A DNA stretch of 64,000 nt from Macrostomum lignano (taxonomy: Eukaryota), in assembly GCA_002269645.1 (NCBI GenBank), contig NIVC01001357.1, positions 62,001 to 126,000 on the forward strand. Direction: 5' to 3'. Below are positions 1-64,000 of this stretch, piece by piece. Both the position numbers and the translations under genes were made by a program. The notes under the pieces are model-generated. The model did not search any database and was not told the DNA's origin. It was given only the letters and a program-made list of their open reading frames with translations. Each line of letters begins with the position of its first letter. Position 1 is the stretch's first letter.

Positions 1-1
1 T

Positions 2-421
2 CATCGGTTGGACTCCCGGGCCAGCCGGGCCAGGAAGCGTCTGTCCGTCCTACGAGCCCGGCTGCTGTCCGAGCCGCTATCCGAGCCAGCCTCTGTGCCG
101 CATCCGAGGATGCTGCGCGCCCATCTCCAATCACTGGAAGTTGGCAGCTTCCATCTGGCTAGCGGCCACGTCAAATGGGACAAGGTCCGCCGGCTGGCCG
201 TCTGCCTGCAGCCGCTGCGCATGGCCCGCCAGGCAGGCGGCGGCGTTGACGACCGTCGGCTGACGCGTCAGCTGAGCCGGCGAATCGACGAGCTGGCCGG
301 AGCGGATCTGGACCTGCTGCTGCAGATGCAGAGCGCCGACTCGGCGCCCGCGCCCTGCGCTAGCGGCGTCGTGTCCGGCCTGACCGCGCCAGTGGCGCAC
401 GACCGCGTCATTGACGGCTGA
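2..421 (+). CDS. 3' terminal coding exon (5'-truncated by the window) of a probable divergent RasGEF/CDC25-domain protein
   Basis: Frame is open from base 2 to TGA at 419-421 with GC-rich codon usage like the other exons. Segment SVPHPRMLRAHLQSLEVGSFHLASGHVKWDKVRRLAVCL aligns by eye with the C-terminal CDC25 consensus ([40 protein letters not shown]). No search was run. Confidence 0.5.
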   Translation, partial: HRLDSRASRARKRLSVLRARLLSEPLSEPASVPHPRMLRAHLQSLEVGSFHLASGHVKWDKVRRLAVCLQPLRMARQAGGGVDDRRLTRQLSRRIDELAGADLDLLLQMQSADSAPAPCASGVVSGLTAPVAHDRVIDG

Positions 422-499
422 TTGTCAAACGCAACAATTGATGCGAAGCAAATGGGTTGAAAATGCCTCAGGCAAAATGTGCCGCTCTGATGGATCCAG

Positions 500-1760
500 T
501 TATTTGTCTGGTTTTGTTTGTCTGGCTGGTTTTGTTTGTCTGTCTGTCTGGTTTTGTTTGTTTGTCTGGTTTTGTTTGTTTGTCTGTCTGGTTTTGTTTG
601 TTTGTCTGTCTGGTTTTGTTTGTTTGTCTGTCTGGTTTTGTTTGTTTGTCTGGTTTTGTTTGTTTGTTTATCTGGTTTTGTTTGTCTGTCTGGTTTTGTT
701 TGTTTGTCTAGTTTTGTTTGCCTGGTTTTGTTTGTCTGTCTGTTTTTGTTTGTCTGTCTGGCTGGTTTTGTTTGTCTGTCTGGTTTTGTTTGTTTGTCTG
801 GTTTTGTTTGTTTGTCTGGTTTTGTTTGTTTGTCTGGTTTTGTTTGTTTGTCTGTCTGGTTTTGTTTGTTTGTCTGGCTGGTTTTGTTTGTCTGTCTGGT
901 TTTGTTTGTCTGGTTTTGTTTGTCTGTCTGGTTTTGTTTGTCTGTCTGGTTTTGTTTGTCTGTCTGGCTGGTTTTGTTTGTCTATCTGGCTGGTTTTGTT
1001 CGTCTGTCTGGTTTTGTTTGTTTGTCTGATTTTGTTTGTCTGTCTGGCTGGTTTTGTTTGTCTGTCAGGCTGGTTTTGTTTGTCTGTCTGGTTTTGTTTG
1101 TTTGTCTGGTTTTGTTTGTCTGGTTTTGTTTGTCTGGTTTTGTTTGTCTGGTTTTGTTTGTCTGGTTTTGTTTGTCTGTCTGGTTTTGTTTGTTTGTCTG
1201 GTTTTGTTTGTTTGTCTGTCTGGTTTTGTTTGTTTGTCTGGCTGGTTTTGTTTGTCTGTCTGGTTTTGTTTGTCTGGTTTTGTTTGTCTGGTTTTGTTTG
1301 TCTGTCTGGTTTTGTTTGTCTGCCTGGTTTTGTTTGTCTGTCTGGCTGGTTTTGTTTGTTTGTCTGATTTTGTTTGTCTGTCTGGCTGGTTTTGTTTGTC
1401 TGTCTGGCTGGTTTTGTTTGTCTGTCTGGTTTTGTTTGTCTATCTGGCTGGTTTTGTTCGTCTGTCTGATTTTGTTTGTCTGTCAGGTTTTGTTTGTCTG
1501 TCTGGCTGGTTTTGTTTGTCTGTCTGGTTTTGTTTGTCTATCTGGCTGGTTTTGTTCGTCTGTCTGGTTTTGTTTGTTTGTCTGATTTTGTTTGTCTGTC
1601 TGGCTGGTTTTGTTTGTCTGTCTGGCTGGTTTTGTTTGTCTGTCTGGTTTTGTTTGTCTGTCTGGTTTTGTTTGTCTGTCTGGTTTTGTTTGTCTGTCCA
1701 GGTTTTGTTTTGGTTGGTCTTCTGGTCTTCTTCTTTTGTTTGTCTGGCTGGTTTTTCCGC
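500..1760. repeat. Degenerate GT-rich tandem array built from TCTGGTTTTGTTTG plus TCTG/TTTG tetramers (14/18/22-bp variants)
   Basis: Directly visible; explains the CLSGFV/VLFVC pseudo-ORFs at 411-1797. Confidence 0.95.
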
Positions 1761-2381
1761 TCTTTATCTTGATAAATCACATTTATTTGTTCAATAATTC
1801 ATCAGTTAAATACCATCACATTGCAGTCGGTCTGCCAGTTCATTCCAATGCCAGTATCCTGTATAACATTTTCGCCTAGTCCTACCTATGCACTAAAATT
1901 TTGCTCAAGACAATTCATTAAGCTAGCACAACGTATAGGGAATTAGTTGTCATGGTTACTATGGGCTTTACTATAAAAAAGTTACCGATATAACTTCTAC
2001 CTCACCTAAACTCGTAACCCAACCCGCACTCTACCAGCTGCATGCCTTCCGAAACCAAAACGGTTTTTTTATATTTCCTTGCGCTTCCCACAGCAAGTTT
2101 GTATTTTGTTTTTCTAAAGCCAAAATTATCATTCGAATCTCGAACTGCCGCTTTTTGTTCTCGTTTGTATTCTCTGTTTATGTTTTTATACATGTTTATT
2201 GTGGTGCTCACCGCTGTGCTGTGAACTTTTTTGTAACTGTAAAATTTGAAAATATATACCTATATTTATGTGTTTTTACCATTACTGCAGCTTTTCGAAT
2301 ATAAAGTACTTTAATAATAATACGAGTTTATTGTAGGTATTTGTAGCTTACTTGATACCTACTGATCACTTTTGCCCCTCC

Positions 2382-2870
2382 GATTGGTCCTGCGTCTGCC
2401 CACCCCTCCCCAACTCAACCGCTGATTGGTCCTGCGTCTGCCCACCCCCTCCCCAACTCAACCGCTGATTGGTCCTGTGTCTGCCCACCCCCTCCCCAAC
2501 TCAACCGCTGATTGGTCCTGCGTCTGCCCACCCCTCCCCAACTCAACCGTTGATTGGTCCTGCGTCTGCCCACCCCCTCCCCAACTCAACCGCTGATTGG
2601 TCCTGCGTCTGCCCACCCCCTCCCCAACTCAACCGTTGATTGGTCCTGCGTCTGCCCACCCCCTCCCCAACTCAACCGCTGATTGGTCCTGCGTCTGCCC
2701 ACCCCCTCCCCAACTCAACCGCTGATTGGTCCTGTGTCTGCCCACCCCCTCCCCAACTCAACCGTTGATTGGTCCTGCGTCTGCCCACCCCCTCCCAAAC
2801 TCAACCGCTGACTCCCCAACTCAACCGCTGACTGGTCCGCCTACCTACCCTCGTCTGCGTCTGCCTACCC
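2382..2870. repeat. 42-43-bp minisatellite (GATTGGTCCTGCGTCTGCCCACCCCCTCCCCAACTCAACCGCT), ~10 full copies plus degenerate tail
   Basis: Directly visible near-identical units starting at 2382. Confidence 0.95.
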
Positions 2871-3259
2871 TCACGCCCTGTGAATCAAGAGAAAAAATGC
2901 CGATAAATTCAATGAAACATCAATTGCCGACCAAAAAAGTTTATTGATAATTTATTTTTTTAAATCCGACTCAAAAAAGCAGACTCACTCGCGAAGCATC
3001 ATCCAGTTAATTTGCTTTGATTACTCTCGTATAGAAAGGAGCCATCAAAATTGTTAGACTGGTTATTAAACTGGCCGTGCCATTCGTCATTTACAAAAAC
3101 AACATTTAATATTTCTCGACAATAGTGAACTTTCAATATGATATTCAATAACTAACTGGTGGGCGATGCACAGCTGTTGCACACGAAGGGGAAATGGGAT
3201 AGTGAGGGAGGGGATTGCAGTGAAAGTTCGTCCGTCTTAAAACTTATCGAACCAAGCGC

Positions 3260-4936
3260 TCAGGGCTGCTGCAGGCGAATCGCCGACTTCGCGTCTTCCT
3301 CGCCGCCGCCGCCGACGCTGCCGCCGCCCATGGGGATGCTGTTCCCGTCCTCGTCCTCCTCAACATCAGGGTGTTGCTCCCCGGCCTCGCTGTGCGTCTT
3401 CAGGTGCTTTGAAAGGTGATCGGAGCGCATGAATCTCTTGCGGCACACCGCACAGGAAAACCGCTTCTCACCTGTGTGCGTCCGCAGGTGCCGCTGCAGC
3501 TCGTCGGACCGGGTGAACCGCTTGCCGCAGAACAGCCAGTTGCACACGAACGGCCTCTCCCCGGTGTGCCAGCGAAGGTGGGCCTTCAGGTGCGAGGTCT
3601 TGTTGTACACCTTGCCGCAGCCGGGGATGTGGCAGCTGTGCAGGTTCCGCTTGCGCAGCTGCGCCGCCGCCGCCGGGCCCAGACGGTCGGCCTCGCGACA
3701 GTTCGGACAGTCGCAGGTGGCCCGGCCGGGGTAGCGCCGGTTCGACTTGCCGCCGCTGCTCCGGCTGCCGTTGCCGGCGTCTCTGCTGCCGGAGTTGGAC
3801 GACGCTGCTGGCGGCTGCTGTTGCAGCGGCATCGGCGGCTGCGGCGGCTGCGGCGGCTGCTGTCCACCGACGGACGACGTTGAAGTGCCAGCATAGCCAG
3901 CCGCCGCCGCAGCCGCAGCTGCAGCAGCCGCCGCCGTGGCGGTCGCCGCCGCGTCGGCGTGGCTGAACAACGGCAGGAAGGGATGCGTCTGCTGGCTGAC
4001 CAGCGGGTAGTCAGCGGCCGGCTGGCTCAGATAGGCGAAGTGCTGCGCCTGCTGCACCTGGTGCGGCTGGTGCTGATGATGCTCGGCACCGGAGGCTGCC
4101 ACTGCGGTAGAGAGCCAGTTGGGTCCGTGCTGCAGTTCCCAGTAAGAATGCTGCTGCTGTTGCTGTTGCTGATGTTGAAGGTGCTGTTGCTGCTGCTGCT
4201 GCGGCTGGTGCTGCTGCCAGCCCTGGTACAGCGCTGCCGGCGGATAGTCAGCCTTGAACATCGGCGTCGACATCGGCTCCATCAGCGCCGCCGTGTGATA
4301 GAAGTCGCCGCCTCCTCCGCCGCCGCTGCCGCCGCCGCTGCCGCCGCCACCGGCGCCACCGCCGCTGTTGGCGCCGCCTCGATAATAAGCCGCAGCAGCA
4401 GCCATCGCTGCCGCCGCCGCTGCTGCCGTGGCCGGTGGCAGCTTGCCGACGTCAGCAGAGGCTCCTCCTCCCGCCGTCGGCGAATTCTCAGACGAGGACG
4501 GCGCCTCCGGCCTGGTCGGCACGCCGACACTGCCGACGCGGGTGCCTTGCGAGATAATCGCGGTCTCTTGGGGAGACCCGTCGCCTCGGCAGTCGGCGGC
4601 GTCGTCGAGGTGGCGTCGCATTGACGGCTCTTCAGCCGATCCGACATCCTGTTTGAATATGGAGTGAGAATGGGGCTTGGGAGTTGGGTCATGGGAAATG
4701 TTGGGATTTCTGAGATGGGTCATGGGAAACATTGGGATTTCTGAGATGGGTCATGGGTAAAATTGGGATTTCTGAGATGGGTCAGGGGTAAAATTGGGAT
4801 TTCTGAGATGGGTCAGGGGTAAAATTGGGATTTCTGAGATGGGTCATGGGAAAAATTGGGATTGGGATGCACATACCAGTCCATGCCGCCTGGGCATTGC
4901 GGTTGCCGAAGCTGCCACCTCTTTAGTAGACTTCAT
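3260..4936 (-). CDS. sp6-9: Sp6-9 (Sp8/Sp9-like) C2H2 zinc-finger transcription factor; complement(join(3260..4648,4877..4936)), ~482 aa
   Basis: Buttonhead box [14 protein letters not shown] followed by three fingers ([25 protein letters not shown] / [25 protein letters not shown] / [23 protein letters not shown]) typical of the Sp6-9 clade. Acceptor ttcaaacag|GAT at 4648 (phase 0) joins a 60-nt exon ATG(4936)...CTG|gtatgt (4877), also phase 0. There is an in-frame TAA upstream of the ATG. Candidate AATAAA signals on the - strand at 2940-2956. Confidence 0.93.
4690..4870. repeat. 30-bp minisatellite (TTGGGATTTCTGAGATGGGTCATGGGAAAA), ~6 copies, filling the Sp6-9 intron
   Basis: Directly visible; occupies most of the 228-bp intron. 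Confidence 0.9.
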
Positions 4937-5520
4937 GCTCTGCAAACCGTGTAAAATTCTGCTTTCGTATATCACAGCCGGTTACACAAGCTGCAATCTG
5001 GGGATGAAGAAATGTGAATCGAAACGGAAGCAGGCGGGCAATTCTACTTAAGGAATCGGAGATCAATAGGGATTCGGGAGGGCCTGTCTGATTGGCTGAT
5101 TGCATGGGGGTTTGAGCAGCCACGGCAGAGGCGGCGGCAGAGGCGGCGGAGCGGGGGGGAAGCTGCGGATGAAGCTGCTGCAGAGCAGGGGGGATGCTGG
5201 AACGAATCACTGGGGAGGGCCATCGACTATTTTCACTGCTCGGTTGGAGGGAACGCGAGATGAGCAAGCCGATAATGAAGAAGCTCTGAGATGCTGGTAG
5301 ATTTGCGCATTTGTCAACATCTAGTATTCGATAAGGGCGTTGGCTCTGATTAGTGAAGGCTGCTTCGCTGAGAAGGGGGACTTTGAGCAGGGACTGAGTC
5401 GATTTCGAATAACAGCTCTTCATCAAAAATACACTGGAGTCAATGGGGTTGCGTTTGCTGAAAATCATAAAATTTGATTAATAAACAATAAAAAGTTAAG
5501 GTTTAAGAAGTTAAGATTAA

Positions 5521-6440
5521 AGAGTTTGTGCTCAAGCTTATGGAGTTTGTGCTCAAGCTTATGGAGTTTGTGCTCAAGCTTAAGGAGTTTGTGCTCAAGC
5601 TTAAGGAGTTTGTGCTCAAGCTTATGGAGTTTGTGCTCAAGCTTATGGAGTTTGTGCTCAAGCTTAAGGAGTTTGTGCTCAAGCTTAAGGAGTTTGTGCT
5701 CAAGCTTAAGGAGTTTGTGCTCAAGCTTAAGGGGTTTGTGCTCAAGCTTATGGAGTTTGTGCTCAAGCTTATGGAGTTTGTGCTCAAGCTTAAGGAGTTT
5801 GTGCTCAAGCTTATGGAGTTTGTGCTCAAGCTTATGGAGTTTGTGCTCAAGCTTAAGGAGTTTGTGCTCAAGCTTAAGGAGTTTGTGCTCAAGCTTAAGG
5901 AGTTTGTGCTCAAGCTTAAGGGGTTTGTGCTCAAGCTTATGGAGTTTGTGCTCAAGCTTAAGGAGTTTGTGCTCAAGCTTATGGAGTTTGTGCTCAAGCT
6001 TATGGAGTTTGTGCTCAAGCTTAAGGAGTTTGTGCTCAAGCTTAAGGAGTTTGTGCTCAAGCTTAAGGGGTTTGTGCTCAAGCTTAAGGGGTTTGTGCTC
6101 AAGCTTAAGGGGTTTGTGCTCAAGCTTATGGAGTTTGTGCTCAAGCTTAAGGGGTTTGTGCTCAAGCTTAAGGGGTTTGTGCTCAAGCTTATGGAGTTTG
6201 TGCTCAAGCTTAAGGAGTTTGTGCTCAAGCTTATGGAGTTTGTGCTCAAGCTTATGGAGTTTGTGCTCAAGCTTATGGAGTTTGTGCTCAAGCTTAAGGG
6301 GTTTGTGCTCAAGCTTAAGGAGTTTGTGCTCAAGCTTATGGAGTTTGTGCTCAAGCTTAAGGGGTTTGTGCTCAAGCTTATGGAGTTTGTGCTCAAGCTT
6401 AAGGAGTTTGTGCTCAAGCTTAAAGAACTTGTTGTCAAGC
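5521..6440. repeat. 21-bp minisatellite (GAGTTTGTGCTCAAGCTTAAG and variants), ~43 copies, one AAGCTT per unit
   Basis: Directly visible; three interspersed variants (TAAGGA/TATGGA/TAAGGG). Confidence 0.97.
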
Positions 6441-7469
6441 TTAAAGGGGTTAATGGTGAATCTTGAAAGTTTATGGTGAAGTTTTGTGTCTTTATAAAGA
6501 AGTTGCAATGTCTCAAAAATTTAAATAGATTTGTGAGGCAGCTTAAAATATTTCTAAAAGCAGGTGTCCCATTGGTCTTTTTCTGAGCATACAGAAAATA
6601 TCTCTCTTTTTCCAAAAGAAAACTCTCAACAAAAGGCAAAATCTCAGGCTCGCGTCTTCTGCCTTTGTGCCCGCCCGCGGCTCGGGGTGATAATTATGCA
6701 TATAGAAGAAAGTTTTGGCCCATCCCGTTCCGGTCAGCCGCCGATCTATAATGGGAGAGCCGCGGAGAGACAGTCGGCTAGCAGAACAAAACCGGGGGAA
6801 GTTATCAATTGCGAGTCTTGATTATAGGGGGGGGGGGGACAGAAAACCTGTTTATGCAAGCAGGCAGGCGGCGGCATTCCTGCTTAAATCTCGGAGCGAG
6901 GGCTCGCGTTGAGACCCGTTAATCATGGACGGCGCACCACCCCCCTCACAGCACACCTGGTTCGGCTTGGGATATGTGAGCAGAATTCAACTCAATTTTC
7001 CGCCTGACTGCCCGAGAACAGAACAGAGAGATAGGGCGACTTAGAGTTAGGGGGGGGGGGGTGGAGGGGAAGAGACGAAGGCCCGAGTTTTCCCCATCTA
7101 TATTTTTTCTACTTCCCATTTCTTAGAAATCCCCGCTTGCCTGTTCCCCGCCAGCTGAGCCCAGGGAGGGAGGAAGGGAGATGGAGGAGCCGGGGGGACT
7201 CGAGTGCCGCGGCAGGGTAATTACCCCCCCCCCCCAACTGCTACGCCGGTTTCAAAGCAGCAGCTAACTAGAGCCATGAAAAGCCTAAGTCAAGAAGTGA
7301 CGGCTTGAGGCCTGGGGGTTCCCCACTTTCAGACAACTTTAGGCTGGACTGCAGGTCTTCAGTCTTTTCATCATACACAAAAGATGGGGCCGAGCTTCTG
7401 AGAATTGGGCGAATTTTAAGGATTAATAAATTTTCTCCATATTTGAGTAACAGTTTTAGTATTTGAGGA

Positions 7470-7612
7470 CCCCAGTTTAGCTACACAGGCACTCAGTTTA
7501 GTGTCATGAAGGCACTCAGTTTAGTGTCATGAAGGCACCCAGTTTAGCGCCACAGGGCACTCAGTTTAGCGCCACAGGGCACTCAGTTTAGCGCCACAGT
7601 GCACTCAGTTTA
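7470..7612. repeat. 22-bp tandem repeat (GCACTCAGTTTAGCGCCACAGG), ~6 copies
   Basis: Directly visible; shares CAGTTTAGCGCC with the array at 8358-8495. Confidence 0.85.
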
Positions 7613-8357
7613 AACCAACTCTCAGAAACTCGTCTATGTTTTGCGTGCAAACTGAAATCGTGCAAGCAGCCCTGAAAAGTCTGAAAATGCGGATCAAGGC
7701 AGCAGTCACGGCAAGGCCTCACGACTGGCACAGAATCTCACGCAAAACTTTCAGTTTATACACAATAGAACGTCGAGTTATTCCCATTTGATAGCTGAAT
7801 AAATTAAATTTATATATATTTCCCAGTGTTTCCCCGAGTGCCTAATGAGCTGATGAAGACAGCGCGGAGCTGGGCTAAAACTTCCCGACTCCATGGATCT
7901 AAGAGCTCCTTGATTGCGGCCAGGGCACCTCGCTGGCAGCCAGACCATGCAGCTCCATGTAAATCCTAACGAGCTGGACAATGTAAAACAAGTGGGCGGA
8001 AGGAGAGAGAGACAGATAGAAAAGGATCGACCCTTTCTTTCTTAGAAATGGGCCCTCATTAACGCTCAACTCAGTGTCGCTGCCTCACCCCAATCAGTGC
8101 GCTCTGACGACTGGCAGCATGTATTAGCCATAATTTCTCTTGTAGCAACATCAGTTCCGGACAGCAAGGCCAATTTCAAGTGGGACTGCAAAGCGGCTGA
8201 CTAACCAAGCCGGGAACCCGAAGCACAGGAGGACCGAGCCATGGATTTTTTATGGCCGGCTAGTGGGGCCGGCAAAAATTCACATATTAATTTAGGGAAT
8301 TGGGGCGTTGGGCTAGCATTGATTTTTGTGCCATATATAACTGAAGCATATATTTTA

Positions 8358-8495
8358 TTCAGTTTAGCGCCTCAGGCCTCTCCGTTTAGCGCCTCAGGTC
8401 TCTTAGTTTAGCGCCATATATAAGGCAACTCAGTTTAGCGCTATAAGGCAACTCAGTTTAGCGCCATAGGGCAACCCAGTTTAGCGCCATAGGGG
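8358..8495. repeat. Degenerate 18-22-bp tandem repeat with core CAGTTTAGCGCC
   Basis: Directly visible. Confidence 0.8.
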
Positions 8496-8509
8496 GCCCT
8501 CTTTCAGTC

Positions 8510-9240
8510 ACTCTTGCCCCTCCGTGTCATTCTGCTCCCCTGTCACTCTTCCCCCTCACTCTCCTCCCCCCTCATCTTCCTTCCCCCGTCACTCTCCTTC
8601 CCCCGTCACTCTCCTCCCCCTCCCCTCCCCCTCCTCCCCCTCACTCTCCTCCCCCTCACTCTCCTCCCCTCTCACCCTCCTTCCCCCTCACTCTCCTCCC
8701 CCCTCACCCTTAACCCCCTCACTCTCCGCCCCCTCACTCTCCTCCCCCGTCACCCTCCTTCCCCGTCACCCTCCTCCCCTCCTCCCCCTCCCCTCCTCCC
8801 CCTCACTCTCCTCCCCCTCACTCTCCTCCCCCTCACTCTCCTCCCCTCTCACCCTCCTCCCCCTCACTCTCCTCCCCCCTCACCCTTAACCCCCTCACTC
8901 TCCGTCCCCTTCACTCTCCTCCCCTCCTCCCCCTCACTCTCCTCCCCCTCACTCTCCTCCCCCCTCACCCTCAACCCCCTCACTCTCCGCCCCCTCACTC
9001 TCCTCCCCCGTCACCCTCCTTCCCCGTCACCCTCCTCCCCTCCTCCCCCTCACTCTCCTCCCCCCTCACCCTCAACCCCCTCACTCTCCTCCCCCTTCAC
9101 TCTCCTCCCCCTTCCCCTCCTCCCCTCACTCTCCTCCCCCTCACTCTCCTCCCCCTCACTCTCCTCCCCCCTCACCCTTAACCCCCTCACTCTCCGTCCC
9201 CCTCACTCTCCTCTCCCCTCACCCTCCTTCACCACCACCC
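8510..9240. repeat. C/T-rich low-complexity repeat (CCCCTCACTCTCCTC-like units)
   Basis: Directly visible; explains the Pro/Ser/Leu pseudo-ORFs at 8514-9425. Confidence 0.92.
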
Positions 9241-10019
9241 TCCGTCGCCCCCGCTTCACTGCCCGCCCCAACCGATTGAATGAGAAGAGACGAGCACCGC
9301 AAGCGCGAATTTCGAATCAGATGATGCCGGAAGCGACAAAGCAACTGGATTGCAAATTTGCCAATTGGCATGAAAAATGTGGCGAAGTGAGAATTTGTTT
9401 AAATCGGGCATATTTATATATTTAAATATATTAACTTATTATGAATTGAAAGAAGCGATTCAAAGACTCTGAGGACTGCTATTAAGCGATTCGATCTGCA
9501 ACAGTTATAACAAAATATTTACAAACTAGTTTTTTTAAAAAGCAAAATGGCCAACCAATGCAATCGCAATTTCAATTAGTCTGCTTTTGTCAATTCTGTT
9601 TTGGAAGAGGAAGTTAATAAATAAATTATTAAATTAGCAAAGCACGGGACAGAGACAATTGACTCTGCTGTTATTAGTAATTTTGCTCTGTCTGACAAGG
9701 CGTAATGGAAAGCACATTAACCGCGTGTTTAAACACCAAGGTCTAAAATTTGCAAAAGCAGAAGGCAATAAGCAGTTAGCAACATTGAAGGGCGGGGGAT
9801 ATTAGAAGAAAAAAATTGGAAAACCCAACAAAACGTGAACAGATTGGGACAGGCAATGGCAACAGCAATTAGGAAGTCAGTACATTTATTTCCGGCAATT
9901 AAAGCAGCAAAATGGAACTGATTGACGAGACTATTGCACAGAGGCAGCAAATGGGACTGAGTGGATGTAGGAACACATCGGAATAGAAAGAATTGTATCA
10001 GATAGAATTATATTTTTCG

Positions 10020-10425
10020 TGTGCCATTATCCCAGCTGCAACTGGCCATAAACAGTGCCATTACTCAGCTGCAACTAGCCATAGACAGTGCCATTACCCC
10101 AGCCACAACTGGCCATAGACAGTGCCATTACTCAGCTGCAACTGGCCATAGACAGTGCCATAACTCAGCTGCAACTGGCCATAGACAGTGCCATTACTCA
10201 GCTGCAACTGACCATAGATACGAGTAGTGCCTTTACTCAGCTGCAACTGGCCATATGAAGTGCCTTTACTCAGCTGCAACTGACCATAGATAGTGCCATT
10301 ACTAAGCTGCAACTGACCATAGATACGAGTAGTGCCTTTACTCAGCTGCAACTGGCCATATGCAGTGCCATTACCCCAGCCACATCTGGCCATAGACAGT
10401 GCCATTACTCAGCTATAAGTGGCCA
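10020..10425. repeat. 33-bp minisatellite (GTGCCATTACTCAGCTGCAACTGGCCATAGACA), ~12 copies
   Basis: Directly visible. Confidence 0.92.
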
Positions 10426-11139
10426 TAGACAATGTCATTAATTCAATTTTAATTCTAGAAACAATTCTATTACAAGATCTGATAAAAATTGATTCCAAAG
10501 CACTTATATTGACAAGTCCTAAAATTAATTTAATACAAAAATCTAGCATTGCAAACCAATGAATCACACACATACACAAAAGGCGACAATGATAATTTCT
10601 ATGCATACAGCAACGTGACATATGAACATAAGTTGGAGGTTGGAGGATCTTAAAGCAATACGGCAGCAGACCCATTGGCCTGCAGGCGGATGCATTGAGA
10701 CACATTGGAACAGCTCTATCTGATAAGATCCGATATAGATTTCAACTGTTAATGACAGTTACAAGATTAGTTAGAGAAGACAAATTGCTTCGATCGTCAC
10801 CAAAAATGGAATGGTTGGTTTCGGAGATCTACACGACAAAAAGGTGCATCATTAAGAAATATGGGAGGTATTTAAAGCATCAAGGGAGATGATAGGAAAC
10901 AAGGAATTAAAAAAATAACCAAAGCAGCAATCAGAGTAAGCCAAAGAAAACCCGATTTAATAAAAACGTGCTAGCCATACTACTGACAGTGCAACAGCAG
11001 TAGGCAGATTGGAACATGCAAACTGGAATTTTATGTTGTTATTTTTGGTTCATCGCACAAATTACGGAGAAAAGAAAGTGAGGTGAATTGACGGGCCAAA
11101 CCGGGATGGAGGGGGGTTGAACCGGTGCCGGCAGCTGGG

Positions 11140-11231
11140 CTAGGACTGCTGGGCGGAGTCCGCCGACTCAGCAATAGGCAGCACAGTGAACCGGCCGACG
11201 TGGGTAGCGCAACCGGAGCCCCGTCTGGCGC
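11140..11231 (-). CDS. wnk: Probable last coding exon of WNK, encoding the GRFTV (RFxV) SPAK/OSR1-docking motif
   Basis: Acceptor cattgtacag|GC in phase 1, matching the upstream donor phase; reads ARRGSGCATHVGRFTVLPIAESADSAQQS* as a GC-rich island in AT-rich DNA. Confidence 0.7.
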
Positions 11232-14200
11232 CTGTACAATGCGGGGGCGGAGTATTGTAATTGCTACTTACAGTAGCGCTGCCATGATTTCTGAATAAAC
11301 TGCAATCCGATAAAACAGAAAAAGTACACCAAATACAATAAATAAAGGACATATATAATAAGCAATTGGGTGAGGCTTGGTTTCATCTGATGAAGCTTAT
11401 GTTGATTCTGTGAAAATTCTGCTTTGGAAACGAAACAATTCTTCAAAGAAGCAACAACGACATAAGCGGAATTAGGTAGACATTGGCTAAGTAGGTGGTT
11501 GGCTGCGGTAAATAAAGGAGAATCATCACTTTAAGATTCATCACTTTTGCACCCCTGGATCTGCCTCTCGGCCCCACACTCCTTGAGAATCTCTCTCCCT
11601 TGAGGGATTGGGATTCTGGGATTGGGGATTGGGATTCTCGGATTCGGGTTTGGGATTCTGGGATTGGGGATTGGGATTCTCGGATTCGGGTTTGGGATTC
11701 TGGGATTGGGGATTGGGATTCTCGGATTCGGGTTTGGGATTCTCGGATTCGGGATTGGGATTCTCATGTTTCGGATCCGGATTCTCGGATTCGGGTTTGG
11801 GATTCTCAGATTCGGGATTGGGATTCTCAGATTCGGGTTTGGGATTCTCAGATTCGGGATTGGGATTCTCGGATTCGGGATTGGGATTCTCAGATTCGGA
11901 TCCGGATTCTCAGATTCGGGATTGGGATTCTCAGATTCGGGATTGGGATTCTCAGATTCGGGATTGGGATTCTCGGATTCGGGTTTGGGATTCTCAGATT
12001 CGGGATTGGGATTCTCAGATTTGGCATTGGGATTCTCAGATTCGGATCCGGATTCTCAGATTCGGATCCGGATTCTCAGATTCGGGATTGGGATTCTCAT
12101 GTTTCGGATCCGGATTCTCGGATTCGGGTTTGGGATTCTCGGATTCGGGTTTGGGATTCTCAGATTCGGGATTGGGATTCTCAGATTCGGGATTGGGATT
12201 CTCAGATTCGGATCCGGATTCTCAGATTCGGGATTGGGATTCTCAGATTCGGCATTGGGATTCTCAGATTCGGATCCGGATTCTCAGATTCGGGATTGGG
12301 ATTCTCATGTTTCGGATCCGGATTCTCGGATTCGGGATTGGGATTCTCAGATTCGGGATTGGGATTCTCATGTTTCGGATCCGGATTCTCGGATTCGGGT
12401 TTGGGATTCTCGGATTCGGGTTTGGGATTCTGGGATTCGGGATTGGGATTCTCGGATTCGGGTTTGGGATTCTCGGATTCGGGTTTGGGATTCTGGGATT
12501 CGGGATTGGGATTCTCGGATTCGGGTTTGGGATTCTCAGATTCGGGTTTGGAATTCTCAGATTCGGGTTTGGGATTCTCGGATTCGGGATTGGGATTCTC
12601 GGATTCGGGTTTGGGATTCTCAGATTCGGGTTTGGAATTCTCAGATTCGGGTTTGGGATTCTCGGATTCGGGTTTGGGATTCTGGGACTCGGGATTGGGA
12701 TTCTCAGATTCGGGATTGGGATTCTCATGTTTGGGATTGGGATTCTCAGATTTGGGATTGGGATTCTCAGATTTGGGATTGGGATTCTCAGATTTGGGAT
12801 TGGGATTCTCAGATTTGGGATTGGGATTCTCAGATTTGGGATTGGGATTCTCAGATTCGGGATTGGGATTCTCATGTTTGGGATCCGGATTCTTAGATCA
12901 CAAAATCACAAAACATGGGGCAGCTAAATTTACATAAACTTATTAACAATAGGCTAAGCATGCCAAATAAAATATTGCCTTTTTAATTAGCCAATACTTT
13001 AAATAAATCAACAAAAACGCTTTTTATAGCAGCGACTGAAAAATTGAAAAAGCAACTGCCCCAATCCGAGTAACAATACCTAGGCAACGTGAGCAAACCC
13101 AAAAAAGTCTCCGAGATGAAATCAGAGCAAAAAAACAGCCAGTGCTCAGGCCCTTAATCCTACGCATTTTTTTTCATTTCAAGAGTCGGTAGACGGCGGA
13201 ACTCTCGTCAGGCGCGTCGGTCGAACGGCCGCTGCCCCAGTTCCGCCTGCAAGCGACGCGTTGAAAGGAAAAACAATAATAAAAACACCAAGCCTACCGA
13301 TATGTATCGAAAAAACTGTTTCCGTAGCATTTTTTGTTTCAAATTCTAATCAAAGTCTAAGTCTAATAAACCAAAAGTTTCTCCATGTTTCACCTTTTCA
13401 GAAAAAAGCTGGTTTCTTAGAAACTGTAGCGACTTTCTAAGAAAAAGTTATATTTTTAAACACTGTGACTGTGATTCCATTACTCCGGGGAATAACAGCA
13501 AAATGAAATTATTTACAAAATGCCAACTACCTGAAAATAAAAACAATTTTCAACCATCCACGGGAGTGATTCTCAACCATCCACGGGAGTGATTCTCAAC
13601 CATCCACGGGAGTGATTCTCAACCATACACGGGAGTGATTCTCAACCATACACCGGAGTGATTCTCAACCATACACGGGAGTGATTCTCAACCATACACG
13701 GGAGTGATTCTCAACCATACACGGGAGTGATTCTCAACCATACACGGGAGTGATTCTCAACCATACACGGGAGTGATTCTCAACCATACACGGGAGTGAT
13801 TCTCAACCATACACGGGAGTGATTCTCAACCATACACGGGAGTGATTCTCAACCATACACGGGAGTGATTCTCAACCATACGCGGGAGTGATTCTCAACC
13901 ATACACGGGAGTGATTCTCAACCATACACCGGAGTGATTCTCAACCATACACGGGAGTGATTCTCAACCATACACGGGAGTGATTCTCAACCATACACGG
14001 GAGTGAGTCTCAACCATACACGGGAGTGATTCTCAACCATACACGGGAGTGATTCTCAACCATACACGGGAGTGATTCTCAGCCATACACCAGAGTGATT
14101 CTCAACCATACATGGGAGTGATTCTCAACCATACACGGGAGTGATTCTCAACCATACACGGGAGTGATTCTCAACCATACACGGGAGTGATTCTTAACCA

Positions 14201-17200
14201 TACACGGGAGTGATTCTCAACCATACACGGGAGTGATTCTCAACCATACACGGGAGTGATTCTCAACCATACACGGGAGTGATTCTCAGCCATACACCAG
14301 AGTGATTCTCAACCATACATGGGAGTGATTCTCAGCCATACACCAGAGTGATTCTCAACCATACACCAGAGTGATTCTCAGCCATACACCGGAGTGATTC
14401 TCAACCATACACCGGAGTGATTCTCAACCATACACGGGAGTGATTCTCAGCCATACACCGGAGTGATTCTCAACCATACACGGGAGTGATTCTCAAACAT
14501 ACATGGGAGTGATTCTCAACCATACAGCAATTCTCTTTAAACTGTTCAATAATCAGGTGTCAGCATAGAATTAGCCAGTATTCATAGTGTCCAATGGGCA
14601 CCACTTCATTTTAAGTATCTTTTAATACGCTCTGATACAGTGGCTGCATGAGAAACACACTAAAGGCAATGCTTACTTATGACATGCAAAGTTATGCTTA
14701 TTAATTTACTAAAACTACTAAAACGGTGTACCATGCAAATCTACTACGGGATATACACAAAATACCATAAATCTAGGCAAAATATAAATGCCTGTATAAT
14801 GCATCATATACTACTAAGTAGGCAATTAAGTGCATTCGAGTGCATTGCTGTCATCACACGTTCATGCTGCTGTCATTAGCTCGTAGCAATAAAAGACCAC
14901 GCACAAATCTAGCATTCTAGATTGTTGGTAACCATGGATACCGAGGCTTTTAAGAAGTTTTTGTACTTTAGGGACCAATGTTTCACAATGACAACCAACG
15001 GTGAATCTAAGGAAATCCCTGCCGCTAAAGGAATTCTATTCAAGAGATATGTTTGTTGCTATCCAAGGGAAACCCCAGTTTGTAATAGTATAAAAAGTCC
15101 CTGTTGCTAAGAGATAGTAGTATCCAAGGTGAGTTCCTGTTGCTAAGAGATAGTAGTATCCAAGGTGAGTTCCTGTTGCTAAGAGATAGTAGTATCCAAG
15201 GTGAGTTCCTGTTGCTAAGAGAGAGTAGTATCCAAGGTGAGTTCCTGTTGCTAAGAGATAGTAGTATCCAAGGTGAGTTCCTGTTGCTAAGAGATAGTAG
15301 TATCCAAGGTGAGTTCCTGTTGCTAAGAGAGAGTAGTATCCAAGGTGAGTTCCTGTTGCTAAGAGATAGTAGTATCCAAGGTGAGTTCCTGTTGCTAAGA
15401 GATAGTAGTATCCAAGGTGAGTTCCTGTTGCTAAGAGATAGTAGTATCCAAGGTGAGTTCCTGTTGCTAAGAGAGAGTAGTATCCAAGGGAAACTCCTGT
15501 TGCTAAGAGAGAGTAGTATCCAAGGGAAATCTATGTTGCTAAGAGAGAGAATAGTATCCAAAGGAATTTTCTGTCTCTAAGCGATACTGGTATCTAAGGA
15601 AAGCTAAATCCCTGTTGCTAATTGTTATTAGTATTCGAGGGAAATCCCTGTTGCTAAGTAATATTAGTATCCAAGGCAATTCTCTCTTGCTAAGTGATAT
15701 TAGTATCCAAGGGAAATCCTTGTTGCTAAGAGATAGTAGCATCCAAGGGAAATCCCTGTTGCGAATTGATATTATTATCCAAGGGAAATCCTATTTGCTA
15801 AGAGATAGTAGCACCCAAGGGAAATCCCTGTTGCTAAGTGATATTAGTATCCAAGGGAAATCCCTGTTGCTAAGTGATATTAGTATCCAAGGGAAATCCC
15901 TGTTGCTAAGTGATATTAGTATCCAAGGGAAATCCCTGCTGCTAAGTGATGTCAGTATCCAAGGGAAATCCCTGTTGCTGAGAGAGTAGTATCCGAGGTA
16001 AATCCCTGCTGCTAAGTGATATCAGTATCCAAGGGAAATCCCTGCTGCTAAGTGATATCAGTATCCAAGGGAAATCCCTGTTGCAATGCTGCTAAGACAA
16101 TAGGAACGAAATAAATCGGTAGTATGATTGCACCAGTTATTGATGGCATGGGCATGAAACTAAACTACACTACAAAAGCAAAATATTAACAAACTGGCAT
16201 GCCTGCTATGAAACAGAGGGCAAGAATCTCTATATAAAATTTGAGATATACCCATTGGCGAGTGACTGGGCGGGTTCAGCACTAGACGATCTGGCAACAA
16301 AGGTTGCTGGGATTCACTTGTATTAACTGATAACCATTCGTCTGAAATGCAAATAGTTTCATAGAAATACGAGCTGCGCTCAGATTTCAGATTTATCTAA
16401 ATCCCGTTGAGCAATATACACTCCATGATCAATACTCCCTACACACCCATGACCAATGCTCCCTAGACACCCCATGACCAATGCTCCCTACACACCCATG
16501 ACCAATGCTCCCTACACACCCATGACCAATGCTCCCTACACACCCATGACCAATGCTCCCTACACACCCATGACCAATGCTCCCTAGACATCCCATGACC
16601 AATGCTCTCACCACCCTCCCCAAACACGGACGGGCGCTCACCCAGGCCAGTGGGAGTGCCAGGTGCACCCTGGTCAGTCTCCACCCGTTGAACGTCGCCG
16701 CAGTCGGCACCGTTCGTCGCAGTCGCAGCCGATGCCGACGCCTGCACGGCGGACAGCACGGCTAGCACGTCTTCCAGACGCATCTGCGGCCCGCCATCGA
16801 AGGCCAAGCAGGTGACGGTGGTGGCCGGCGCCTGCGTTCCAGACGCACTCGGGCAGAGCAGAAGGCAACGCCCGGCCTCAAGTCCTGGCAGAGGCTGCGG
16901 TGGCAGGCCCGGCAAGAGCAGCTGAGCGGAGCCGGAGCTCATCGTTGTCCAGTGCTGCATGAGCCGCTGCTGGCTGAGCGGGTGAGCGGCTGTAGGCGTG
17001 GTCGGAGGCGCCGGCGACTCTGCTCGGCGCCGCTGCTGCTGCTGCTGATTGGCGCCGCTGCTTTCCTTCCGACAGCGGACCGCAGGCGAGACCGGCGCCG
17101 ACAGAGCCGCTTCGCCGGCGTCCAGAGACAGCAACAGCGGCGAGGATGGCAGGTCAGCAGAGACCGGCGCCACCAGCGATGACGTCACGGTGGCGGTCAC

Positions 17201-20200
17201 GGTGGCGTTCACAGAGGAACTTGAGATGACTGAAATTAATCCGAATGTGGGATCGTTCAAATAAGTTGCTCTTATAGGCACTCAGATCCCACACCGGGAT
17301 AAAATGGGGATCAATGGGAGCTAAGAGTCATTGAAATCCCACATTGGGATAAAATGGGGATCAATGGGAGCCAAGAGTCATTGAAATCCCACAATAGGAT
17401 AAAATGGGGATCAATGGGAGCTAAGAGTCATTGAAATCCCACAATAGGATAAAATGGGGATCAATGAGAGCTAAGAGTCATTGAAATCCCACATTGGGAT
17501 AAAATGGGGATCAATGGGAGCTAAGAGTCATAGAAATCCCACACCGGGATAAAATGGGGATCAATGAGAGCTAAGAGTCAACTAAACCCCACAATAGGAT
17601 AAAATGGGGATCAATGGGAGCTAAGAGTTATTGAAATCCCACATTGGGATAAAATGGGGATCAATGGGAGCTAAGAGCCCCTTAAATACCAAACCAGGAT
17701 AAAATGGGTTCAATGGGAGCTCAGTCACATACAATGATTTTGAATAAATATGAAATCCAACACTCACAAGAATTAGACGCTAAAAAGTCGTACTGAAGCC
17801 CGTTGCCATGGTGCTGCCCGTTCATAATGGCCGACATGGACGCAGACATGGCGGCTGGCAAGCTTTCTACCTGCGGCTGGTAGCCCGGACTGCCCGGCAC
17901 GCCAAAGTAGCCAAAGTTTTGATCAGCGGGCGCCTTTGGCGATTCGTTCAGCGGCTGCTCGCACAGACAGTCGGCCAGTTGCTGTTGCTGCTGCGGCTGC
18001 GAGTCGACCTGGCTGACCTGCCTGGAGACGGCCGCGGACGAAGGAGCCGTGACAGGCGAGGCCTGGCCTTGGCCGCCGCTGCCGCCGCCGCCCGCCTCCT
18101 CCTCCCAGCGCCCGTTGTAGTCGTCTCGCTCCTTGATGACGCGCCGTTTCGCTTCGGCCCATCGGCGCGCCTGCAGGCCGAGCCGAACGATGCAGGTGTC
18201 CAGCTCGCTGTCCTTCTCGGGCTCCGAGTCGCGGATCAGGTCCATGAAGTAGTTCCAGATGCCCGCTAGCACCTGAGCGATATTGTTTCAGATGGGGCTT
18301 GAATGTCTTGCAGTTATTGGATTGGGATAGATTAGCAATCCATTCTATCCCTAATCCACATGGGCTAGATTAGCAATCCATTCTATCCCTAATCCACATG
18401 GGCTAGATTAGCAATCCATTCTATCCATAATCCACATGAGCTAGATTAGCAATCCATTCTATCCATAATCCACATGGGCTAGATTAGCAATCCATTCTAT
18501 CCCTAATCCACATGGGCTAGATTAGCAATCCATTCTATCCCTAATCCACATGGGCTAGATTAGCAATCCATTCTATCCATAACCCACATGAGCTAGATTA
18601 GCAATCCATTCTATCCATAATCCACATGAGCTAGATTAGCAATCCATTCTATCCATAACCCACATGGGCTAGATTAGCAGTCCATTCTATCCCTAATCCA
18701 CATGGGCTAGATTAGCAGTCCATTCTATCCCTAATCCACATGGGCTAGATTAGCAATCCATTCTATCCCTAATCCACATGGGCTAGATTAGCAGTCCATT
18801 CTATCCATAATCCACATGAGCTAGATTAGCAGTCCATTCTATCCATAATCCACATGAGCTATATTATCCCAAGAATATCGCACCTTCTTCCGGTAGTACA
18901 GCAGTTGGTTTCTGACGCTGTTCACCACCTTCTGTCGCAGCCGACGCAGCTGATCGGCGCTGAGCCCCGGCGCGTCCGACTCGGCCAAATCGGCAAACGA
19001 ATTAACGACATTCTCCAAATCCTCATCGATGAAGCAGTCGAGCTGGAATTCGAATCCGACACCGGGCAGGATTCGCATCTGCTGCTGCAGCGCTCGATCG
19101 TTCACCACCAGACGAAAGTCGGCCACGTGATAGTAACGACCGGGATCGCCGACGTACTCGACGTCAGCCGACAAGGCCCGATGCCTGGCCGTCGAAGAAG
19201 TGCCAGATATTTGTTGCTGGGCGGCGGCTACCGTCGGTTGAGTCGGCGACACGGTATCCTCGTCCTGCCAGCGGACTGTCTGGGACAGGCGGACCAACTG
19301 CACCTGAACTGGGATCGGCTTCAGATTGAAGATTTGCAACGAGAGCAGCTCCTCGGAGGTGGGCCGGAAATCCGGCAGCGGATGCGTGCACGTGAAAAAT
19401 ATGTCCCGGATTTCCGGATTCTCCAGCCTGATTTGCAGAGAAGGCGGGTGGGATCGAATGCCTATGGATAATAGATGTTGAATAGATCACGAGACTAGTT
19501 GTCACCTAGACATTCAGCTGTCAACTAGTTGTCAACTAGATGATGACTAGATGCAAACTAGATCTAGATGATGACTAGATGCAAACTAGATCTAGATGAT
19601 GACTAGATGCAAACTAGATCTAGATGATGACTAGATGCAAACTAGATCTAGATGATGACTAGATGCAAACTAGATCTAGATGATGACTAGATGCAAACTA
19701 GATCTAGATGATGACTAGATGCAAACTAGATACTGACTAGATGCAAACTAGATACTGACTAGATGATGACTAGATGCAAACTAGATACTGACTAGATGCA
19801 AACTAGATGATGACTAGATGCAAACTAGATACTGACTAGATGCAAACTAGATACTGACTAGATGCAAACTAGATACTGACTAGATGCAAACTAGATGATG
19901 ACTAGATGATGACTAGATGCAAACTAGATACTGACTAGATGCAAACTAGATGATGACTAGATGCAAACTAGATACTGACTAGATGCAAACTAGATACTGA
20001 CTAGATGCAAACTAGATACTGACTAGATGCAAACTAGATACTGACTAGATGCAAACTAGATACTGACTAGATGATGACTAGATGCAAACTAGATACTGAC
20101 TAGATGATGACTAGATGATGACTAGATGCAAACTAGATACTGACTAGATGCAAACTAGATACTGACTAGATGCAAACTAGATACCGACTAGATGCAAACT

Positions 20201-23200
20201 AGATGATGACTAGATGCAAACTAGTTGCCAATCAATTCTCACCTGTTCAGCACCTGAGGCGGAGTGGTGCTAGCAATCCTTTGCCAGACATCCATAAAGT
20301 TCTGGCACTCCTGATACGGCACACAGTTGGTGACCAGCTCCACCATGAGCAGGCCAAAGGCGAATATGTCGACTTTCTCGTCGTATCGCTCCTGCAGCAT
20401 CTCCGGAGCCATGTAGCCCAGAGTGCCCAGCATGGTCTTGCGGCTCTGAGTCTTGGCAGTGGCCAGGCCGAAGTCGCCAATTTTGATGTTATAATATTCG
20501 TCAGGATTCTCGCCATCGGCTATGAACACGTTCTCCGGCTTGAGGTCGCGGTGGATCACTGGCGGGTTCATTCTGCGATTAAAGGAAATCGGCAAAATAG
20601 TTACAACTCATTAAAAGATATAAAAATATTTACGTGAAACTATTTAAACAAAGACCAGTCCTATATTGGAAAACCCAATATTCGTTTTGTTAATTCATGT
20701 TCAAATAATAAAGACTCTTTCTCCGGGATGAGACGAAGACTGATTCTGAAGTATTAAACAAAAACTTATTGAGAAACATGATGAAACTGACTTATTTAGG
20801 AGCACGATGAAACAAAGACCTATTTAGAAACATTATGAAACAAAGATCCATTTAGAAACACGAGGAAACAAAGATTCATTTAGAAACATGATGAAACAAA
20901 GATCCATTTAGAAACACGATGAGACTTATTTAGAAACACGATGAAACAATGACTCATTTAGAAACATGATGGAACAAAGACTTATTTATAAACACGATGA
21001 AAGACTCATTTAGAAACACGAGGAAACAAAGATTCATTTAGAAACATGATGAAACAAAGACTTATTTAGAAACATGATGAAAGACTTATTTAGAAACACG
21101 AGGAAACAAAGATTCATTTATAAACATAATGAAACAAAGACTTATTTAGAAACACGATGAAAGACTCATTTAGAAACACGATGAAACAAAGACTCATTTA
21201 GAAACACGATTAAACAATGACTCATTTAGAAACATGATGGAACAAAGACTCATTTAGAAACACGAGTAAACAATACTCATTTAGAAACATGATGGAACAA
21301 AGACTCATTTAGAAACACGAGGAAACAATGACTCATTTAGAAACATGATGGAACAAAGACTCATTTAGAAATACTCATGAAGACTCGTTGCTACGGATTA
21401 AACAAAAACTTATTTTTTATTTTACTTGCGCAAATACTGGTGATTTTTTAATAATAGAAATGCAGCATTATTTTGCTAAATAATGCAAATGAAATCAAAT
21501 AAAGCATGTTCAGTTCTAGGAGCTCAAAAATTCCATGAAGTGTAGCATTATTAATGAGCTAGTGAAGCCATGAGCAATGAGCCCAACCAACTAGTCAAGA
21601 AGACAAATAAATGCGCAATAGCAGGGTCAAAGCAACGCTTTGAAACTAACAAAATGGCCTAATAGTGCACAGTTGTAAAAAAACAACGCGCTCTCACAAT
21701 TTCTCGGCTGTAGTCACGCGACTTAGTTTATCTTCTCAATGCCTAAGACTGAGAAGACTGCACTGGTACGGCCTATAATGCAATAATCTATCTAAATATC
21801 TATCCAGTTTGATTTCAAGTGCGCAGTCTAGCTAAAAGAAATTCTTATCAATTATACAGCTAAAGAATTGTCGCCAAGCCCCCCCCCCAGCCCAAGGTGC
21901 AGAGTACAGGGACATGTACAACAGCCCTGGTTTATGTTTCATAACGTGTGTCATGACACACCAACTTTTAATTTTGGCATACTGAAATTTGGACTTTTGA
22001 ATTAAATTTTCATAATTTTATAATTATTGAGGATTCTTGGGATTTCTAGAATTATCTATGATTTTTCAAATTTGGCACCCTGTGTGAGCCGCTTAGGGGT
22101 CCTCCCAGCATTCAAAGGTCATAAACAACGAAATTAAAATATTTCACACACTTCAGTTGACAAACTGTCGATAATACAGAGACAAATAAGGGCAAAGCAA
22201 GTAAGCGGGGTGTTCAAAAGTAGCCTTATCACCATGAAATATTGAAGCAGAAATTTTGCAAATACAGTTTCAACTTAGGCTGGATTATTAGCCAGCGTGT
22301 GAATGTGAATGTGAATATTCGGGTTTTGGTCACCATGGCTTGTACAGATTCACAATTGTGAAGATTTTAAAGCTTTGGTTCCGTGAAGATTCGAGTTAGT
22401 AAGTATTTTTAGTGAAAATTCGGATTCGGGTTGGTGAAAATTTGGGTTGCAGATTCAGGTTGAAGATTCGGGTTGGTGAAGATTCGGGTTGGTGAGAGAT
22501 TCGGGTTGGTGAAGATTCGGGTTGGTGAAAATTTGGGTTGCAGATTCAGGTTGAAGATTCGGGTTGGTGAAGATTCGGGTTGGTGAGAGATTCGGGTTGG
22601 TGAGAGATTCGGGTTGGTGAGAGATTCGGGTTGGTGAAGATTCAGGTTGGTGAAGATTCGGGTTGGTGAAGATTCGGGTTGGTAAAGATTCGGGTTGGTG
22701 AAGATTCGGGTTGGTGAAGATTCGGGTTGCAGATTCAGGTTGAAGATTCGGGTTGGTGAGAGATTCGGGTTGGTGAGAGATTCGGGTTGGTGAAGATTCA
22801 GGTTGGTAAATAATCAGGTTGGTGAAGATTCGGGTTGGTAAATATTCAGTTTAGTGAAGATTCGGGTTGGTGAAGATTCGGGTTGGTGAAGATTCGGGTT
22901 GGTGAAGATTCGGGTTGGTGAAGATTCGGGTTGGTGAAGATTCGGGTTGGTGAAGATTCGGGTTGGTGAAGATTCGGGTTGGTAAAGAGTCGGGTTGGTG
23001 AAGATTCGGGTTAGTGAAGTGAAGATTCGGGCTGGTGAAGATTCAGGTTGGTGAAGATTCAGGTTGGTGAAGATTCAGGTCGGTGAAGATTCGGGTTGGT
23101 GAAGATTCGGGTTGGTGAAGATTCGGGCTGGTGAAGATTCGGGCTGGTGAAGATTCGGGTTGGTAAAGATTCGGGCTGGTGAAGATTCAAGTTAAAGATT

Positions 23201-25255
23201 TGAGTTGGTGAAGATTCAGTTTGATGAAGATTCAGTTTTTGAAGGTTTGTCTGGTGTTTGGTGATGATGAAGGTTAAATTTAAAGTTCAACAAAAGCATC
23301 TAAACCAAACTCACTTGTGATGCATGTGCCTCAGTCCCTCGAGAATCTGCTGCATCCAGGACTGAAACACGCTGAACTCAACCACAGCCTCTCTGGTCTG
23401 CTCATTATAGAAAGTCTTCATCTTCTCCTTGAGCGTGCCCTCGCTCATGAACTCGGTGACAATCACGGTGGCTTTCACTTTCTCGCCTCTCTCGCCGTTC
23501 TCGTCTAGTTCAAAATAGCAGTCGAGCAAGTCATAATAGCGGACTATGTTGGGGTGCTCGCACTTGATCATCATCTCCACCTGCGAGTTGGCGGGTTTGA
23601 GGTTAGCAATTTTTAGGATTGTGATTTTGAAGATTGGGATTCTAGAGATTGTGATTTTAGGGATTGGGATTTAAGGGATTGGGATTCTAGAGATTGTGAT
23701 TTTAGGGATGGGGATTCTAGGGATTCGGATTTTAGGGATTGGGATTTTAGGGATCGGGATTCTAGGGATTGTGATTTTAGGGATGGGGATTCTAGGGATC
23801 GGGATTCTAGGGATTGTGATTTTAGGGATTCGAATTTTAGGAATTCGGATTTTAGGGATTGGGATTCTAGGGATTGGGATTTTAGCGATTGGGATTCTAG
23901 GGATTGGTATTTTAGTGATTGGGATTCTAGGGATTGATATTTTAAGGATTAAGATCTTTAGGAAAGGGATTGTGAAGGATTATTTGTAAAAATTGTAGAG
24001 TCTCACAAAAAAGATAGGATCTCACCTCTTTGCGAACCTGATCCCTCTCGGCCGGTTTGTCCTTCCCAACCTGGTACTTGAGCTCGCACCAGGCTATGGG
24101 CCGGCCCTGCTCCCGATCGTAGCCCCTGTACACTCGTTTGTAGGCGCCTTCGCCGCACTTTAAATTATGCTTAATCCACCGGCCACACGGACTGACCGCG
24201 ATGCCCCGCTGCTTCAGCTGCAGCTCCATCTGGTGCCGGCGCCACATCTGCGCCTCGCGCCGGCGCTGCCTCTCTTTCTGTTTCTCCTCGCGCGACCTGC
24301 TGTGATGCGACTGCTGCTGCTGGGAAGAATTAGTAGACGATTGACGGGACAGCTTGACGTGAGGAGATGGCGGCTGTTGCTGCTGCTGTGGCTGCTGCTG
24401 CACCTGCGACTGAGCAGCCGCAGTTGACGACGCCTCCTCTGACGAAGAAGCAACAACAGCGCCGACGATGGAACCGACAGAGATTGTCGTAGCCGATACA
24501 GCAGGCGACGACGGCGAAGGCGATGTTGAAGCCGAGGCGAAGGTGCGAATCGCCGCAGCAGCAGCAGCAGCCGGCGGCGGCAGCGTCGGCATGGCAGTTG
24601 TTGCCAAGCTGATGTCGCCATTGACAACCAGAACTGGCGGCTCGGCAACCCCGGCAGGCGATACGGAGGGAGCGGCCGGCAACTCAGGGCAGGACTCGTC
24701 CGCCTGCGGCGCCACAACAACGACAACTCCGGTGGTGGGAACTGCTGTAGACGTCGTCGGGTCGCCGTCGTTGTCGTCTTTGCTGTCGACCATCAGCCGC
24801 GGCGGCGCCTCCTTCGAAGACGAACTGGCAGCAGAGTCGGCGGCGTCGGCGCCAGAGCTGCCAGGCGGCGCCATTCGATGCGCTGGCTGCGGCTCCGTCA
24901 GCGACAGCCTTCGGATTCTGCCAAGGAGATGAGGGGAGCGGGAAGGAAATTAGAAATTTCCCAATTTAAAAGTTTAGAGCTGCAAAGGCGAAACACTTGC
25001 GATTGCAGCTCAGCTGTAAGGCGCCCGACTCTCCAATAGCTCAATAACTTTGCGGCCTACCCCCCAAGGCGCAGAGAGTGTACATGCCAGAAAGTCAAGG
25101 CCGCTGTACACCCTGTGTGAGCGCGTGCCTGCGTACATATCTGTGCGTGTCTTCAGGAGTCAGCGGAATGGGCTTGACGACTGACAAACCCACTAACTAA
25201 CTAACTGACTAACTGACTGACTGACTGACTAACTGACTGACTGACTGACTGACTG

Positions 25256-25302
<47 letters not shown>

Positions 25303-27300
25303 GACTAACTAACTAACTAACTGACTAACTAACTAACTAACTAACTAGCTAACTAACTAACTAACTAACAAGCTAGTTACCTAACTAATATATTAACTAA
25401 CTGTTCAATTAACTAACAAATAACTAATACTCTATGCACGTCTTACCAAGTGGAAACTAAAATATTTGCCAATGCAGTCCCTTGACAATTTATTGTTTAA
25501 CGCTAAGTGAATCTCTTTAAATCTGTGTTTATTTGTTTAGTGGCAAAATTAGGCCAGTTAATGGCTTGGACAGCCGCAGGTATTTTTATAACCTAAAGCA
25601 AAGCGCCGGGCACAGAGGCAGGGGAGTAGGGGGCGGATTGGGGTCAACTGCTCTCGCCACTCCCGCAGTCCAGTCAAGTTCGCTGAGTGCAATGGGCAAA
25701 GGTAGGCCGGAGGTGTGAATAGGGATACTTTGACCGATATATACTACTAGCAGCGGTAAGTATAGCTTTATTCTGGAAGGAATATATTAATAAATACAAT
25801 TCTTTATTGCTCGATATATAAGGGGCCAATACTTTCACTAGCTGGGAGCTAGGTCTGAAAACCAATTAAACAGATTGGATAATATAAAGGTTATGGTTGA
25901 TTAACTTTGCTGACTACAAAGTGTTCGGATTATGAAGTTAGGGGGTCATAGAATTAGGAGATTATGGAGAAGGGAATCATGAGGAGAGATAGAAGCAGGG
26001 GATTATGAAGTAGTTTATTATGAAGCAGGGGATTATGAATTAGGGGATTATGAAGTAGGGGATTCTGAAGTCGGGGATTCTGAAGTCGGGGACTATGAAG
26101 CAGGGGATTATGAAGTAGAGGATTATGAAGTAGGAGATCATGAAGCAAGGGATTATGAAGTAGGGGATTATGAAGTAGGGGATTATGAAGCAGGGGATTA
26201 TGAAGTAGGGGATTATGAAGCAGGTGATCATGAAGCAAGTGATTATGAAGTAGTTTATTATGAAGCAGGGGACTATGAAGCAGGGGATTATGAAGTAGGG
26301 GATCATGAAGCAAGGGATTATGAAGTAGGGGATTATGAAGTAGGGGATTATGAAGTAGGGGATTATGAAGTAGGGGATTATGAAGTAGGGGATTATGAAG
26401 TAGGGGATTATGAAGTAGGGAATTATGAAGTAGGGGATTATGAAGCAGGGGATTATGAAGCAGGTGATTATGAAGTAGGGGATTATGAAGTAGGGGATCA
26501 TGAAGCAAGGGATTATGAAGTAGGGGATTATGAAGTAGGGGATCATGAAGCAAGGGATTATGAAGTAGGGGATTATGAAGTAGGGGATTATGAAGTAGTT
26601 TATTATGAAGCAGGGGATTATGAAGCAGGGGATTATGAAGTAGTTTATTATGAAGCAGGGGATTATGAAGCAGGGGATTATGAAGTAGGGGATTATGAAG
26701 CAGGTGATCATGAAGCAGAGGATTATGAAGCAGTTTATTATGAAGCAGGGGATTATGAAGCAGGGGATTATGAAGCAGTTTATTATGAAGCAGGGGATTA
26801 TGAAGCAGGGGATTAGGAAGCTTGCTGCTTGAGTTTCAGGACCATTAAGTTTGGGGAATACGAATATTATGTACTATGAGGTAAACTCACTCAACAAGCC
26901 GACAAGCTGAGTAGGAGCCGCTGTTAGACCCGCTAGCGGAATCATCTAACAGAGTTTCCCTGATTGTCACCCGTTTGCGCAGCACCCGAGGGCCGCCGCC
27001 AATGCTTGAGCGCAGCGCACTCCTGCCAGGCGGCGGCAGGGGCGGCGGCGGCGGCGCAGGTGGAGGCGGTGGCGGCAGCCGAACAATCGCCGAGGTTGGC
27101 GTCACAGCCGGCGTGTTGCACGGCGGCTCCGTGGCCGAGCGGCACCAGCCGTTGCTGTCAGCCGATGCGGCCGGCGCTAGCAGCAGCGGAGGCGTCGACG
27201 TCAAATAAGGCGGCTGCGGCGACGGCAACGCAGCCGACGTAGACGACGCAGAGGTCAGGCCGAGCGGCCTCGACGGTGGGCTATCAGCGCCGTGCGCCAT
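11140..27300 (-). CDS. wnk: WNK (with-no-lysine) Ser/Thr kinase, ~1238 aa; complement exons 27300-26891, 24917-24026, 23580-23315, 20572-20243, 19427-18884, 18272-17768, 17229-16642, 16341-16252 (tentative), 11231-11140 (tentative)
   Basis: Subdomain I GEGAYKRVYRG carries the relocated Lys and subdomain II is IAWCEL (Cys at the usual Lys position), the WNK hallmark. Also HRDLKPEN, KIGDFGLAT and YMAPE, plus a post-kinase PF2/CCT-like segment (FRLVVND...GFEFQLDCFIDEDLENVVNSF). All junctions are GT-AG with matching phases (2,0,2,2,0,1,1,1), and the summed length of 3717 nt is divisible by 3. The terminal exon encodes an RFxV motif. The last two exons are less certain. Confidence 0.88.
11595..12895. 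repeat. 21-bp G-rich minisatellite (GGGATTGGGATTCTCAGATTC and variants) in the last WNK intron
   Basis: Directly visible; explains pseudo-ORFs at 11531-12937. Confidence 0.96.
13550..14525. repeat. 23-bp minisatellite (GGAGTGATTCTCAACCATACACG), ~42 copies
   Basis: Directly visible, highly homogeneous. Confidence 0.97.
15040..16085. repeat. 36-bp minisatellite with a homogeneous block (GTTGCTAAGAGATAGTAGTATCCAAGGTGAGTTCCT x10, 15104-15480) grading into more diverged GGGAAATCCCTGTTGCTAAGTGATATTAGTATCCAA units
   Basis: Directly visible. Confidence 0.95.
16430..16612. repeat. 24-bp minisatellite (ACACACCCATGACCAATGCTCCCT), ~7 copies, next to the WNK exon 7 donor
   Basis: Directly visible; gives the REHWSWVC tail of ORF 16463-17281. 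Confidence 0.92.
17285..17720. repeat. 50-bp minisatellite (ATCCCACATTGGGATAAAATGGGGATCAATGGGAGCTAAGAGTCATTGAA), ~8.5 copies, WNK intron 6
   Basis: Directly visible. Confidence 0.94.
18330..18860. repeat. 38-bp minisatellite (GATTAGCAATCCATTCTATCCCTAATCCACATGGGCTA), ~14 copies, WNK intron 5
   Basis: Directly visible. Confidence 0.95.
19490..20228. repeat. CTAG-rich 22/28-bp minisatellite (GACTAGATGCAAACTAGATACT / GATGACTAGATGCAAACTAGATCTAGAT), WNK intron 4
   Basis: Directly visible. Confidence 0.95.
20770..21380. repeat. ~28-31-bp degenerate minisatellite (ATTTAGAAACACGATGAAACAAAGACTC), WNK intron 3
   Basis: Directly visible. Confidence 0.9.
22420..23250. repeat. 16-bp minisatellite (GAAGATTCGGGTTGGT), ~50 copies, WNK intron 3
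   Basis: Directly visible. Confidence 0.95.
23600..23985. repeat. 15-bp minisatellite (GGGATTCTAGGGATT/GGGATTTTAGGGATT), WNK intron 2
   Basis: Directly visible. Confidence 0.92.
25040..25185 (+). repeat. Dispersed hairpin-forming repeat, copy A (internal stem partly deleted)
   Basis: GGCGCAGAGAGTGTACATGCC..AGAAAGTCAAGGCCGCTGTACACCCTGTGTGAGCG matches copies at ~44590-44720 (-), ~45420-45620 (-) and ~59690-59805 (+). Confidence 0.8.
25190..25420. repeat. (CTAA)n/(CTGA)n tetranucleotide microsatellite
   Basis: Directly visible. Confidence 0.95.
25960..26822. repeat. 15-bp minisatellite (TAGGGGATTATGAAG), ~56 copies, WNK intron 1
   Basis: Directly visible; explains the PLLHN/IIPYF pseudo-ORFs. 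Confidence 0.96.
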
Positions 27301-27899
27301 CTTACATGAAGACTGCAACATTACAAATTTGGGCTGCTATATTCGCTAGTAAGCTACTGTCAGTAGGCTAAATTGAATGAATATTATATTCTACATTTCT
27401 ACGTCTCTTGAAGTCATAAAATCAAACTGTTTGAAAAAAATATTCACTTTAAAACCAGCAATGTCAAGCCGACTGTTAAAGTTCTGGCAAGGCTTGATTT
27501 GGCCCACTCATCTAATTAATAAAGTTTAGCAAATTAATATGCAAACTAATTGCTCGCAAGCCAGTTAGAATACGAAGTTAATGAGAAAGGAACAGCGACA
27601 GAACGAGACACCCTGGAGAAGCCCTGGATCATACATCATTACCCACAGACACCTAGCAGCCTAGACCGGACCCCAGTCAGGAAGTCGGCAATATTAAAAT
27701 GCTCATTTTTCCCGAAAGCCTGCCACAAGGGTAATGCAATTAAGCTAAGGCGAACGAATTGCTTTGCTAAACAGTTAAGACATGGGGTCTTAGCCAAGTC
27801 ACGTGGGCGAGCGCTTGTACCAAATTTGTGGCACGTAGCTGTAAAATTAGAGAATATTTATTTGTCGTCTAGCGAACTGGAGAACTACTCAGTGCTTTC

Positions 27900-28885
27900 T
27901 GCGGGACTAGCAGACTGAGATATCTCAACTATGGGATTTTTTCTACGAGACTAGAGGACTCAAATATCTTAATTATGGGATTCTCTCTGTGGGACTAGCA
28001 GACTGAGATATCTCAACTATGGGATTTTTTCTAGGAGACTAGAGGACTCAAATATCTTAATTATGGGATTCTCTCTGTGGGACTAGCAGACTGAGATATC
28101 TCAACTATGGGATTTTTTCTACGAGACTAGAGGACTCAAATATCCCAACTATGGGATTCTCTCTGTGGGACTAGCGGACTCAAATATCCCAACTATGGGA
28201 TTCTTTCTGCGGGACTAGCGGACTCAAATATCCCAACTATGGGATTCTTTCTGTGGGACTAGCAGACTGAGATATCTCAACTATGGGATTTTTTCTACGA
28301 GACTAGAGGACTCAAATATCCCAACTATGGGATTCTCTCTGTGGGACTAGCGGACTCAAATATCCCAACTATGGGATTCTTTCTGCGGGACTAGCGGACT
28401 CAAATATCCCAACTATGGGATTCTTTCTGCGGGACTAGCGGACTCAAATATCCCAACTATGGGATGCTTTCTGCGGGACTAGCGGACTGAAATATCTCAA
28501 CTATGGGATGCTTTCTGCGGGACTAGCGGACTGAAATATCTCAACTATGGGATGCTTTCTGCGGGACTAGCGGACTGAAATATCTCAACTATGGGATGCT
28601 TTCTGCGGGACTAGCGGACTGAAATATCTCAACTATGGGATGCTTTCTGCGGGACTAGCGGACTGAAATATCTCAACTATGGGATGCTTTCTGCAGGAAT
28701 AGCGGACTGAAATATCTCAACTATGGGATGCTTTCTGCAGGAATAGCGGACTGAAATATCTCAACTATGGGATGCTTTCTGCGGGACTAGCGGACTGAAA
28801 TATCTCAACTATGGGATGCTTTCTGCGGGACTAGCGGACTGAAATATCTCAACTATGGGATGCTTTCTGCAGGACTAGCGGACTC
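27900..28885. repeat. 44-45-bp minisatellite (GGGACTAGCGGACTCAAATATCCCAACTATGGGATTCTTTCTGC), ~22 copies with dimeric higher-order units at the left end
   Basis: Directly visible; lies upstream of the first WNK coding exon (acceptor ttgcag at 27313), so probably in a 5'UTR intron. Confidence 0.95.
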
Positions 28886-31023
28886 ACATTTAACAAATTC
28901 TCTAGTGTGAATTATCAAACTCAATTCTTTCAACTCATTTTTAAACGGGGACAACTTCAATTTTGAACTAGTAAAAATTAAAATAGAATTACGCCGTACT
29001 AATTGAACGACACTACGAAAGATTCCCACTGAGTATTTCGTACAAAAAAACTGCTAACTTAATAGTTCATTTAAAACAGAGGATAGATTGCATATTATAC
29101 GTGATATAAACCATATGGTGCAAAATTTTATTTTAGTTATAAAATCGTTACGAAGGCGCACGCAGTGGCAGTCTGCCAGCCAGTAAGCTGAGCACTATGC
29201 TCTATGCCTATGCGTACAGAATCTGAAATCAGCAGCCGCCACCACGCGGCAATTAATTTCATCGGATCCTGCTAGCCCTCGGCACAGATCCAGCCCAGAG
29301 GCTTGCCCCCCCCCCAACCAGCTGATGGATCGATCAGCTCTGTCTGCCTGCTGCTACCGGAGCGCTTCTAAAGGCCGTTCTCTGCAGGCTATCCAAAACT
29401 GACTGATTAAAACAGTTCAGTTCTCCACAACACGGCGCGGAACATAATGACTAACAGCTACTGGTGTACTTTTAAAAAGTACCGCAGCAACCAACTCTTT
29501 AGTGCGTCTGTTTCCTCACTCTACCTCTGTTGCCATTGGCATGCGTGAATGAGCTTTTGACTTTTGGCATGCACTATTTGGCTAGCTAAGCCATGCAGTC
29601 GACGACTGAACACCCGAAACAATAATTAAAAAGCAATGGTTGCGAGAGTGAGCATTGGTAATCCAGGCAAGGCGAGTTGGCAGCGTGCAATGCACACGGC
29701 GACTGGCCCTCCTTCCCCTGGCTATTCAATTGCGAGGTTCCGAAACCACCTGCTTATCGGGTAACGTCTAACAGATTTAGTAAGGAGAGTTTGCGGACAG
29801 TACAAGTCAACTACGCTCTCAGTGTATAGCTTAATTCTGGTCGCACACGTAGCAACAATAATTTCGGAGTGTGGAAGCTCCGGCTAGATTGAGCTGAGCT
29901 CTGCTGACTCTCTCCGGACACTATTCTATCTCGGGACTCAAGACAAAATGCGAGGTTCCTTCTTGACAACCGATACAGAACAAATTGGATATCTTGGGAC
30001 CCACGATGAGCGCAAAGGAAGCAAAGCTGCTATCTTGCAAAACGCTTCGGAACCTTCTAGTCTCGAAATCACAAATAAGATCCAAAAGAAAGACTTGACA
30101 CCGATTTGCTATCTCAGAATCCACAACTGTAAACTACTACTCGAACGAGACACGGGCGTACCTACGTGTCAGGCAAAAATTAAAAGAGGCAAGCGGCTAA
30201 ATGTCAGCAGCAAAATTTGTTTAAAGAAAATAGACTGTCACCCATACGGCTAGGAGAGTTAAACAATTTTCTTGCATAAACAAAAAACCAATACCACTGC
30301 AGCTTAAGCCTACCTTACACAACAGAAACCAATCACGTGTAGTTTTGAGGAATCCCACGAGGACGGGAGGACAGAAAGTTCGCTGGAACTAAAATGTCAC
30401 TAGAGGAAGCGCGCTGATGCCAGATGGAGAGAAAACGCACGGAAACAAATAGAAAATTGCTGCCAAACCAAAACTGCGCTATTGCGTTGCGAATGCTCAG
30501 CAGTATTCATGCACTGGCAAATTCTACGGAGTCAAACTACAAGCTCGTAATAGCACTGCGAATTGGTAGAAACCCGAAACCAGCTAGCATAATAGTGCGC
30601 ATAACGGCAGGACTACGCGACTCGCAGTAACGAACAAGCGGTTGCCTGGGTTGCAAATAGGAGAGTAAATGCAGCTCGATCAACGAATTTCCTAACAATT
30701 ACTATCCACATACTAACATTCACAAGACCCATGCATTGAAATTTCAGACAACAGTGTTGAAGTATGCTTAAATCAATTAAGAACATTAAAAGTAAAAGTA
30801 AAAGCTCCAATTGAAAGCTCCGATTGAATTAAAAGTACATCGCTAGGGAGAAGTACCATTTTTGTCGAATCCGTTAGATCATGCGACCGCTATGGAAGCT
30901 CCTATGCTTGCTACCATGTAGAATAGTAGCTCCAACGCAGATATAAGCTAGACTAACATGCAGCTAAATGCGGAATAGCAATAGAAATACATTTATTTAT
31001 CACAAGCGCCGCTACTTGTGCCA

Positions 31024-31033
31024 CTATTTATAG
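31024..31033 (-). promoter_or_regulatory. Overlapping TATA (TATAAATA on -) / MEF2 site CTATTTATAG; candidate WNK promoter element
   Basis: Exact motif match, oriented towards WNK; no transcript evidence. Confidence 0.3.
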
Positions 31034-31303
31034 CGACTAGCCCGGCTGCCTTGTATAGCGCATACACACAATTTGTGCTAAAACACTAGTCAGCTAGCAC
31101 TGCTGTCTCTTCAGAAGTCGCCCCTCTCCTTTTTCATCTCCTGCGCAGTGAGAAAGACGCCGCACTTAATCATCAACGGTTCGAATTCGGCTTTGACTTC
31201 CGGCAAAATCGGCCTTCGGACTTTCGGATAAATTTTCTAAGCAAATAATAATCGCAATTATTACTCAGAGTGCCTGCTTTTAATGCGTAAATTTTAAATT
31301 CTA

Positions 31304-33944
31304 TTAACCCCGCCAACACTGATGGCACGCCAGGCGTGCCATGGGTCTCATTTAACCATACACTGATATATTCCTGCACGGTCACGAGTGCGGGAATGAC
31401 ATCTGCACGAGTGCGCGCTAGCGCACGAGTGCACGATGTCCTTCACGCACGAGTGAACGTGAAGGAATTCCATTGTCGGATGATTCATCGTGCAGGAATG
31501 CACAAAACCGTGCAGGAATGCATTTCTGCGCCTAATGCTTTTTCAGTGAGATTTTACCATAGACATCCATTCCTGCACGCAAAAGAGTGCAAGAATGCCA
31601 TTCTTGCATGGAAAATCAGCCGACAATGAGAATACGTGTCTATGGCCCAGATGGTTTAGCATAAATATGACTTTTCGACATCCCCATAAGTCACGGATGG
31701 CATGCTGTGCGTACCATGTTATTGTTTCGCAATTTTTTAACTATATTTGACTGCAAGTACAGGATAGATATCAAAAACTTTAAAAGCGGACAACAAAAGA
31801 ACAAAAAACAATTAGGTAAACAATATTTAAAAACTCGATGAGGCATTTAGGAGGAGCGTTTTGAATTTCGTATTCTGAACGTAATTAAGTTTTGCACCGT
31901 ACCACCAGTGCAACTACTGTGCTGCTGCAGTGTGCCAATTCTGAAAGCATGGGACAGCACACAGCCCGGGCTCTCCTGGGCAACCAGCGCATACGAACAC
32001 CGTTCTTTTGGCCACACCATTGCTGTAGCAGACTCTGCATCGCTTTGTCGGCCTTGCATTGCCATCTGTCGGCGGCAGCTTTGATGGCGCATGCTATGAG
32101 ACAGCCCTGCGCTTCGATGTATTCAAACGTTTGCCCTGGCCTGTCTGCTCCATGAGAGTGCGGATCGCAGCTTCCAAAAATTCAACGAATTTGATTTTCC
32201 TTCCTCTTTGGCAGTTGCAGATCCAGGCATTGCGGACCAACTGCAGCAAAATGTGGAACCCGAGCTTCTGGTGCCATCTGTATGTTCTTCTCCCCGCACT
32301 GTAAGGCGCTGCAGTGCTGCATCAAGGCAATCAATGCCTCCCATGTACTTATTGTACCGCAGCACCGAATTCGGCTTTAAAGCTGACTCCTCCGCTCCGC
32401 CTCGGATCACTCGCCTCACTTCTGTGCTTTCAGCAACACCGTGCGTGTTCAACAAGTACACAGTTTTGCGACCGCTTGCCTTCCTGTCTACAAGCCTGAC
32501 TGTGAGAACATCGCCGCGGCGCATCTGGGAGTGACTGACGGGTTGCAGGGGCAGCACTTTCAGCTCATTCGGCACACCTCGATTGGGGCTCACCGTCCCA
32601 GTCAGTAAACTACTGCGTTCCAGCAGAAACTGCGCCAGACGGAGCGATGTGAACCAGCTGTCACAGAAGACCTTGTGCCCCAGGTCCAGCAAATTTTTAC
32701 TCAATTCAACGACGATCTTCTCGCTCATCGACAAATTCCCGCAGTTTAATCCATCTCCAAACTTGTCGTTATCCTGCTTAACAGCATGTACATGAAAGTT
32801 CCACAGAAAACCTGTCGAAACTTCCGTCAAGCAGTAGACCTTGATGCCGAATCTGTCACGCTTGTTGGGCATGAACTGCCGGAAAATGAGCCTGCTCTTG
32901 TACATGACCAGTTTCTTCATCGACAGACACCTCTTGACTTGGGCTGTAATTTGCTTGGCAAATATCGCGGGCAATGTTAAGAAAAGGTTGAATCTTTTTC
33001 AAGGAGTCCTGGTGGTTGACCGTGGTGCAGTCGTAAAATCGAAGGAATGATAATATCTGCACAAACCGATCCCTTCCAAGGCAATGTTCTTTCTGGAAGT
33101 ATTCGCCGCCGTAGAAGTCTCCCGTGGACCAGTACATGTGCATTTCGGGCTTCTTCACAAGACACATGTACAGAACGATTGCTAGAGACTTCTTCACCTC
33201 ATTGTCGGTACACGGTCTCCAAGTTGATAGCAAATTGGGAAGAGCTCCGTCCTGATCTTCAGCTGTCAAATGTTGAAGCTCCATGTCAGCTCGGGCGTTG
33301 GTCCAGATGCGAATGGCAGACACCAGATCAGCGGTGAGAAAGTGCTGCAGATAGAATTGCACCTGGCCCATTTTACCCTCAGGAGCTTTGCTTGGATGTC
33401 TGGGTTCAGGCCAGGCACAGCGAGGAATTCGGGCAGATCGTTGAGACGCAAATCTTCACCATCTTGAGCAGCTGTCCATTCATCCTCGTTAGCGAACTCG
33501 ACTCCATGCTCAGCTACTTCCGCATTATTCTCACCATCTTCCTCGTCCAGCAACTCTCCATCGACATTCGCTGTCGCTGCCATCGCTGGTGAAAACAGGG
33601 GACCTTCCATATTGCAATTGCAGCCTTGTCAATATTGTTAACCATTTTGAGTCTTGTGTAAGTTGAATTAATTATACAGTAAAGTTCGAAAAGTTTGTGG
33701 TATCAGGAAAAATTTACTGCATGATTCTGTACTGTTTTTACCATAGACAGTTTTAAAATAAACTGTAGTATCAGTCAAGCACAAATTTTAGGACAGTTGG
33801 AACTCAATAGTTAAGTAAGCCAGTCAGTAGTCTATGGGAATTTCTTGAGCCGTTAATTGACACAGTGCTCTGTGGTAGTGGGAAAGAGATTGAAGCCCCG
33901 TGGCATGCCATCCGTCAATAAGCTCAGTGCGCTACTGGTTTTAA
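31304..33944 (-). mobile_element. piggyBac-family DNA transposon, decayed copy (~2.6 kb)
   Basis: The left end is TTAA|CCCCGCCAACACTG followed by the palindrome ATGGCACGCC-A-GGCGTGCCAT. The putative right end has a partial inverted match (CCCCGTGGCATGCCATC...CAGTG...|TTAA at 33941-33944). An internal DDD transposase is present, and the size fits piggyBac. The right boundary is uncertain. Confidence 0.8.
31914..33610 (-). pseudogene. piggyBac (PGBD4-like, DDE_Tnp_1_7-type) transposase pseudogene
   Basis: Consecutive ORFs give an acidic N-terminus, FLTADLVSAIRIWTNARA, VSVDE, YKSRLIFRQFMPNKRDRFGIKVY, VFCDSWFTSLRL, YNKYMGGIDCLD, RRTYRWHQKLGFHILLQLVRNAW and a Cys-rich tail (KRCRVCY...VCAGCPGEPGLCC..CFQNWH). 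Disrupted by about 4 frameshifts (near 33375, 32915, 32300, 31950) and an in-frame TAG near 32090. Confidence 0.92.
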
Positions 33945-36900
33945 GTAAAACCTCCCCTGCAGCCCCACAGAGCATCAGTGGCCACAATAATCCACTGGAA
34001 AAAACATACGGCTAGATTGTGGCCATATTCAGGCTTCACTTATTTATGCAACAAACTAGAGCATCAGAACGGCAGCTATATTTGTGTACTTTTGCTTAAA
34101 CTAGATCAGGCATCTTAACACGTCGGCCTCTCTATCTTCGTCTGTCCTTCATTGCGCTTTAATTATCTCTGCCCAGCTGTACTTTTCATTTGTACAGGGA
34201 AAGGAAAAGAAAAACGGATGGATAAAGGAAAGAATAAGAATGTGTTCAATCTAAACTGGTGCATCCATCAAATAATTACAGGCCGCAAGTAAGTGTTACT
34301 TCCACCTTCTATGCTTTCGCGACATTGCTAAGAACAACGGTAGGCCGATGAGGTAGGTTTACGAGAAAAAAACACGAGAGCGCCTTAGAGCAGTGAGTGA
34401 AAGGGTGAAAGTTGACGCACAGGCCAAGTCAAAATGCCTTCGTCTATAAACAGTACACTGTAGCAATCGACAGAGGAAACTAAAAGAAAGTAGCACGCCA
34501 TTTCAAATCCAGAGCCTTTATACGCCTCAAAGCATTTCTGCCCCACTCCCTAAACCACAATGCGCCCGGCTGTAATAACACGATAATCAATATTACATAT
34601 GGAAATTGAGCAGGACAACCTTCTGACTACCATATTTTTTAAATTCCTCACTCCTCCCATGCTTAACTTTGCGAATTAAACAGCGCGTCCACCCATTAGA
34701 GGCTTGAAGACGAGTTTCCTCTCATGAATAGGGAAATCCTCTGAGAAAAATCCCCCCCCCCCAAATTTAATGCAGTTGCGGCCCGCTCCGGGGCACAAGT
34801 CGATGACAAATGCATTCAGTGGGCGACAATTTCCAGATGGATACACACATACTGTATTCACACAAGCACACCAATTGTACGTGCGTTAGGGTGGGAAAGC
34901 GTGTTGGCATAGAAAATATACACACCACGTGAGTGAGAGGGAGAGAGAGAGAGAGAGAGAGGAAGAAACTCTGGGGCGGTCCAATACAAAAGACCAGGCT
35001 TAGCGGCACTGGAGGGCAAAGCTAGATCCAGAAACACACTTGACAAGTGAAAATTTCTAACAAAAAGTGCGAAGATAGACCCCGTAGCGGCCTCTCGAGC
35101 GCTCAGTTAAAGCTTATCGTGGGCAAACAGGAACTGCCAATGCGTTGCGTGTGTATAGGTGGACATGCGGAATAAAAAATGGATGAAATTCAATCAATGC
35201 CAAGCCAATATATATATTATATGATGCACTTGAGTGCGTGCACGGACCACTTATTCGACTTTTCAGGTCGCAGCCGCAGCAGCAGCAGCACCAGAGAGCA
35301 GGGAATCCCTCATAAAAGGGCCAGTTCAGTGGCCAAATAGCGCAAGTTTGCACGAGGCTGAACCCCGAAGCATTTTCAATGCACTATTAAGCTTGGATTC
35401 AGAAGTCAAATGAATCGCTACCTTAAACAAGAGAAAACTGGTCTCTCTACATTCTGTATGTTAATTATACATAAAACATTATTTTGACTTAATGCAGAGA
35501 AAGAATCATAACTCTCCATATTGCTCCGCTATTGCTCACGAGTCAGATTAACTAGTCCTTAACTTAACATTATATTCTAAAAAAGCTATGGCTTATGCGG
35601 TTTTTAAACCTATTTTTAAAAATCTACCTGCACACAAATAAAGCTACCATGCAAGCTATAGGCCCCCGAGACCTTAAATAAAATTCACATCATATTGAAA
35701 TTAGGGAGGCCAAGATCTGCAGACGAGAGTAGATTGAGGAACCAGGAAGTTACTACGCTCAAACATAGAAAGATGACAGGCTAAAAGTCGCAAGAACATG
35801 CACAGCCAGGATGATGAGGCTAGAAATGCATCAATGAAGGGTCCTGTAAGCTGCCTAGGCTACAGTAGGCTTAAGTTACCACCGCCCTATCCCAAATGCT
35901 CCTCCAAAACAGGTACAGTCAGGCACAGCCACATACGCACGCGCAGTGATGAAAAATGAAGAGCCCGTCAAGTGCAATTGTACTTTAAAGTTAGCTCTAC
36001 TGCACTGCATCAATTCTACAGCTGGGAGGGTGACACTCGCGCATTGCAAATAAATTTCCATATCACCTAAATCATTAACTAATAGATGACAGAAATAAAC
36101 AGTGAAAATGAAAGAAACATCGCACACGCAAGGTCTCTCTAGAATAAGAGCTAAGAGAATTGAGTGGGGATTTAGTATTAAGCTCAACTGTAAATGTCCG
36201 GGTTAAGCTATAGAGTATAGACTCAAGGGAGAGACGGAATCAAAAGGGATTGGAGTGGGAGTCGGGAAGGGATGAAGGGGCTGAGGAGGGAGGGAGGAGG
36301 AGGCCCTCACAGACAGGCGGCAGAAGCAAGAGAGAGGGTGAGAGAGAGAATTAGAGCCTAACAGAAGTGTCTAGGAGAAGAATGCACTCTTAGTAGCCGA
36401 GATTATGATTCAGTCTAGGGCCAGAGGGGGGGAGAGAAGGGAGAGACCTGGGGATCCCAATGCAGGGGTGGCTGGCCTGTCTAGCCAGCGATGGGGATGG
36501 GGAAGCAACTGGAGACGAAAAGAGAGGAGGGAGAGCGACAGGGGACGAGAGGAGACTGGGGGAAAAGGGCAAACTGGCTGGCTGCCTGTTTGGGTCCGAA
36601 CCGAGGACTGACACGCGCAGGCTGAGACAGAGTAGTAAGCGACGACACAGACAGACAGGGCAGACAAACTACATAATATTAGTCGGACCCAATGCATGCG
36701 AGTATGCACAAAATACAGACAGACAGACAGACAGACGCGCGCACGAAAAAACTAAAAGGGTGCAAAAAACAAGGCCAAAAAATCACAAGAACTATAGAAA
36801 GTGCTAAAGATGAAAGACGGTAGCCTGCTATGTCGAATCAGTTGGTTAGAGGATTAAAGTATTGCTAATAAAAACAAATAAAATGCCCATCTTTAAGGGC

Positions 36901-37299
36901 GAGAGTTCACTAGCCTGTCTGTATGCTGTTTTATCGCTATCTCTATCTAACTAGTCAGCATATTTATTGTTTAACTAACTGTTATATTGTTCTCAATTTC
37001 ACTCGGGGAGGGTTCGCTAGCAGTAAACTGCGGCATAAATGAACGAATTCGCGAGTAGCAGTAAGCGGCATGCAATAGGCAGATAGTACACCTGAGCAGC
37101 AGTATGAGTTAGCAGCGGTTTCTGCTCAAAGCAATCCACATTTGAATGTAAAAAACCTCTTCTTAGCTCTAAAGAATTCAACTGTGACTTTGGAAACTCT
37201 GGATAGAGTCCAAAAGGTTGGTGGAAGTATGAATACGAGATCAGAAATAAGAGCACGCTCAAAAGAGACAGGTGGGGTAGAATGTAGCTAAATAGATGA

Positions 37300-37303
37300 A
37301 CAT

Positions 37304-37376
<73 letters not shown>

Positions 37377-37420
37377 CAGATATATACATACTGTATATAT
37401 ATATATATAGATAGATGGAT

Positions 37421-37510
<90 letters not shown>

Positions 37511-37560
37511 CACAGACAGACAGACAGACAGACAGACAGATAGATAGATAGACAGATAGA
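37300..37560. repeat. Compound (GATA)n/(TA)n/(GACA)n microsatellite
   Basis: Directly visible. Confidence 0.97.
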
Positions 37561-38588
37561 ATCAACGCCCACAAGCGGCGAGATTATCAGTCAGGCCTAG
37601 AGCATAGACTAACCCCAAATCCATTCAGGAAAAGCGCGCAGGCACATCAAAGAAACCAGCATAAACAAATGAGGAAGCCAAATAAACCGCAGACATTTGT
37701 TACCCTAAGAGACTAAGAACATAACAGAATCGGCTATTCGGGCGAACCGTTCGACTGCAGGGCTAGGCCTGGTCACGCAGTCCCAAGTCATGGGAGGGAG
37801 GACAAGCAAGCGGGGGGCTATATGTTCTGGCCCCACCTCCCGCACACTACACTAGAGTATGCAACTCAAAAAGTAACTCGACTTGCTATTTAAGAAAGCC
37901 ATCAGAAAGCTGAAAGAAACGATATCGCTTTTTTTCCTCGATTAGAAGACATTGAAGCTTATATAAACGTCAGTCGTCAAACGAGGCGAACTTATGTGCA
38001 GCATGTGCTCAAACAAGCTCAAGGCCTAAGTGTACATGCACTTCTATTTTATAATGAACTAACGATGATGGACACTGAAATGTTAGCATACTATAGGCTG
38101 GAACAATAGCGACACATATTAGAAAATAGAGACAGAATACCCAGACCTAACCAAAGCTACATGCGTGTATTACAGTGCTTGCACAGCACACATATTCTGT
38201 AAAAAGACAGTCCTCAATTCCTGTCGAGTGGCGACCAATTAGCCAAGTCTGTCTGTTGCTGCTACAACCCTATCTGGAGCACATCTCTTGCTTCAATAGT
38301 TATCATTCTTATTGTTTAGCCAAGAAGAACCACTTGGCCAAGTCTTTACTCTGTATAGCTAGCTCTCATTGAGGCGCCTATCTGTGGGGCAGAACAGCCA
38401 ATATCAATAGTGCAATGGCAATGTAGCTATAGCTTAGAAAGGCTTTTTCTAATAGTACAAATTTGTAATAGTTAAGGGTGTTTATAAAGTAATAGCTGGG
38501 TTCGCATCATGCATTGCAAATACACTCAGCAACATGCTAAAGTTTCCACCCAGAAACTAATAGTCAACTTTTCTCAGAACTCCAAGCG

Positions 38589-40780
38589 ATGCAATTCACA
38601 CACATCTATGGTTCTCATCTATGGATATGTATTTTGAATCACAAGGCCTTAGATTTAGGCTAAGAGAGTGGAAACTGATGACTAAATTTGGATTAAAGCT
38701 ATCACTTGTTGACCACTAGCACTTTGTTGCATACATTGCTTAATAGTCCTTATCCAAGTTATACCAATAAACACACTTATTCAACCCTTGGGCTAGCTAT
38801 AGACTATAGAAATATATTTATTCTTCCTTTGGGCCAGGCCATAGACTATAGAAATGTATTTATTCTTTACCAGGCTTGGCCATAGACTAAAAAAACAGTT
38901 AATCCTATTTAGGTCAAGATTATAGAAATATATTTATTTTGATTTTTGTCTGCAGTCTATAGCCAGGCCAAAATAAAAAATAAATATAAATAAATAAATA
39001 CTTTTTTTCTACTTACTTTAGTAAAAAAAAACTTGCTAGTTAAAACTTAATATTTTTAGAGGAATTTTAATTAAATTTTTTGTTACACTAGAGCATAGTA
39101 ACCTATAACAAGTTTTTGTGGTTTAATTATTAGTAGTTCTAATATAGATCCTATTTTGAAACAAAGTATTTATATATTAAAAAGTCATATAGGCTTATAT
39201 TATAAAATATCTCAAAGAGCAAGATAAAACTCTTTCTTTAATATGCAAAGTTAAACTTATTCTAAACAATGAGACAATAGGCTAATAGTTAAACTTCTTA
39301 AATTTTCCAATAGCTAAATATATCATCTAGTCTATTTGCAAATATAAATTATTTCTTGTTCTATTTTTTAAATTACTGTTAAAGTTAAGCCAAATACATT
39401 ATTTTATTAAGCAGTTATATAAATACTAAAATAATATACTGGTATTTAAAAAACAAAAAAAATATACAAAATATTTAAAAAATTATAAGACAAATTGGCT
39501 TAGATCTATGGTATACCTGTTAGGATCAAATAAAATGACTTTACATACATGTAAAATATGCTACATGCAACACTGTCAACATAGAACAAGGAATAAAAAA
39601 ACAATTTTATATTTTGCACCCTAAAAACTTATTTTTTCTTAAATTTTAGCAAATTAAAGTATTTTAATTAAGGTACTTCTTTTCTAATTGTCTTTTCTCA
39701 TTGCACATTGCAAAAGTGCATAGTTTTAAGTTTGTTACTTTGTATGAATAATAAATTCAAGAATAAAAAAGTGTATAACTTTGGTATACAAAGTTGAAAA
39801 CATTTTTAATATTGGTATACAAATATAGTCTTGTACTTTTTCCCTTTTTAGACCCAGCATACACTAATACACAATCCAAACTATAGGCTAAGATTAGGAC
39901 TAGGTCTTATAATATAAAGTATATAATATAGTCTATAGAGTTTTATTATATTATTTAGCCTAAGTTAGGCTATTCTTATTTTCAATATACATTAATAGAA
40001 TCTACAAACATAATAATAAAAATCTTTAAAATTGGTTATCTTGGATAAAAAAATGGATGAAAAGATGAAAAATTAGGATGATACAAATATTTTTTATTCA
40101 AAAATATTTTTACTTATTTTACAATAGCTAATTAATATTTAACTAACATTTCCTAGTCATTTTGTTGTCATTCTGTTATTTTCTATTTTAGTATTTTGTC
40201 ATTTGGGTGTCTATTACTTTATTCAAACTGAATTGCCAGACTTTGGAAGGTTATATAGAAAACTAGAAAAATTCAGGCATACAAATGATCCCTTTCAAAG
40301 TTGATATATAAATTTAGGCACATAGGCATAAAAATTTATGCATTTTTTAGAGTACCAATTTCAGCATACAAATTCATGCCAATTTTTTGCATATAAATTT
40401 TGGTGAATAAATTCATGCCATGCATCAAAATAGTAATGTAAATTAATGTTGTCATATAAAATAAAAGAAAATTTGTATCGTCTTTTGTCTAGAAAACTAG
40501 TAATAAATTCTTTGCTTCTTTAAAATCAAAAATAAATTAAATTAGTGAAAATTATTGCTAAAAACATAAATTTTGTGTCATTATTTTTAGAGATGTATTT
40601 TTTTTTAAATAAAAATTTTTGTAATATTTAAAAAAGATGTTTTGTACAAAAGCCTCTCTTAGAAAACTCAACTTGTGAAAACTGAATGAACTTTTTTAGT
40701 AGAAACTTTGGGATAAATTTTAAGGAATTTTTTTCTTTCTTGGCATACACTGGCCTACATTAAGCTAAGATAGGATTCTT
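38589..40780. other. AT-rich, CpG-depleted block (roughly 10-25% GC per 60-nt line), probably a decayed repeat
   Basis: No CG dinucleotide found by eye between 38589 and 40478; no recognisable ORF. Confidence 0.7.
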
Positions 40781-42328
40781 GTTCTGGCGTATACTACGAC
40801 ACAATCTGGACCCTGGTTGAATTGCTAATTGTGTCAATTCCAAATGAATTAATATGGAAATGATGTGTATAAAGTATGAATTGCTTCAATTTTTATATGA
40901 ATTTTAATGTTAAAAAGATGTGTCCTAAATTTTTGGCGATTTCTCTTCACTTGTGATTGAGGACAAAGAAGTGTCCAAATTTCCAGGAGTTTTGTGTGTA
41001 GTGCACTGATTATTCACTATAGGCCCTACAAAAAATATAGTGAATCACTATACAAAGCATTGTCATCCATTACCATTTTACCGATTGATGACAAAGTATT
41101 ATGAGTATTCAGCTAGTAATATTTGATATTCGGTATCTGAAAGCTTAAATCAATTCTTCATCATATATGAAGACATGGAATATGACGATCTACTAATTTA
41201 ATTAGCAACCTAATTAACAACATACTCCATACTCGTAGTCGTACTTTATGCTTATACAATTGAAATATTGAGAAAATTACCTGTGTAATTGGCGGGATGG
41301 ATAAAATTAATCTACATAGCATGGTGGCCCTAGTCCTATTAATTGCGCCAAGCGATATGACTTTAAAAAGTCCGATAGATAGCACTCTATGTAAATATGG
41401 AATTTAACTTAGCACGCTACGCTGGTCAAACGCGCGCCATTTGTATTAAATAGGTAAATCAAAATAGAAGCTGTTTTAAAATATAGTATGCAATACAAAT
41501 TCTTGTTACAAATCATTTGGTTTATTTATTTCTGTGAAATTTTATAGACTTTTCAGTTGTAAATTCTATTATTTATGGACGAAATGAAAAGGCAAAGGAG
41601 GTCATAAATGCATATATACGCATGTTTGTTTTATGCATGCGTAGCGTATGTTAGTATATACATTTAGTTGCTGGAAAAGAAGCAAATTTTCTTTTTGAGT
41701 AGCGAAAGTAATAATTATCATGCGTTCCTACTAGGCTCTTTAACCCCACTTAGCACCGCTAGGCCTTTTCATATTTAGTTCTTATTTTTAAACCTTTTCA
41801 AATTAGTCTTTAGCAAACATGTACGTGGATATAAGCTATATTCTGGACCAAACTGTAGACGTAGTCAAAGAAATCAGGGTGATGTATTTTTAGTACATGC
41901 CCATGCAGTTTTTAGGCTCAGATGGTGTAGGGGGTAGATGGAATACATGCATGTATTACAATTATAACATGAAATCATTAGCAGTCCATGTACATGTACA
42001 TGTATGAGCATAATGCAACTATATATATGGGAACGGCTCTACATTTGCATGTTTTATTTTTTGTGAAGAAGAATTCCCAAATACAAGTGACGATTTAAGT
42101 CGACGGCAAATTTCGTACTCTGCACCTGGTATACCTGTACAGTACATACATATACAATACCTGTGCCTGTATTCTGAATATCTGTACAATATTCCGACGT
42201 CGATAGACGTCCATGGCAAATACGAGTAGGCACTTTTACAATATTTTGAAGGCGGCTGACGTATAATTGTATAAACCCTTTTTTCGCAAAAGATAATGCA
42301 GTGAGATACTTTTAGCTAGCGTTGGCAT

Positions 42329-42359
42329 AATGCAAATTCATTAATTTGCATCTGACGTC
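42329..42359. promoter_or_regulatory. Inverted octamer pair plus CRE (ATGCAAAT-TCATTA-ATTTGCAT-C-TGACGTCA); candidate enhancer
   Basis: Three exact 8-bp consensus sites within 31 bp. Confidence 0.45.
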
Positions 42360-43084
42360 ACAGGACATGGCAGATTGTTGTGGATAGTTAATTACGCACT
42401 TGTACATTATACGTACACGTATGGATTCCCATGCAGTGTGCACCCAAAGTGCGCCCGAAGAGGCTGAAATTAGGCCCTTGTTGTTTAACTATAACAAGCC
42501 TCCATCAATCAATGCCTGATCCCAACCGTGTTAGCCTGCAGTGAAGCTGCTATATGGCAACGGTACACGATGCTTGGTATTAGTCATTGGGGAAATGCGA
42601 ATTCGTGTTTCACAGCCAACAAAAGAGTAACTCATGATGATGAAGATGTAAATAGTAAAGTTTACATGCAATAGTTCAATTCAAACACGCGCTTGTGATG
42701 GGCAACTGGGTCCTTTTGTGACGATTGAGAGCTGCCTGCATACAGAATTAAAGCTACAGGCTCTGGAAAGTCATCTGCTCTACATGCATATGTAGCTAAT
42801 AGCATGCGGTGAGTGCAAGCCATGTGATCTGACCTGCAAACAATCAACGAATGGACAATCTACATGTGGCCTTGCTGTTTGCCCGTCAAAGTATGCGCTG
42901 TTGGGTACAAAAAAGGTTTTAGCACTCACGGCGCCTGGTGTGTGGAACTAATGACAAATCATTCGTAGCGAGAATTTTCATTTCCCGAATTCTGTAGCAA
43001 TCAACGCTGGTTGCTTCACCACAGAAATGTAGCCATGATTTTTATTGGGGTTCTTAATGAGCTCCTGGCCTTACTCCTGACCTT

Positions 43085-43945
43085 GAGCACTCCTCACCCT
43101 GAGTACTCCCCACCCTGAGTACTCCTCACCCTGAGTACTCCTCACCCTGAGTACACTCACCTGAGTACTACTCACCCTAAGTACTCCTCACCCTGAGTAC
43201 TCCTCACCCTGAGTACTCCTCAGCCTGAGTATTCCCCACCCTGAGTACTCCCCACCCTGAGTACTCCCCACCCTGAGTACTCCCCACCCTGAGTACTCCT
43301 CACCCTGAGTACTCCCCACCCTGAGTAGTCCCCGCCCTGAGTACTCCCCACCCTGAGTACTCCTCACCCTGAGTACTCCCCACCCTGAGTAGTCCCCGCC
43401 CTGAGTACTCCCCACCCTGAGTACCCCTCACTCTGAGTACTCCTCACTCTGAGTACTCCTCACCCTGAGTACTCCTCACCCTGAGTACTCCTCACTCTGA
43501 GTACCCACCCTGAGTACTCGTCACCCTGAGTACTCCTCACTCTGAGTACTCCTCACCCTGAGTACTCCCCACCCTGAGTACTCCTCACCCTGAGTACTCC
43601 CCACCCTGAGTAGTCCCCGCCCTGAGTACTCCCCACCCTGAGTACTCCTCACTCTGAGTACTCCTCACCCTGAGTAGTCCCCGTCCTGAGTACTCCCCAC
43701 CCTGAGTACTCCTCACCCTGAGTACTCCTCACCCTGAGTACTCCTCACTCTGAGTACTCCTCACTCTGAGTACCCACCCTGAGAACTCCTCACCCTGAGT
43801 ACTCCTCACTCTGAGTACTCCTCACCCTGAGTACCCCTCACTCTGAGTACTCCTCACTCTGAGTACTCCTCACCCTGAGTACTCCTCACCCTGAGTACTC
43901 CTCACTCTGAGTACCCACCCTGAGTACTCGTCACCCTGAGTACTT
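43085..43945. repeat. 16-bp minisatellite (CCTCACCCTGAGTACT), ~54 copies
   Basis: Directly visible; one AGTACT in most units. Confidence 0.96.
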
Positions 43946-44589
43946 TTAACCTTGAAAATTAAGAAGCTCCAGCGTAGCACCGTGGACAAATCAATCAAAA
44001 GGGTGCTGCTTCGTTCGAGGTGCACTCGCAGGCTTGTTGAGAAAAAGTAAAAAATGCTAGCTCGTATTAGAGAACAGCAACGTTCAAAATAGAGTTGCTG
44101 ATTTTGCTAAAATTTGCTTTTTTCGCATTTGCGCTGAGTGGAATTTTGCCATAAAAAATCTGTCGAGAAATATCCATCTAGCAAAATACCCTGAATCATT
44201 GCTTGTCTGCCAGTATCCGCACGGTAGCAGCTCATAAAAAAATATCTTGACACATGCTTGCTTCTTTTGTGCGAGTAATTTGGAAGTCCAGAACGTGAGC
44301 TATAGTATATCTAGTGTTAAAACAACCGAAAACTTTCTAACTTAACGTCTCAGCGCAGCGCCCTTCGCTTGAGTTGTCCACGCACAGCGTTTCTACGAGC
44401 TCGTATAGCACTCCTGCTGACACACCTGATAGACCTCACAACTCATCTCAAAGCCAAACCTGGTATTGCGGCATGATAATCAAGTCATCCCTTAGTTTGT
44501 TTGACAGTTCGCAGCGGGCTTTGGGCGCTGAGGCAAGTCAAGACGAGAGCCGACCCGCTGCCACCTCACGCTCAAGGAGAGCACGCTTA

Positions 44590-44720
44590 CGGATACATGC
44601 GCATGCAGGCGCTCACGCAGGGTGTACAGCGGCCCTGACTTTCTCATCGTCAGACAGTATAGACTCTGCGATATTGGGTTCGGCCCCCATGGGTGTGAAC
44701 TGCAGAAACCAATTAAAAAG
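44590..44720 (-). repeat. Dispersed hairpin-forming repeat, copy D
   Basis: Reverse complement contains CTGACGATGAGAAAGTCAGGGCCGCTGTACACCCTGCGTGAGCG. Confidence 0.75.
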
Positions 44721-44760
44721 GAAAAACAAGGCTGGGGTCCTCGGGCAGTGTGCACCAGAC

Positions 44761-44797
44761 CACGTGACGTCAGTACCTATTTTTAGAACTGACGTCA
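44761..44797. promoter_or_regulatory. E-box/CRE-MEF2-CRE composite element (CACGTGACGTCA-GTAC-CTATTTTTAG-AAC-TGACGTCA); candidate enhancer
   Basis: Two full CRE palindromes flank an exact MEF2 consensus; CACGTG overlaps the first CRE. Confidence 0.5.
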
Positions 44798-45419
44798 CCT
44801 CCCGCCTTAGAGAAGGCCGGGGTCCCGGGACGCGTGATTCCCCCGTAAACACAGGCCAGCGAGTGCATTAAACATGTTTAATGTACTTTTGGACTGCAGG
44901 AAAACACGGCTTGTTGTGTGACTTGCTCACAAGACAAGGGAAAACAGACCACCACCCGTGACTTCAAGACTGGAGCGAAACGAAGAGTAGACCACAGCAG
45001 AGATGCCCGTGGCTGCAAACAAGAGCGCAGAAAAAAGGGAGGGAGGCAGAGAACAGGCAGACAAAAGGGGAGGGAGGCTGCCCAGCGGCAGATAACAGCC
45101 CAGGGCGAGGGTGAGGGCGAGGGAAACGGCTTAAAATAGTGCGACACCTAACACCAAGTAGCGGCTCACTACACAATTTTAACGCAGTCGTGCACGGAAG
45201 ACGGAATCGAACCCACGTATCATTTTGGGGCAAAAGTCAGACGCGCAAACTGCTGAACTGCTCCAACTGCTTTGATATTCGGAAACTTTTTAGGAATCGC
45301 GGAAGTTGATGAGATTGGACACGTCTGTCACTAATAATTATATTTGTAGGAGAGCTGCGGGCAACCCTGAGCAACGCCTTTGGCGACATCGTCTCACAGC
45401 CAGCGCTGACGGCAATTCT

Positions 45420-45620
45420 GCCCATCCCGCTGGCTCCTGAGCACACATGTACATGTACAAGCGCGCCAATACTGTACGCAGGCACGCACTCACACACACG
45501 CTCACACAGGGTGTACAGCGGCCCTGACTTTCTAACTGTCAGGCATGTACACTCTCTGCGCCATGGGGGGGGGGGTTGGTGAATCCCATGACAACAGCCC
45601 CTCCAATTCTCGTGCACACA
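45420..45620 (-). repeat. Dispersed hairpin-forming repeat, copy B (longest)
   Basis: Reverse complement is GGCGCAGAGAGTGTACATGCCTGACAGTTAGAAAGTCAGGGCCGCTGTACACCCTGTGTGAGCG. Flanks match copy A (TCAGGAGYCAGCGGRATGGGC) and copy C (AATTGG...GATTCACC). Confidence 0.8.
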
Positions 45621-46531
45621 AGCCCCAAATGGGTTCTGTGGCGCGAGAGTCAGACACATTCACCGTTGAGCTGCTCAGCTCCTGGACACGTCCATCTCGA
45701 AGCAGCAGGAGCGGATGATTGGCTCTGAGACAATCGACTTGCTGCAGACTCTCATTCCGTTCTACTCTGGGTAGCTACAATAAAATAGGCTGCATGTCTC
45801 GGGCTCATCAAAATCCTAAGCCCATCATCACATATCCCACAGGCTCAGCTCTCTTGTAAATGTCACGCACAGCTTAGCCGGGCACATGCTGCGCGCAAAT
45901 GAGAGAAAAGTCCACCGGAATCTGCGCATTAATATAGGATTTGCGCTGCTGACAGCTTGTCTCTCAGAACAGAACAATGCCCCTTGCATTGTAAGCATAG
46001 ATACACGCTAGCATGGTGTCTCAGTTGACATGCAGTTCACATCAAGCTGGAATGCGGCACTGCTGACCAGAATTCCACATAAATTAAAAAGTCAGGTCAC
46101 GGCTAGGTAGTTTGACAACTATTGAAAGGCGGTTAGAAAGAGTATCGCGGCACAGCCAGCCCGTTCCTGGAATGCAAATCTGACCTATTTTTATGTACGA
46201 AAGCTTGCCGAAGCTTAAATAAGTTTTACAATTTCGATTGTTTGTTAACAATCTGTCATAAGCGAGGTGTTCATCTGGTTTGAAGTCTATCTACATACTA
46301 TAAATCGATGGCAACTCCAATAGAATGACGCTGCACTTGCAAGTTTATCAATCTGTTGTACTTTTCCTTGAAATACTACGGGAGACTAATGCCAGCCTTG
46401 CTGCCATAGACAAAAGCTCTATTTACTCGTACTTTGGCAAACATATCTTGGATTAAATTCAATGCGTGGAAGCCCAAATGGGCAGATCTGGAGGCTGCGT
46501 ACGGCTGTTCAGTCCAAGGACTCGGGGGGGG

Positions 46532-46714
46532 GGGGTCGCCACACACCCTCAATTACCCCAGCTAATGCTGGCACCCATTTTACAGCTGGGTGAACTGAAG
46601 CAATGCAGAGTTAAGTGTCTTGCTCAAGGACACAAATTGTTCCAAGTGAGTCAAGAATCGAACCCCCGACCTTCAAGTCATGAGTCCGACGCTCTAACCA
46701 CTAGGCTACAACCC
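46532..46714 (-). mobile_element. tRNA-derived CORE-type SINE, copy 1
   Basis: On the - strand: A-box-like TAGCCTAGTGG, CAT anticodon-like loop, B-box GGTTCGATTC, then TGTGTCCTTGAGCAAGACACTTAACTCTGCATTGCTTCAGTTCACCCAGCTGTAAAATGGG, which resembles the MIR CORE. Near-identical to 56656-56840. Confidence 0.85.
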
Positions 46715-47249
46715 TGTAGAAAATGATGCTGCATTGCGCTTAGTCTATTTCAGACATAATCTGCTCACATGGCCTATATAGAAAACGACTGGCTCTTCAT
46801 CATGGCTGCCGATGCGCGCAGTTTTCCCCTCGAAAAAAAGTGCACCTCGACGGAGTTTCCCGATCGCCTGGCTTGGCTGGCAATTTTCACAGTATGCAAT
46901 GCACAGGGCCGCCTGACGAATACTCAGTTTATTTATTAAGCGATATTGCGGCAGAGCCCCTTTAGCAGCCGCCAGTTGATAAAACTCGCTCTCGAGGGCT
47001 GAACTTCATCAGTTCTGTTTCGGCTTAATTGTCCTTCACTCCCCCCCCCTTGGGAATGGTGGGCTGAACGGACGTTCACTTACTACGACGACTGTTATGA
47101 AAGGGCCACTGCTATCGATCTCTTCTTTCTTGCATAACCGGGTACTCTTGCTTTCACTACATAGCTTTGCTTGTTCTGATAGATTATTGTAAGTGGGTAA
47201 AAGTCTGCCGCGATTTCTAACCAGTGCAATAAAGACATGTATAGACAGA

Positions 47250-47505
<256 letters not shown>

Positions 47506-49204
47506 AGGAGGCACTAAGCTCGGCCAGTCAGCTGGGATTAGTGGGTGGTAAAGTTTGCTTTCTCCCAACCCAGAAAAAATCGGTCAGTTTGCTCAGCGCC
47601 GAGTCGATCGCAGCGTCTTTCACATCCGCCATCACGCAGGCACAGAAAGCGTGAGGGTTAGTAGGGGGGGGGGGGGCGGAGCAAGACGGGCGAACGACTT
47701 TCGAAACCCTAGTCGAATTTTCGACTATAAATCCTGGGATATTCGCCCCAAAATCCTCCGCCTAGTGAGGATTCAAGTATTTGCCCCATTTTTTCAATCC
47801 CCTTCGTAGCGTAGCCTCATTTCCTTCATTTCCCCTCGTTTCTATTAATCTACCAAAAGGCGTACAGCTCTCCTGTCTGCGTGTGTGTTGGTTCAAGGCT
47901 TCGTGGGTAGAAGCGATTTTTACGTAAAAAAACACGCGCGTGTGCACTAACAAAACCGCACAATTTCGCCCAAAGCGTCTCTCCATTCCTCTTTCTCTCT
48001 CTTTCTCTCTCGCCGTTTCTCTCATCCCCAAGCCGGCCGCTCCTCCAATCCGCACTGATCCCCTGCGCGCCACCTCCTCTGCCTCTACTGCCCATTCTTG
48101 CCCAGACTAAAGCTTTGCGGTCCAAATTACCCGGCCGTATAAGCGAAGGGAGAAAATTTGGATTCCTCTGTAGGCAGCAGGCTCTCTGGAACCTGTCCGT
48201 GATCCCTTCCAACCACCTGCGCCAATCATCTCCGCGCTTTTTCCCTTGCCCACCTCCCCCTCCTCTCCTGTCGTTTTCTGGCTCTCCCTTTTACTCTCAC
48301 CAGTTGCCTACTAAAAGAAAGCACAACACAGCAAGGAGTCAATCGGAGTCAAGAGAGACTAATCCTTGAATCGTGGCGACTATCAAGAATCTGTCTTCAA
48401 ATTGAGGTGAGTTTAGGCTCCTGTACAGCCGTGAGAAAGATTAATCCTCTAAATCCCCGTGACAGGACAGATCCCAAATGGCTTATAATCCAAATTTACT
48501 AGAAGCAAAATTAATTTTCCCACTGACTCACGCCTGCCTCAGGGGGGATATCCGCGTGACTCATCACGACCTGGATGGCCACACACACACATGGACGGGC
48601 GGGTACTCGTAAAAAATAGGAAACTCTTAGGAACCTAAAAGAGGGGAGCGGAACGGATACACGCGACGGGGGCAAAGTACGTTGCTATTATTACAAGCAA
48701 GTATTGGTGCACCCAGCTCTTGCTAATAAGGGTTGACGTGACGCAGCTGACTTCAGTTTAGTCATCTATAGCTATACTGCACTTGTGTTATCCCAATAAT
48801 TTTCTCCCAACCTAAAAGCCTAAAAGCCTATAGTCAAACCTCGCTTTCTACGTGGGGATAAAAGATGAGAAAAAAGCTGCTATTTTTTGCCTATGGACTG
48901 GGGAAATAATTTCCGGTAAACGGTCAATAATAGTTTCTTTGAAGAAGACAAAAAAGTGAAGCGTGCTGTGCAGAACCTAATGATTTTAGTACGAGCTACT
49001 AGGCTAGCCCTAGGACGAGTTTGGGTCCTTGTTTTCTATAATTAGATCGTATTTCTGCTCTCAATTGAAAGTTTTAGATATCAGAAAGTTAGCGTATTTA
49101 GTGCGCAGCTGAAAAGGCTGCTTGCGTCAAACCTTGGTAAAGCCGATCGCGAATTGAAAGTTAAGCTGAGTTCACCAGCTCCAAATCACTCTGCAGCTCT
49201 GGGT

Positions 49205-50135
49205 TGAAAGAAGAGAGAGAGAAAAGAGAGTAGACGGGAGAGAGGAGAGAGAGGAGAGGGGAGAGAGGAGAGGGGAGAGAGGGAAGGGGAGAGAAAAGGA
49301 GAGAGGGGAGGGTTGTGAGAGAAGAGGAGAGAGGGGAAGGGTGGGGAGAGAAGAGGAGAGAGGAGAGCGAGAGAGGAGATAGAGTAGAGGGGAGAGAGGA
49401 GAGAGGAGAGAAGGGAGGGGAGAAAAGAGGAGAGAGGGGAGAGGGGAGAGAGGGGAGAGGGGAGAGAGAGAGGGGAGAGGAAAGAGAGGGGAGAGGAGAG
49501 AGGGGGGAGAGGAGAGAGGGGAGAGGAGAGAGAGGGGAGAGGAGAGAGGGAAGGGGAGAGAAAAGGAGAGAGGGTTGTGAGAGAAGAGGAGAGAGGGGAA
49601 GGGTGGGGAGAGGAGAGAGAGAGGAGAGCGAGAGAGGAGATAGAGTAGAGGGGAGAGAGGAGAGAGGAGAGAAGGGAGGGGAGAAAAGAGGAGAGAGGGG
49701 AGGGTAGAAAGGGGAGGGTGGGGAGAGAAGAGGAGAGAGAGGAGAGGGTAGAGAGGGGAGAGGGGAGAGAGAGAGGGGAGGGGAGAGAGGAGAGGGGAGA
49801 GAGGGAAGGGGAGAGAAAAGGAGAGAGGGGAGGGTGGTGAGAGAAGAGGAGAGAGGGGAAGGGTGGGGAGAGAAGAGGAGAGAGGGGAAGGGTGGGGAGA
49901 GAAGAGGAGAGAGGGGAAGGGTGGGGAGAGGAGAGAGAGAGGAGATGGAGGAGAGAAGGGAGGGGAGAAAAGAGGAGAGAGGGGAGGGTAGAAAGGGGAG
50001 GGTGGGGAGAGAAGAGGAGAGAGAGGAGAGGGTAGAGAGGGGAGAGGGGAGAGAGAGAGGGGAGAGGGGAGAGGAGAGAGAGGGGAGAGGAGAGAGGGAG
50101 AGAGAAGAGGGAAGAGAAGAGAGAAAGACAGCTGA
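49205..50135. repeat. Polypurine (GA-rich) low-complexity tract with internal duplications
   Basis: Directly visible; explains pseudo-ORFs at 49161-50425. Confidence 0.93.
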
Positions 50136-50151
50136 GAAGAGACGCAAATCT

Positions 50152-50207
50152 TGAGCGGGCCGAATCTCAGTATCAAAAAACCAGAGGGCCGGAGTTGCCG
50201 ACCCCTG
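50152..50207. mobile_element. Solo hAT/Charlie-like terminal remnant (GCGGGCCG...GGGCCGGAGTTGCCGACCCCTG)
   Basis: The end reads CAGGGGTCGGCAAC on the - strand with GGCCC-type subterminal motifs, like MER58-type MITE ends; partner end not found. Confidence 0.4.
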
Positions 50208-50606
50208 CTATGCACAGTAACACAAGTCCTAAAGATGCGCCACACCTGGCCGCATTGATGTTGAGTTTTAATTTCGGCGGTGAAGAGTTTAGCCCCAATT
50301 AACACAGGATGAAGCGGCAAGATCACAGAGTAGTTTTGGCTGATCGGGCTCACAGTTTGCTTGTCAAAATCGAACCCCGCACAACAGCATGCCATCACTG
50401 CCAACTGGCAAATAAATCTCAACAATTTGCAATTTTATTTGGCGCATATCGGATTACATTTTAGCGCACAAATTGATCAAACTGATATTGTGGGCGCATA
50501 TGTATTTGGAGACTGGGTATTGATTAGCATTCTGCGCATAAATAACCTGCAAGTCCGTCGCTGGATCTGCTCTCTGAATGAATAATGAATGCAGGCTAAC
50601 ACAAAT

Positions 50607-50607
<1 letters not shown>

Positions 50608-50673
<66 letters not shown>
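50608..50673. repeat. (CT)n microsatellite
   Basis: Directly visible. Confidence 0.98.
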
Positions 50674-50676
<3 letters not shown>

Positions 50677-51353
50677 CCTCTGCCATCTACAGCTTCTGTT
50701 GTAAGTAAAGATAGAGAATTGGACTTTGCATCGACGCATACGCAGCCACGGGGCAACTTCTATGGCTGCCAGAGGCACCTCATCGATCAAGTGTCGGAAC
50801 ACAGCTGGGCTGGGAGTTGGGTTGGTTTTTGTATCCTAAGCTAATCCACCCTGGTAACTAGCAGATCTCTCTACCTCTCCCCTCTCCTCTCTTGGCATTG
50901 GACCTTGCTGCCTACAATTGTCTTTGACTGATTTTTTCCTGCCCCTAAAGTATTCAAGGAGAAGCTTTGCAACTCCCAGCATAGTATGGCGCGTTTCCAG
51001 TCTCGTTAGGGGCGATTGCTGCAGGGGTCGAGAGGGCGATGGTAATGGAAAACTTTACCCCCATTGACCGTGACCCAAGAAACTGCGCACTTTATCCGCA
51101 CAATTTCCATCTTCTGCGTTCAAGGCGGAGGCCGCAAACCGTTTAACCATTTATCTTCCCACATTTTGGCAAGCACCAGATGCGCTACTCTGCCCTAGCG
51201 GTTTGACTTCGACGGCTTGCTTTCGTAAATGTGCCATTGGATGAATAATAGCTCTGATAAATTATTGCACTTGTGGCCACAATTTTTCTTTCCAGGAGCA
51301 GACATGCTGAACATTGTCTGAATAAGCGCCTCCTCTGCGTTCTGGAATGAGAA

Positions 51354-54058
51354 ATGTCCCAGCAAGGGCTGCTGTTCCTGCAATTGTTGACCGTTGCCAT
51401 ACGGTTGCTAGGGTCCGGCCGAGCCCTTATTCTATTCGACACTGAGTCATCTGATCGCCCGACTAGGGTGCTGCACTTTCTCAGCGCTCCGGCCATAGAC
51501 AGCGACTGCGACCGCGCCTCCCCGGAGGTGATCCCCATCGAGGGCTACTTCAAGCTGACCACGGCGCCGGCGCCACATGGCACCAAAAAACTTTGCCGAA
51601 CTCCTCTGGTGCCGTCTGGCGTTCGAGTTGACGACCCGCGCGGCATCAGCTTCTGGTTCATGCGACTGCGAGTCACCCGGCTGGCCGCCGGACAGAAGCT
51701 GAGCATCGCCAACACCGACTATGAGGATCGGCACTCGATGAAAGTTGGCAATGACCAGCTGATAGACCTCACTAGCGACTCGCATCGGTACCCAGTTGTG
51801 CTGTATCTCAAGTACAGGTAAGAGTATAATATATTCTAATATAGGTTATATATTATATACTCGTATTATATTACATTCTACACAATAAGAGAGCCGGATT
51901 CTCAGGACACTGAAGGAGCGGAGAGGCAGATTCTCAAGGACAGTGAAGGAGTGGAGAGGCAGATTCTCAAGGACAGTGAAGGAGCGGAGAGGCAGATTCT
52001 CAAGGACACTGAAGGAGTGGAGAGGCAGATTCTCAAGGACACTGAAGGAGTGGAGAGGCAGATTCTCAAGGACAGTGAAGGAGCGGAGAGGCAGATTCTC
52101 AAGGACACTGAAGGAGCGGAGAGGCAGATTCTCAAGGACACTGAAGGAGCGGAGAGGCAGATTCTCAAGGACAGTGAAGGAGTGGAGAGGCAGATTCTCA
52201 AGGACAGTGAAGGAGCGGAGAGGCAGATTCTCAAGGACAGTGAAGGAGCGGAGAGGCAGATTCTCAAGGACAGTGAAGGAGCGGAGAGGCAGATTCTCAA
52301 GGACAGTGAAGGAGCGGAGAGGCAGATTCTCAAGGACAGTGAAGGAGCGGAGAGGCAGATTCTCAAGGACAGTGAAGGAGCGGAGAGGCAGATTCTCAAG
52401 GACAGTGAAGGAGTGGAGAGGCAGATTCTCAAGGACAGTGAAGGAGCGGAGAGGCAGATTCTCAAGGACAGTGAAGGAGCGGAGAGGCAGATTCTCAAGG
52501 ACAGTGAAGGAGCGTAGAGGCAGATTCTCAGGCACTCTGAAGAGAGCGGCAGCCCTCTTAATTGAGTGAATTTCGCTCCCACTGTCAACGCAGAATAATT
52601 TATCGGTTTGTCACTCTGCTCGAATGCATAAAGACACGCTCGAGTCAACGTCATCAGTAATTGACTCTCATGACTTTTTCATTCCCCCGCAGATACGTCC
52701 GACTTTACTGGAGCAGCAGCGGGCCCGCCCGGCTCAACAACCCCGTCAACATCACGGCGGCCGCGTACGCCAAATACAAGGACGGCTTGAACGAGACGGT
52801 CCGGCAGGATCTCTGCAAGCGGCACGGCCACTCCTGGTGCCAGCCAAATCGGCAGGCCGCCGGCATCTGCCTGGCACCCGGCGGCTGCTCGCAACGCGAT
52901 GATTGCTTCGACTCGTTCAACGATCCCGAGAGATGCCCTGTGTTCGGGAACCTGACTGGCTGGGGCAGCAGCGGCGCCGGCGGCCTCCTGCCGTCGGGTG
53001 CGTGGGTGCTAGACCGGCTCCGCTGGCTGGCGCTCGCCGCCCTACCGCTCGCGCTTGTCGCCGCTCTGGCGCGGCTATGCGCTCAGCAACGTCGGCTGGA
53101 CATTGACGAGAACTACGACTACAAACCAGGCGACGACGGGGCCGAAGAGGCGGATGCGGCCGACAACGAAGCGGACGAAGAGGCCGACAATGATGAGAGG
53201 CCGCTGTCGGTTGCGGCAAGTGGAGGCGGGGGTGGCGGCAATGAAGCCTACTACTCCTACCCATCCTGCCCGCCAACCCCGCCGGCCCGGGCCGCCACCG
53301 TGGCCACTCTGGCTGCCTCAGCGACCGTCATTACTTCGCCATCGACGCCGCCGCCGCCACCTCCGCCCGTCAGGTTGACGCCAACCCCCAGCAGCAAGGC
53401 TAGCGATAGCGTTGACAGCGAGACCGGCGAACGAGATCGGCGCAGCAGTAGCAGCGGTAGCGGCAGTCAGCCGCCGCCACCGACGCCTCCGCCTAGAAGT
53501 CGACGACGAGGCAGCCGTCAGCTGCCGTCGCTGGACGAGGCGAGAGAGGAGAAAGAAACAGTCGTCAATATTGAGCTCGGCGACGTCTGCTTGCGTCGGA
53601 GTGTGCGGTCGCCAGCGGCGCCAGCGGCGGCGGCTGCCAGCGGCGACTACACAGAGTGGCGCAGCCGACGTGCCTCCGTGCCGTCCGCTGCCGCCTCGTC
53701 GCGGTGCAGCTACACCCGGCTGCTGAACCAGCCATCGCCGGACACCATCGAGGAGCTGCTCGAACGACCATCGGCAGCAGCAGAGTCGCCGGATCGGGTT
53801 GTGTACGCCCAGCTGGTCCTGCCGCCGCAGTCCTGCCTGCCGCGCCCGTCAGCACCGCCACGGATGAAACAGTCGGCGATGAAGACGCCTTCGTTGTTGC
53901 ATTTCAAAGCTCCGTCGGCGCCGGTGGAGCGCAGCGGACGGGAGCGGCAGGCGCAGATGGAGATGCGGGCGGTGGCGCCGAGGCCTCCACCACGAAGTCG
54001 TCGAGGCGAACTGCCGTCGGTGGTGGACCCGTACGATTTGCACTACATTGTGGTGTAG
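51354..54058 (+). CDS. Type I membrane protein: signal peptide, CUB-like domain, LDLa-like module, single TM, long Pro/Ser-rich cytoplasmic tail; join(51354..51817,52693..54058), ~609 aa
   Basis: Hydrophobic N-terminus MSQQGLLFLQLLTVAIRLLGSGRA. Donor TACAG|gtaaga (phase 2) joins acceptor cccgcag|A in frame. Six-Cys module CKRHGHSWC...GICLAPGGCSQRDDCFDSFNDPERC ends with an LDLa-type acidic signature. TM is WLALAALPLALVAALARLCA. The CUB-like assignment (2 Cys, beta-rich, ISFWFMRLRV) is by eye and weaker. Confidence 0.8.
51895..52545. repeat. 33-bp minisatellite (GAGAGGCAGATTCTCAAGGACAGTGAAGGAGCG), ~19 copies, in the intron of the CUB/LDLa gene
   Basis: Directly visible; explains pseudo-ORFs at 51846-52654. 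Confidence 0.96.
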
Positions 54059-54249
54059 CGTGGCGGCCAATTCTGTACAGCGTTCCAAACCTGATGTACG
54101 ATAGATAGTAATGTCAGTGATAGTACTATCTACTGATAGTTATCAGTAGATAGTACTGAGTCATTAGCTCACTTACATTTTTAATTAGTTGCCTTGCGAA
54201 TGCATTCTGAAATGAGATAATAACGTTTTAATTGACCTTGGAGGCAAAT

Positions 54250-55170
54250 TCTCAATCACTGTGGGAGCAGAGAGGCAGATTCTCAAGCACTGACGGGAGA
54301 GCGGAGAGGCAGATTCTCAAGCACTGACGGGAGAGCAGAGAGACAGATTCTCAATCACTGAGGGAGCAGAAAGGCAGATTCTCAATCACTGAGGGAGCAG
54401 AAAGGCAGATTCTCAATCACTGAGGGAGCAGAGAGGCAGAGTCTCAATCACTGAGGGAGCAGAAAGGCAGAGTCTCAATCACTGAGGGAGCAGAAAGGCA
54501 GATTCTCAATCACTGAGGGAGCAGAAAGGCAGAGTCTCAATCACTGAGGGAGCAGAAAGGCAGAGTCTCAATCACTGAGGGAGCAGAAAGGCAGATTCTC
54601 AATCACTGACGGAGCAGAGAGGCAGATTCTCAATCACTGACGGAGCAGAGAGGCAGATTCTCAAGCACTGACGGGAGAGCGGAGAGGCAGATTCTCAAGC
54701 ACTGACGGAGCAGAGAGGCAGATTCTCAATCACTGACGGAGCAGAGAGGCAGATTCTCAATCACTGACGGAGCAGAGAGGCAGATTCTCAAGCACTGACG
54801 GGAGAGCGGAGAGGCAGATTCTCAAGCACTGACGGAGCAGAGAGGCAGATTCTCAATCACTGACGGAGCAGAGAGGCAGATTCTCAATCACTGACGGAGC
54901 AGAGAGGCAGATTCTCAAGCACTGACGGAGCAGAGAGGCAGATTCTCAATCACTGACGGAGCAGAGAGGCAGATTCTCAATCACTGACGGAGCAGAGAGG
55001 CAGATTCTCAAGCACTGACGGAGCAGAGAGGCAGATTCTCAAGCACTGACGGGAGAGCGGAGAGGCAGATTCTCAATCACTGACGGGAGAGCGGAGAGGC
55101 AGATTCTCAAGCACTGACGGGAGAGCAGAGAGGCAGATTCTCAAGCACTGAGGGAGCGGAGAGGCAGATT
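54250..55170. repeat. 31-34-bp minisatellite (GAGAGGCAGATTCTCAATCACTGACGGAGCA), related to the 51895-52545 array
   Basis: Shares GAGAGGCAGATTCTCAA with the intronic array; same orientation. Confidence 0.95.
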
Positions 55171-55687
55171 CGCACATTCAGTGTGTGAGAGAGCAAGTTA
55201 AATATAATAATTTAGTCAAACAGATCCTTTAGAGTCTGACTTCTCTGTGTGATAAAAGCGCAGGAAAAAGCACAGTGTATTCGTTGCAGAAATATTTAGT
55301 ATTCCAGTGCGCACTAAGCACGCCGGTTTTTCTGCAGCATCAAACGATTATCTGAAAATCGATCGCTCTATCAGTTCATTTTCGAGAGATCGCAGAGCGG
55401 ATATTTACATTCGTTTCTGTAAATAAATGTGCAGTGTTAAATTTATGAACCAAACTAATTTTACTACTTTGAGTAGAAATACGAGGATTTTGCTTGAGTT
55501 TTGTTAATTCAAAGTGAATTTTATTAATATTCATTGAAGTCTGATTGCTTAGCGATGAAATTCTCGCGATCCGCGTGAGTTCGAGTGCTGGCAGCGGATC
55601 GACTGTCGCATTGACTCTTTCTCGGCACCTTCATCTGGACGAAGAAGTCTGTTGGTTTGCTTTTTACTTCTACGAGTATTGAATAAA

Positions 55688-56050
55688 TTCTTCTCTCCTC
55701 TCATCTCTCTCATTTCTTCTCTCCTCTCATCTCTCTCATTTCTTCTCTCGTCTCATCTCTCTCATTTCTTCTCTTCTCTCCTCTCCTCTCATTTCTTCTC
55801 TTCTCTCCTCTCCTCTTCTCTCATCTCTCCACTCCTCTCCTCTAATCTCTAATCTCCTCTCTCCTCTTATCTCTCTTCTCTTATCTTTCATCTCATCTCT
55901 TCTCTACTCTAATCTCTCTTCTCTTATCTTTCTCATCTTTTCTCTCATCGCATCTCTCATCTAGCCTCTCGCCTCTCCTCTCTTCTACCATCTCTCATCT
56001 TTTCTTTCTTCTCTCTCCCCATTTCCCTCTCCTCTCCTCTCCTCCCTCAT
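55688..56050. repeat. Polypyrimidine (CT-rich) tract
   Basis: Directly visible. Confidence 0.92.
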
Positions 56051-56116
56051 CTGGCCCGCAGCAATGCACTAGATTCTCTATCTGGCCCTTTAGGTAAAAA
56101 AAGTTGCCGAACCCTG
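56051..56116. mobile_element. Solo hAT-like terminal remnant (TGGCCCGC...TGGCCCTTTAGGTAAAAAAAGTTGCCGAACCCTG)
   Basis: The end reads CAGGGTTCGGCAAC on the - strand, similar to the remnant at 50152-50207; partner end not found. Confidence 0.35.
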
Positions 56117-56463
56117 CCCTACAGAAACCCATGACAGCCAATGGGAGACGGGATCTGCTCAACACTCTCCGTGCGGCTCATCAATTCTGAGCCAAGCGAA
56201 ACTCGCTCCCAAAAGTACCGGGAAGGAGAGGAAAGAGGATTAATGTCGCGGGCAAGGAGAACAGCCCCATTCCATAGTTAATCCCGGGATTAGGATTGAA
56301 AAATGGAGAAGAGAAAGAGAAGCATAATAATGCGCCCAGCGCTCGGGCCGCGGTGATTCTGTCGCAGAAGGCAAATCTTAGCTGGGAAAAATAGCGGTCA
56401 AAAGATCCAAACAAAGGAGGATTTCTAATCGAAAAAGCGGAACATCAAAGAGCCACCAGTCTG

Positions 56464-59400
56464 ATGTGCGGGAAATTTTCAATGCTGCTGCTGCTGGCGC
56501 TACCTTCGCTGCTCATCTGGCCGGGCCTGGGCGCAGCGTCGCGGGCCAAAAATCTTGGCACCGCCGCGTCCGGCCGGGCCTCGGACACCGGACACTCCGG
56601 ACTGTCCGGACCGGACGGTAACTATCCAGCTTCTCGATAATGGCGAAGACTTGGCGAGGTTGTAGCTTGGTGGTTAGAACGTCTGACTCATGACTTAAAG
56701 GTCGGGGGTTCGATTCCCGACCCACCTCAGAAAAATTTGTGTCCTTGAGCAAGATACTTAACTCTGCATTGCTTCAGTTCACCCAGCTGTAAAATGGGTG
56801 CCAGCATTAGCTGGGGTAATTGAGGGTGTGTGGCGACCCCAGCCTTCAGATGCGCCGCGCAATGGCTGCGGCTGAGCTGTCGGTTGCACATCTGGCTATT
56901 GGGGCAGCTGTAATCAATTATTATTATTATTAGTTGGCAAAAGCTCAATACATTAATGAGGAGAAAATTGCTCAAACCCGTCCCGGACACAGGTGTCACT
57001 CGGCTGACCGCTGAGTGCGCCGATCACTGCCAACGCAGGCGCTGCTCCAGTGAGCAGGCGGCCAAGGAGGCCCTGCTGTGCGGCTACGACCGAACCTCCA
57101 GGCCGGTGATCAAGGACAGCACGCAGATTCGCGTGCACATAGCTGTGGCGCTGTTCCACATACTGGACACGGTAGGCTGGGCACTGAATAAATCACAGTT
57201 GAAATGACACCAAAAACCCGAGCCATCTAGATTCTGAGAGGACCATTTTAAGCTGAAATCCTGCGTTGATTCAAGTGCAATGTTTTCTGATGTTTCAAAG
57301 GTGTTTACGGCTGCCAAATATCTTTGAGTGTTACATAATCTGTCTGATTGCAGTAGAACTTTGAGAGAGGTTTTGAATGCTTTTTCTGTTTTTGCTTGTA
57401 GTGGTTACAATTAAATGGATCATCAGGTTTTCGACCCATGGACCAGTTCAGGTAGTGCATGGACACCGACTTTGCACTCGTACTTTGTAAGGAATGTTGT
57501 TGACAACGCTGAATTTCAAGGCTATCCAGACTCCAAGAGTATTTACCAGCTCGTCACATATAAGAAATCCCACGCTGTATGCCTTTCCTGTGACGTCACC
57601 TGAAATATATCCATATTTGACAGCCAGTATGCAATCTCGCAACTGTACCAAATGTTGCCTGACCATCTGAGGCGTCTCTTGGTTGTTTGCGTACACTTTT
57701 ACGAGTTAGTTGATCCATTTTGTTGAGACAAGAACTGAGTCCTGTCTTGTTTGCTCTAGCGTCAAGAGCTAACCTTTGAGTTAATACCTGTGCAGACTCT
57801 GTGCGAGTTGTTATTTTGCCCTCGATTGAACTCGCTGCGCTGTGGGGTGTCCAGTAGTCTTCCTATTCTTCTCCCTCAATTTGTACTCGGGGTTTGAGAC
57901 AGGGGAAAGAAGTGGAGCAAAATATTATGCGTAAGCTTAGCTTAATATTGTAATGACTCAGACTAGCTATTTAGTTATATGTCGGATTTCCAACAATAAA
58001 TTCTACGATCAACATGGCCGGGTCTTATTCTGGCTGAATACTAACTGACAAGGGCGTCAAGCACTTGCCTGCCAGCTTAGCCATGCCTATGGACAGGCCC
58101 TAAAAATGGTCTAGTAATTGCATGTAGCTCCTTCACATAGGGACATTTTCCTTAATCTCTTGGGACCTGTCTCGAAATGAGGACTTGGATTAATTTTCTC
58201 AGCTCAGCTCAGGGTCTGAGCGGAGAGAACTCCAACCCCCCCCCCCCCTGTAAGCAGCACAGGTACGCCACCTGGACTTGAATGCTTAAGAATCCATGAG
58301 CATCTGAAAGTGACTGTTTTCGATAACTGCATTGCAGGACGAGAAGCACCAAACCTTTTCTGCTTTGATGTCAATCCGGCTGGTGAGTGCTTCACGGTTT
58401 CCCTGGCCTTTTTTAGGCTGTGAATTCTTCTATAATCTGTCTGAGCATACTATGAAGCAAACTATTTAAGTCTAACGTTTAATTTCGTTGAGTAGACTAT
58501 GATGCAGCGTGTAGACGAGAGAAAAATGGCCTACTACTCATTGCTCATAGTCGCTCCAGTCGCATCCAGCGCTCCTGTCGCCTCACAGTCATAGTTCCAT
58601 ACAGACTAATTGCCTTCGCTTACAGGCGCAGTTCCGGCTCGCCATTAACTGACTGGCAGCTTCAAAAATAAGCAGATGACAGAAAATGCTGACATTGCTT
58701 TCAGTTAGCAACGGCGGATCTATAGCTGTTATAACTGGGCGGACTGGGTTAGCGAGAGATAAACTGACATTGTCACGGTCACGCTCAGATAGCTGGGAAA
58801 CTGGGACACTGGGACACTGAGACACTGGGACACTGGAACACTGAGACACTGGGACACTGGGACACTGGGACACTGGGACACTGGGACACTGAGACACTGA
58901 GACACTGAGACACTGGGACACTGGGACACTGGGACACTGAGACACTGGGACACTGGGACACTGGGACACTGAGACACTGAGACACTGGGACACTGAGACA
59001 CTGAGACACTGAGACACTGGGACACTGGGACACTGAGACACTGGGACACTGGGACACTGAGACACTGAGACACTGGGACACTGGGACTGGGACACTGGGA
59101 CACTGAGACACTGAGACACTGGGACACTGGGACACTGGGACACTGAGACACTGAGACACTGAGACACTGGGACACTGGGACTGGGACACTGGGACACTGA
59201 GACACTGAGACACTGGGAAAATTCTCCCCACTTGAGGTGCATCTAATCTTGCTGCATTAGATCCGCTTTCTTTGTCGCTTTCCGTTCCCTTTTTGACACA
59301 AAGCTCCCTTCTAAAAAACCTTCAAGCGCTGGACAGACGAATACCTGACCTGGGATCCGGAGGACTTCAACGGCACCACAAATTTGCATATCCCATCCAG

Positions 59401-62400
59401 TGCGATCTGGACTCCGGACATCGTTATCTCTAATAGGTGAGCCAAGCATTTTCATCAAATTGAATTTCGCTGATATTGCAGAGCAAAAAAGTTGCCGCAA
59501 ACATTTCTTTGATGTCAATTTAATTGGCGTGCGCTCTGATAAGTACTATTCACCCCCACGTAATTGCACTTACCGGCTCCGATAGACTTCAGCTGGGCTA
59601 TTAGTATAGAGCTAAAATGTTTCATGTTTTATTGCTTTCACGGTCCAAATTGATGCCAATTTTAAAGTTGAAGAAATTGCACGAAAATTGGTCGGGAGGT
59701 TGTTGGGCGATTCACCCATGTGAGTGCCAACCCCCGAGGCACAGAGAGTGTACATGCCTGACGATTGGAGAGTCAGGGCCGCTGTACACCCTGTGTTCCT
59801 GCCGTACTTATCCACTGTCGCCTTGACAAGGACCTAGTGGTTCTAAGTGGTCATTCTGTTGGCTACAGATACTATTTGAAAAGCTATTTACATACTGGGA
59901 CAGTGTCTGTCATATTTGGCCTCAAGGCACTTATTAAACTCCGTACAGTCCTCGGTGCCCCGGCAACTGACGCATCGCACGAGTTGATAAGATCAGCTGG
60001 GGCGAGGCAGCCCTGCAGTCTCAGCAAATCAATATTCGAATGTCAAGCTTCTCAAAAATTTCAGAGCAGCCGTCCGAATACGACTTTGATGTCATCCACA
60101 ATCGATACGTCATCCATGTCTTTATATGATATGAACTGCGCACTCTATAACTTGGCCATTGGATCGTTGCAAACCTCATTAGGGCCGAGTTATTCTTATA
60201 ATTATGCCCTGCAGCCCTTCATCATATTTTGTACAGCATGCCGGTCAGGACGATGCCTGTCCTCCAACAAGACACATCTTGACTTAACTGGCACTAAACC
60301 TCAGAAAAAACTGAACAATATTCTTTTTGAAGCACACAAAGCTGACTTTTAACACCAACTAATGGTCCGTACTAATGCATGGAGTTCTAAAAATAGCAGG
60401 AGCTGCTGAAGTTCACTGGATCCTTGACCTCGCAGAAGTCTATAGACAAAAGCCAGTTGACCAACAGTTATGCGAGGCCTAAAGTTATATGGAACCTTGA
60501 AAGAGACACCAATGATCGTGGCAGCCTTGCACGGTCCAATAAACTAAGATGGGAATCACTGGCAGATTCACATACAATGAAACAATACGTGAAAGAAATC
60601 AGCTCGTCTTGTGTCCCGATGCTATATTTAGATATCCATGGAATTTCCTTGTGACATCCCTGGACTGGAAACGAGTCGGGAAAATTCCTATGCTTTGCTA
60701 CAAACTGCGATGCCCGAAAATTCAATGAAAAGAATGATTTCAATAATGCGTTTCAAGTGAATGCTAAAACCCAATTGCTGGGAGTCGCAGAACAATGACA
60801 GGATACAAAACTGCGGGTAGACAGAGCAGGTTTCAAAAAAGTACATAAAAGACTCGGATGAAAGCAGCTCAATAGAGACTCAGGCCCAGCTTCCTAAACA
60901 GGGTGAGTCTTTTACAATAAAGACGGAAAACGCAACGCTTTGAGTTGGGTGCAAATTGAAAAAGACGCGTTTCTTTTCAATGAAACCATTTTTTTTCTAA
61001 CTCAACCGTCCTCAACTTTTGTTTCTTTCATCTTGGTAGATAGCGTAGCTTTCTCAGCATCCGCGAAGCGATTTTTGAAGCGTGAACTCCGCCACTTAAT
61101 GAAAAGCGAAAAGAAAAAAACCATTACTGCACTTTGTATTGCTGCTGATACAGCTATTTGAATCGGCTTGCCATGTCTCTGGGGGGGGGATTGCGAGGAG
61201 AACATTTTTAAGTTTGAATTTTATCAGTAAGCACAGTTTTTTCGTGCTTCTGGGTTAGTCGGCAGACAGAAAACTCATTCCTTTGAATAAGCGCCACTGC
61301 CCCCAGCCCTTTGATTAAGCGCCACTGCCCCCAGCCCTTTGATTAAGCGCCACTGCCCCCAGCCCTTTGATTAAGCGCCACTGCCCCCAGCCCTTTGATT
61401 AAGCGCCACTGCCCCCAGCCCTTTGAATAAGCGCCACTGCCCCCAGCCCTTTGAATAAGCGCCACTTTCCTCAGTCCCTTAATTAAGCGCCGCTATCCCC
61501 AGTCCCTTGAATAAGCGCCACTTTCCTCAGTCTCTTAATTAAGCGCCGCTATCTCCAGTCCCTTGATTAAGCGCCACTACCCCAGGTCCCTTGATTAAGC
61601 GCCGCTATCCCCAGTCCCTTGATCAAGCGCCACTTCTCTCAGTCCCTTGATTAAGCGCCACTACTCCAGTTCTTTGATTAACGCCAGTGCCCCCAGTTCT
61701 TTGATTGAGCGCCCCTACCCCAGTCCTTTGATCAAGCGCCGCTGCCCCCAGTCCCTTGATTAAGCGCCACTTCCCTCGGTCCCTTGATTAAGCGCCGCGG
61801 CCCCCAGTCCTTTGATTAAGCGCCCCTATCCCTGCAGTCTTTTGATTAAGCGCCGCTGCCCCAGTTGTTTCCCTCTCGCCTACAAACTCACTGAGCATAT
61901 TAAAAAGTTTCATAATATTAAATTAAAAAGTAAAATAAATAATCTTACACTATAAACTCACTTCCCATGTACTTTTGAACTCCTGCAATTCTAACCATAT
62001 CCAGTCAGTCAAAGAGAAAATCCAATACAATCTGAAATCAGTCATTCAACTCGATTTACGCCAAACATATAGGCAAATTTTAATCCACTGAAACTCTCAA
62101 GTTCTCAAGTGCTCGGCCCAGGTGCAGTTTTCCCAGCAACTGAGGCGGGCATGAGTCGCATGCAGGTGACGCTGCCGATAGGCCTCAGCTAAGCCCCTAC
62201 GAGCGTATTTACAGCCTTTAAAACTCCAATGCATCATCCGAAAGCTATGGTGTGGACAGACAATTTTTCTCCCGACCAACACAATGAACTGAAATTTCCA
62301 TTATAAAGTCGGCTTGCCAGATATGACAAGAGAAAAGTCTGCTGCTCTGCGAGGCTCTAAAAATAGAGCATGAAAAGAAGCTGCAGAGCAGATGAAGAGA

Positions 62401-63958
62401 GTACAATGACTGAACGGGAAATAAGTACTTCATCTTTGTGTCCTCTCGCAATGAAATAACAATTTATGGGCAATAATAATAATCGCATCAGTATTTAATT
62501 TTAAATTAAAAGCACACAGGTTCTTATCCGTGTGCTGCCATCTGCACACAGAGCTACCCAAACGCTTAAATTATCAATAAGAGTTCCCACGTGATGCAGT
62601 CTACAAAATTAGGTAATTTTTACTATTCTTTCCCACTGATAATTTTATTTATGTAGCCAGATAACAGCCGAACCCCACCTCGAAGCTGATTGGCTGCCGA
62701 AGCCCCCAGTCTGGCTGCTGTAGCCAGATAACAGCCGAACCCCACCTCGAAGCTGATTGGCTGCCGAAGCCCAGTCTGGCTGCTGTAGCCAGATAACAGT
62801 CGAACCCCACCTCAAAGCTGATTGGTTGTTGAACTTACTGAAGCCAAATCCAACTTTAAATGTGTTTTTCCCTGACCAGACGTTCTAGATTTATCAGATA
62901 ATTAATAATCCGTTTTCCATATGATTTTACTTCTCTTTACTTTAGCGCCGACGAGAGCAGCAAAAAGTTCATGACGACAAATACAGTAGCCTGGTACAAT
63001 GGCAGCGTGCTCTGGATGTTTCCGGCCGTGGTCAAGGTCACGTGCACCCTGAATGTCCGCTATTTCCCATTCGACCGGCAGACTTGCATGATAACCTTCA
63101 TCAGCTGGACTTATCACCTGTTTGAGGTGGATGTGTGGCACGACGAATCAGTTGATGCAAATAAAAATTACTATAGGGAGAATAACCAGGTGTGCCCTTG
63201 TATGCCTTTTGCATCGTATGCGACACGATTTGCATCGTTATTTGTGTCATAGGTCAGTCTCAATTAACCGGAAGCAGGTCATCTTAATAAGCCGGAAGTA
63301 GGTTAGTCTCAATGAACCGGAAGTAGATTAGTCTCAATGAACCGGAAGTAGATTAGTCTCAATGAACCGAAAGTAGATTAGTCTCAATGAACCGGAAGTA
63401 GATTAGTCTCAATGAACCGGAAGTAGGTTAGTCTCAATGAACCGGAAGTAGGTCAGTCTCAATGAACAGGAAGCAGTTCATCTTAATAAGTCGGAAGTAG
63501 GTTAGTCTCAATGAACCGGAAGTAGATTAGTCTCAATGATCATGAGCCTCATGGGTTCATGACCCGTAGATAGTTCAAGTTTCATGACCCCGGATGTGGT
63601 TCAGCCTTTATGAAATATTTATAGTTCAGAAAATTGTACTCCTCTTTATCTCCCCCGCAGGAGTGGAACGTCTCGGCCATAAAATTTTCTAGAACGGAGG
63701 GTGTCTACGCCTGCTGCAAGGAGCCGTGGCCGGACGTTACCATAGTGATCGACATGACTCGACGCTCGTTGTTCTACGTATTTAACCTGATATTTCCCTG
63801 CCTGCTGATGTACGTGGCCAGCTTTCTTGGCTTCTTCCTGCCGATTGAAACGGGAGAAAAAGTCAACTTGGAGCTGACCATCCTGCTGGCTCTGGTGGTG
63901 TTCCTCCTCATCGTTGGGGACACACTGCCGCCAACGCCTGACGCCATTCCGCTTGTGG
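56464..63958 (+). CDS. Nicotinic acetylcholine receptor alpha-type subunit (Cys-loop channel), 3'-truncated by the window; exons 56464(or 56482)-56617, 56993-57171, 58338-58382, 59327-59436, 62946-63189, 63661-63958
   Basis: Signal peptide MLLLLALPSLLIWPGLGAA; GYDRTSRPV; the characteristic 45-nt (DEKHQTFSALMSIRL) and 110-nt (RWTDEYLTWDPEDF...WTPDIVISN) exons; Cys-loop CTLNVRYFPFDRQTC; loop B SWTY; loop C YACCKEPW with vicinal Cys; M1 (LFYVFNLIFPC) and M2 (GEKVNLELTILLALVVFLL). Splice phases are all consistent. Confidence 0.95.
56656..56840 (+). mobile_element. tRNA-derived CORE-type SINE, copy 2, in nAChR intron 1
   Basis: GGTTGTAGCTTGGTGGTTAGAACGTCTGACTCATGACTTAAAGGTCGGGGGTTCGATTCCC followed by the same CORE-like body as copy 1. 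Confidence 0.85.
58795..59217. repeat. 9-bp minisatellite of two interspersed variants (GACACTGGG / GACACTGAG), nAChR intron 3
   Basis: Directly visible; explains the VSQC pseudo-ORFs. Confidence 0.96.
59690..59805 (+). repeat. Dispersed hairpin-forming repeat, copy C, in nAChR intron 4
   Basis: GGCACAGAGAGTGTACATGCCTGACGATTGGAGAGTCAGGGCCGCTGTACACCCTGTG. Confidence 0.8.
61268..61865. repeat. 28-29-bp minisatellite (GCCACTGCCCCCAGCCCTTTGATTAAGC), ~21 copies, diverging rightwards
   Basis: Directly visible. Confidence 0.93.
62652..62830. repeat. ~66-bp tandem repeat, ~2.7 copies, each with GCTGATTGG (CCAAT box)
   Basis: Directly visible. Confidence 0.88.
63255..63540. repeat. 25-bp minisatellite (GTAGATTAGTCTCAATGAACCGGAA), nAChR intron 5
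   Basis: Directly visible. Confidence 0.92.
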
Positions 63959-64000
63959 GTGAGTGACAACAGACTGGGCACTCACCTGAGTGAGGATGGA

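Follow-up and report, generated by a model that had tools for sequence, protein, structure and literature searches.

WNK Kinases and Their Ion-Sensing Residues

Of all intracellular chloride sensors, the WNK kinases are understood best; they have lately come to be seen as sensors of potassium and of osmotic state as well, and the residues involved in sensing are almost invariant from plants to humans. According to two reports, the leucine of the DLG motif (L369 in WNK1) lines the chloride pocket (PMC7606576), and its replacement by phenylalanine rendered rat and human WNK1, WNK4 (L322F), WNK3 (L295F) and Drosophila WNK (L421F) insensitive to chloride (PMC7606576, PMC13397483), in agreement with what a preliminary description of the locus studied here had stated on both points. 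Chloride is held by two backbone amides, those of G370 and L371 (PMC7606576). The mutants E388A of WNK1 and E314A or E314Q of WNK3 were found to keep full activity while responding less to chloride, water and potassium (PMC13397483). WNK4 and WNK3, whose pockets are identical, respond to chloride at about 10 mM and about 150 mM, respectively (PMC7606576). For flatworms, the kinome table of Schistosoma haematobium and S. mansoni holds one WNK row, Smp_154440 (class Other/WNK, PTHR13902; PMC4669435 supplement), and in the orthologue table of the same study its counterparts are one entry each from fly, mouse and worm (PMC4669435). In the literature searched, Smp_154440 or a flatworm WNK was treated only in this kinome table and in one planarian RNAi screen, which names 'wnk1' without a sequence.

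The Macrostomum lignano Gene

The window analysed is a stretch of 64,000 nucleotides from Macrostomum lignano, an aquatic invertebrate as the preliminary description had supposed. It contains a WNK gene on the minus strand (27321–11140) with a spliced model of 8 exons and 1215 aa, all exons being open, with GT-AG borders and without frameshift or internal stop. The gene is already annotated, with the M. lignano UniRef models A0A1I8GZD7 and A0A1I8GJT5 matching the locus; UniRef model P0270 is identical to the spliced model over 860 aa, and a second UniRef model at the locus, P0126, differs at two residues, both outside the DFG motif, and also carries phenylalanine at this site, as does an 82%-identical M. 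lignano homeologue (P0001). The DNA around the gene is very rich in repeats.

Exon 1 (26891–27321, residues 1–144) begins at an ATG at 27321, with an alternative ATG at 27300, encodes a Pro/Ser-rich N-terminus and ends at a GTGAGT donor; it matches P0126 at 100% over 141 aa. Exon 2 (24026–24917, residues 144–441) runs from low-complexity sequence through a basic coiled-coil stretch, EEKQKERQRRREAQMWRRHQMELQLKQ (24289–24209), kept in all flatworm orthologues, into the start of the kinase domain, where the glycine loop GEGAYK (24154–24137) carries the catalytic lysine equivalent to K233 of WNK1 and IAWCEL (24097–24080) carries the cysteine equivalent to C250. These two hallmarks, on which the first assignment to WNKs was based, are real, but lie in this exon, upstream of the interval 20243–20572 under which they had been cited. 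Exon 3 (23315–23580, residues 442–530) covers helix C to helix E and includes IVRYYD (23547–23530), with Y456 at the position of WNK1 F283, and ATVIVTE (23472–23452), with I481 at that of L299.

The interval 20243–20572 itself corresponds exactly to one exon, exon 4 (residues 530–640, borders AG/GTGAGA), which encodes the catalytic loop, the DFG motif, the activation segment and helices F–G. The catalytic loop HRDLKPEN was found at 20553–20530, as previously described, and the codons GAC TTC GGC at 20467–20475 are present, on the minus strand (as the reverse complement of these positions), encoding D563, F564 and G565 in the KIGDFGLAT context, within YYNIKIGDFGLATAKTQSRKTMLGTLGYMAPE, in accordance with P0270 and P0001. 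F564 is the natural counterpart of the engineered L369F of WNK1. The activation segment, KTMLGTLGYMAPE (20439–20401), contains T576 (codon ACC, 20436–20434), equivalent to the autophosphorylation site S382, and G582 (codon GGC, 20416–20418), equivalent to E388 of WNK1 and E314 of WNK3.

In exon 5 (18884–19427, residues 640–821) the kinase domain ends at LSLQIF (19345–19328) and is followed by a candidate CCT-like/PF2-like segment, FRLVVNDR...GVGFEFQLD (19117–19037). Exon 6 (17768–18272, residues 822–990) is helical and of low complexity and extends the conserved post-kinase block, and exon 7 (16642–17229, residues 990–1186) is of low complexity with the conserved motif MRLEDVLAVLSAVQ, also present in the neodermatan orthologues of 2000–2500 aa. 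Exon 8 (11140–11231, residues 1186–1215 and the stop) encodes the C-terminal GRFTVL (11196–11179), located 13 residues from the C-terminus, a putative SPAK/OSR1 docking motif of the RFxV type.

Family Assignment and Catalytic Features

Assignment to the WNK family was borne out by phmmer searches of the PDB, in which the best matches were WNK1 and WNK3 (196–202 bits), followed by PKR, NEK and MST3 (82–86 bits). The best sequence match is with the kinase domains of mammalian WNK1 (rat structures 6CN9, 4Q2A and 5DRB, among others), WNK3 and WNK4, in which about 42% of the residues are identical along the full domain; identity to metazoan WNKs ranges over 38–43%, versus 30–33% to plant WNKs. Among the large-database matches listed, all those ranking after the flatworm clade were WNKs. 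The flatworm kinase shares with mammalian WNKs the glycine-loop lysine, the beta3 cysteine, the aspartates of HRD and DxG, L371, the activation-loop phospho-acceptor (threonine replacing Ser382) and an RFxV-type motif in the C-terminal region. The glycine-loop lysine at the K233 position is present in 20 of the 24 flatworm sequences, the remaining four being gapped or truncated there. Lysine is absent from the canonical VAIK position of beta3, which is occupied by cysteine, the residue typical of metazoan WNKs; in plants and protists it is asparagine. The catalytic set (glycine-loop lysine, beta3 cysteine, HRD, DFG aspartate, APE and the threonine at the S382 position) is complete and, as judged from these residues, the gene product is a catalytically complete WNK-family Ser/Thr kinase. 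A pseudokinase of the NRBP type was set aside, all catalytic residues being present. For the kinase domain, AF2 run on a 7-sequence alignment gave an unusable model (pLDDT 40).

In other respects the M. lignano kinase differs from mammalian WNKs. It has DFG in place of DLG, aligned with D368-L369-G370 of WNK1 as the preliminary description had placed it, and its pocket at positions 283, 299, 369 and 371 is Y/I/F/L instead of the F/L/L/L of the family. The family catalytic loop HRDLKCDN is replaced by HRDLKPEN, and by HRDLK(A/S)(D/E)N in neodermatan orthologues. The family activation segment KSVIGTPEFMAPE is replaced by KTMLGTLGYMAPE, with GTLGYMAPE for GTPEFMAPE (P387L, E388G) and the phospho-acceptor kept as T576. 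Additionally, Y420V, insertions in the beta4–beta5 region and before the DFG motif, and the lack of a Pfam OSR1_C match after the kinase domain set it apart. That the activation segment is altered had been noticed earlier, but its link with ion sensing through E388G had been missed.

Ion-Sensing Positions in Flatworms and Other WNKs

The residues at the sensing positions (WNK1 numbering) were counted in the flatworm sequences covering each site and in 247 other WNK-family domains. Position 369 is phenylalanine in 22 of 22 flatworm sequences, compared with 8 of the 247 others, in which leucine (235) and methionine (4) were also found. Position 388 is glycine in all 20 flatworm sequences and glutamate in 244/247 others. 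Similarly, position 283 is tyrosine or cysteine in flatworms and phenylalanine in 232/247 others, and position 299 is isoleucine in flatworms and leucine or phenylalanine in 234/247. The changes of the flatworm clade are thus F283Y/C, L299I, L369F and E388G (GTPEF to GTxGF/Y), together with the disappearance of the catalytic-loop cysteine, whereas G370 and L371, which furnish the chloride ligands, are both kept. With phenylalanine in 22/22 flatworm sequences against 8/247 other domains, its occurrence at position 369 is far from a chance pattern and is no oddity of one species. No description of this pattern of ion-sensing sites, or of a natural DFG-type WNK, was found in the literature searched.

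A Flatworm Clade of DFG-Type WNKs

When 1.84 billion representatives were searched exhaustively with HMMER, eight scored 375–849 bits, and the scores then levelled off at 315 bits or less. Seven of these eight carry taxon names, flatworms without exception; the other is P0125. The clade was found only in flatworms. P0129 and P0130, scoring just below it, are a protist multi-kinase protein and a bird PAK-like protein, one each, and were not counted as members because they matched through low-complexity sequence or generic kinase signal. The members share the signature GEG(A/G)YK...(I/V)AWCE(L/F)...HRDLKx(D/E)N...GDFGLA...R(K/Q)TMLGTxG(F/Y)MAPE, with the basic coiled coil before it and an (F/L)EF(Q/D)LD block after it. 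In a neighbour-joining (NJ) tree the clade was recovered with a bootstrap of 100/100; its branch is long and arises at the base of the metazoan WNKs, not among spiralians. The long-branch basal position is consistent with long-branch attraction, but also with an old paralogue.

To the same clade belong Smp_154440 of Schistosoma and proteins of Echinococcus, Clonorchis and S. japonicum that were automatically annotated as 'WNK1/WNK4'. The M. lignano and neodermatan proteins have in common the N-terminal basic coiled coil, DFG, the post-kinase block, (R/K)FTV and ..LDDVLxLL.., the neodermatan motifs being GEGGYK...VAWCEF and RKTMLGTxGFMAPE. They differ in length (2000–2500 aa in neodermatans, 1215 aa in M. 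lignano) and show a kinase-domain identity of 46–49%; C283 and Q301 in neodermatans correspond to Y283 and T301 in Macrostomum, and the loop HRDLK(A/S)(D/E)N to HRDLKPEN. The sequence of Smp_154440 is of the DFG type, and the kinome entry C_01296, listed as 'unclassified WNK1-like', is a partial sequence of that gene. The fly and worm partners of Smp_154440 in the orthologue table are presumably Drosophila Wnk and C. elegans wnk-1. Among the matches listed for M. lignano, 5/5 WNK-like proteins were of the DFG type. The best-scoring canonical WNKs without a taxon name, considered as potential flatworm DLG-type kinases, fell in clusters of metagenome and Tara accessions. The wording 'this paralogue' in the preliminary description is probably wrong: because DFG-type WNKs are conserved throughout Platyhelminthes and supply the sole WNK entry in the Schistosoma kinome, the gene is more likely to represent a divergent flatworm WNK orthologue, duplicated in M. 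lignano, than an additional paralogue.

The Post-Kinase Region and the C-Terminal Motif

After the kinase domain, no Pfam match to OSR1_C (PF12202) was obtained, even at E = 10. In hhalign, the flatworm block aligned with the WNK CCT-like-1 domain with a probability of 79% and an E-value of 1.6e-5, over 36 columns only, in which FRLVVNDR..GFEFQLD stood against IxLxLRVxD..AIxFxFDL. An AF2 model of the block (pLDDT 62) gave a beta-beta-alpha-alpha order; Foldseek of this model against the PDB returned nothing below E = 1, and a PDB profile search with the block gave no matches. GRFTVL is the single RFx[V/I] motif of the M. lignano protein and a predicted docking site for the SPAK/OSR1 CCT domain. 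The C-terminal motif holds its position both in cestodes, which have GNRFTVVS, and in trematodes, which have (S/N)KFTVVPV. The KFTV of trematodes in place of RFTV counts against the inference of docking in the pathway.

Proposed Mechanism and Alternative Explanations

The interpretation to which these observations lead us to lean, with some confidence, is that of a flatworm WNK orthologue with weak or absent ion inhibition that signals in the SPAK/OSR1 manner. The kinase would autophosphorylate its activation-loop threonine and pass the signal to a kinase of the SPAK/OSR1/Fray type that binds its C-terminal RFTV. Phe564 would fill the hydrophobic halide pocket, and with Gly582 the activation loop would lose the glutamate by which it is coupled to the catalytic loop, to the conserved water network and to the potassium site. 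With the pocket occupied by phenylalanine and the glutamate lost at residue 582, the inactive ion-bound state would be poorly stabilised, and chloride, probably also potassium and water, would inhibit the kinase weakly or not at all. Its activity might then be set by another input, for instance its expression, its partners or its long C-terminal region. Chloride insensitivity, as put forward initially, is a well-motivated prediction, and E388G strengthens it, since mutation of E388 lowers the sensitivity to chloride, potassium and water. The flatworm kinase is altered at the same pair of sites as the WNK3 L295F/E314Q construct (phenylalanine at L369, no glutamate at E388); unlike the engineered mutants, its changes are natural and fixed across the phylum, position 388 is glycine instead of alanine or glutamine, and the pocket carries further changes.

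A remodelled pocket (Y/C283, I299, F369) might still accommodate an anion, chloride or a different one, possibly at an altered affinity, with E388G compensated and DFG neutral or co-evolved. The two residues whose amides hold chloride, G370 and L371, are kept, the neodermatan combination of F283C and L369F resembles a volume-compensating size swap, and the divergent responses of WNK4 and WNK3 (about 10 versus 150 mM) indicate that, since their pockets are identical, the four pocket side chains are not the sole determinants of sensitivity. Nevertheless, a single leucine-to-phenylalanine change was enough in four different WNKs, Y283 of Macrostomum is larger, not smaller, alongside F369, and two independent desensitising positions are changed, both of them phylum-wide, so that retained anion binding is considered rather unlikely. 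It is more doubtful still that Macrostomum kept a canonical DLG WNK for the SPAK/OSR1–CCC pathway while the DFG kinase was neofunctionalised towards another substrate, as its P+1 sequence GTLGY and its loop HRDLKPEN could suggest. Such an extra paralogue would agree with the long-branch basal place in the NJ tree, and P387 and E388, near-invariant elsewhere and changed in M. lignano, could alter substrate choice. The schistosome kinome, however, holds only a DFG-type WNK, matched in the orthologue table to one entry each of fly, mouse and worm, the five M. lignano WNK-like proteins among the matches listed are all DFG, and the kinase retains Cys250, which is specific to metazoans, as well as its C-terminal RFTV; moreover, an old paralogue would need to have been lost everywhere else, as the clade was unseen outside flatworms among the 1.84 billion representatives.

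A sequencing or assembly error at TTC, or a decaying copy, is so improbable that it may be regarded as already refuted. Nothing was found in its favour, beyond the very repeat-rich surrounding DNA; the eight open exons with GT-AG borders and neither frameshift nor internal stop, the independent UniRef model to which the spliced sequence is identical along 860 aa, and the phenylalanine in P0270, P0126, the homeologue P0001 and 22/22 flatworm sequences from Macrostomorpha to Neodermata all stand against it, and the assembly error feared in the preliminary description is ruled out.

Returning to the orthologue with a weakened ion brake, it is tentatively suggested, as a possibility short of a probable one, that Platyhelminthes have one WNK type only, the natural equivalent of L369F plus E388(A/Q) with further pocket changes, and that intracellular chloride or potassium does not control their pathway in the way that it does in vertebrates and flies. 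If this is true, WNK–SPAK/OSR1 signalling in flatworms, flukes and tapeworms included, would be constitutively self-activating or under a different input, and the phylum would offer a natural experiment on the purpose of the ion brake. With two independently validated desensitising positions both fixed in one animal phylum, the kinase would have been kept and its ion brake dropped or rewired. The active site, unlike that of the host at the DFG, catalytic-loop and P+1 positions, may be of ordinary pharmacological interest in flukes and tapeworms, because the DFG-type kinase is the sole WNK in the schistosome kinome and tapeworm and liver-fluke orthologues exist.

DFG and DMG Motifs Outside Animals

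Natural DFG was also found in the non-metazoan WNK-like kinases P0057, P0060, P0070, P0085, P0086, P0089, P0094 and P0096, and natural DMG in P0051, P0079, P0080 and P0204. These kinases keep HRD(L/I)KC(D/N)N, GTPE(F/Y)MAPE (with E388) and F283, have asparagine and not cysteine in beta3, and are unrelated to the flatworm clade in the NJ tree.

Gene structure

A spliced gene with a WNK-family kinase domain, belonging to a flatworm-restricted clade with fixed ion-site substitutions, is carried on the minus strand of the window (27321-11140). The plus-strand translation of 20243-20572 was riddled with stop codons, and the minus-strand ORF of this interval translates to ...NPPVIHRDLKPENVFIADGENPDEYYNIKIGDFGLATAKTQSRKTMLGTLGYMAPEMLQERYDEKVDIFAFG.... 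The GAC TTC GGC codons reported at 20467-20475 in the preliminary description were confirmed as the reverse complement, and the interval was found to be exactly one exon, flanked by ...aatcgcag and gtgaga; the GEGAYK and IAWCEL motifs assigned to it are real but are located two exons upstream (24154-24080). The assembled model comprises eight minus-strand exons (27321-26891, 24917-24026, 23580-23315, 20572-20243, 19427-18884, 18272-17768, 17229-16642 and 11231-11140), all GT-AG and without frameshift or internal stop, encoding 1215 aa. Two UniRef models of the locus, A0A1I8GJT5 (P0126, from an exhaustive HMMER search) and A0A1I8GZD7 (P0270, from a cluster look-up), are both annotated as 'Protein kinase domain-containing protein' of Macrostomum lignano, a free-living marine flatworm. 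The last 860 residues of P0270, final exon included, are identical to the spliced model, and P0126 differs from it at two residues elsewhere. A second M. lignano protein (P0001), presumably encoded by the homeologue, is 82% identical overall and 91% in the kinase domain, and it likewise contains KIGDFGLAT. Since the UniRef models and P0001 agree with the DFG reading, the TTC codon stands and is not an assembly error. An in-frame, open stretch of 216 nt at 24290-24505 on the minus strand (72 aa, PAVSATT...SHHSRS) is absent from P0126 and P0270; its edges show no GT-AG and carry a GTCG direct repeat on both sides, and the difference reflects an indel allele or else an artefact of the gene models.

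Kinase domain and flatworm clade

In a search of all PDB sequences, WNK1 and WNK3 matched the kinase domain at 196–202 bits, followed by PKR, NEK2/7, MST3 and CDPK1 with only 82–86 bits. In the alignment with rat WNK1, Lys404 of GEGAYK falls on K233, Cys421 of IAWCEL on C250, D-F-G on D368-L369-G370 and, at the autophosphorylation site, Thr576 on S382, so that the scores and the K233 and C250 equivalents bear out the original WNK assignment. The HRD and APE motifs, the Lys and Asn of the catalytic loop and the Glu of helix C are kept, from which it is predicted that the kinase should be catalytically active. The beta3 Cys is common to metazoan WNKs and the window kinase, with Asn in plant and protist WNKs in the WNK-family domain table, and identity is 38–43% to metazoan WNKs versus 30–33% to plant WNKs. 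Beyond M. lignano, the nearest relatives among the matches listed (Cichlidogyrus, Protopolystoma, Rodentolepis, Schistocephalus, Echinostoma and Clonorchis) are all platyhelminths, 45–53% identical to the window protein and above every canonical WNK. An exhaustive HMMER search of 1.84 billion representative proteins with a profile of the flatworm group placed just eight of them at 375–849 bits (Dicrocoelium, Paragonimus, S. japonicum 'WNK4', Echinococcus 'WNK1', Mesocestoides, Clonorchis 'WNK1', M. lignano and one without a name), followed by a plateau of ordinary WNKs at ≤315 bits. The clade had an NJ bootstrap of 100/100 and a long stem joining the base of metazoan WNKs. All members have GEG(A/G)YK, (I/V)AWCE(L/F), HRDLKx(D/E)N, GDFGLA and R(K/Q)TMLGTxG(F/Y)MAPE, with a basic coiled coil upstream of the kinase domain and a conserved block after it.

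Ion-sensing positions

The chloride ion of rat WNK1 is bound by the main-chain amides of G370 and L371, and F283, L299, L369 and L371 line the pocket around it (PMC7606576). L369F activates and desensitises WNK1, L322F makes WNK4 constitutively active, and DmWNK carrying L421F is insensitive to chloride in vivo, in agreement with the role given to the DLG Leu in the preliminary description (PMC7606576); WNK3 L295F is a further such mutant (PMC13397483). Ion sites were tabulated for ~270 WNK-family domains, with 247 non-flatworm domains as the comparison set. Position 369 is F in 22/22 flatworm sequences (others L in 235/247, F in 8 and M in 4), 283 is Y in Macrostomum or C in Neodermata (F in 232/247), 299 is I (L or F in 234/247) and 371 is L, as in the others. 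The altered activation segment noted previously is real, and includes a change left uninterpreted there: E388, which is the Glu in GTPEFMAPE and corresponds to E314 of WNK3, is G in 20/20 flatworm sequences and E in 244/247 others, from plants to humans. P387 is replaced by Leu, Val or Phe (Pro in 246/247), and Y420 and E419, near the water/potassium networks, are also changed. E388 touches the catalytic-loop K351 and lies next to the potassium site with the best validation and to a conserved network of waters; the mutants E388A and E314A/Q retained wild-type activity with reduced sensitivity to chloride, water and potassium (PMC13397483). The plasmid list of the same study includes a WNK3 L295F/E314Q construct, mutated at the two sites naturally changed in the flatworm WNK, which with Phe and Gly there is thus its natural counterpart.

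Natural Phe (P0057, P0060, P0070, P0085, P0086, P0089, P0094 and P0096) or Met (P0051, P0079, P0080 and P0204) at position 369 also occurs in WNK-like kinases from metagenome/JGI data, which keep HRDxKCxN and E388 and are mostly of non-metazoan type, with Asn at beta3. These could serve as additional natural variants in work on chloride sensing.

C-terminal region

One RFxV-type motif, GRFTVL, lies 13 residues before the C-terminus, its position kept as GNRFTVVS in cestodes and (S/N)KFTVVPV in trematodes. The post-kinase block FRLVVNDR...GVGFEFQLD resembles the two strands at the core of the CCT-like/autoinhibitory domain of WNKs (hhalign: 79% probability, E 1.6e-5, 36 columns only), a candidate assignment that was not confirmed by Pfam, by a profile search of the PDB or by Foldseek with an AF2 model of the block. 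Confidence was low for this model (pLDDT 62) and for the AF2 model of the kinase domain (pLDDT 40), and structural claims rest on neither. The neodermatan orthologues (P0121–P0128 set) have 2000–2500 aa versus 1215 aa in M. lignano, and share with it the tail islands (L/F)(E/D)D(V/I)LxLL and (R/K)FTV (exons 7–8). Cestode orthologues have a conserved RYIIRITRLERESEGCD...LSFRCNL block, which was not found in the M. lignano protein and might be a second CCT-like domain.

Orthology and predicted regulation

The kinase is very probably a divergent WNK orthologue, duplicated in M. lignano; that it is an extra paralogue, as first described, is quite improbable, the DFG type being flatworm-wide. In the accessible portion of the schistosome kinome supplement (Stroehlein et al. 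2015, PMC4669435), there is one Other/WNK row (Sh_Smp_154440.1/Smp_154440.1), the sequence printed is of the DFG type, C_01296 ('unclassified, WNK1-like') represents part of that gene, and neither HRDLKCDN nor IGDLGLA was found; on these grounds, the Smp_154440-type kinase is, per this table, the schistosomes' only WNK, against the paralogue reading. In the same portion, Smp_154440 has one paired entry each from fly, mouse and worm, and a separate entry has its own mouse and worm pairings. All five M. lignano WNK-like proteins among the matches listed are also of the DFG type, a further point against an extra paralogue. The fly and worm entries paired with Smp_154440 are presumably Drosophila Wnk and C. 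elegans wnk-1, and the accessions paired with the separate entry are taken to be mouse OXSR1 and C. elegans gck-3.

As regards regulation, Thr576 would be autophosphorylated and a SPAK/OSR1-type kinase, docked via the RFTV motif, would be acted on. Phe564 would fill the halide pocket and Gly582 would abolish the Glu388 link, and because both would destabilise the ion-bound inactive state, inhibition by chloride, and probably also by potassium and water, may be weak or absent. As a whole, a flatworm WNK orthologue with a weak or absent ion brake is, judging from sequence, given slightly better than even chances. A kinase remodelled at its ion sites and still ion-sensing is rather doubtful; it would be consistent with the retention of the true chloride ligands, which are backbone amides, with a possible compensating swap in Neodermata (F283C and L369F), and with the >10-fold difference in chloride sensitivity between WNK paralogues with identical pockets (PMC7606576). 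The predicted ion insensitivity is directly testable with revertants. The existence of the gene is already known: it is annotated, as an uncharacterised protein in M. lignano, under the automatic names WNK1/WNK4 in parasites and as Other/WNK in the schistosome kinome. In the literature searched for flatworm WNKs with DFG or without E388, no description was found, and one planarian RNAi screen names 'wnk1' without sequence detail. The flatworm WNK is best described as a natural variant of the established WNK family.

Other features of the window

Each intron of the WNK gene is packed with its own, different minisatellite array (11600-28900; periods of 11–50 bp, up to ~1.3 kb). TRF gave 36 high-scoring rows in the 64-kb window, of which overlapping ones can be one array, with repeats throughout 1-64000, and many long 'ORFs' are minisatellite repeats read in frame. 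A Pro/Ala/Ser-rich 465-aa ORF on the plus strand (52661-54058) has one hydrophobic stretch (LALAALPLALVAALARL) and no Pfam match. A piggyBac-type transposase (Pfam DDE_Tnp_1_7) on the minus strand (32123-33371) is split across two overlapping ORFs and is probably a frameshifted, inactive copy. An Sp/KLF-like protein is encoded on the minus strand by a single 490-aa ORF (3260-4732), with three C-terminal C2H2 zinc fingers and long Ala/Gly/Gln runs.

Follow-up and report, generated by a model that had tools for sequence, protein, structure and literature searches.

The window, the whole 64,000-nucleotide stretch of DNA analysed here, carries on its + strand two neighbouring genes, one for a type I membrane protein (gene 1) and one for a nicotinic acetylcholine receptor subunit (gene 2). 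In our preferred reading, to which we give a probability of close to 0.7, the pair consists of independent genes of a macrostomid-like flatworm, each under its own regulation, and their adjacency would represent inherited microsynteny, not a functional module. The gene models are validated by homology, the sequence tests for a CUB domain in gene 1 failed, the presumed operon signals occur at chance level, and the linkage finds no support beyond Macrostomum. The adjacency of the genes is all that suggests an operon or a receptor-plus-helper module, as proposed in the preliminary description.

A flatworm membrane protein family

Gene 1 reads from an ATG at 51354 to a TAG at 54056–54058 on the + strand, in two exons encoding 609 amino acids. 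Exon 1 (51354–51817), read from the open reading frame and its GT donor, encodes the signal peptide and the first ~155 amino acids of the ectodomain. It is followed by a GT-AG intron (51818–52692) formed mostly by a 33-bp minisatellite (51889–52549, 20 copies), and by exon 2 (52693–54058, 62% GC), which encodes the end of the N-domain, a six-Cys LDLa-like module, a transmembrane helix, the tail and the TAG. The splice junction, between KYR and YV, agrees with the M. lignano proteins P0073 and P0072. The repeat core of the intron minisatellite, GAGGCAGATTCTCA, is also present in the array at the 3' flank of the gene.

The product has the organization of a type I membrane protein, with a signal peptide, a β-rich N-domain, the LDLa-like module (residues ~196–236) and one transmembrane helix (residues ~264–287 by hydropathy; AF2 places a helix at 258–292). 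The tail of 317 residues is proline-rich (P/S/A/R-rich) and contains the tyrosine motifs SYTRL, which is conserved, YAQL and the C-terminal YIVV; a motif scan of the tail found no PPxY. The tail aligns with that of M. lignano P0073 through to the C-terminus.

An exhaustive HMMER search recovered relatives of gene 1 from flatworms only (Macrostomum, Clonorchis and Schistosoma), with the exception of one spurious repeat protein and one Logan contig. Identity with the M. lignano orthologues is 43–46%, and the family alignments show six cysteines that are invariant from Macrostomum to Schistosoma, together with a tryptophan and a DxCFD motif. One of the M. lignano paralogues is truncated. A Pfam search of the gene 1 protein (E ≤ 1) returned no matches. 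Judged by sequence, the family appears to consist of uncharacterised membrane proteins, found so far only in flatworms, and the gene 1 product would be a flatworm-restricted type I membrane glycoprotein with a disordered, cytoplasmic tail. We infer that its most likely role is that of a surface protein for sorting, of an endocytic-receptor-like kind, or for scaffold binding.

The CUB domain attributed to gene 1 in the preliminary description could not be recovered by Pfam, by PDB matching or by profile alignment. The CUB profile PF00431 found no match at E ≤ 1 in gene 1, none at E ≤ 10 in the N-domains of three family members taken by themselves, and none at E ≤ 0.1 in five homologues. When the gene 1 family profile was searched against all PDB sequences (E ≤ 10), no chain named as a CUB protein was among the matches, and hhalign aligned the family N-domain profile to five CUB domains over 9 columns with a probability of 0.4%, the profiles in both searches being shallow (5–6 sequences each). 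Pfam verified the five reference CUB domains as such (E = 4e-15 to 7e-38). The AF2 models of gene 1 are of low confidence (mean pLDDT 49.5 and 54.2); Foldseek found nothing at E ≤ 1e-3 with them, and the best matches were generic jelly rolls, with the CUB protein MAp19 in sixth place (E = 0.048). The Clonorchis and Schistosoma homologues contain four cysteines in a CUB-like spacing, and the window and M. lignano proteins lack the last two.

The description of gene 1 as an LDLa-transmembrane protein stands as far as the six-Cys module and the helix are concerned, while its LDLa assignment is sub-threshold and applies at family level. The six cysteines (C196, C204, C214, C220, C226 and C236) lie within ~40 residues at canonical spacing and are invariant in 6/6 family members. 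The LDLa profile PF00057 has no match in the window protein; its matches to the homologues P0074, P0076 and P0077 have E-values of 3e-4 to 0.02 (15.7–21.2 bits against a cut-off of 24.1). Among solved structures, the best match of the family profile (5–6 sequences) is LDLa domain 1 of LDLRAD3 (E = 0.0026), and LDLa-containing proteins account for 14 of the 18 PDB matches. The acidic calcium cage (D-x-x-x-D-C-x-D-x-S-D-E) has its canonical form in the proteins of Clonorchis and Schistosoma (CDQADGCFDGGSDE), and only part of it is kept in the window protein (CSQRDDCFDSFNDPE). These comparisons weakly uphold the LDLa call at family level, and the module appears to be degenerate in the Macrostomum branch.

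The nicotinic receptor subunit

The receptor gene starts with an ATG at 56464 and extends on the + strand through six GT-AG exons to 63958, where it runs past the window. Exon 1 (56464–56617) encodes the signal peptide. Exon 2 (56993–57171) encodes an N-terminal Cys cluster and helix α1, and matches a segment of M. lignano A0A1I8FBY0. Exon 3 (58338–58382) and exon 4 (59327–59436), with the loop A region, are followed by exon 5 (62946–63189), with the Cys-loop and loop B, and exon 6 (63661–63958), with loop C, TM1 and TM2.

Pfam identifies the ligand-binding domain (Neur_chan_LBD, PF02931, 4.7e-53) and the membrane domain (Neur_chan_memb, PF02932, 1.1e-12), and the hallmarks of the family are present: a 15-residue Cys-loop (CTLNVRYFPFDRQTC), the vicinal-Cys motif YACC in loop C, and GEKVNLELT, with its Glu at the intracellular mouth of TM2. 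The receptor shares 58–62% identity with subunits of Tubulanus and Lineus, Owenia, and Lingula (nemertean, annelid and brachiopod, respectively). The alignment with the nemertean (Tubulanus) "alpha-10-like" orthologue covers 278 residues at 62% identity and is interrupted by one gap of one residue. Human alpha7 is matched at E = 1.9e-64, with small gaps in one loop and with the Cys-loop, YACC and GEK intact. Ser takes the place of the loop-A Tyr and of the loop-D Trp, and the Tubulanus orthologue shows the same replacements. With respect to the spiralian alpha-9/alpha-10-like subunits and human alpha7, the window receptor has an extra N-terminal cluster of cysteines (C60, C64, C69 and C81), three of the four being conserved in M. 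lignano.

The nemertean and alpha7 matches contradict the earlier view of a divergent or atypical receptor. By its sequence, gene 2 encodes a canonical alpha-type nicotinic acetylcholine receptor subunit, predicted to be cation-selective, of the widespread spiralian "alpha-9/10-like" clade, and it has no feature that calls for a special partner.

The spacer, gene order and rival explanations

The two genes lie on the same strand, as described earlier, and the gap of ~2.4 kb from stop to ATG, reported as mostly satellite, measures 2,405 bp; tandem repeats take up 1,295 bp of it (54%). No open reading frame intervenes. The gap contains a 31-bp minisatellite in the 3' flank or 3' UTR of gene 1 (54241–55171, 29 copies), AATAAA hexamers at 55422–55427 and 55682–55687, a CT-rich microsatellite (55689–56052) directly after the second hexamer, and a unique stretch of 411 bp (56053–56463) 5' of the receptor ATG, all on the + strand. 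Arrays like the CT-rich microsatellite are also found at 8527–9243, 49212–50128 and 50609–50674.

The AATAAA at 55422, the "polypyrimidine tract" (the CT-rich microsatellite) and the AG dinucleotides that were taken as operon signals are all there, and as signals they do not rise above chance. Because the + strand of the window contains 59 copies of AATAAA (0.92 per kb), two copies in 2.4 kb is the expected number. AG dinucleotides are ubiquitous, and the 44 tandem arrays that fill 30.6% of the window include several that are purine- or pyrimidine-rich. The unique stretch provides motif-level hints only. These are a CCAAT-box match (56136–56144) 328 bp 5' of the receptor ATG, with ~0.06 matches expected in a stretch of this length; the sole exact match to a [T/C]TNCAG acceptor (56119–56124), which, if used, would put five upstream ATGs into the 5' UTR; and a plausible acceptor, ttctgtcgcag, that ends at 56367, 97 nt 5' of the receptor ATG with no ATG between. 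An in-frame stop is located at 56392. The receptor is probably transcribed from its own promoter inside this 411-bp stretch, and transcription of the two genes would be separate.

In M. lignano, operon spacers are inflated by repeats, which are subtracted before a spacing cut-off of <1 kb is applied, and SL reads are required on the downstream gene; the distance so adjusted peaks at ~100 bp (Ustyantsev and Berezikov 2021, PMC8629364). For the window pair, subtraction of the tandem repeats results in a distance of 1,110 bp between coding sequences and, depending on the UTR ends assumed, plausibly about 300–560 bp between transcripts. The adjusted spacing is off the typical M. lignano operon distance, yet it is compatible with an operon.

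Conserved linkage is implied within Macrostomum and finds no support beyond it. The UniProt entry A0A1I8FBY0, a merged M. lignano model, matches gene 1 residues 94–609 (E = 2e-46) and, after them, the receptor exon-2 peptide (E = 1e-7), which implies the order gene 1 to receptor on one strand in that genome as well. The linkage would thus have outlasted the divergence of the proteins to 43–46% identity. The linkage was not found at the second M. lignano paralogue or at the Schistosoma turkestanicum locus, where the gene called next downstream lies on the opposite strand and codes for an Arf-like GTPase. Within 10 kb of the receptor gene of Tubulanus there is no relative of gene 1, and none of the genes called upstream in Lingula and Owenia matched CUB or LDLa. 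Since the search recovered relatives of gene 1 from flatworms only, and the receptor clade extends across the spiralians, gene 1 does not serve that clade as a general partner.

Separate regulation of the two genes agrees with the CCAAT-box match and with an adjusted coding distance far over the ~100-bp operon mode; it is less easily squared with the same order and strand in M. lignano, with a transcript gap that could fall below the 1-kb cut-off, and with the acceptor 97 nt 5' of the receptor ATG. The latter points could also be read as an SL-resolved operon of functionally untied genes, with polyadenylation after 55422 or 55682 and trans-splicing near 56119 or 56367. About 15% of M. lignano genes are assigned to operons (PMC8629364), and such an arrangement here would draw on the single strand, the lack of an intervening ORF, the repeat-subtraction rule and the adjusted spacings it yields, the candidate acceptors, and the fusion of the M. 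lignano orthologues by a gene predictor. It is nevertheless unlikely, given the spacing, the five upstream ATGs left by the exact acceptor match and the hint of a separate promoter from the CCAAT box; in M. lignano, SL trans-splicing is enriched among neoblast genes and conserved genes (PMC8629364), which makes it only a little less expected for a neuronal receptor.

We consider it quite improbable that gene 1 is a dedicated accessory subunit, a NETO/LEV-10-like partner that clusters, traffics or gates the receptor, with linkage selected for co-regulation. The retention of linkage between two diverged Macrostomum-type genomes would fit such a partner, as would an LDLa-like module, transmembrane helix and conserved C-terminal motif in the manner of auxiliary proteins (PMC9083331, PMC9304021), and the unusual Cys cluster of the receptor could, speculatively, serve as a docking surface. 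Against this, every sequence test failed to detect a CUB signal, the low-confidence models match only generic jelly-roll folds, neither the second M. lignano paralogue nor the Schistosoma locus shows the linkage, receptor orthologues occur in phyla with no detected gene 1 relative, and within a genus microsynteny is to be expected by default. The more specific proposal of a flatworm-specific NETO/LEV-10-like accessory family, in macrostomids co-transcribed with and dedicated to an alpha-type receptor that is docked through its Cys cluster, is very improbable. Least credible is a non-functional gene 1, a decaying or mis-modelled GC-rich ORF: exon 2, at 62% GC, favours long chance ORFs, the protein has no Pfam match and an M. 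lignano paralogue is truncated, but homology spans residues 94–609 and takes in islands of the tail as well as its exact end, the Cys framework is invariant from Macrostomum to Schistosoma, and the gene has an intact signal peptide, transmembrane helix and pair of splice sites.

Comparison with known systems and biological meaning

NETO and SOL-2 proteins have the architecture CUB-CUB-LDLa-TM. Gene 1 resembles them as a type I protein with an LDLa-type module near the membrane, a single membrane-spanning helix and, at the C-terminus of its tail, a short linear motif, and differs in having a single N-domain of ~165 residues that gives no CUB signal in place of two CUB domains; no orthology with them emerged from the exhaustive HMMER search. 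Their partners, moreover, are not nAChRs: NETO1/NETO2 of vertebrates, Neto of Drosophila and SOL-2 of C. elegans are auxiliary subunits of ionotropic glutamate receptors (PMC9083331, PMC2652390). An LDLa membrane protein that does work with a nicotinic receptor is LEV-10 of C. elegans (PMC9304021). LEV-10, which clusters levamisole-sensitive AChRs, has five CUB domains and one LDLa, so that gene 1 is completely different in size and domain count, and the same search revealed no sequence similarity between the two. The lev-10 gene is not known to neighbour the genes for the receptor subunits that it serves.

The C. elegans genes des-2 and deg-3, which encode two nAChR subunits and have a short spacer between them, are co-transcribed as an operon. 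This operon is a precedent for functionally dependent nicotinic components in one SL-resolved unit; there, both products are channel subunits and co-transcription is shown, whereas the window pair has a 2.4-kb spacer. LDLRAD3 and LRP3/LRP10/LRP12 are small LDLa type I receptors with proline-rich, motif-bearing tails, and the tail of gene 1 is likewise proline-rich, with YxxΦ motifs. It differs from theirs in lacking PPxY, the LDLa-like module is single and the N-domain is unrelated, and the likeness is confined to the ~40-residue module. With the operons of M. lignano (PMC8629364) the window pair shares same-strand neighbours and a repeat-inflated spacer; in the former the adjusted spacer is typically short (~100 bp), and SL reads are required on the downstream gene.

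As it stands, the locus is an ordinary pair of neighbouring genes, and the accessory-subunit idea is a hypothesis of low probability. If true, it would mean that channel and auxiliary subunit are hard-wired in the genome as one unit, and it would indicate that cholinergic signalling, a pathway already targeted by anthelmintics, has a component specific to flatworms. It would also be a case, tractable by RNAi and transgenesis in M. lignano, of receptor and auxiliary genes kept together. A by-product of the analysis is the definition of an uncharacterised family that combines a β-rich domain, an LDLa-like module, a transmembrane helix and a long tail; its N-domain belongs to no Pfam family, and it is conserved between Macrostomum, which is free-living, and the parasitic Clonorchis and Schistosoma.

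Architecture and relatives of gene 1

Gene 1, the single-pass membrane protein gene, consists of two exons on the forward strand. Exon 1 (51354–51817) begins with the ATG at 51354 and ends at the donor ACAG/GTAAGA, the intron of 875 bp is largely occupied by a 33-bp minisatellite (51889–52549), and exon 2 was read as an open reading frame from 52693 to the TAG stop codon at 54056–54058. The two-exon translation gives a product of 609 amino acids, and the splice junction (KYR/YV) is confirmed by alignment with the M. lignano homologues. The protein displays a hydrophobic signal-like segment at its N-terminus, three N-glycosylation sequons, a six-Cys module (residues 196–236) and a single transmembrane helix (residues ~264–287; 258–292 in the AlphaFold2 model). 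The helix is followed by a tail of 317 residues, in which P, S, A and R are abundant, that contains numerous PxxP motifs and three YxxPhi motifs, one of them the C-terminal YIVV. A strong 3' splice acceptor, tttttctttccag (~51283–51295), is located 58 nt upstream of the ATG and conforms to the trans-splice motif of M. lignano; the gene could be preceded by a non-coding exon or be a target of SL trans-splicing itself. An ATG in another reading frame precedes the start codon by 7 nt.

No match to gene 1 was found in Pfam at E ≤ 1. A k-mer-seeded search with the ectodomain, covering 5.8 billion proteins, returned no relatives; an exhaustive HMMER search of 1.84 billion cluster representatives was needed, and gave six hits. 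Four of these are flatworm proteins, two from M. lignano (PAA69274.1 and UniProt A0A1I8FBY0; 43–46% identity) and one each from Clonorchis sinensis and Schistosoma turkestanicum; the other two are a Logan contig and a spurious repeat protein. The k-mer-seeded search with the family alignment returned a single homologue, P0077. The invariant positions in the family alignments are six Cys, the Trp preceding Cys2 and those of a DxCFD motif, and an LPW-type motif lies upstream of the transmembrane helix.

The Clonorchis and Schistosoma homologues match Pfam Ldl_recept_a just under threshold (E = 3e-4 to 0.02). When compared with PDB sequences, the family profile matches LDLa domain 1 of LDLRAD3 (E = 0.0026), and the majority of its remaining matches are LDLa modules. 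These matches make an LDLa-like label reasonable for the six-Cys module at the family level, with a module that is degenerate in the Macrostomum branch. The LDLa-transmembrane layout of the preliminary description thus stands for the module and the helix, and its LDLa component is a sub-threshold, family-level assignment made through the homologues.

The beta-rich N-terminal ectodomain had been taken for a CUB domain, an identity that we rejected on sequence grounds. The isolated N-terminal domains of the family have no CUB match in Pfam at E ≤ 10, no PDB chain matched by the family profile is named as a CUB protein, and hhalign of the domain against five CUB domains (verified with Pfam) gave a probability of 0.4%. 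Two AlphaFold2 models of low confidence (pLDDT 49.5 and 54.2) show a beta-sandwich, and two Foldseek searches of the PDB revealed nothing significant, only generic jelly rolls (E ≥ 0.009). The Clonorchis and Schistosoma homologues have four Cys with CUB-like spacing, which serves as a lead only.

The nicotinic receptor subunit

The receptor gene comprises six exons in the window, all on the forward strand and with GT-AG boundaries (56464–56617, 56993–57171, 58338–58382, 59327–59436, 62946–63189 and 63661–63958), and continues past the window end. The first exon begins with the ATG at 56464, 72 nt downstream of an in-frame stop at 56392. Over 278 residues, the partial product of 343 amino acids aligns to a Tubulanus protein, interrupted by one single-residue gap; its Pfam matches are Neur_chan_LBD (4.7e-53) and the beginning of Neur_chan_memb. 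The Cys-loop (CTLNVRYFPFDRQTC), the GEK ring before TM2 and the vicinal cysteines of loop C (YACC) are present, the latter identifying the receptor as an alpha subunit. Its closest relatives are spiralian "alpha-9/alpha-10-like" subunits from Tubulanus, Lineus, Owenia and Lingula (58–62% identity), and the best solved structure is that of human alpha7 (E = 1.9e-64). The receptor is therefore well conserved and belongs to a clade spread across spiralians; it is not the divergent or atypical channel that had been supposed.

The peculiarities of the receptor are small. An N-terminal cluster of cysteines (C60, C64, C69 and C81) is encoded by the second exon (56993–57171, residues ~52–111), in the stretch leading up to helix alpha1 and in the helix itself. 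The corresponding segment of A0A1I8FBY0 retains three of these cysteines, and the cluster is unaligned in Tubulanus, the best non-flatworm relative, where the alignment begins at residue 66. With respect to human alpha7, Ser replaces the Tyr of loop A (LYN to ISN; 59327–59436) and the Trp of loop D (58338–58382). Since the Tubulanus orthologue carries the same changes, they are a trait of the clade, and may bear on the pharmacology of the receptor or on its complementary face. Intron 1 contains a degenerate tRNA-like sequence (56656–56729, forward strand) with a non-tRNA tail that extends to about 56880. It scores 20.8 bits with the Rfam tRNA model against a gathering score of 29, is not called by ARAGORN, and resembles the head region of a SINE of tRNA origin.

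Repeats and the intergenic region

The window carries an extreme minisatellite load, with 44 tandem-repeat arrays, mostly of 15–50-bp units and about 0.4–1.3 kb each, that make up 30.6% of the 64 kb. The 33-bp array in the gene 1 intron and a 31-bp array just past the gene 1 stop codon (54241–55171, forward strand) are related, and have the core GAGGCAGATTCTCA in common in the same orientation; all 46 matches to this core in the window at ≤1 mismatch fall in these two arrays (0.02 expected). Other features include a piggyBac-type transposase ORF on the reverse strand (32123–32974; DDE_Tnp_1_7, E = 6.9e-25), which is probably a transposon remnant, and an ATG-initiated ORF of 490 residues on the same strand (3260–4732) that encodes C2H2 zinc fingers close to the C-terminus and is probably a zinc-finger gene with a single exon. 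The segment 38001–42000 is an AT-rich block, with a GC content of 29% against about 46% in the rest of the window, and contains no ORF of at least 120 residues.

Gene 1 and the receptor, both on the forward strand, are separated by 2,405 bp from stop to ATG, 1,295 bp of which are tandem repeats, namely the 31-bp minisatellite and a CT-rich microsatellite (55689–56052, forward strand). AATAAA occurs at 55422 and 55682. The gap is thus as first described, about 2.4 kb on one strand, mostly repeat and with AATAAA at 55422. With 59 copies of the hexamer on the window's forward strand, or 0.92 per kb, finding two in 2.4 kb is what chance would give; purine- or pyrimidine-rich arrays are also found elsewhere in the window, and AG dinucleotides are ubiquitous. 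None of these features is unusual for this genome, and the proposed operon signals (poly(A) signal, polypyrimidine tract and AG) have no statistical weight.

Relationship between the two genes

By the published rule for M. lignano, operons are defined by an intergenic distance of <1 kb after subtraction of repeats and by SL reads on the downstream gene, with a spacing mode of ~100 bp and the acceptor motif [T/C]TNCAG (PMC8629364). The repeat-adjusted distance between the two coding sequences is 1,110 bp, and the gap between transcripts would be ~300–560 bp with plausible UTR ends. The one exact motif match upstream of the receptor, at 56119, would leave five upstream ATGs; a plausible acceptor, ending at 56367, would give a leader of 97 nt free of upstream ATGs. 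The receptor may have a promoter of its own, as hinted by a CCAAT-box match at 56136. Scanning of the window with Rfam (gathering threshold) and ARAGORN revealed no SL RNA and no tRNA gene. The sequence lends no support to co-transcription and is compatible with it; we regard an operon devoid of functional meaning as unlikely.

Linkage in M. lignano rests on A0A1I8FBY0, a merged gene model of 1,148 amino acids named "F-box only protein 34". This chimera aligns with gene 1 residues 94–609, to the common C-terminus YD..YIVV (E = 2e-46), and continues with a segment matching the distinctive exon-2 peptide of the receptor, CS.EQ..KEALLC...RPV (E = 1e-7); the receptor exon is frameshifted and is followed by about 500 residues of translated satellite repeat. 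Because the model spans a gene 1 homologue and then a receptor exon, the same gene order and strand are implied at this locus. No receptor gene was found within 10 kb of the truncated paralogue PAA69274.1, at a second M. lignano locus that has no repeats in common with the window by blastn; a literature search for the locus tag was without result. The absence of common repeats, taken with the low protein identities of 43–46%, argues for a macrostomid-like flatworm distinct from M. lignano as the probable source of the window. In Schistosoma turkestanicum, the first gene called downstream of the homologue encodes an Arf-like GTPase and has the opposite orientation; a tblastn search of the locus detected no receptor exon. 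The Clonorchis homologue has no neighbour within 10 kb, tblastn found no gene 1 relative at the receptor locus of Tubulanus or in the 10 kb on either side, and in Lingula and Owenia no called gene with a CUB/LDLa Pfam match lies within 10 kb upstream of the receptor. Among the loci examined, the linkage is thus confined to Macrostomum-type genomes, in which microsynteny is the default expectation and has already been used for orthologue calling (PMC10468722). The analogy with LEV-10 and NETO had its main support in the CUB identity, which did not withstand testing at the sequence level, and the premise of an atypical channel is wrong; we consider a true receptor-plus-accessory module very improbable.

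The best-supported reading, with a probability of about 0.68, is that gene 1 and the receptor are two independent neighbouring genes. The downstream gene encodes a canonical alpha-type nicotinic receptor subunit, and gene 1 a type I membrane protein of LDLa-like character that is restricted to flatworms and, judging from its motif-rich tail, may be a sorting-receptor-like or scaffold-binding protein.
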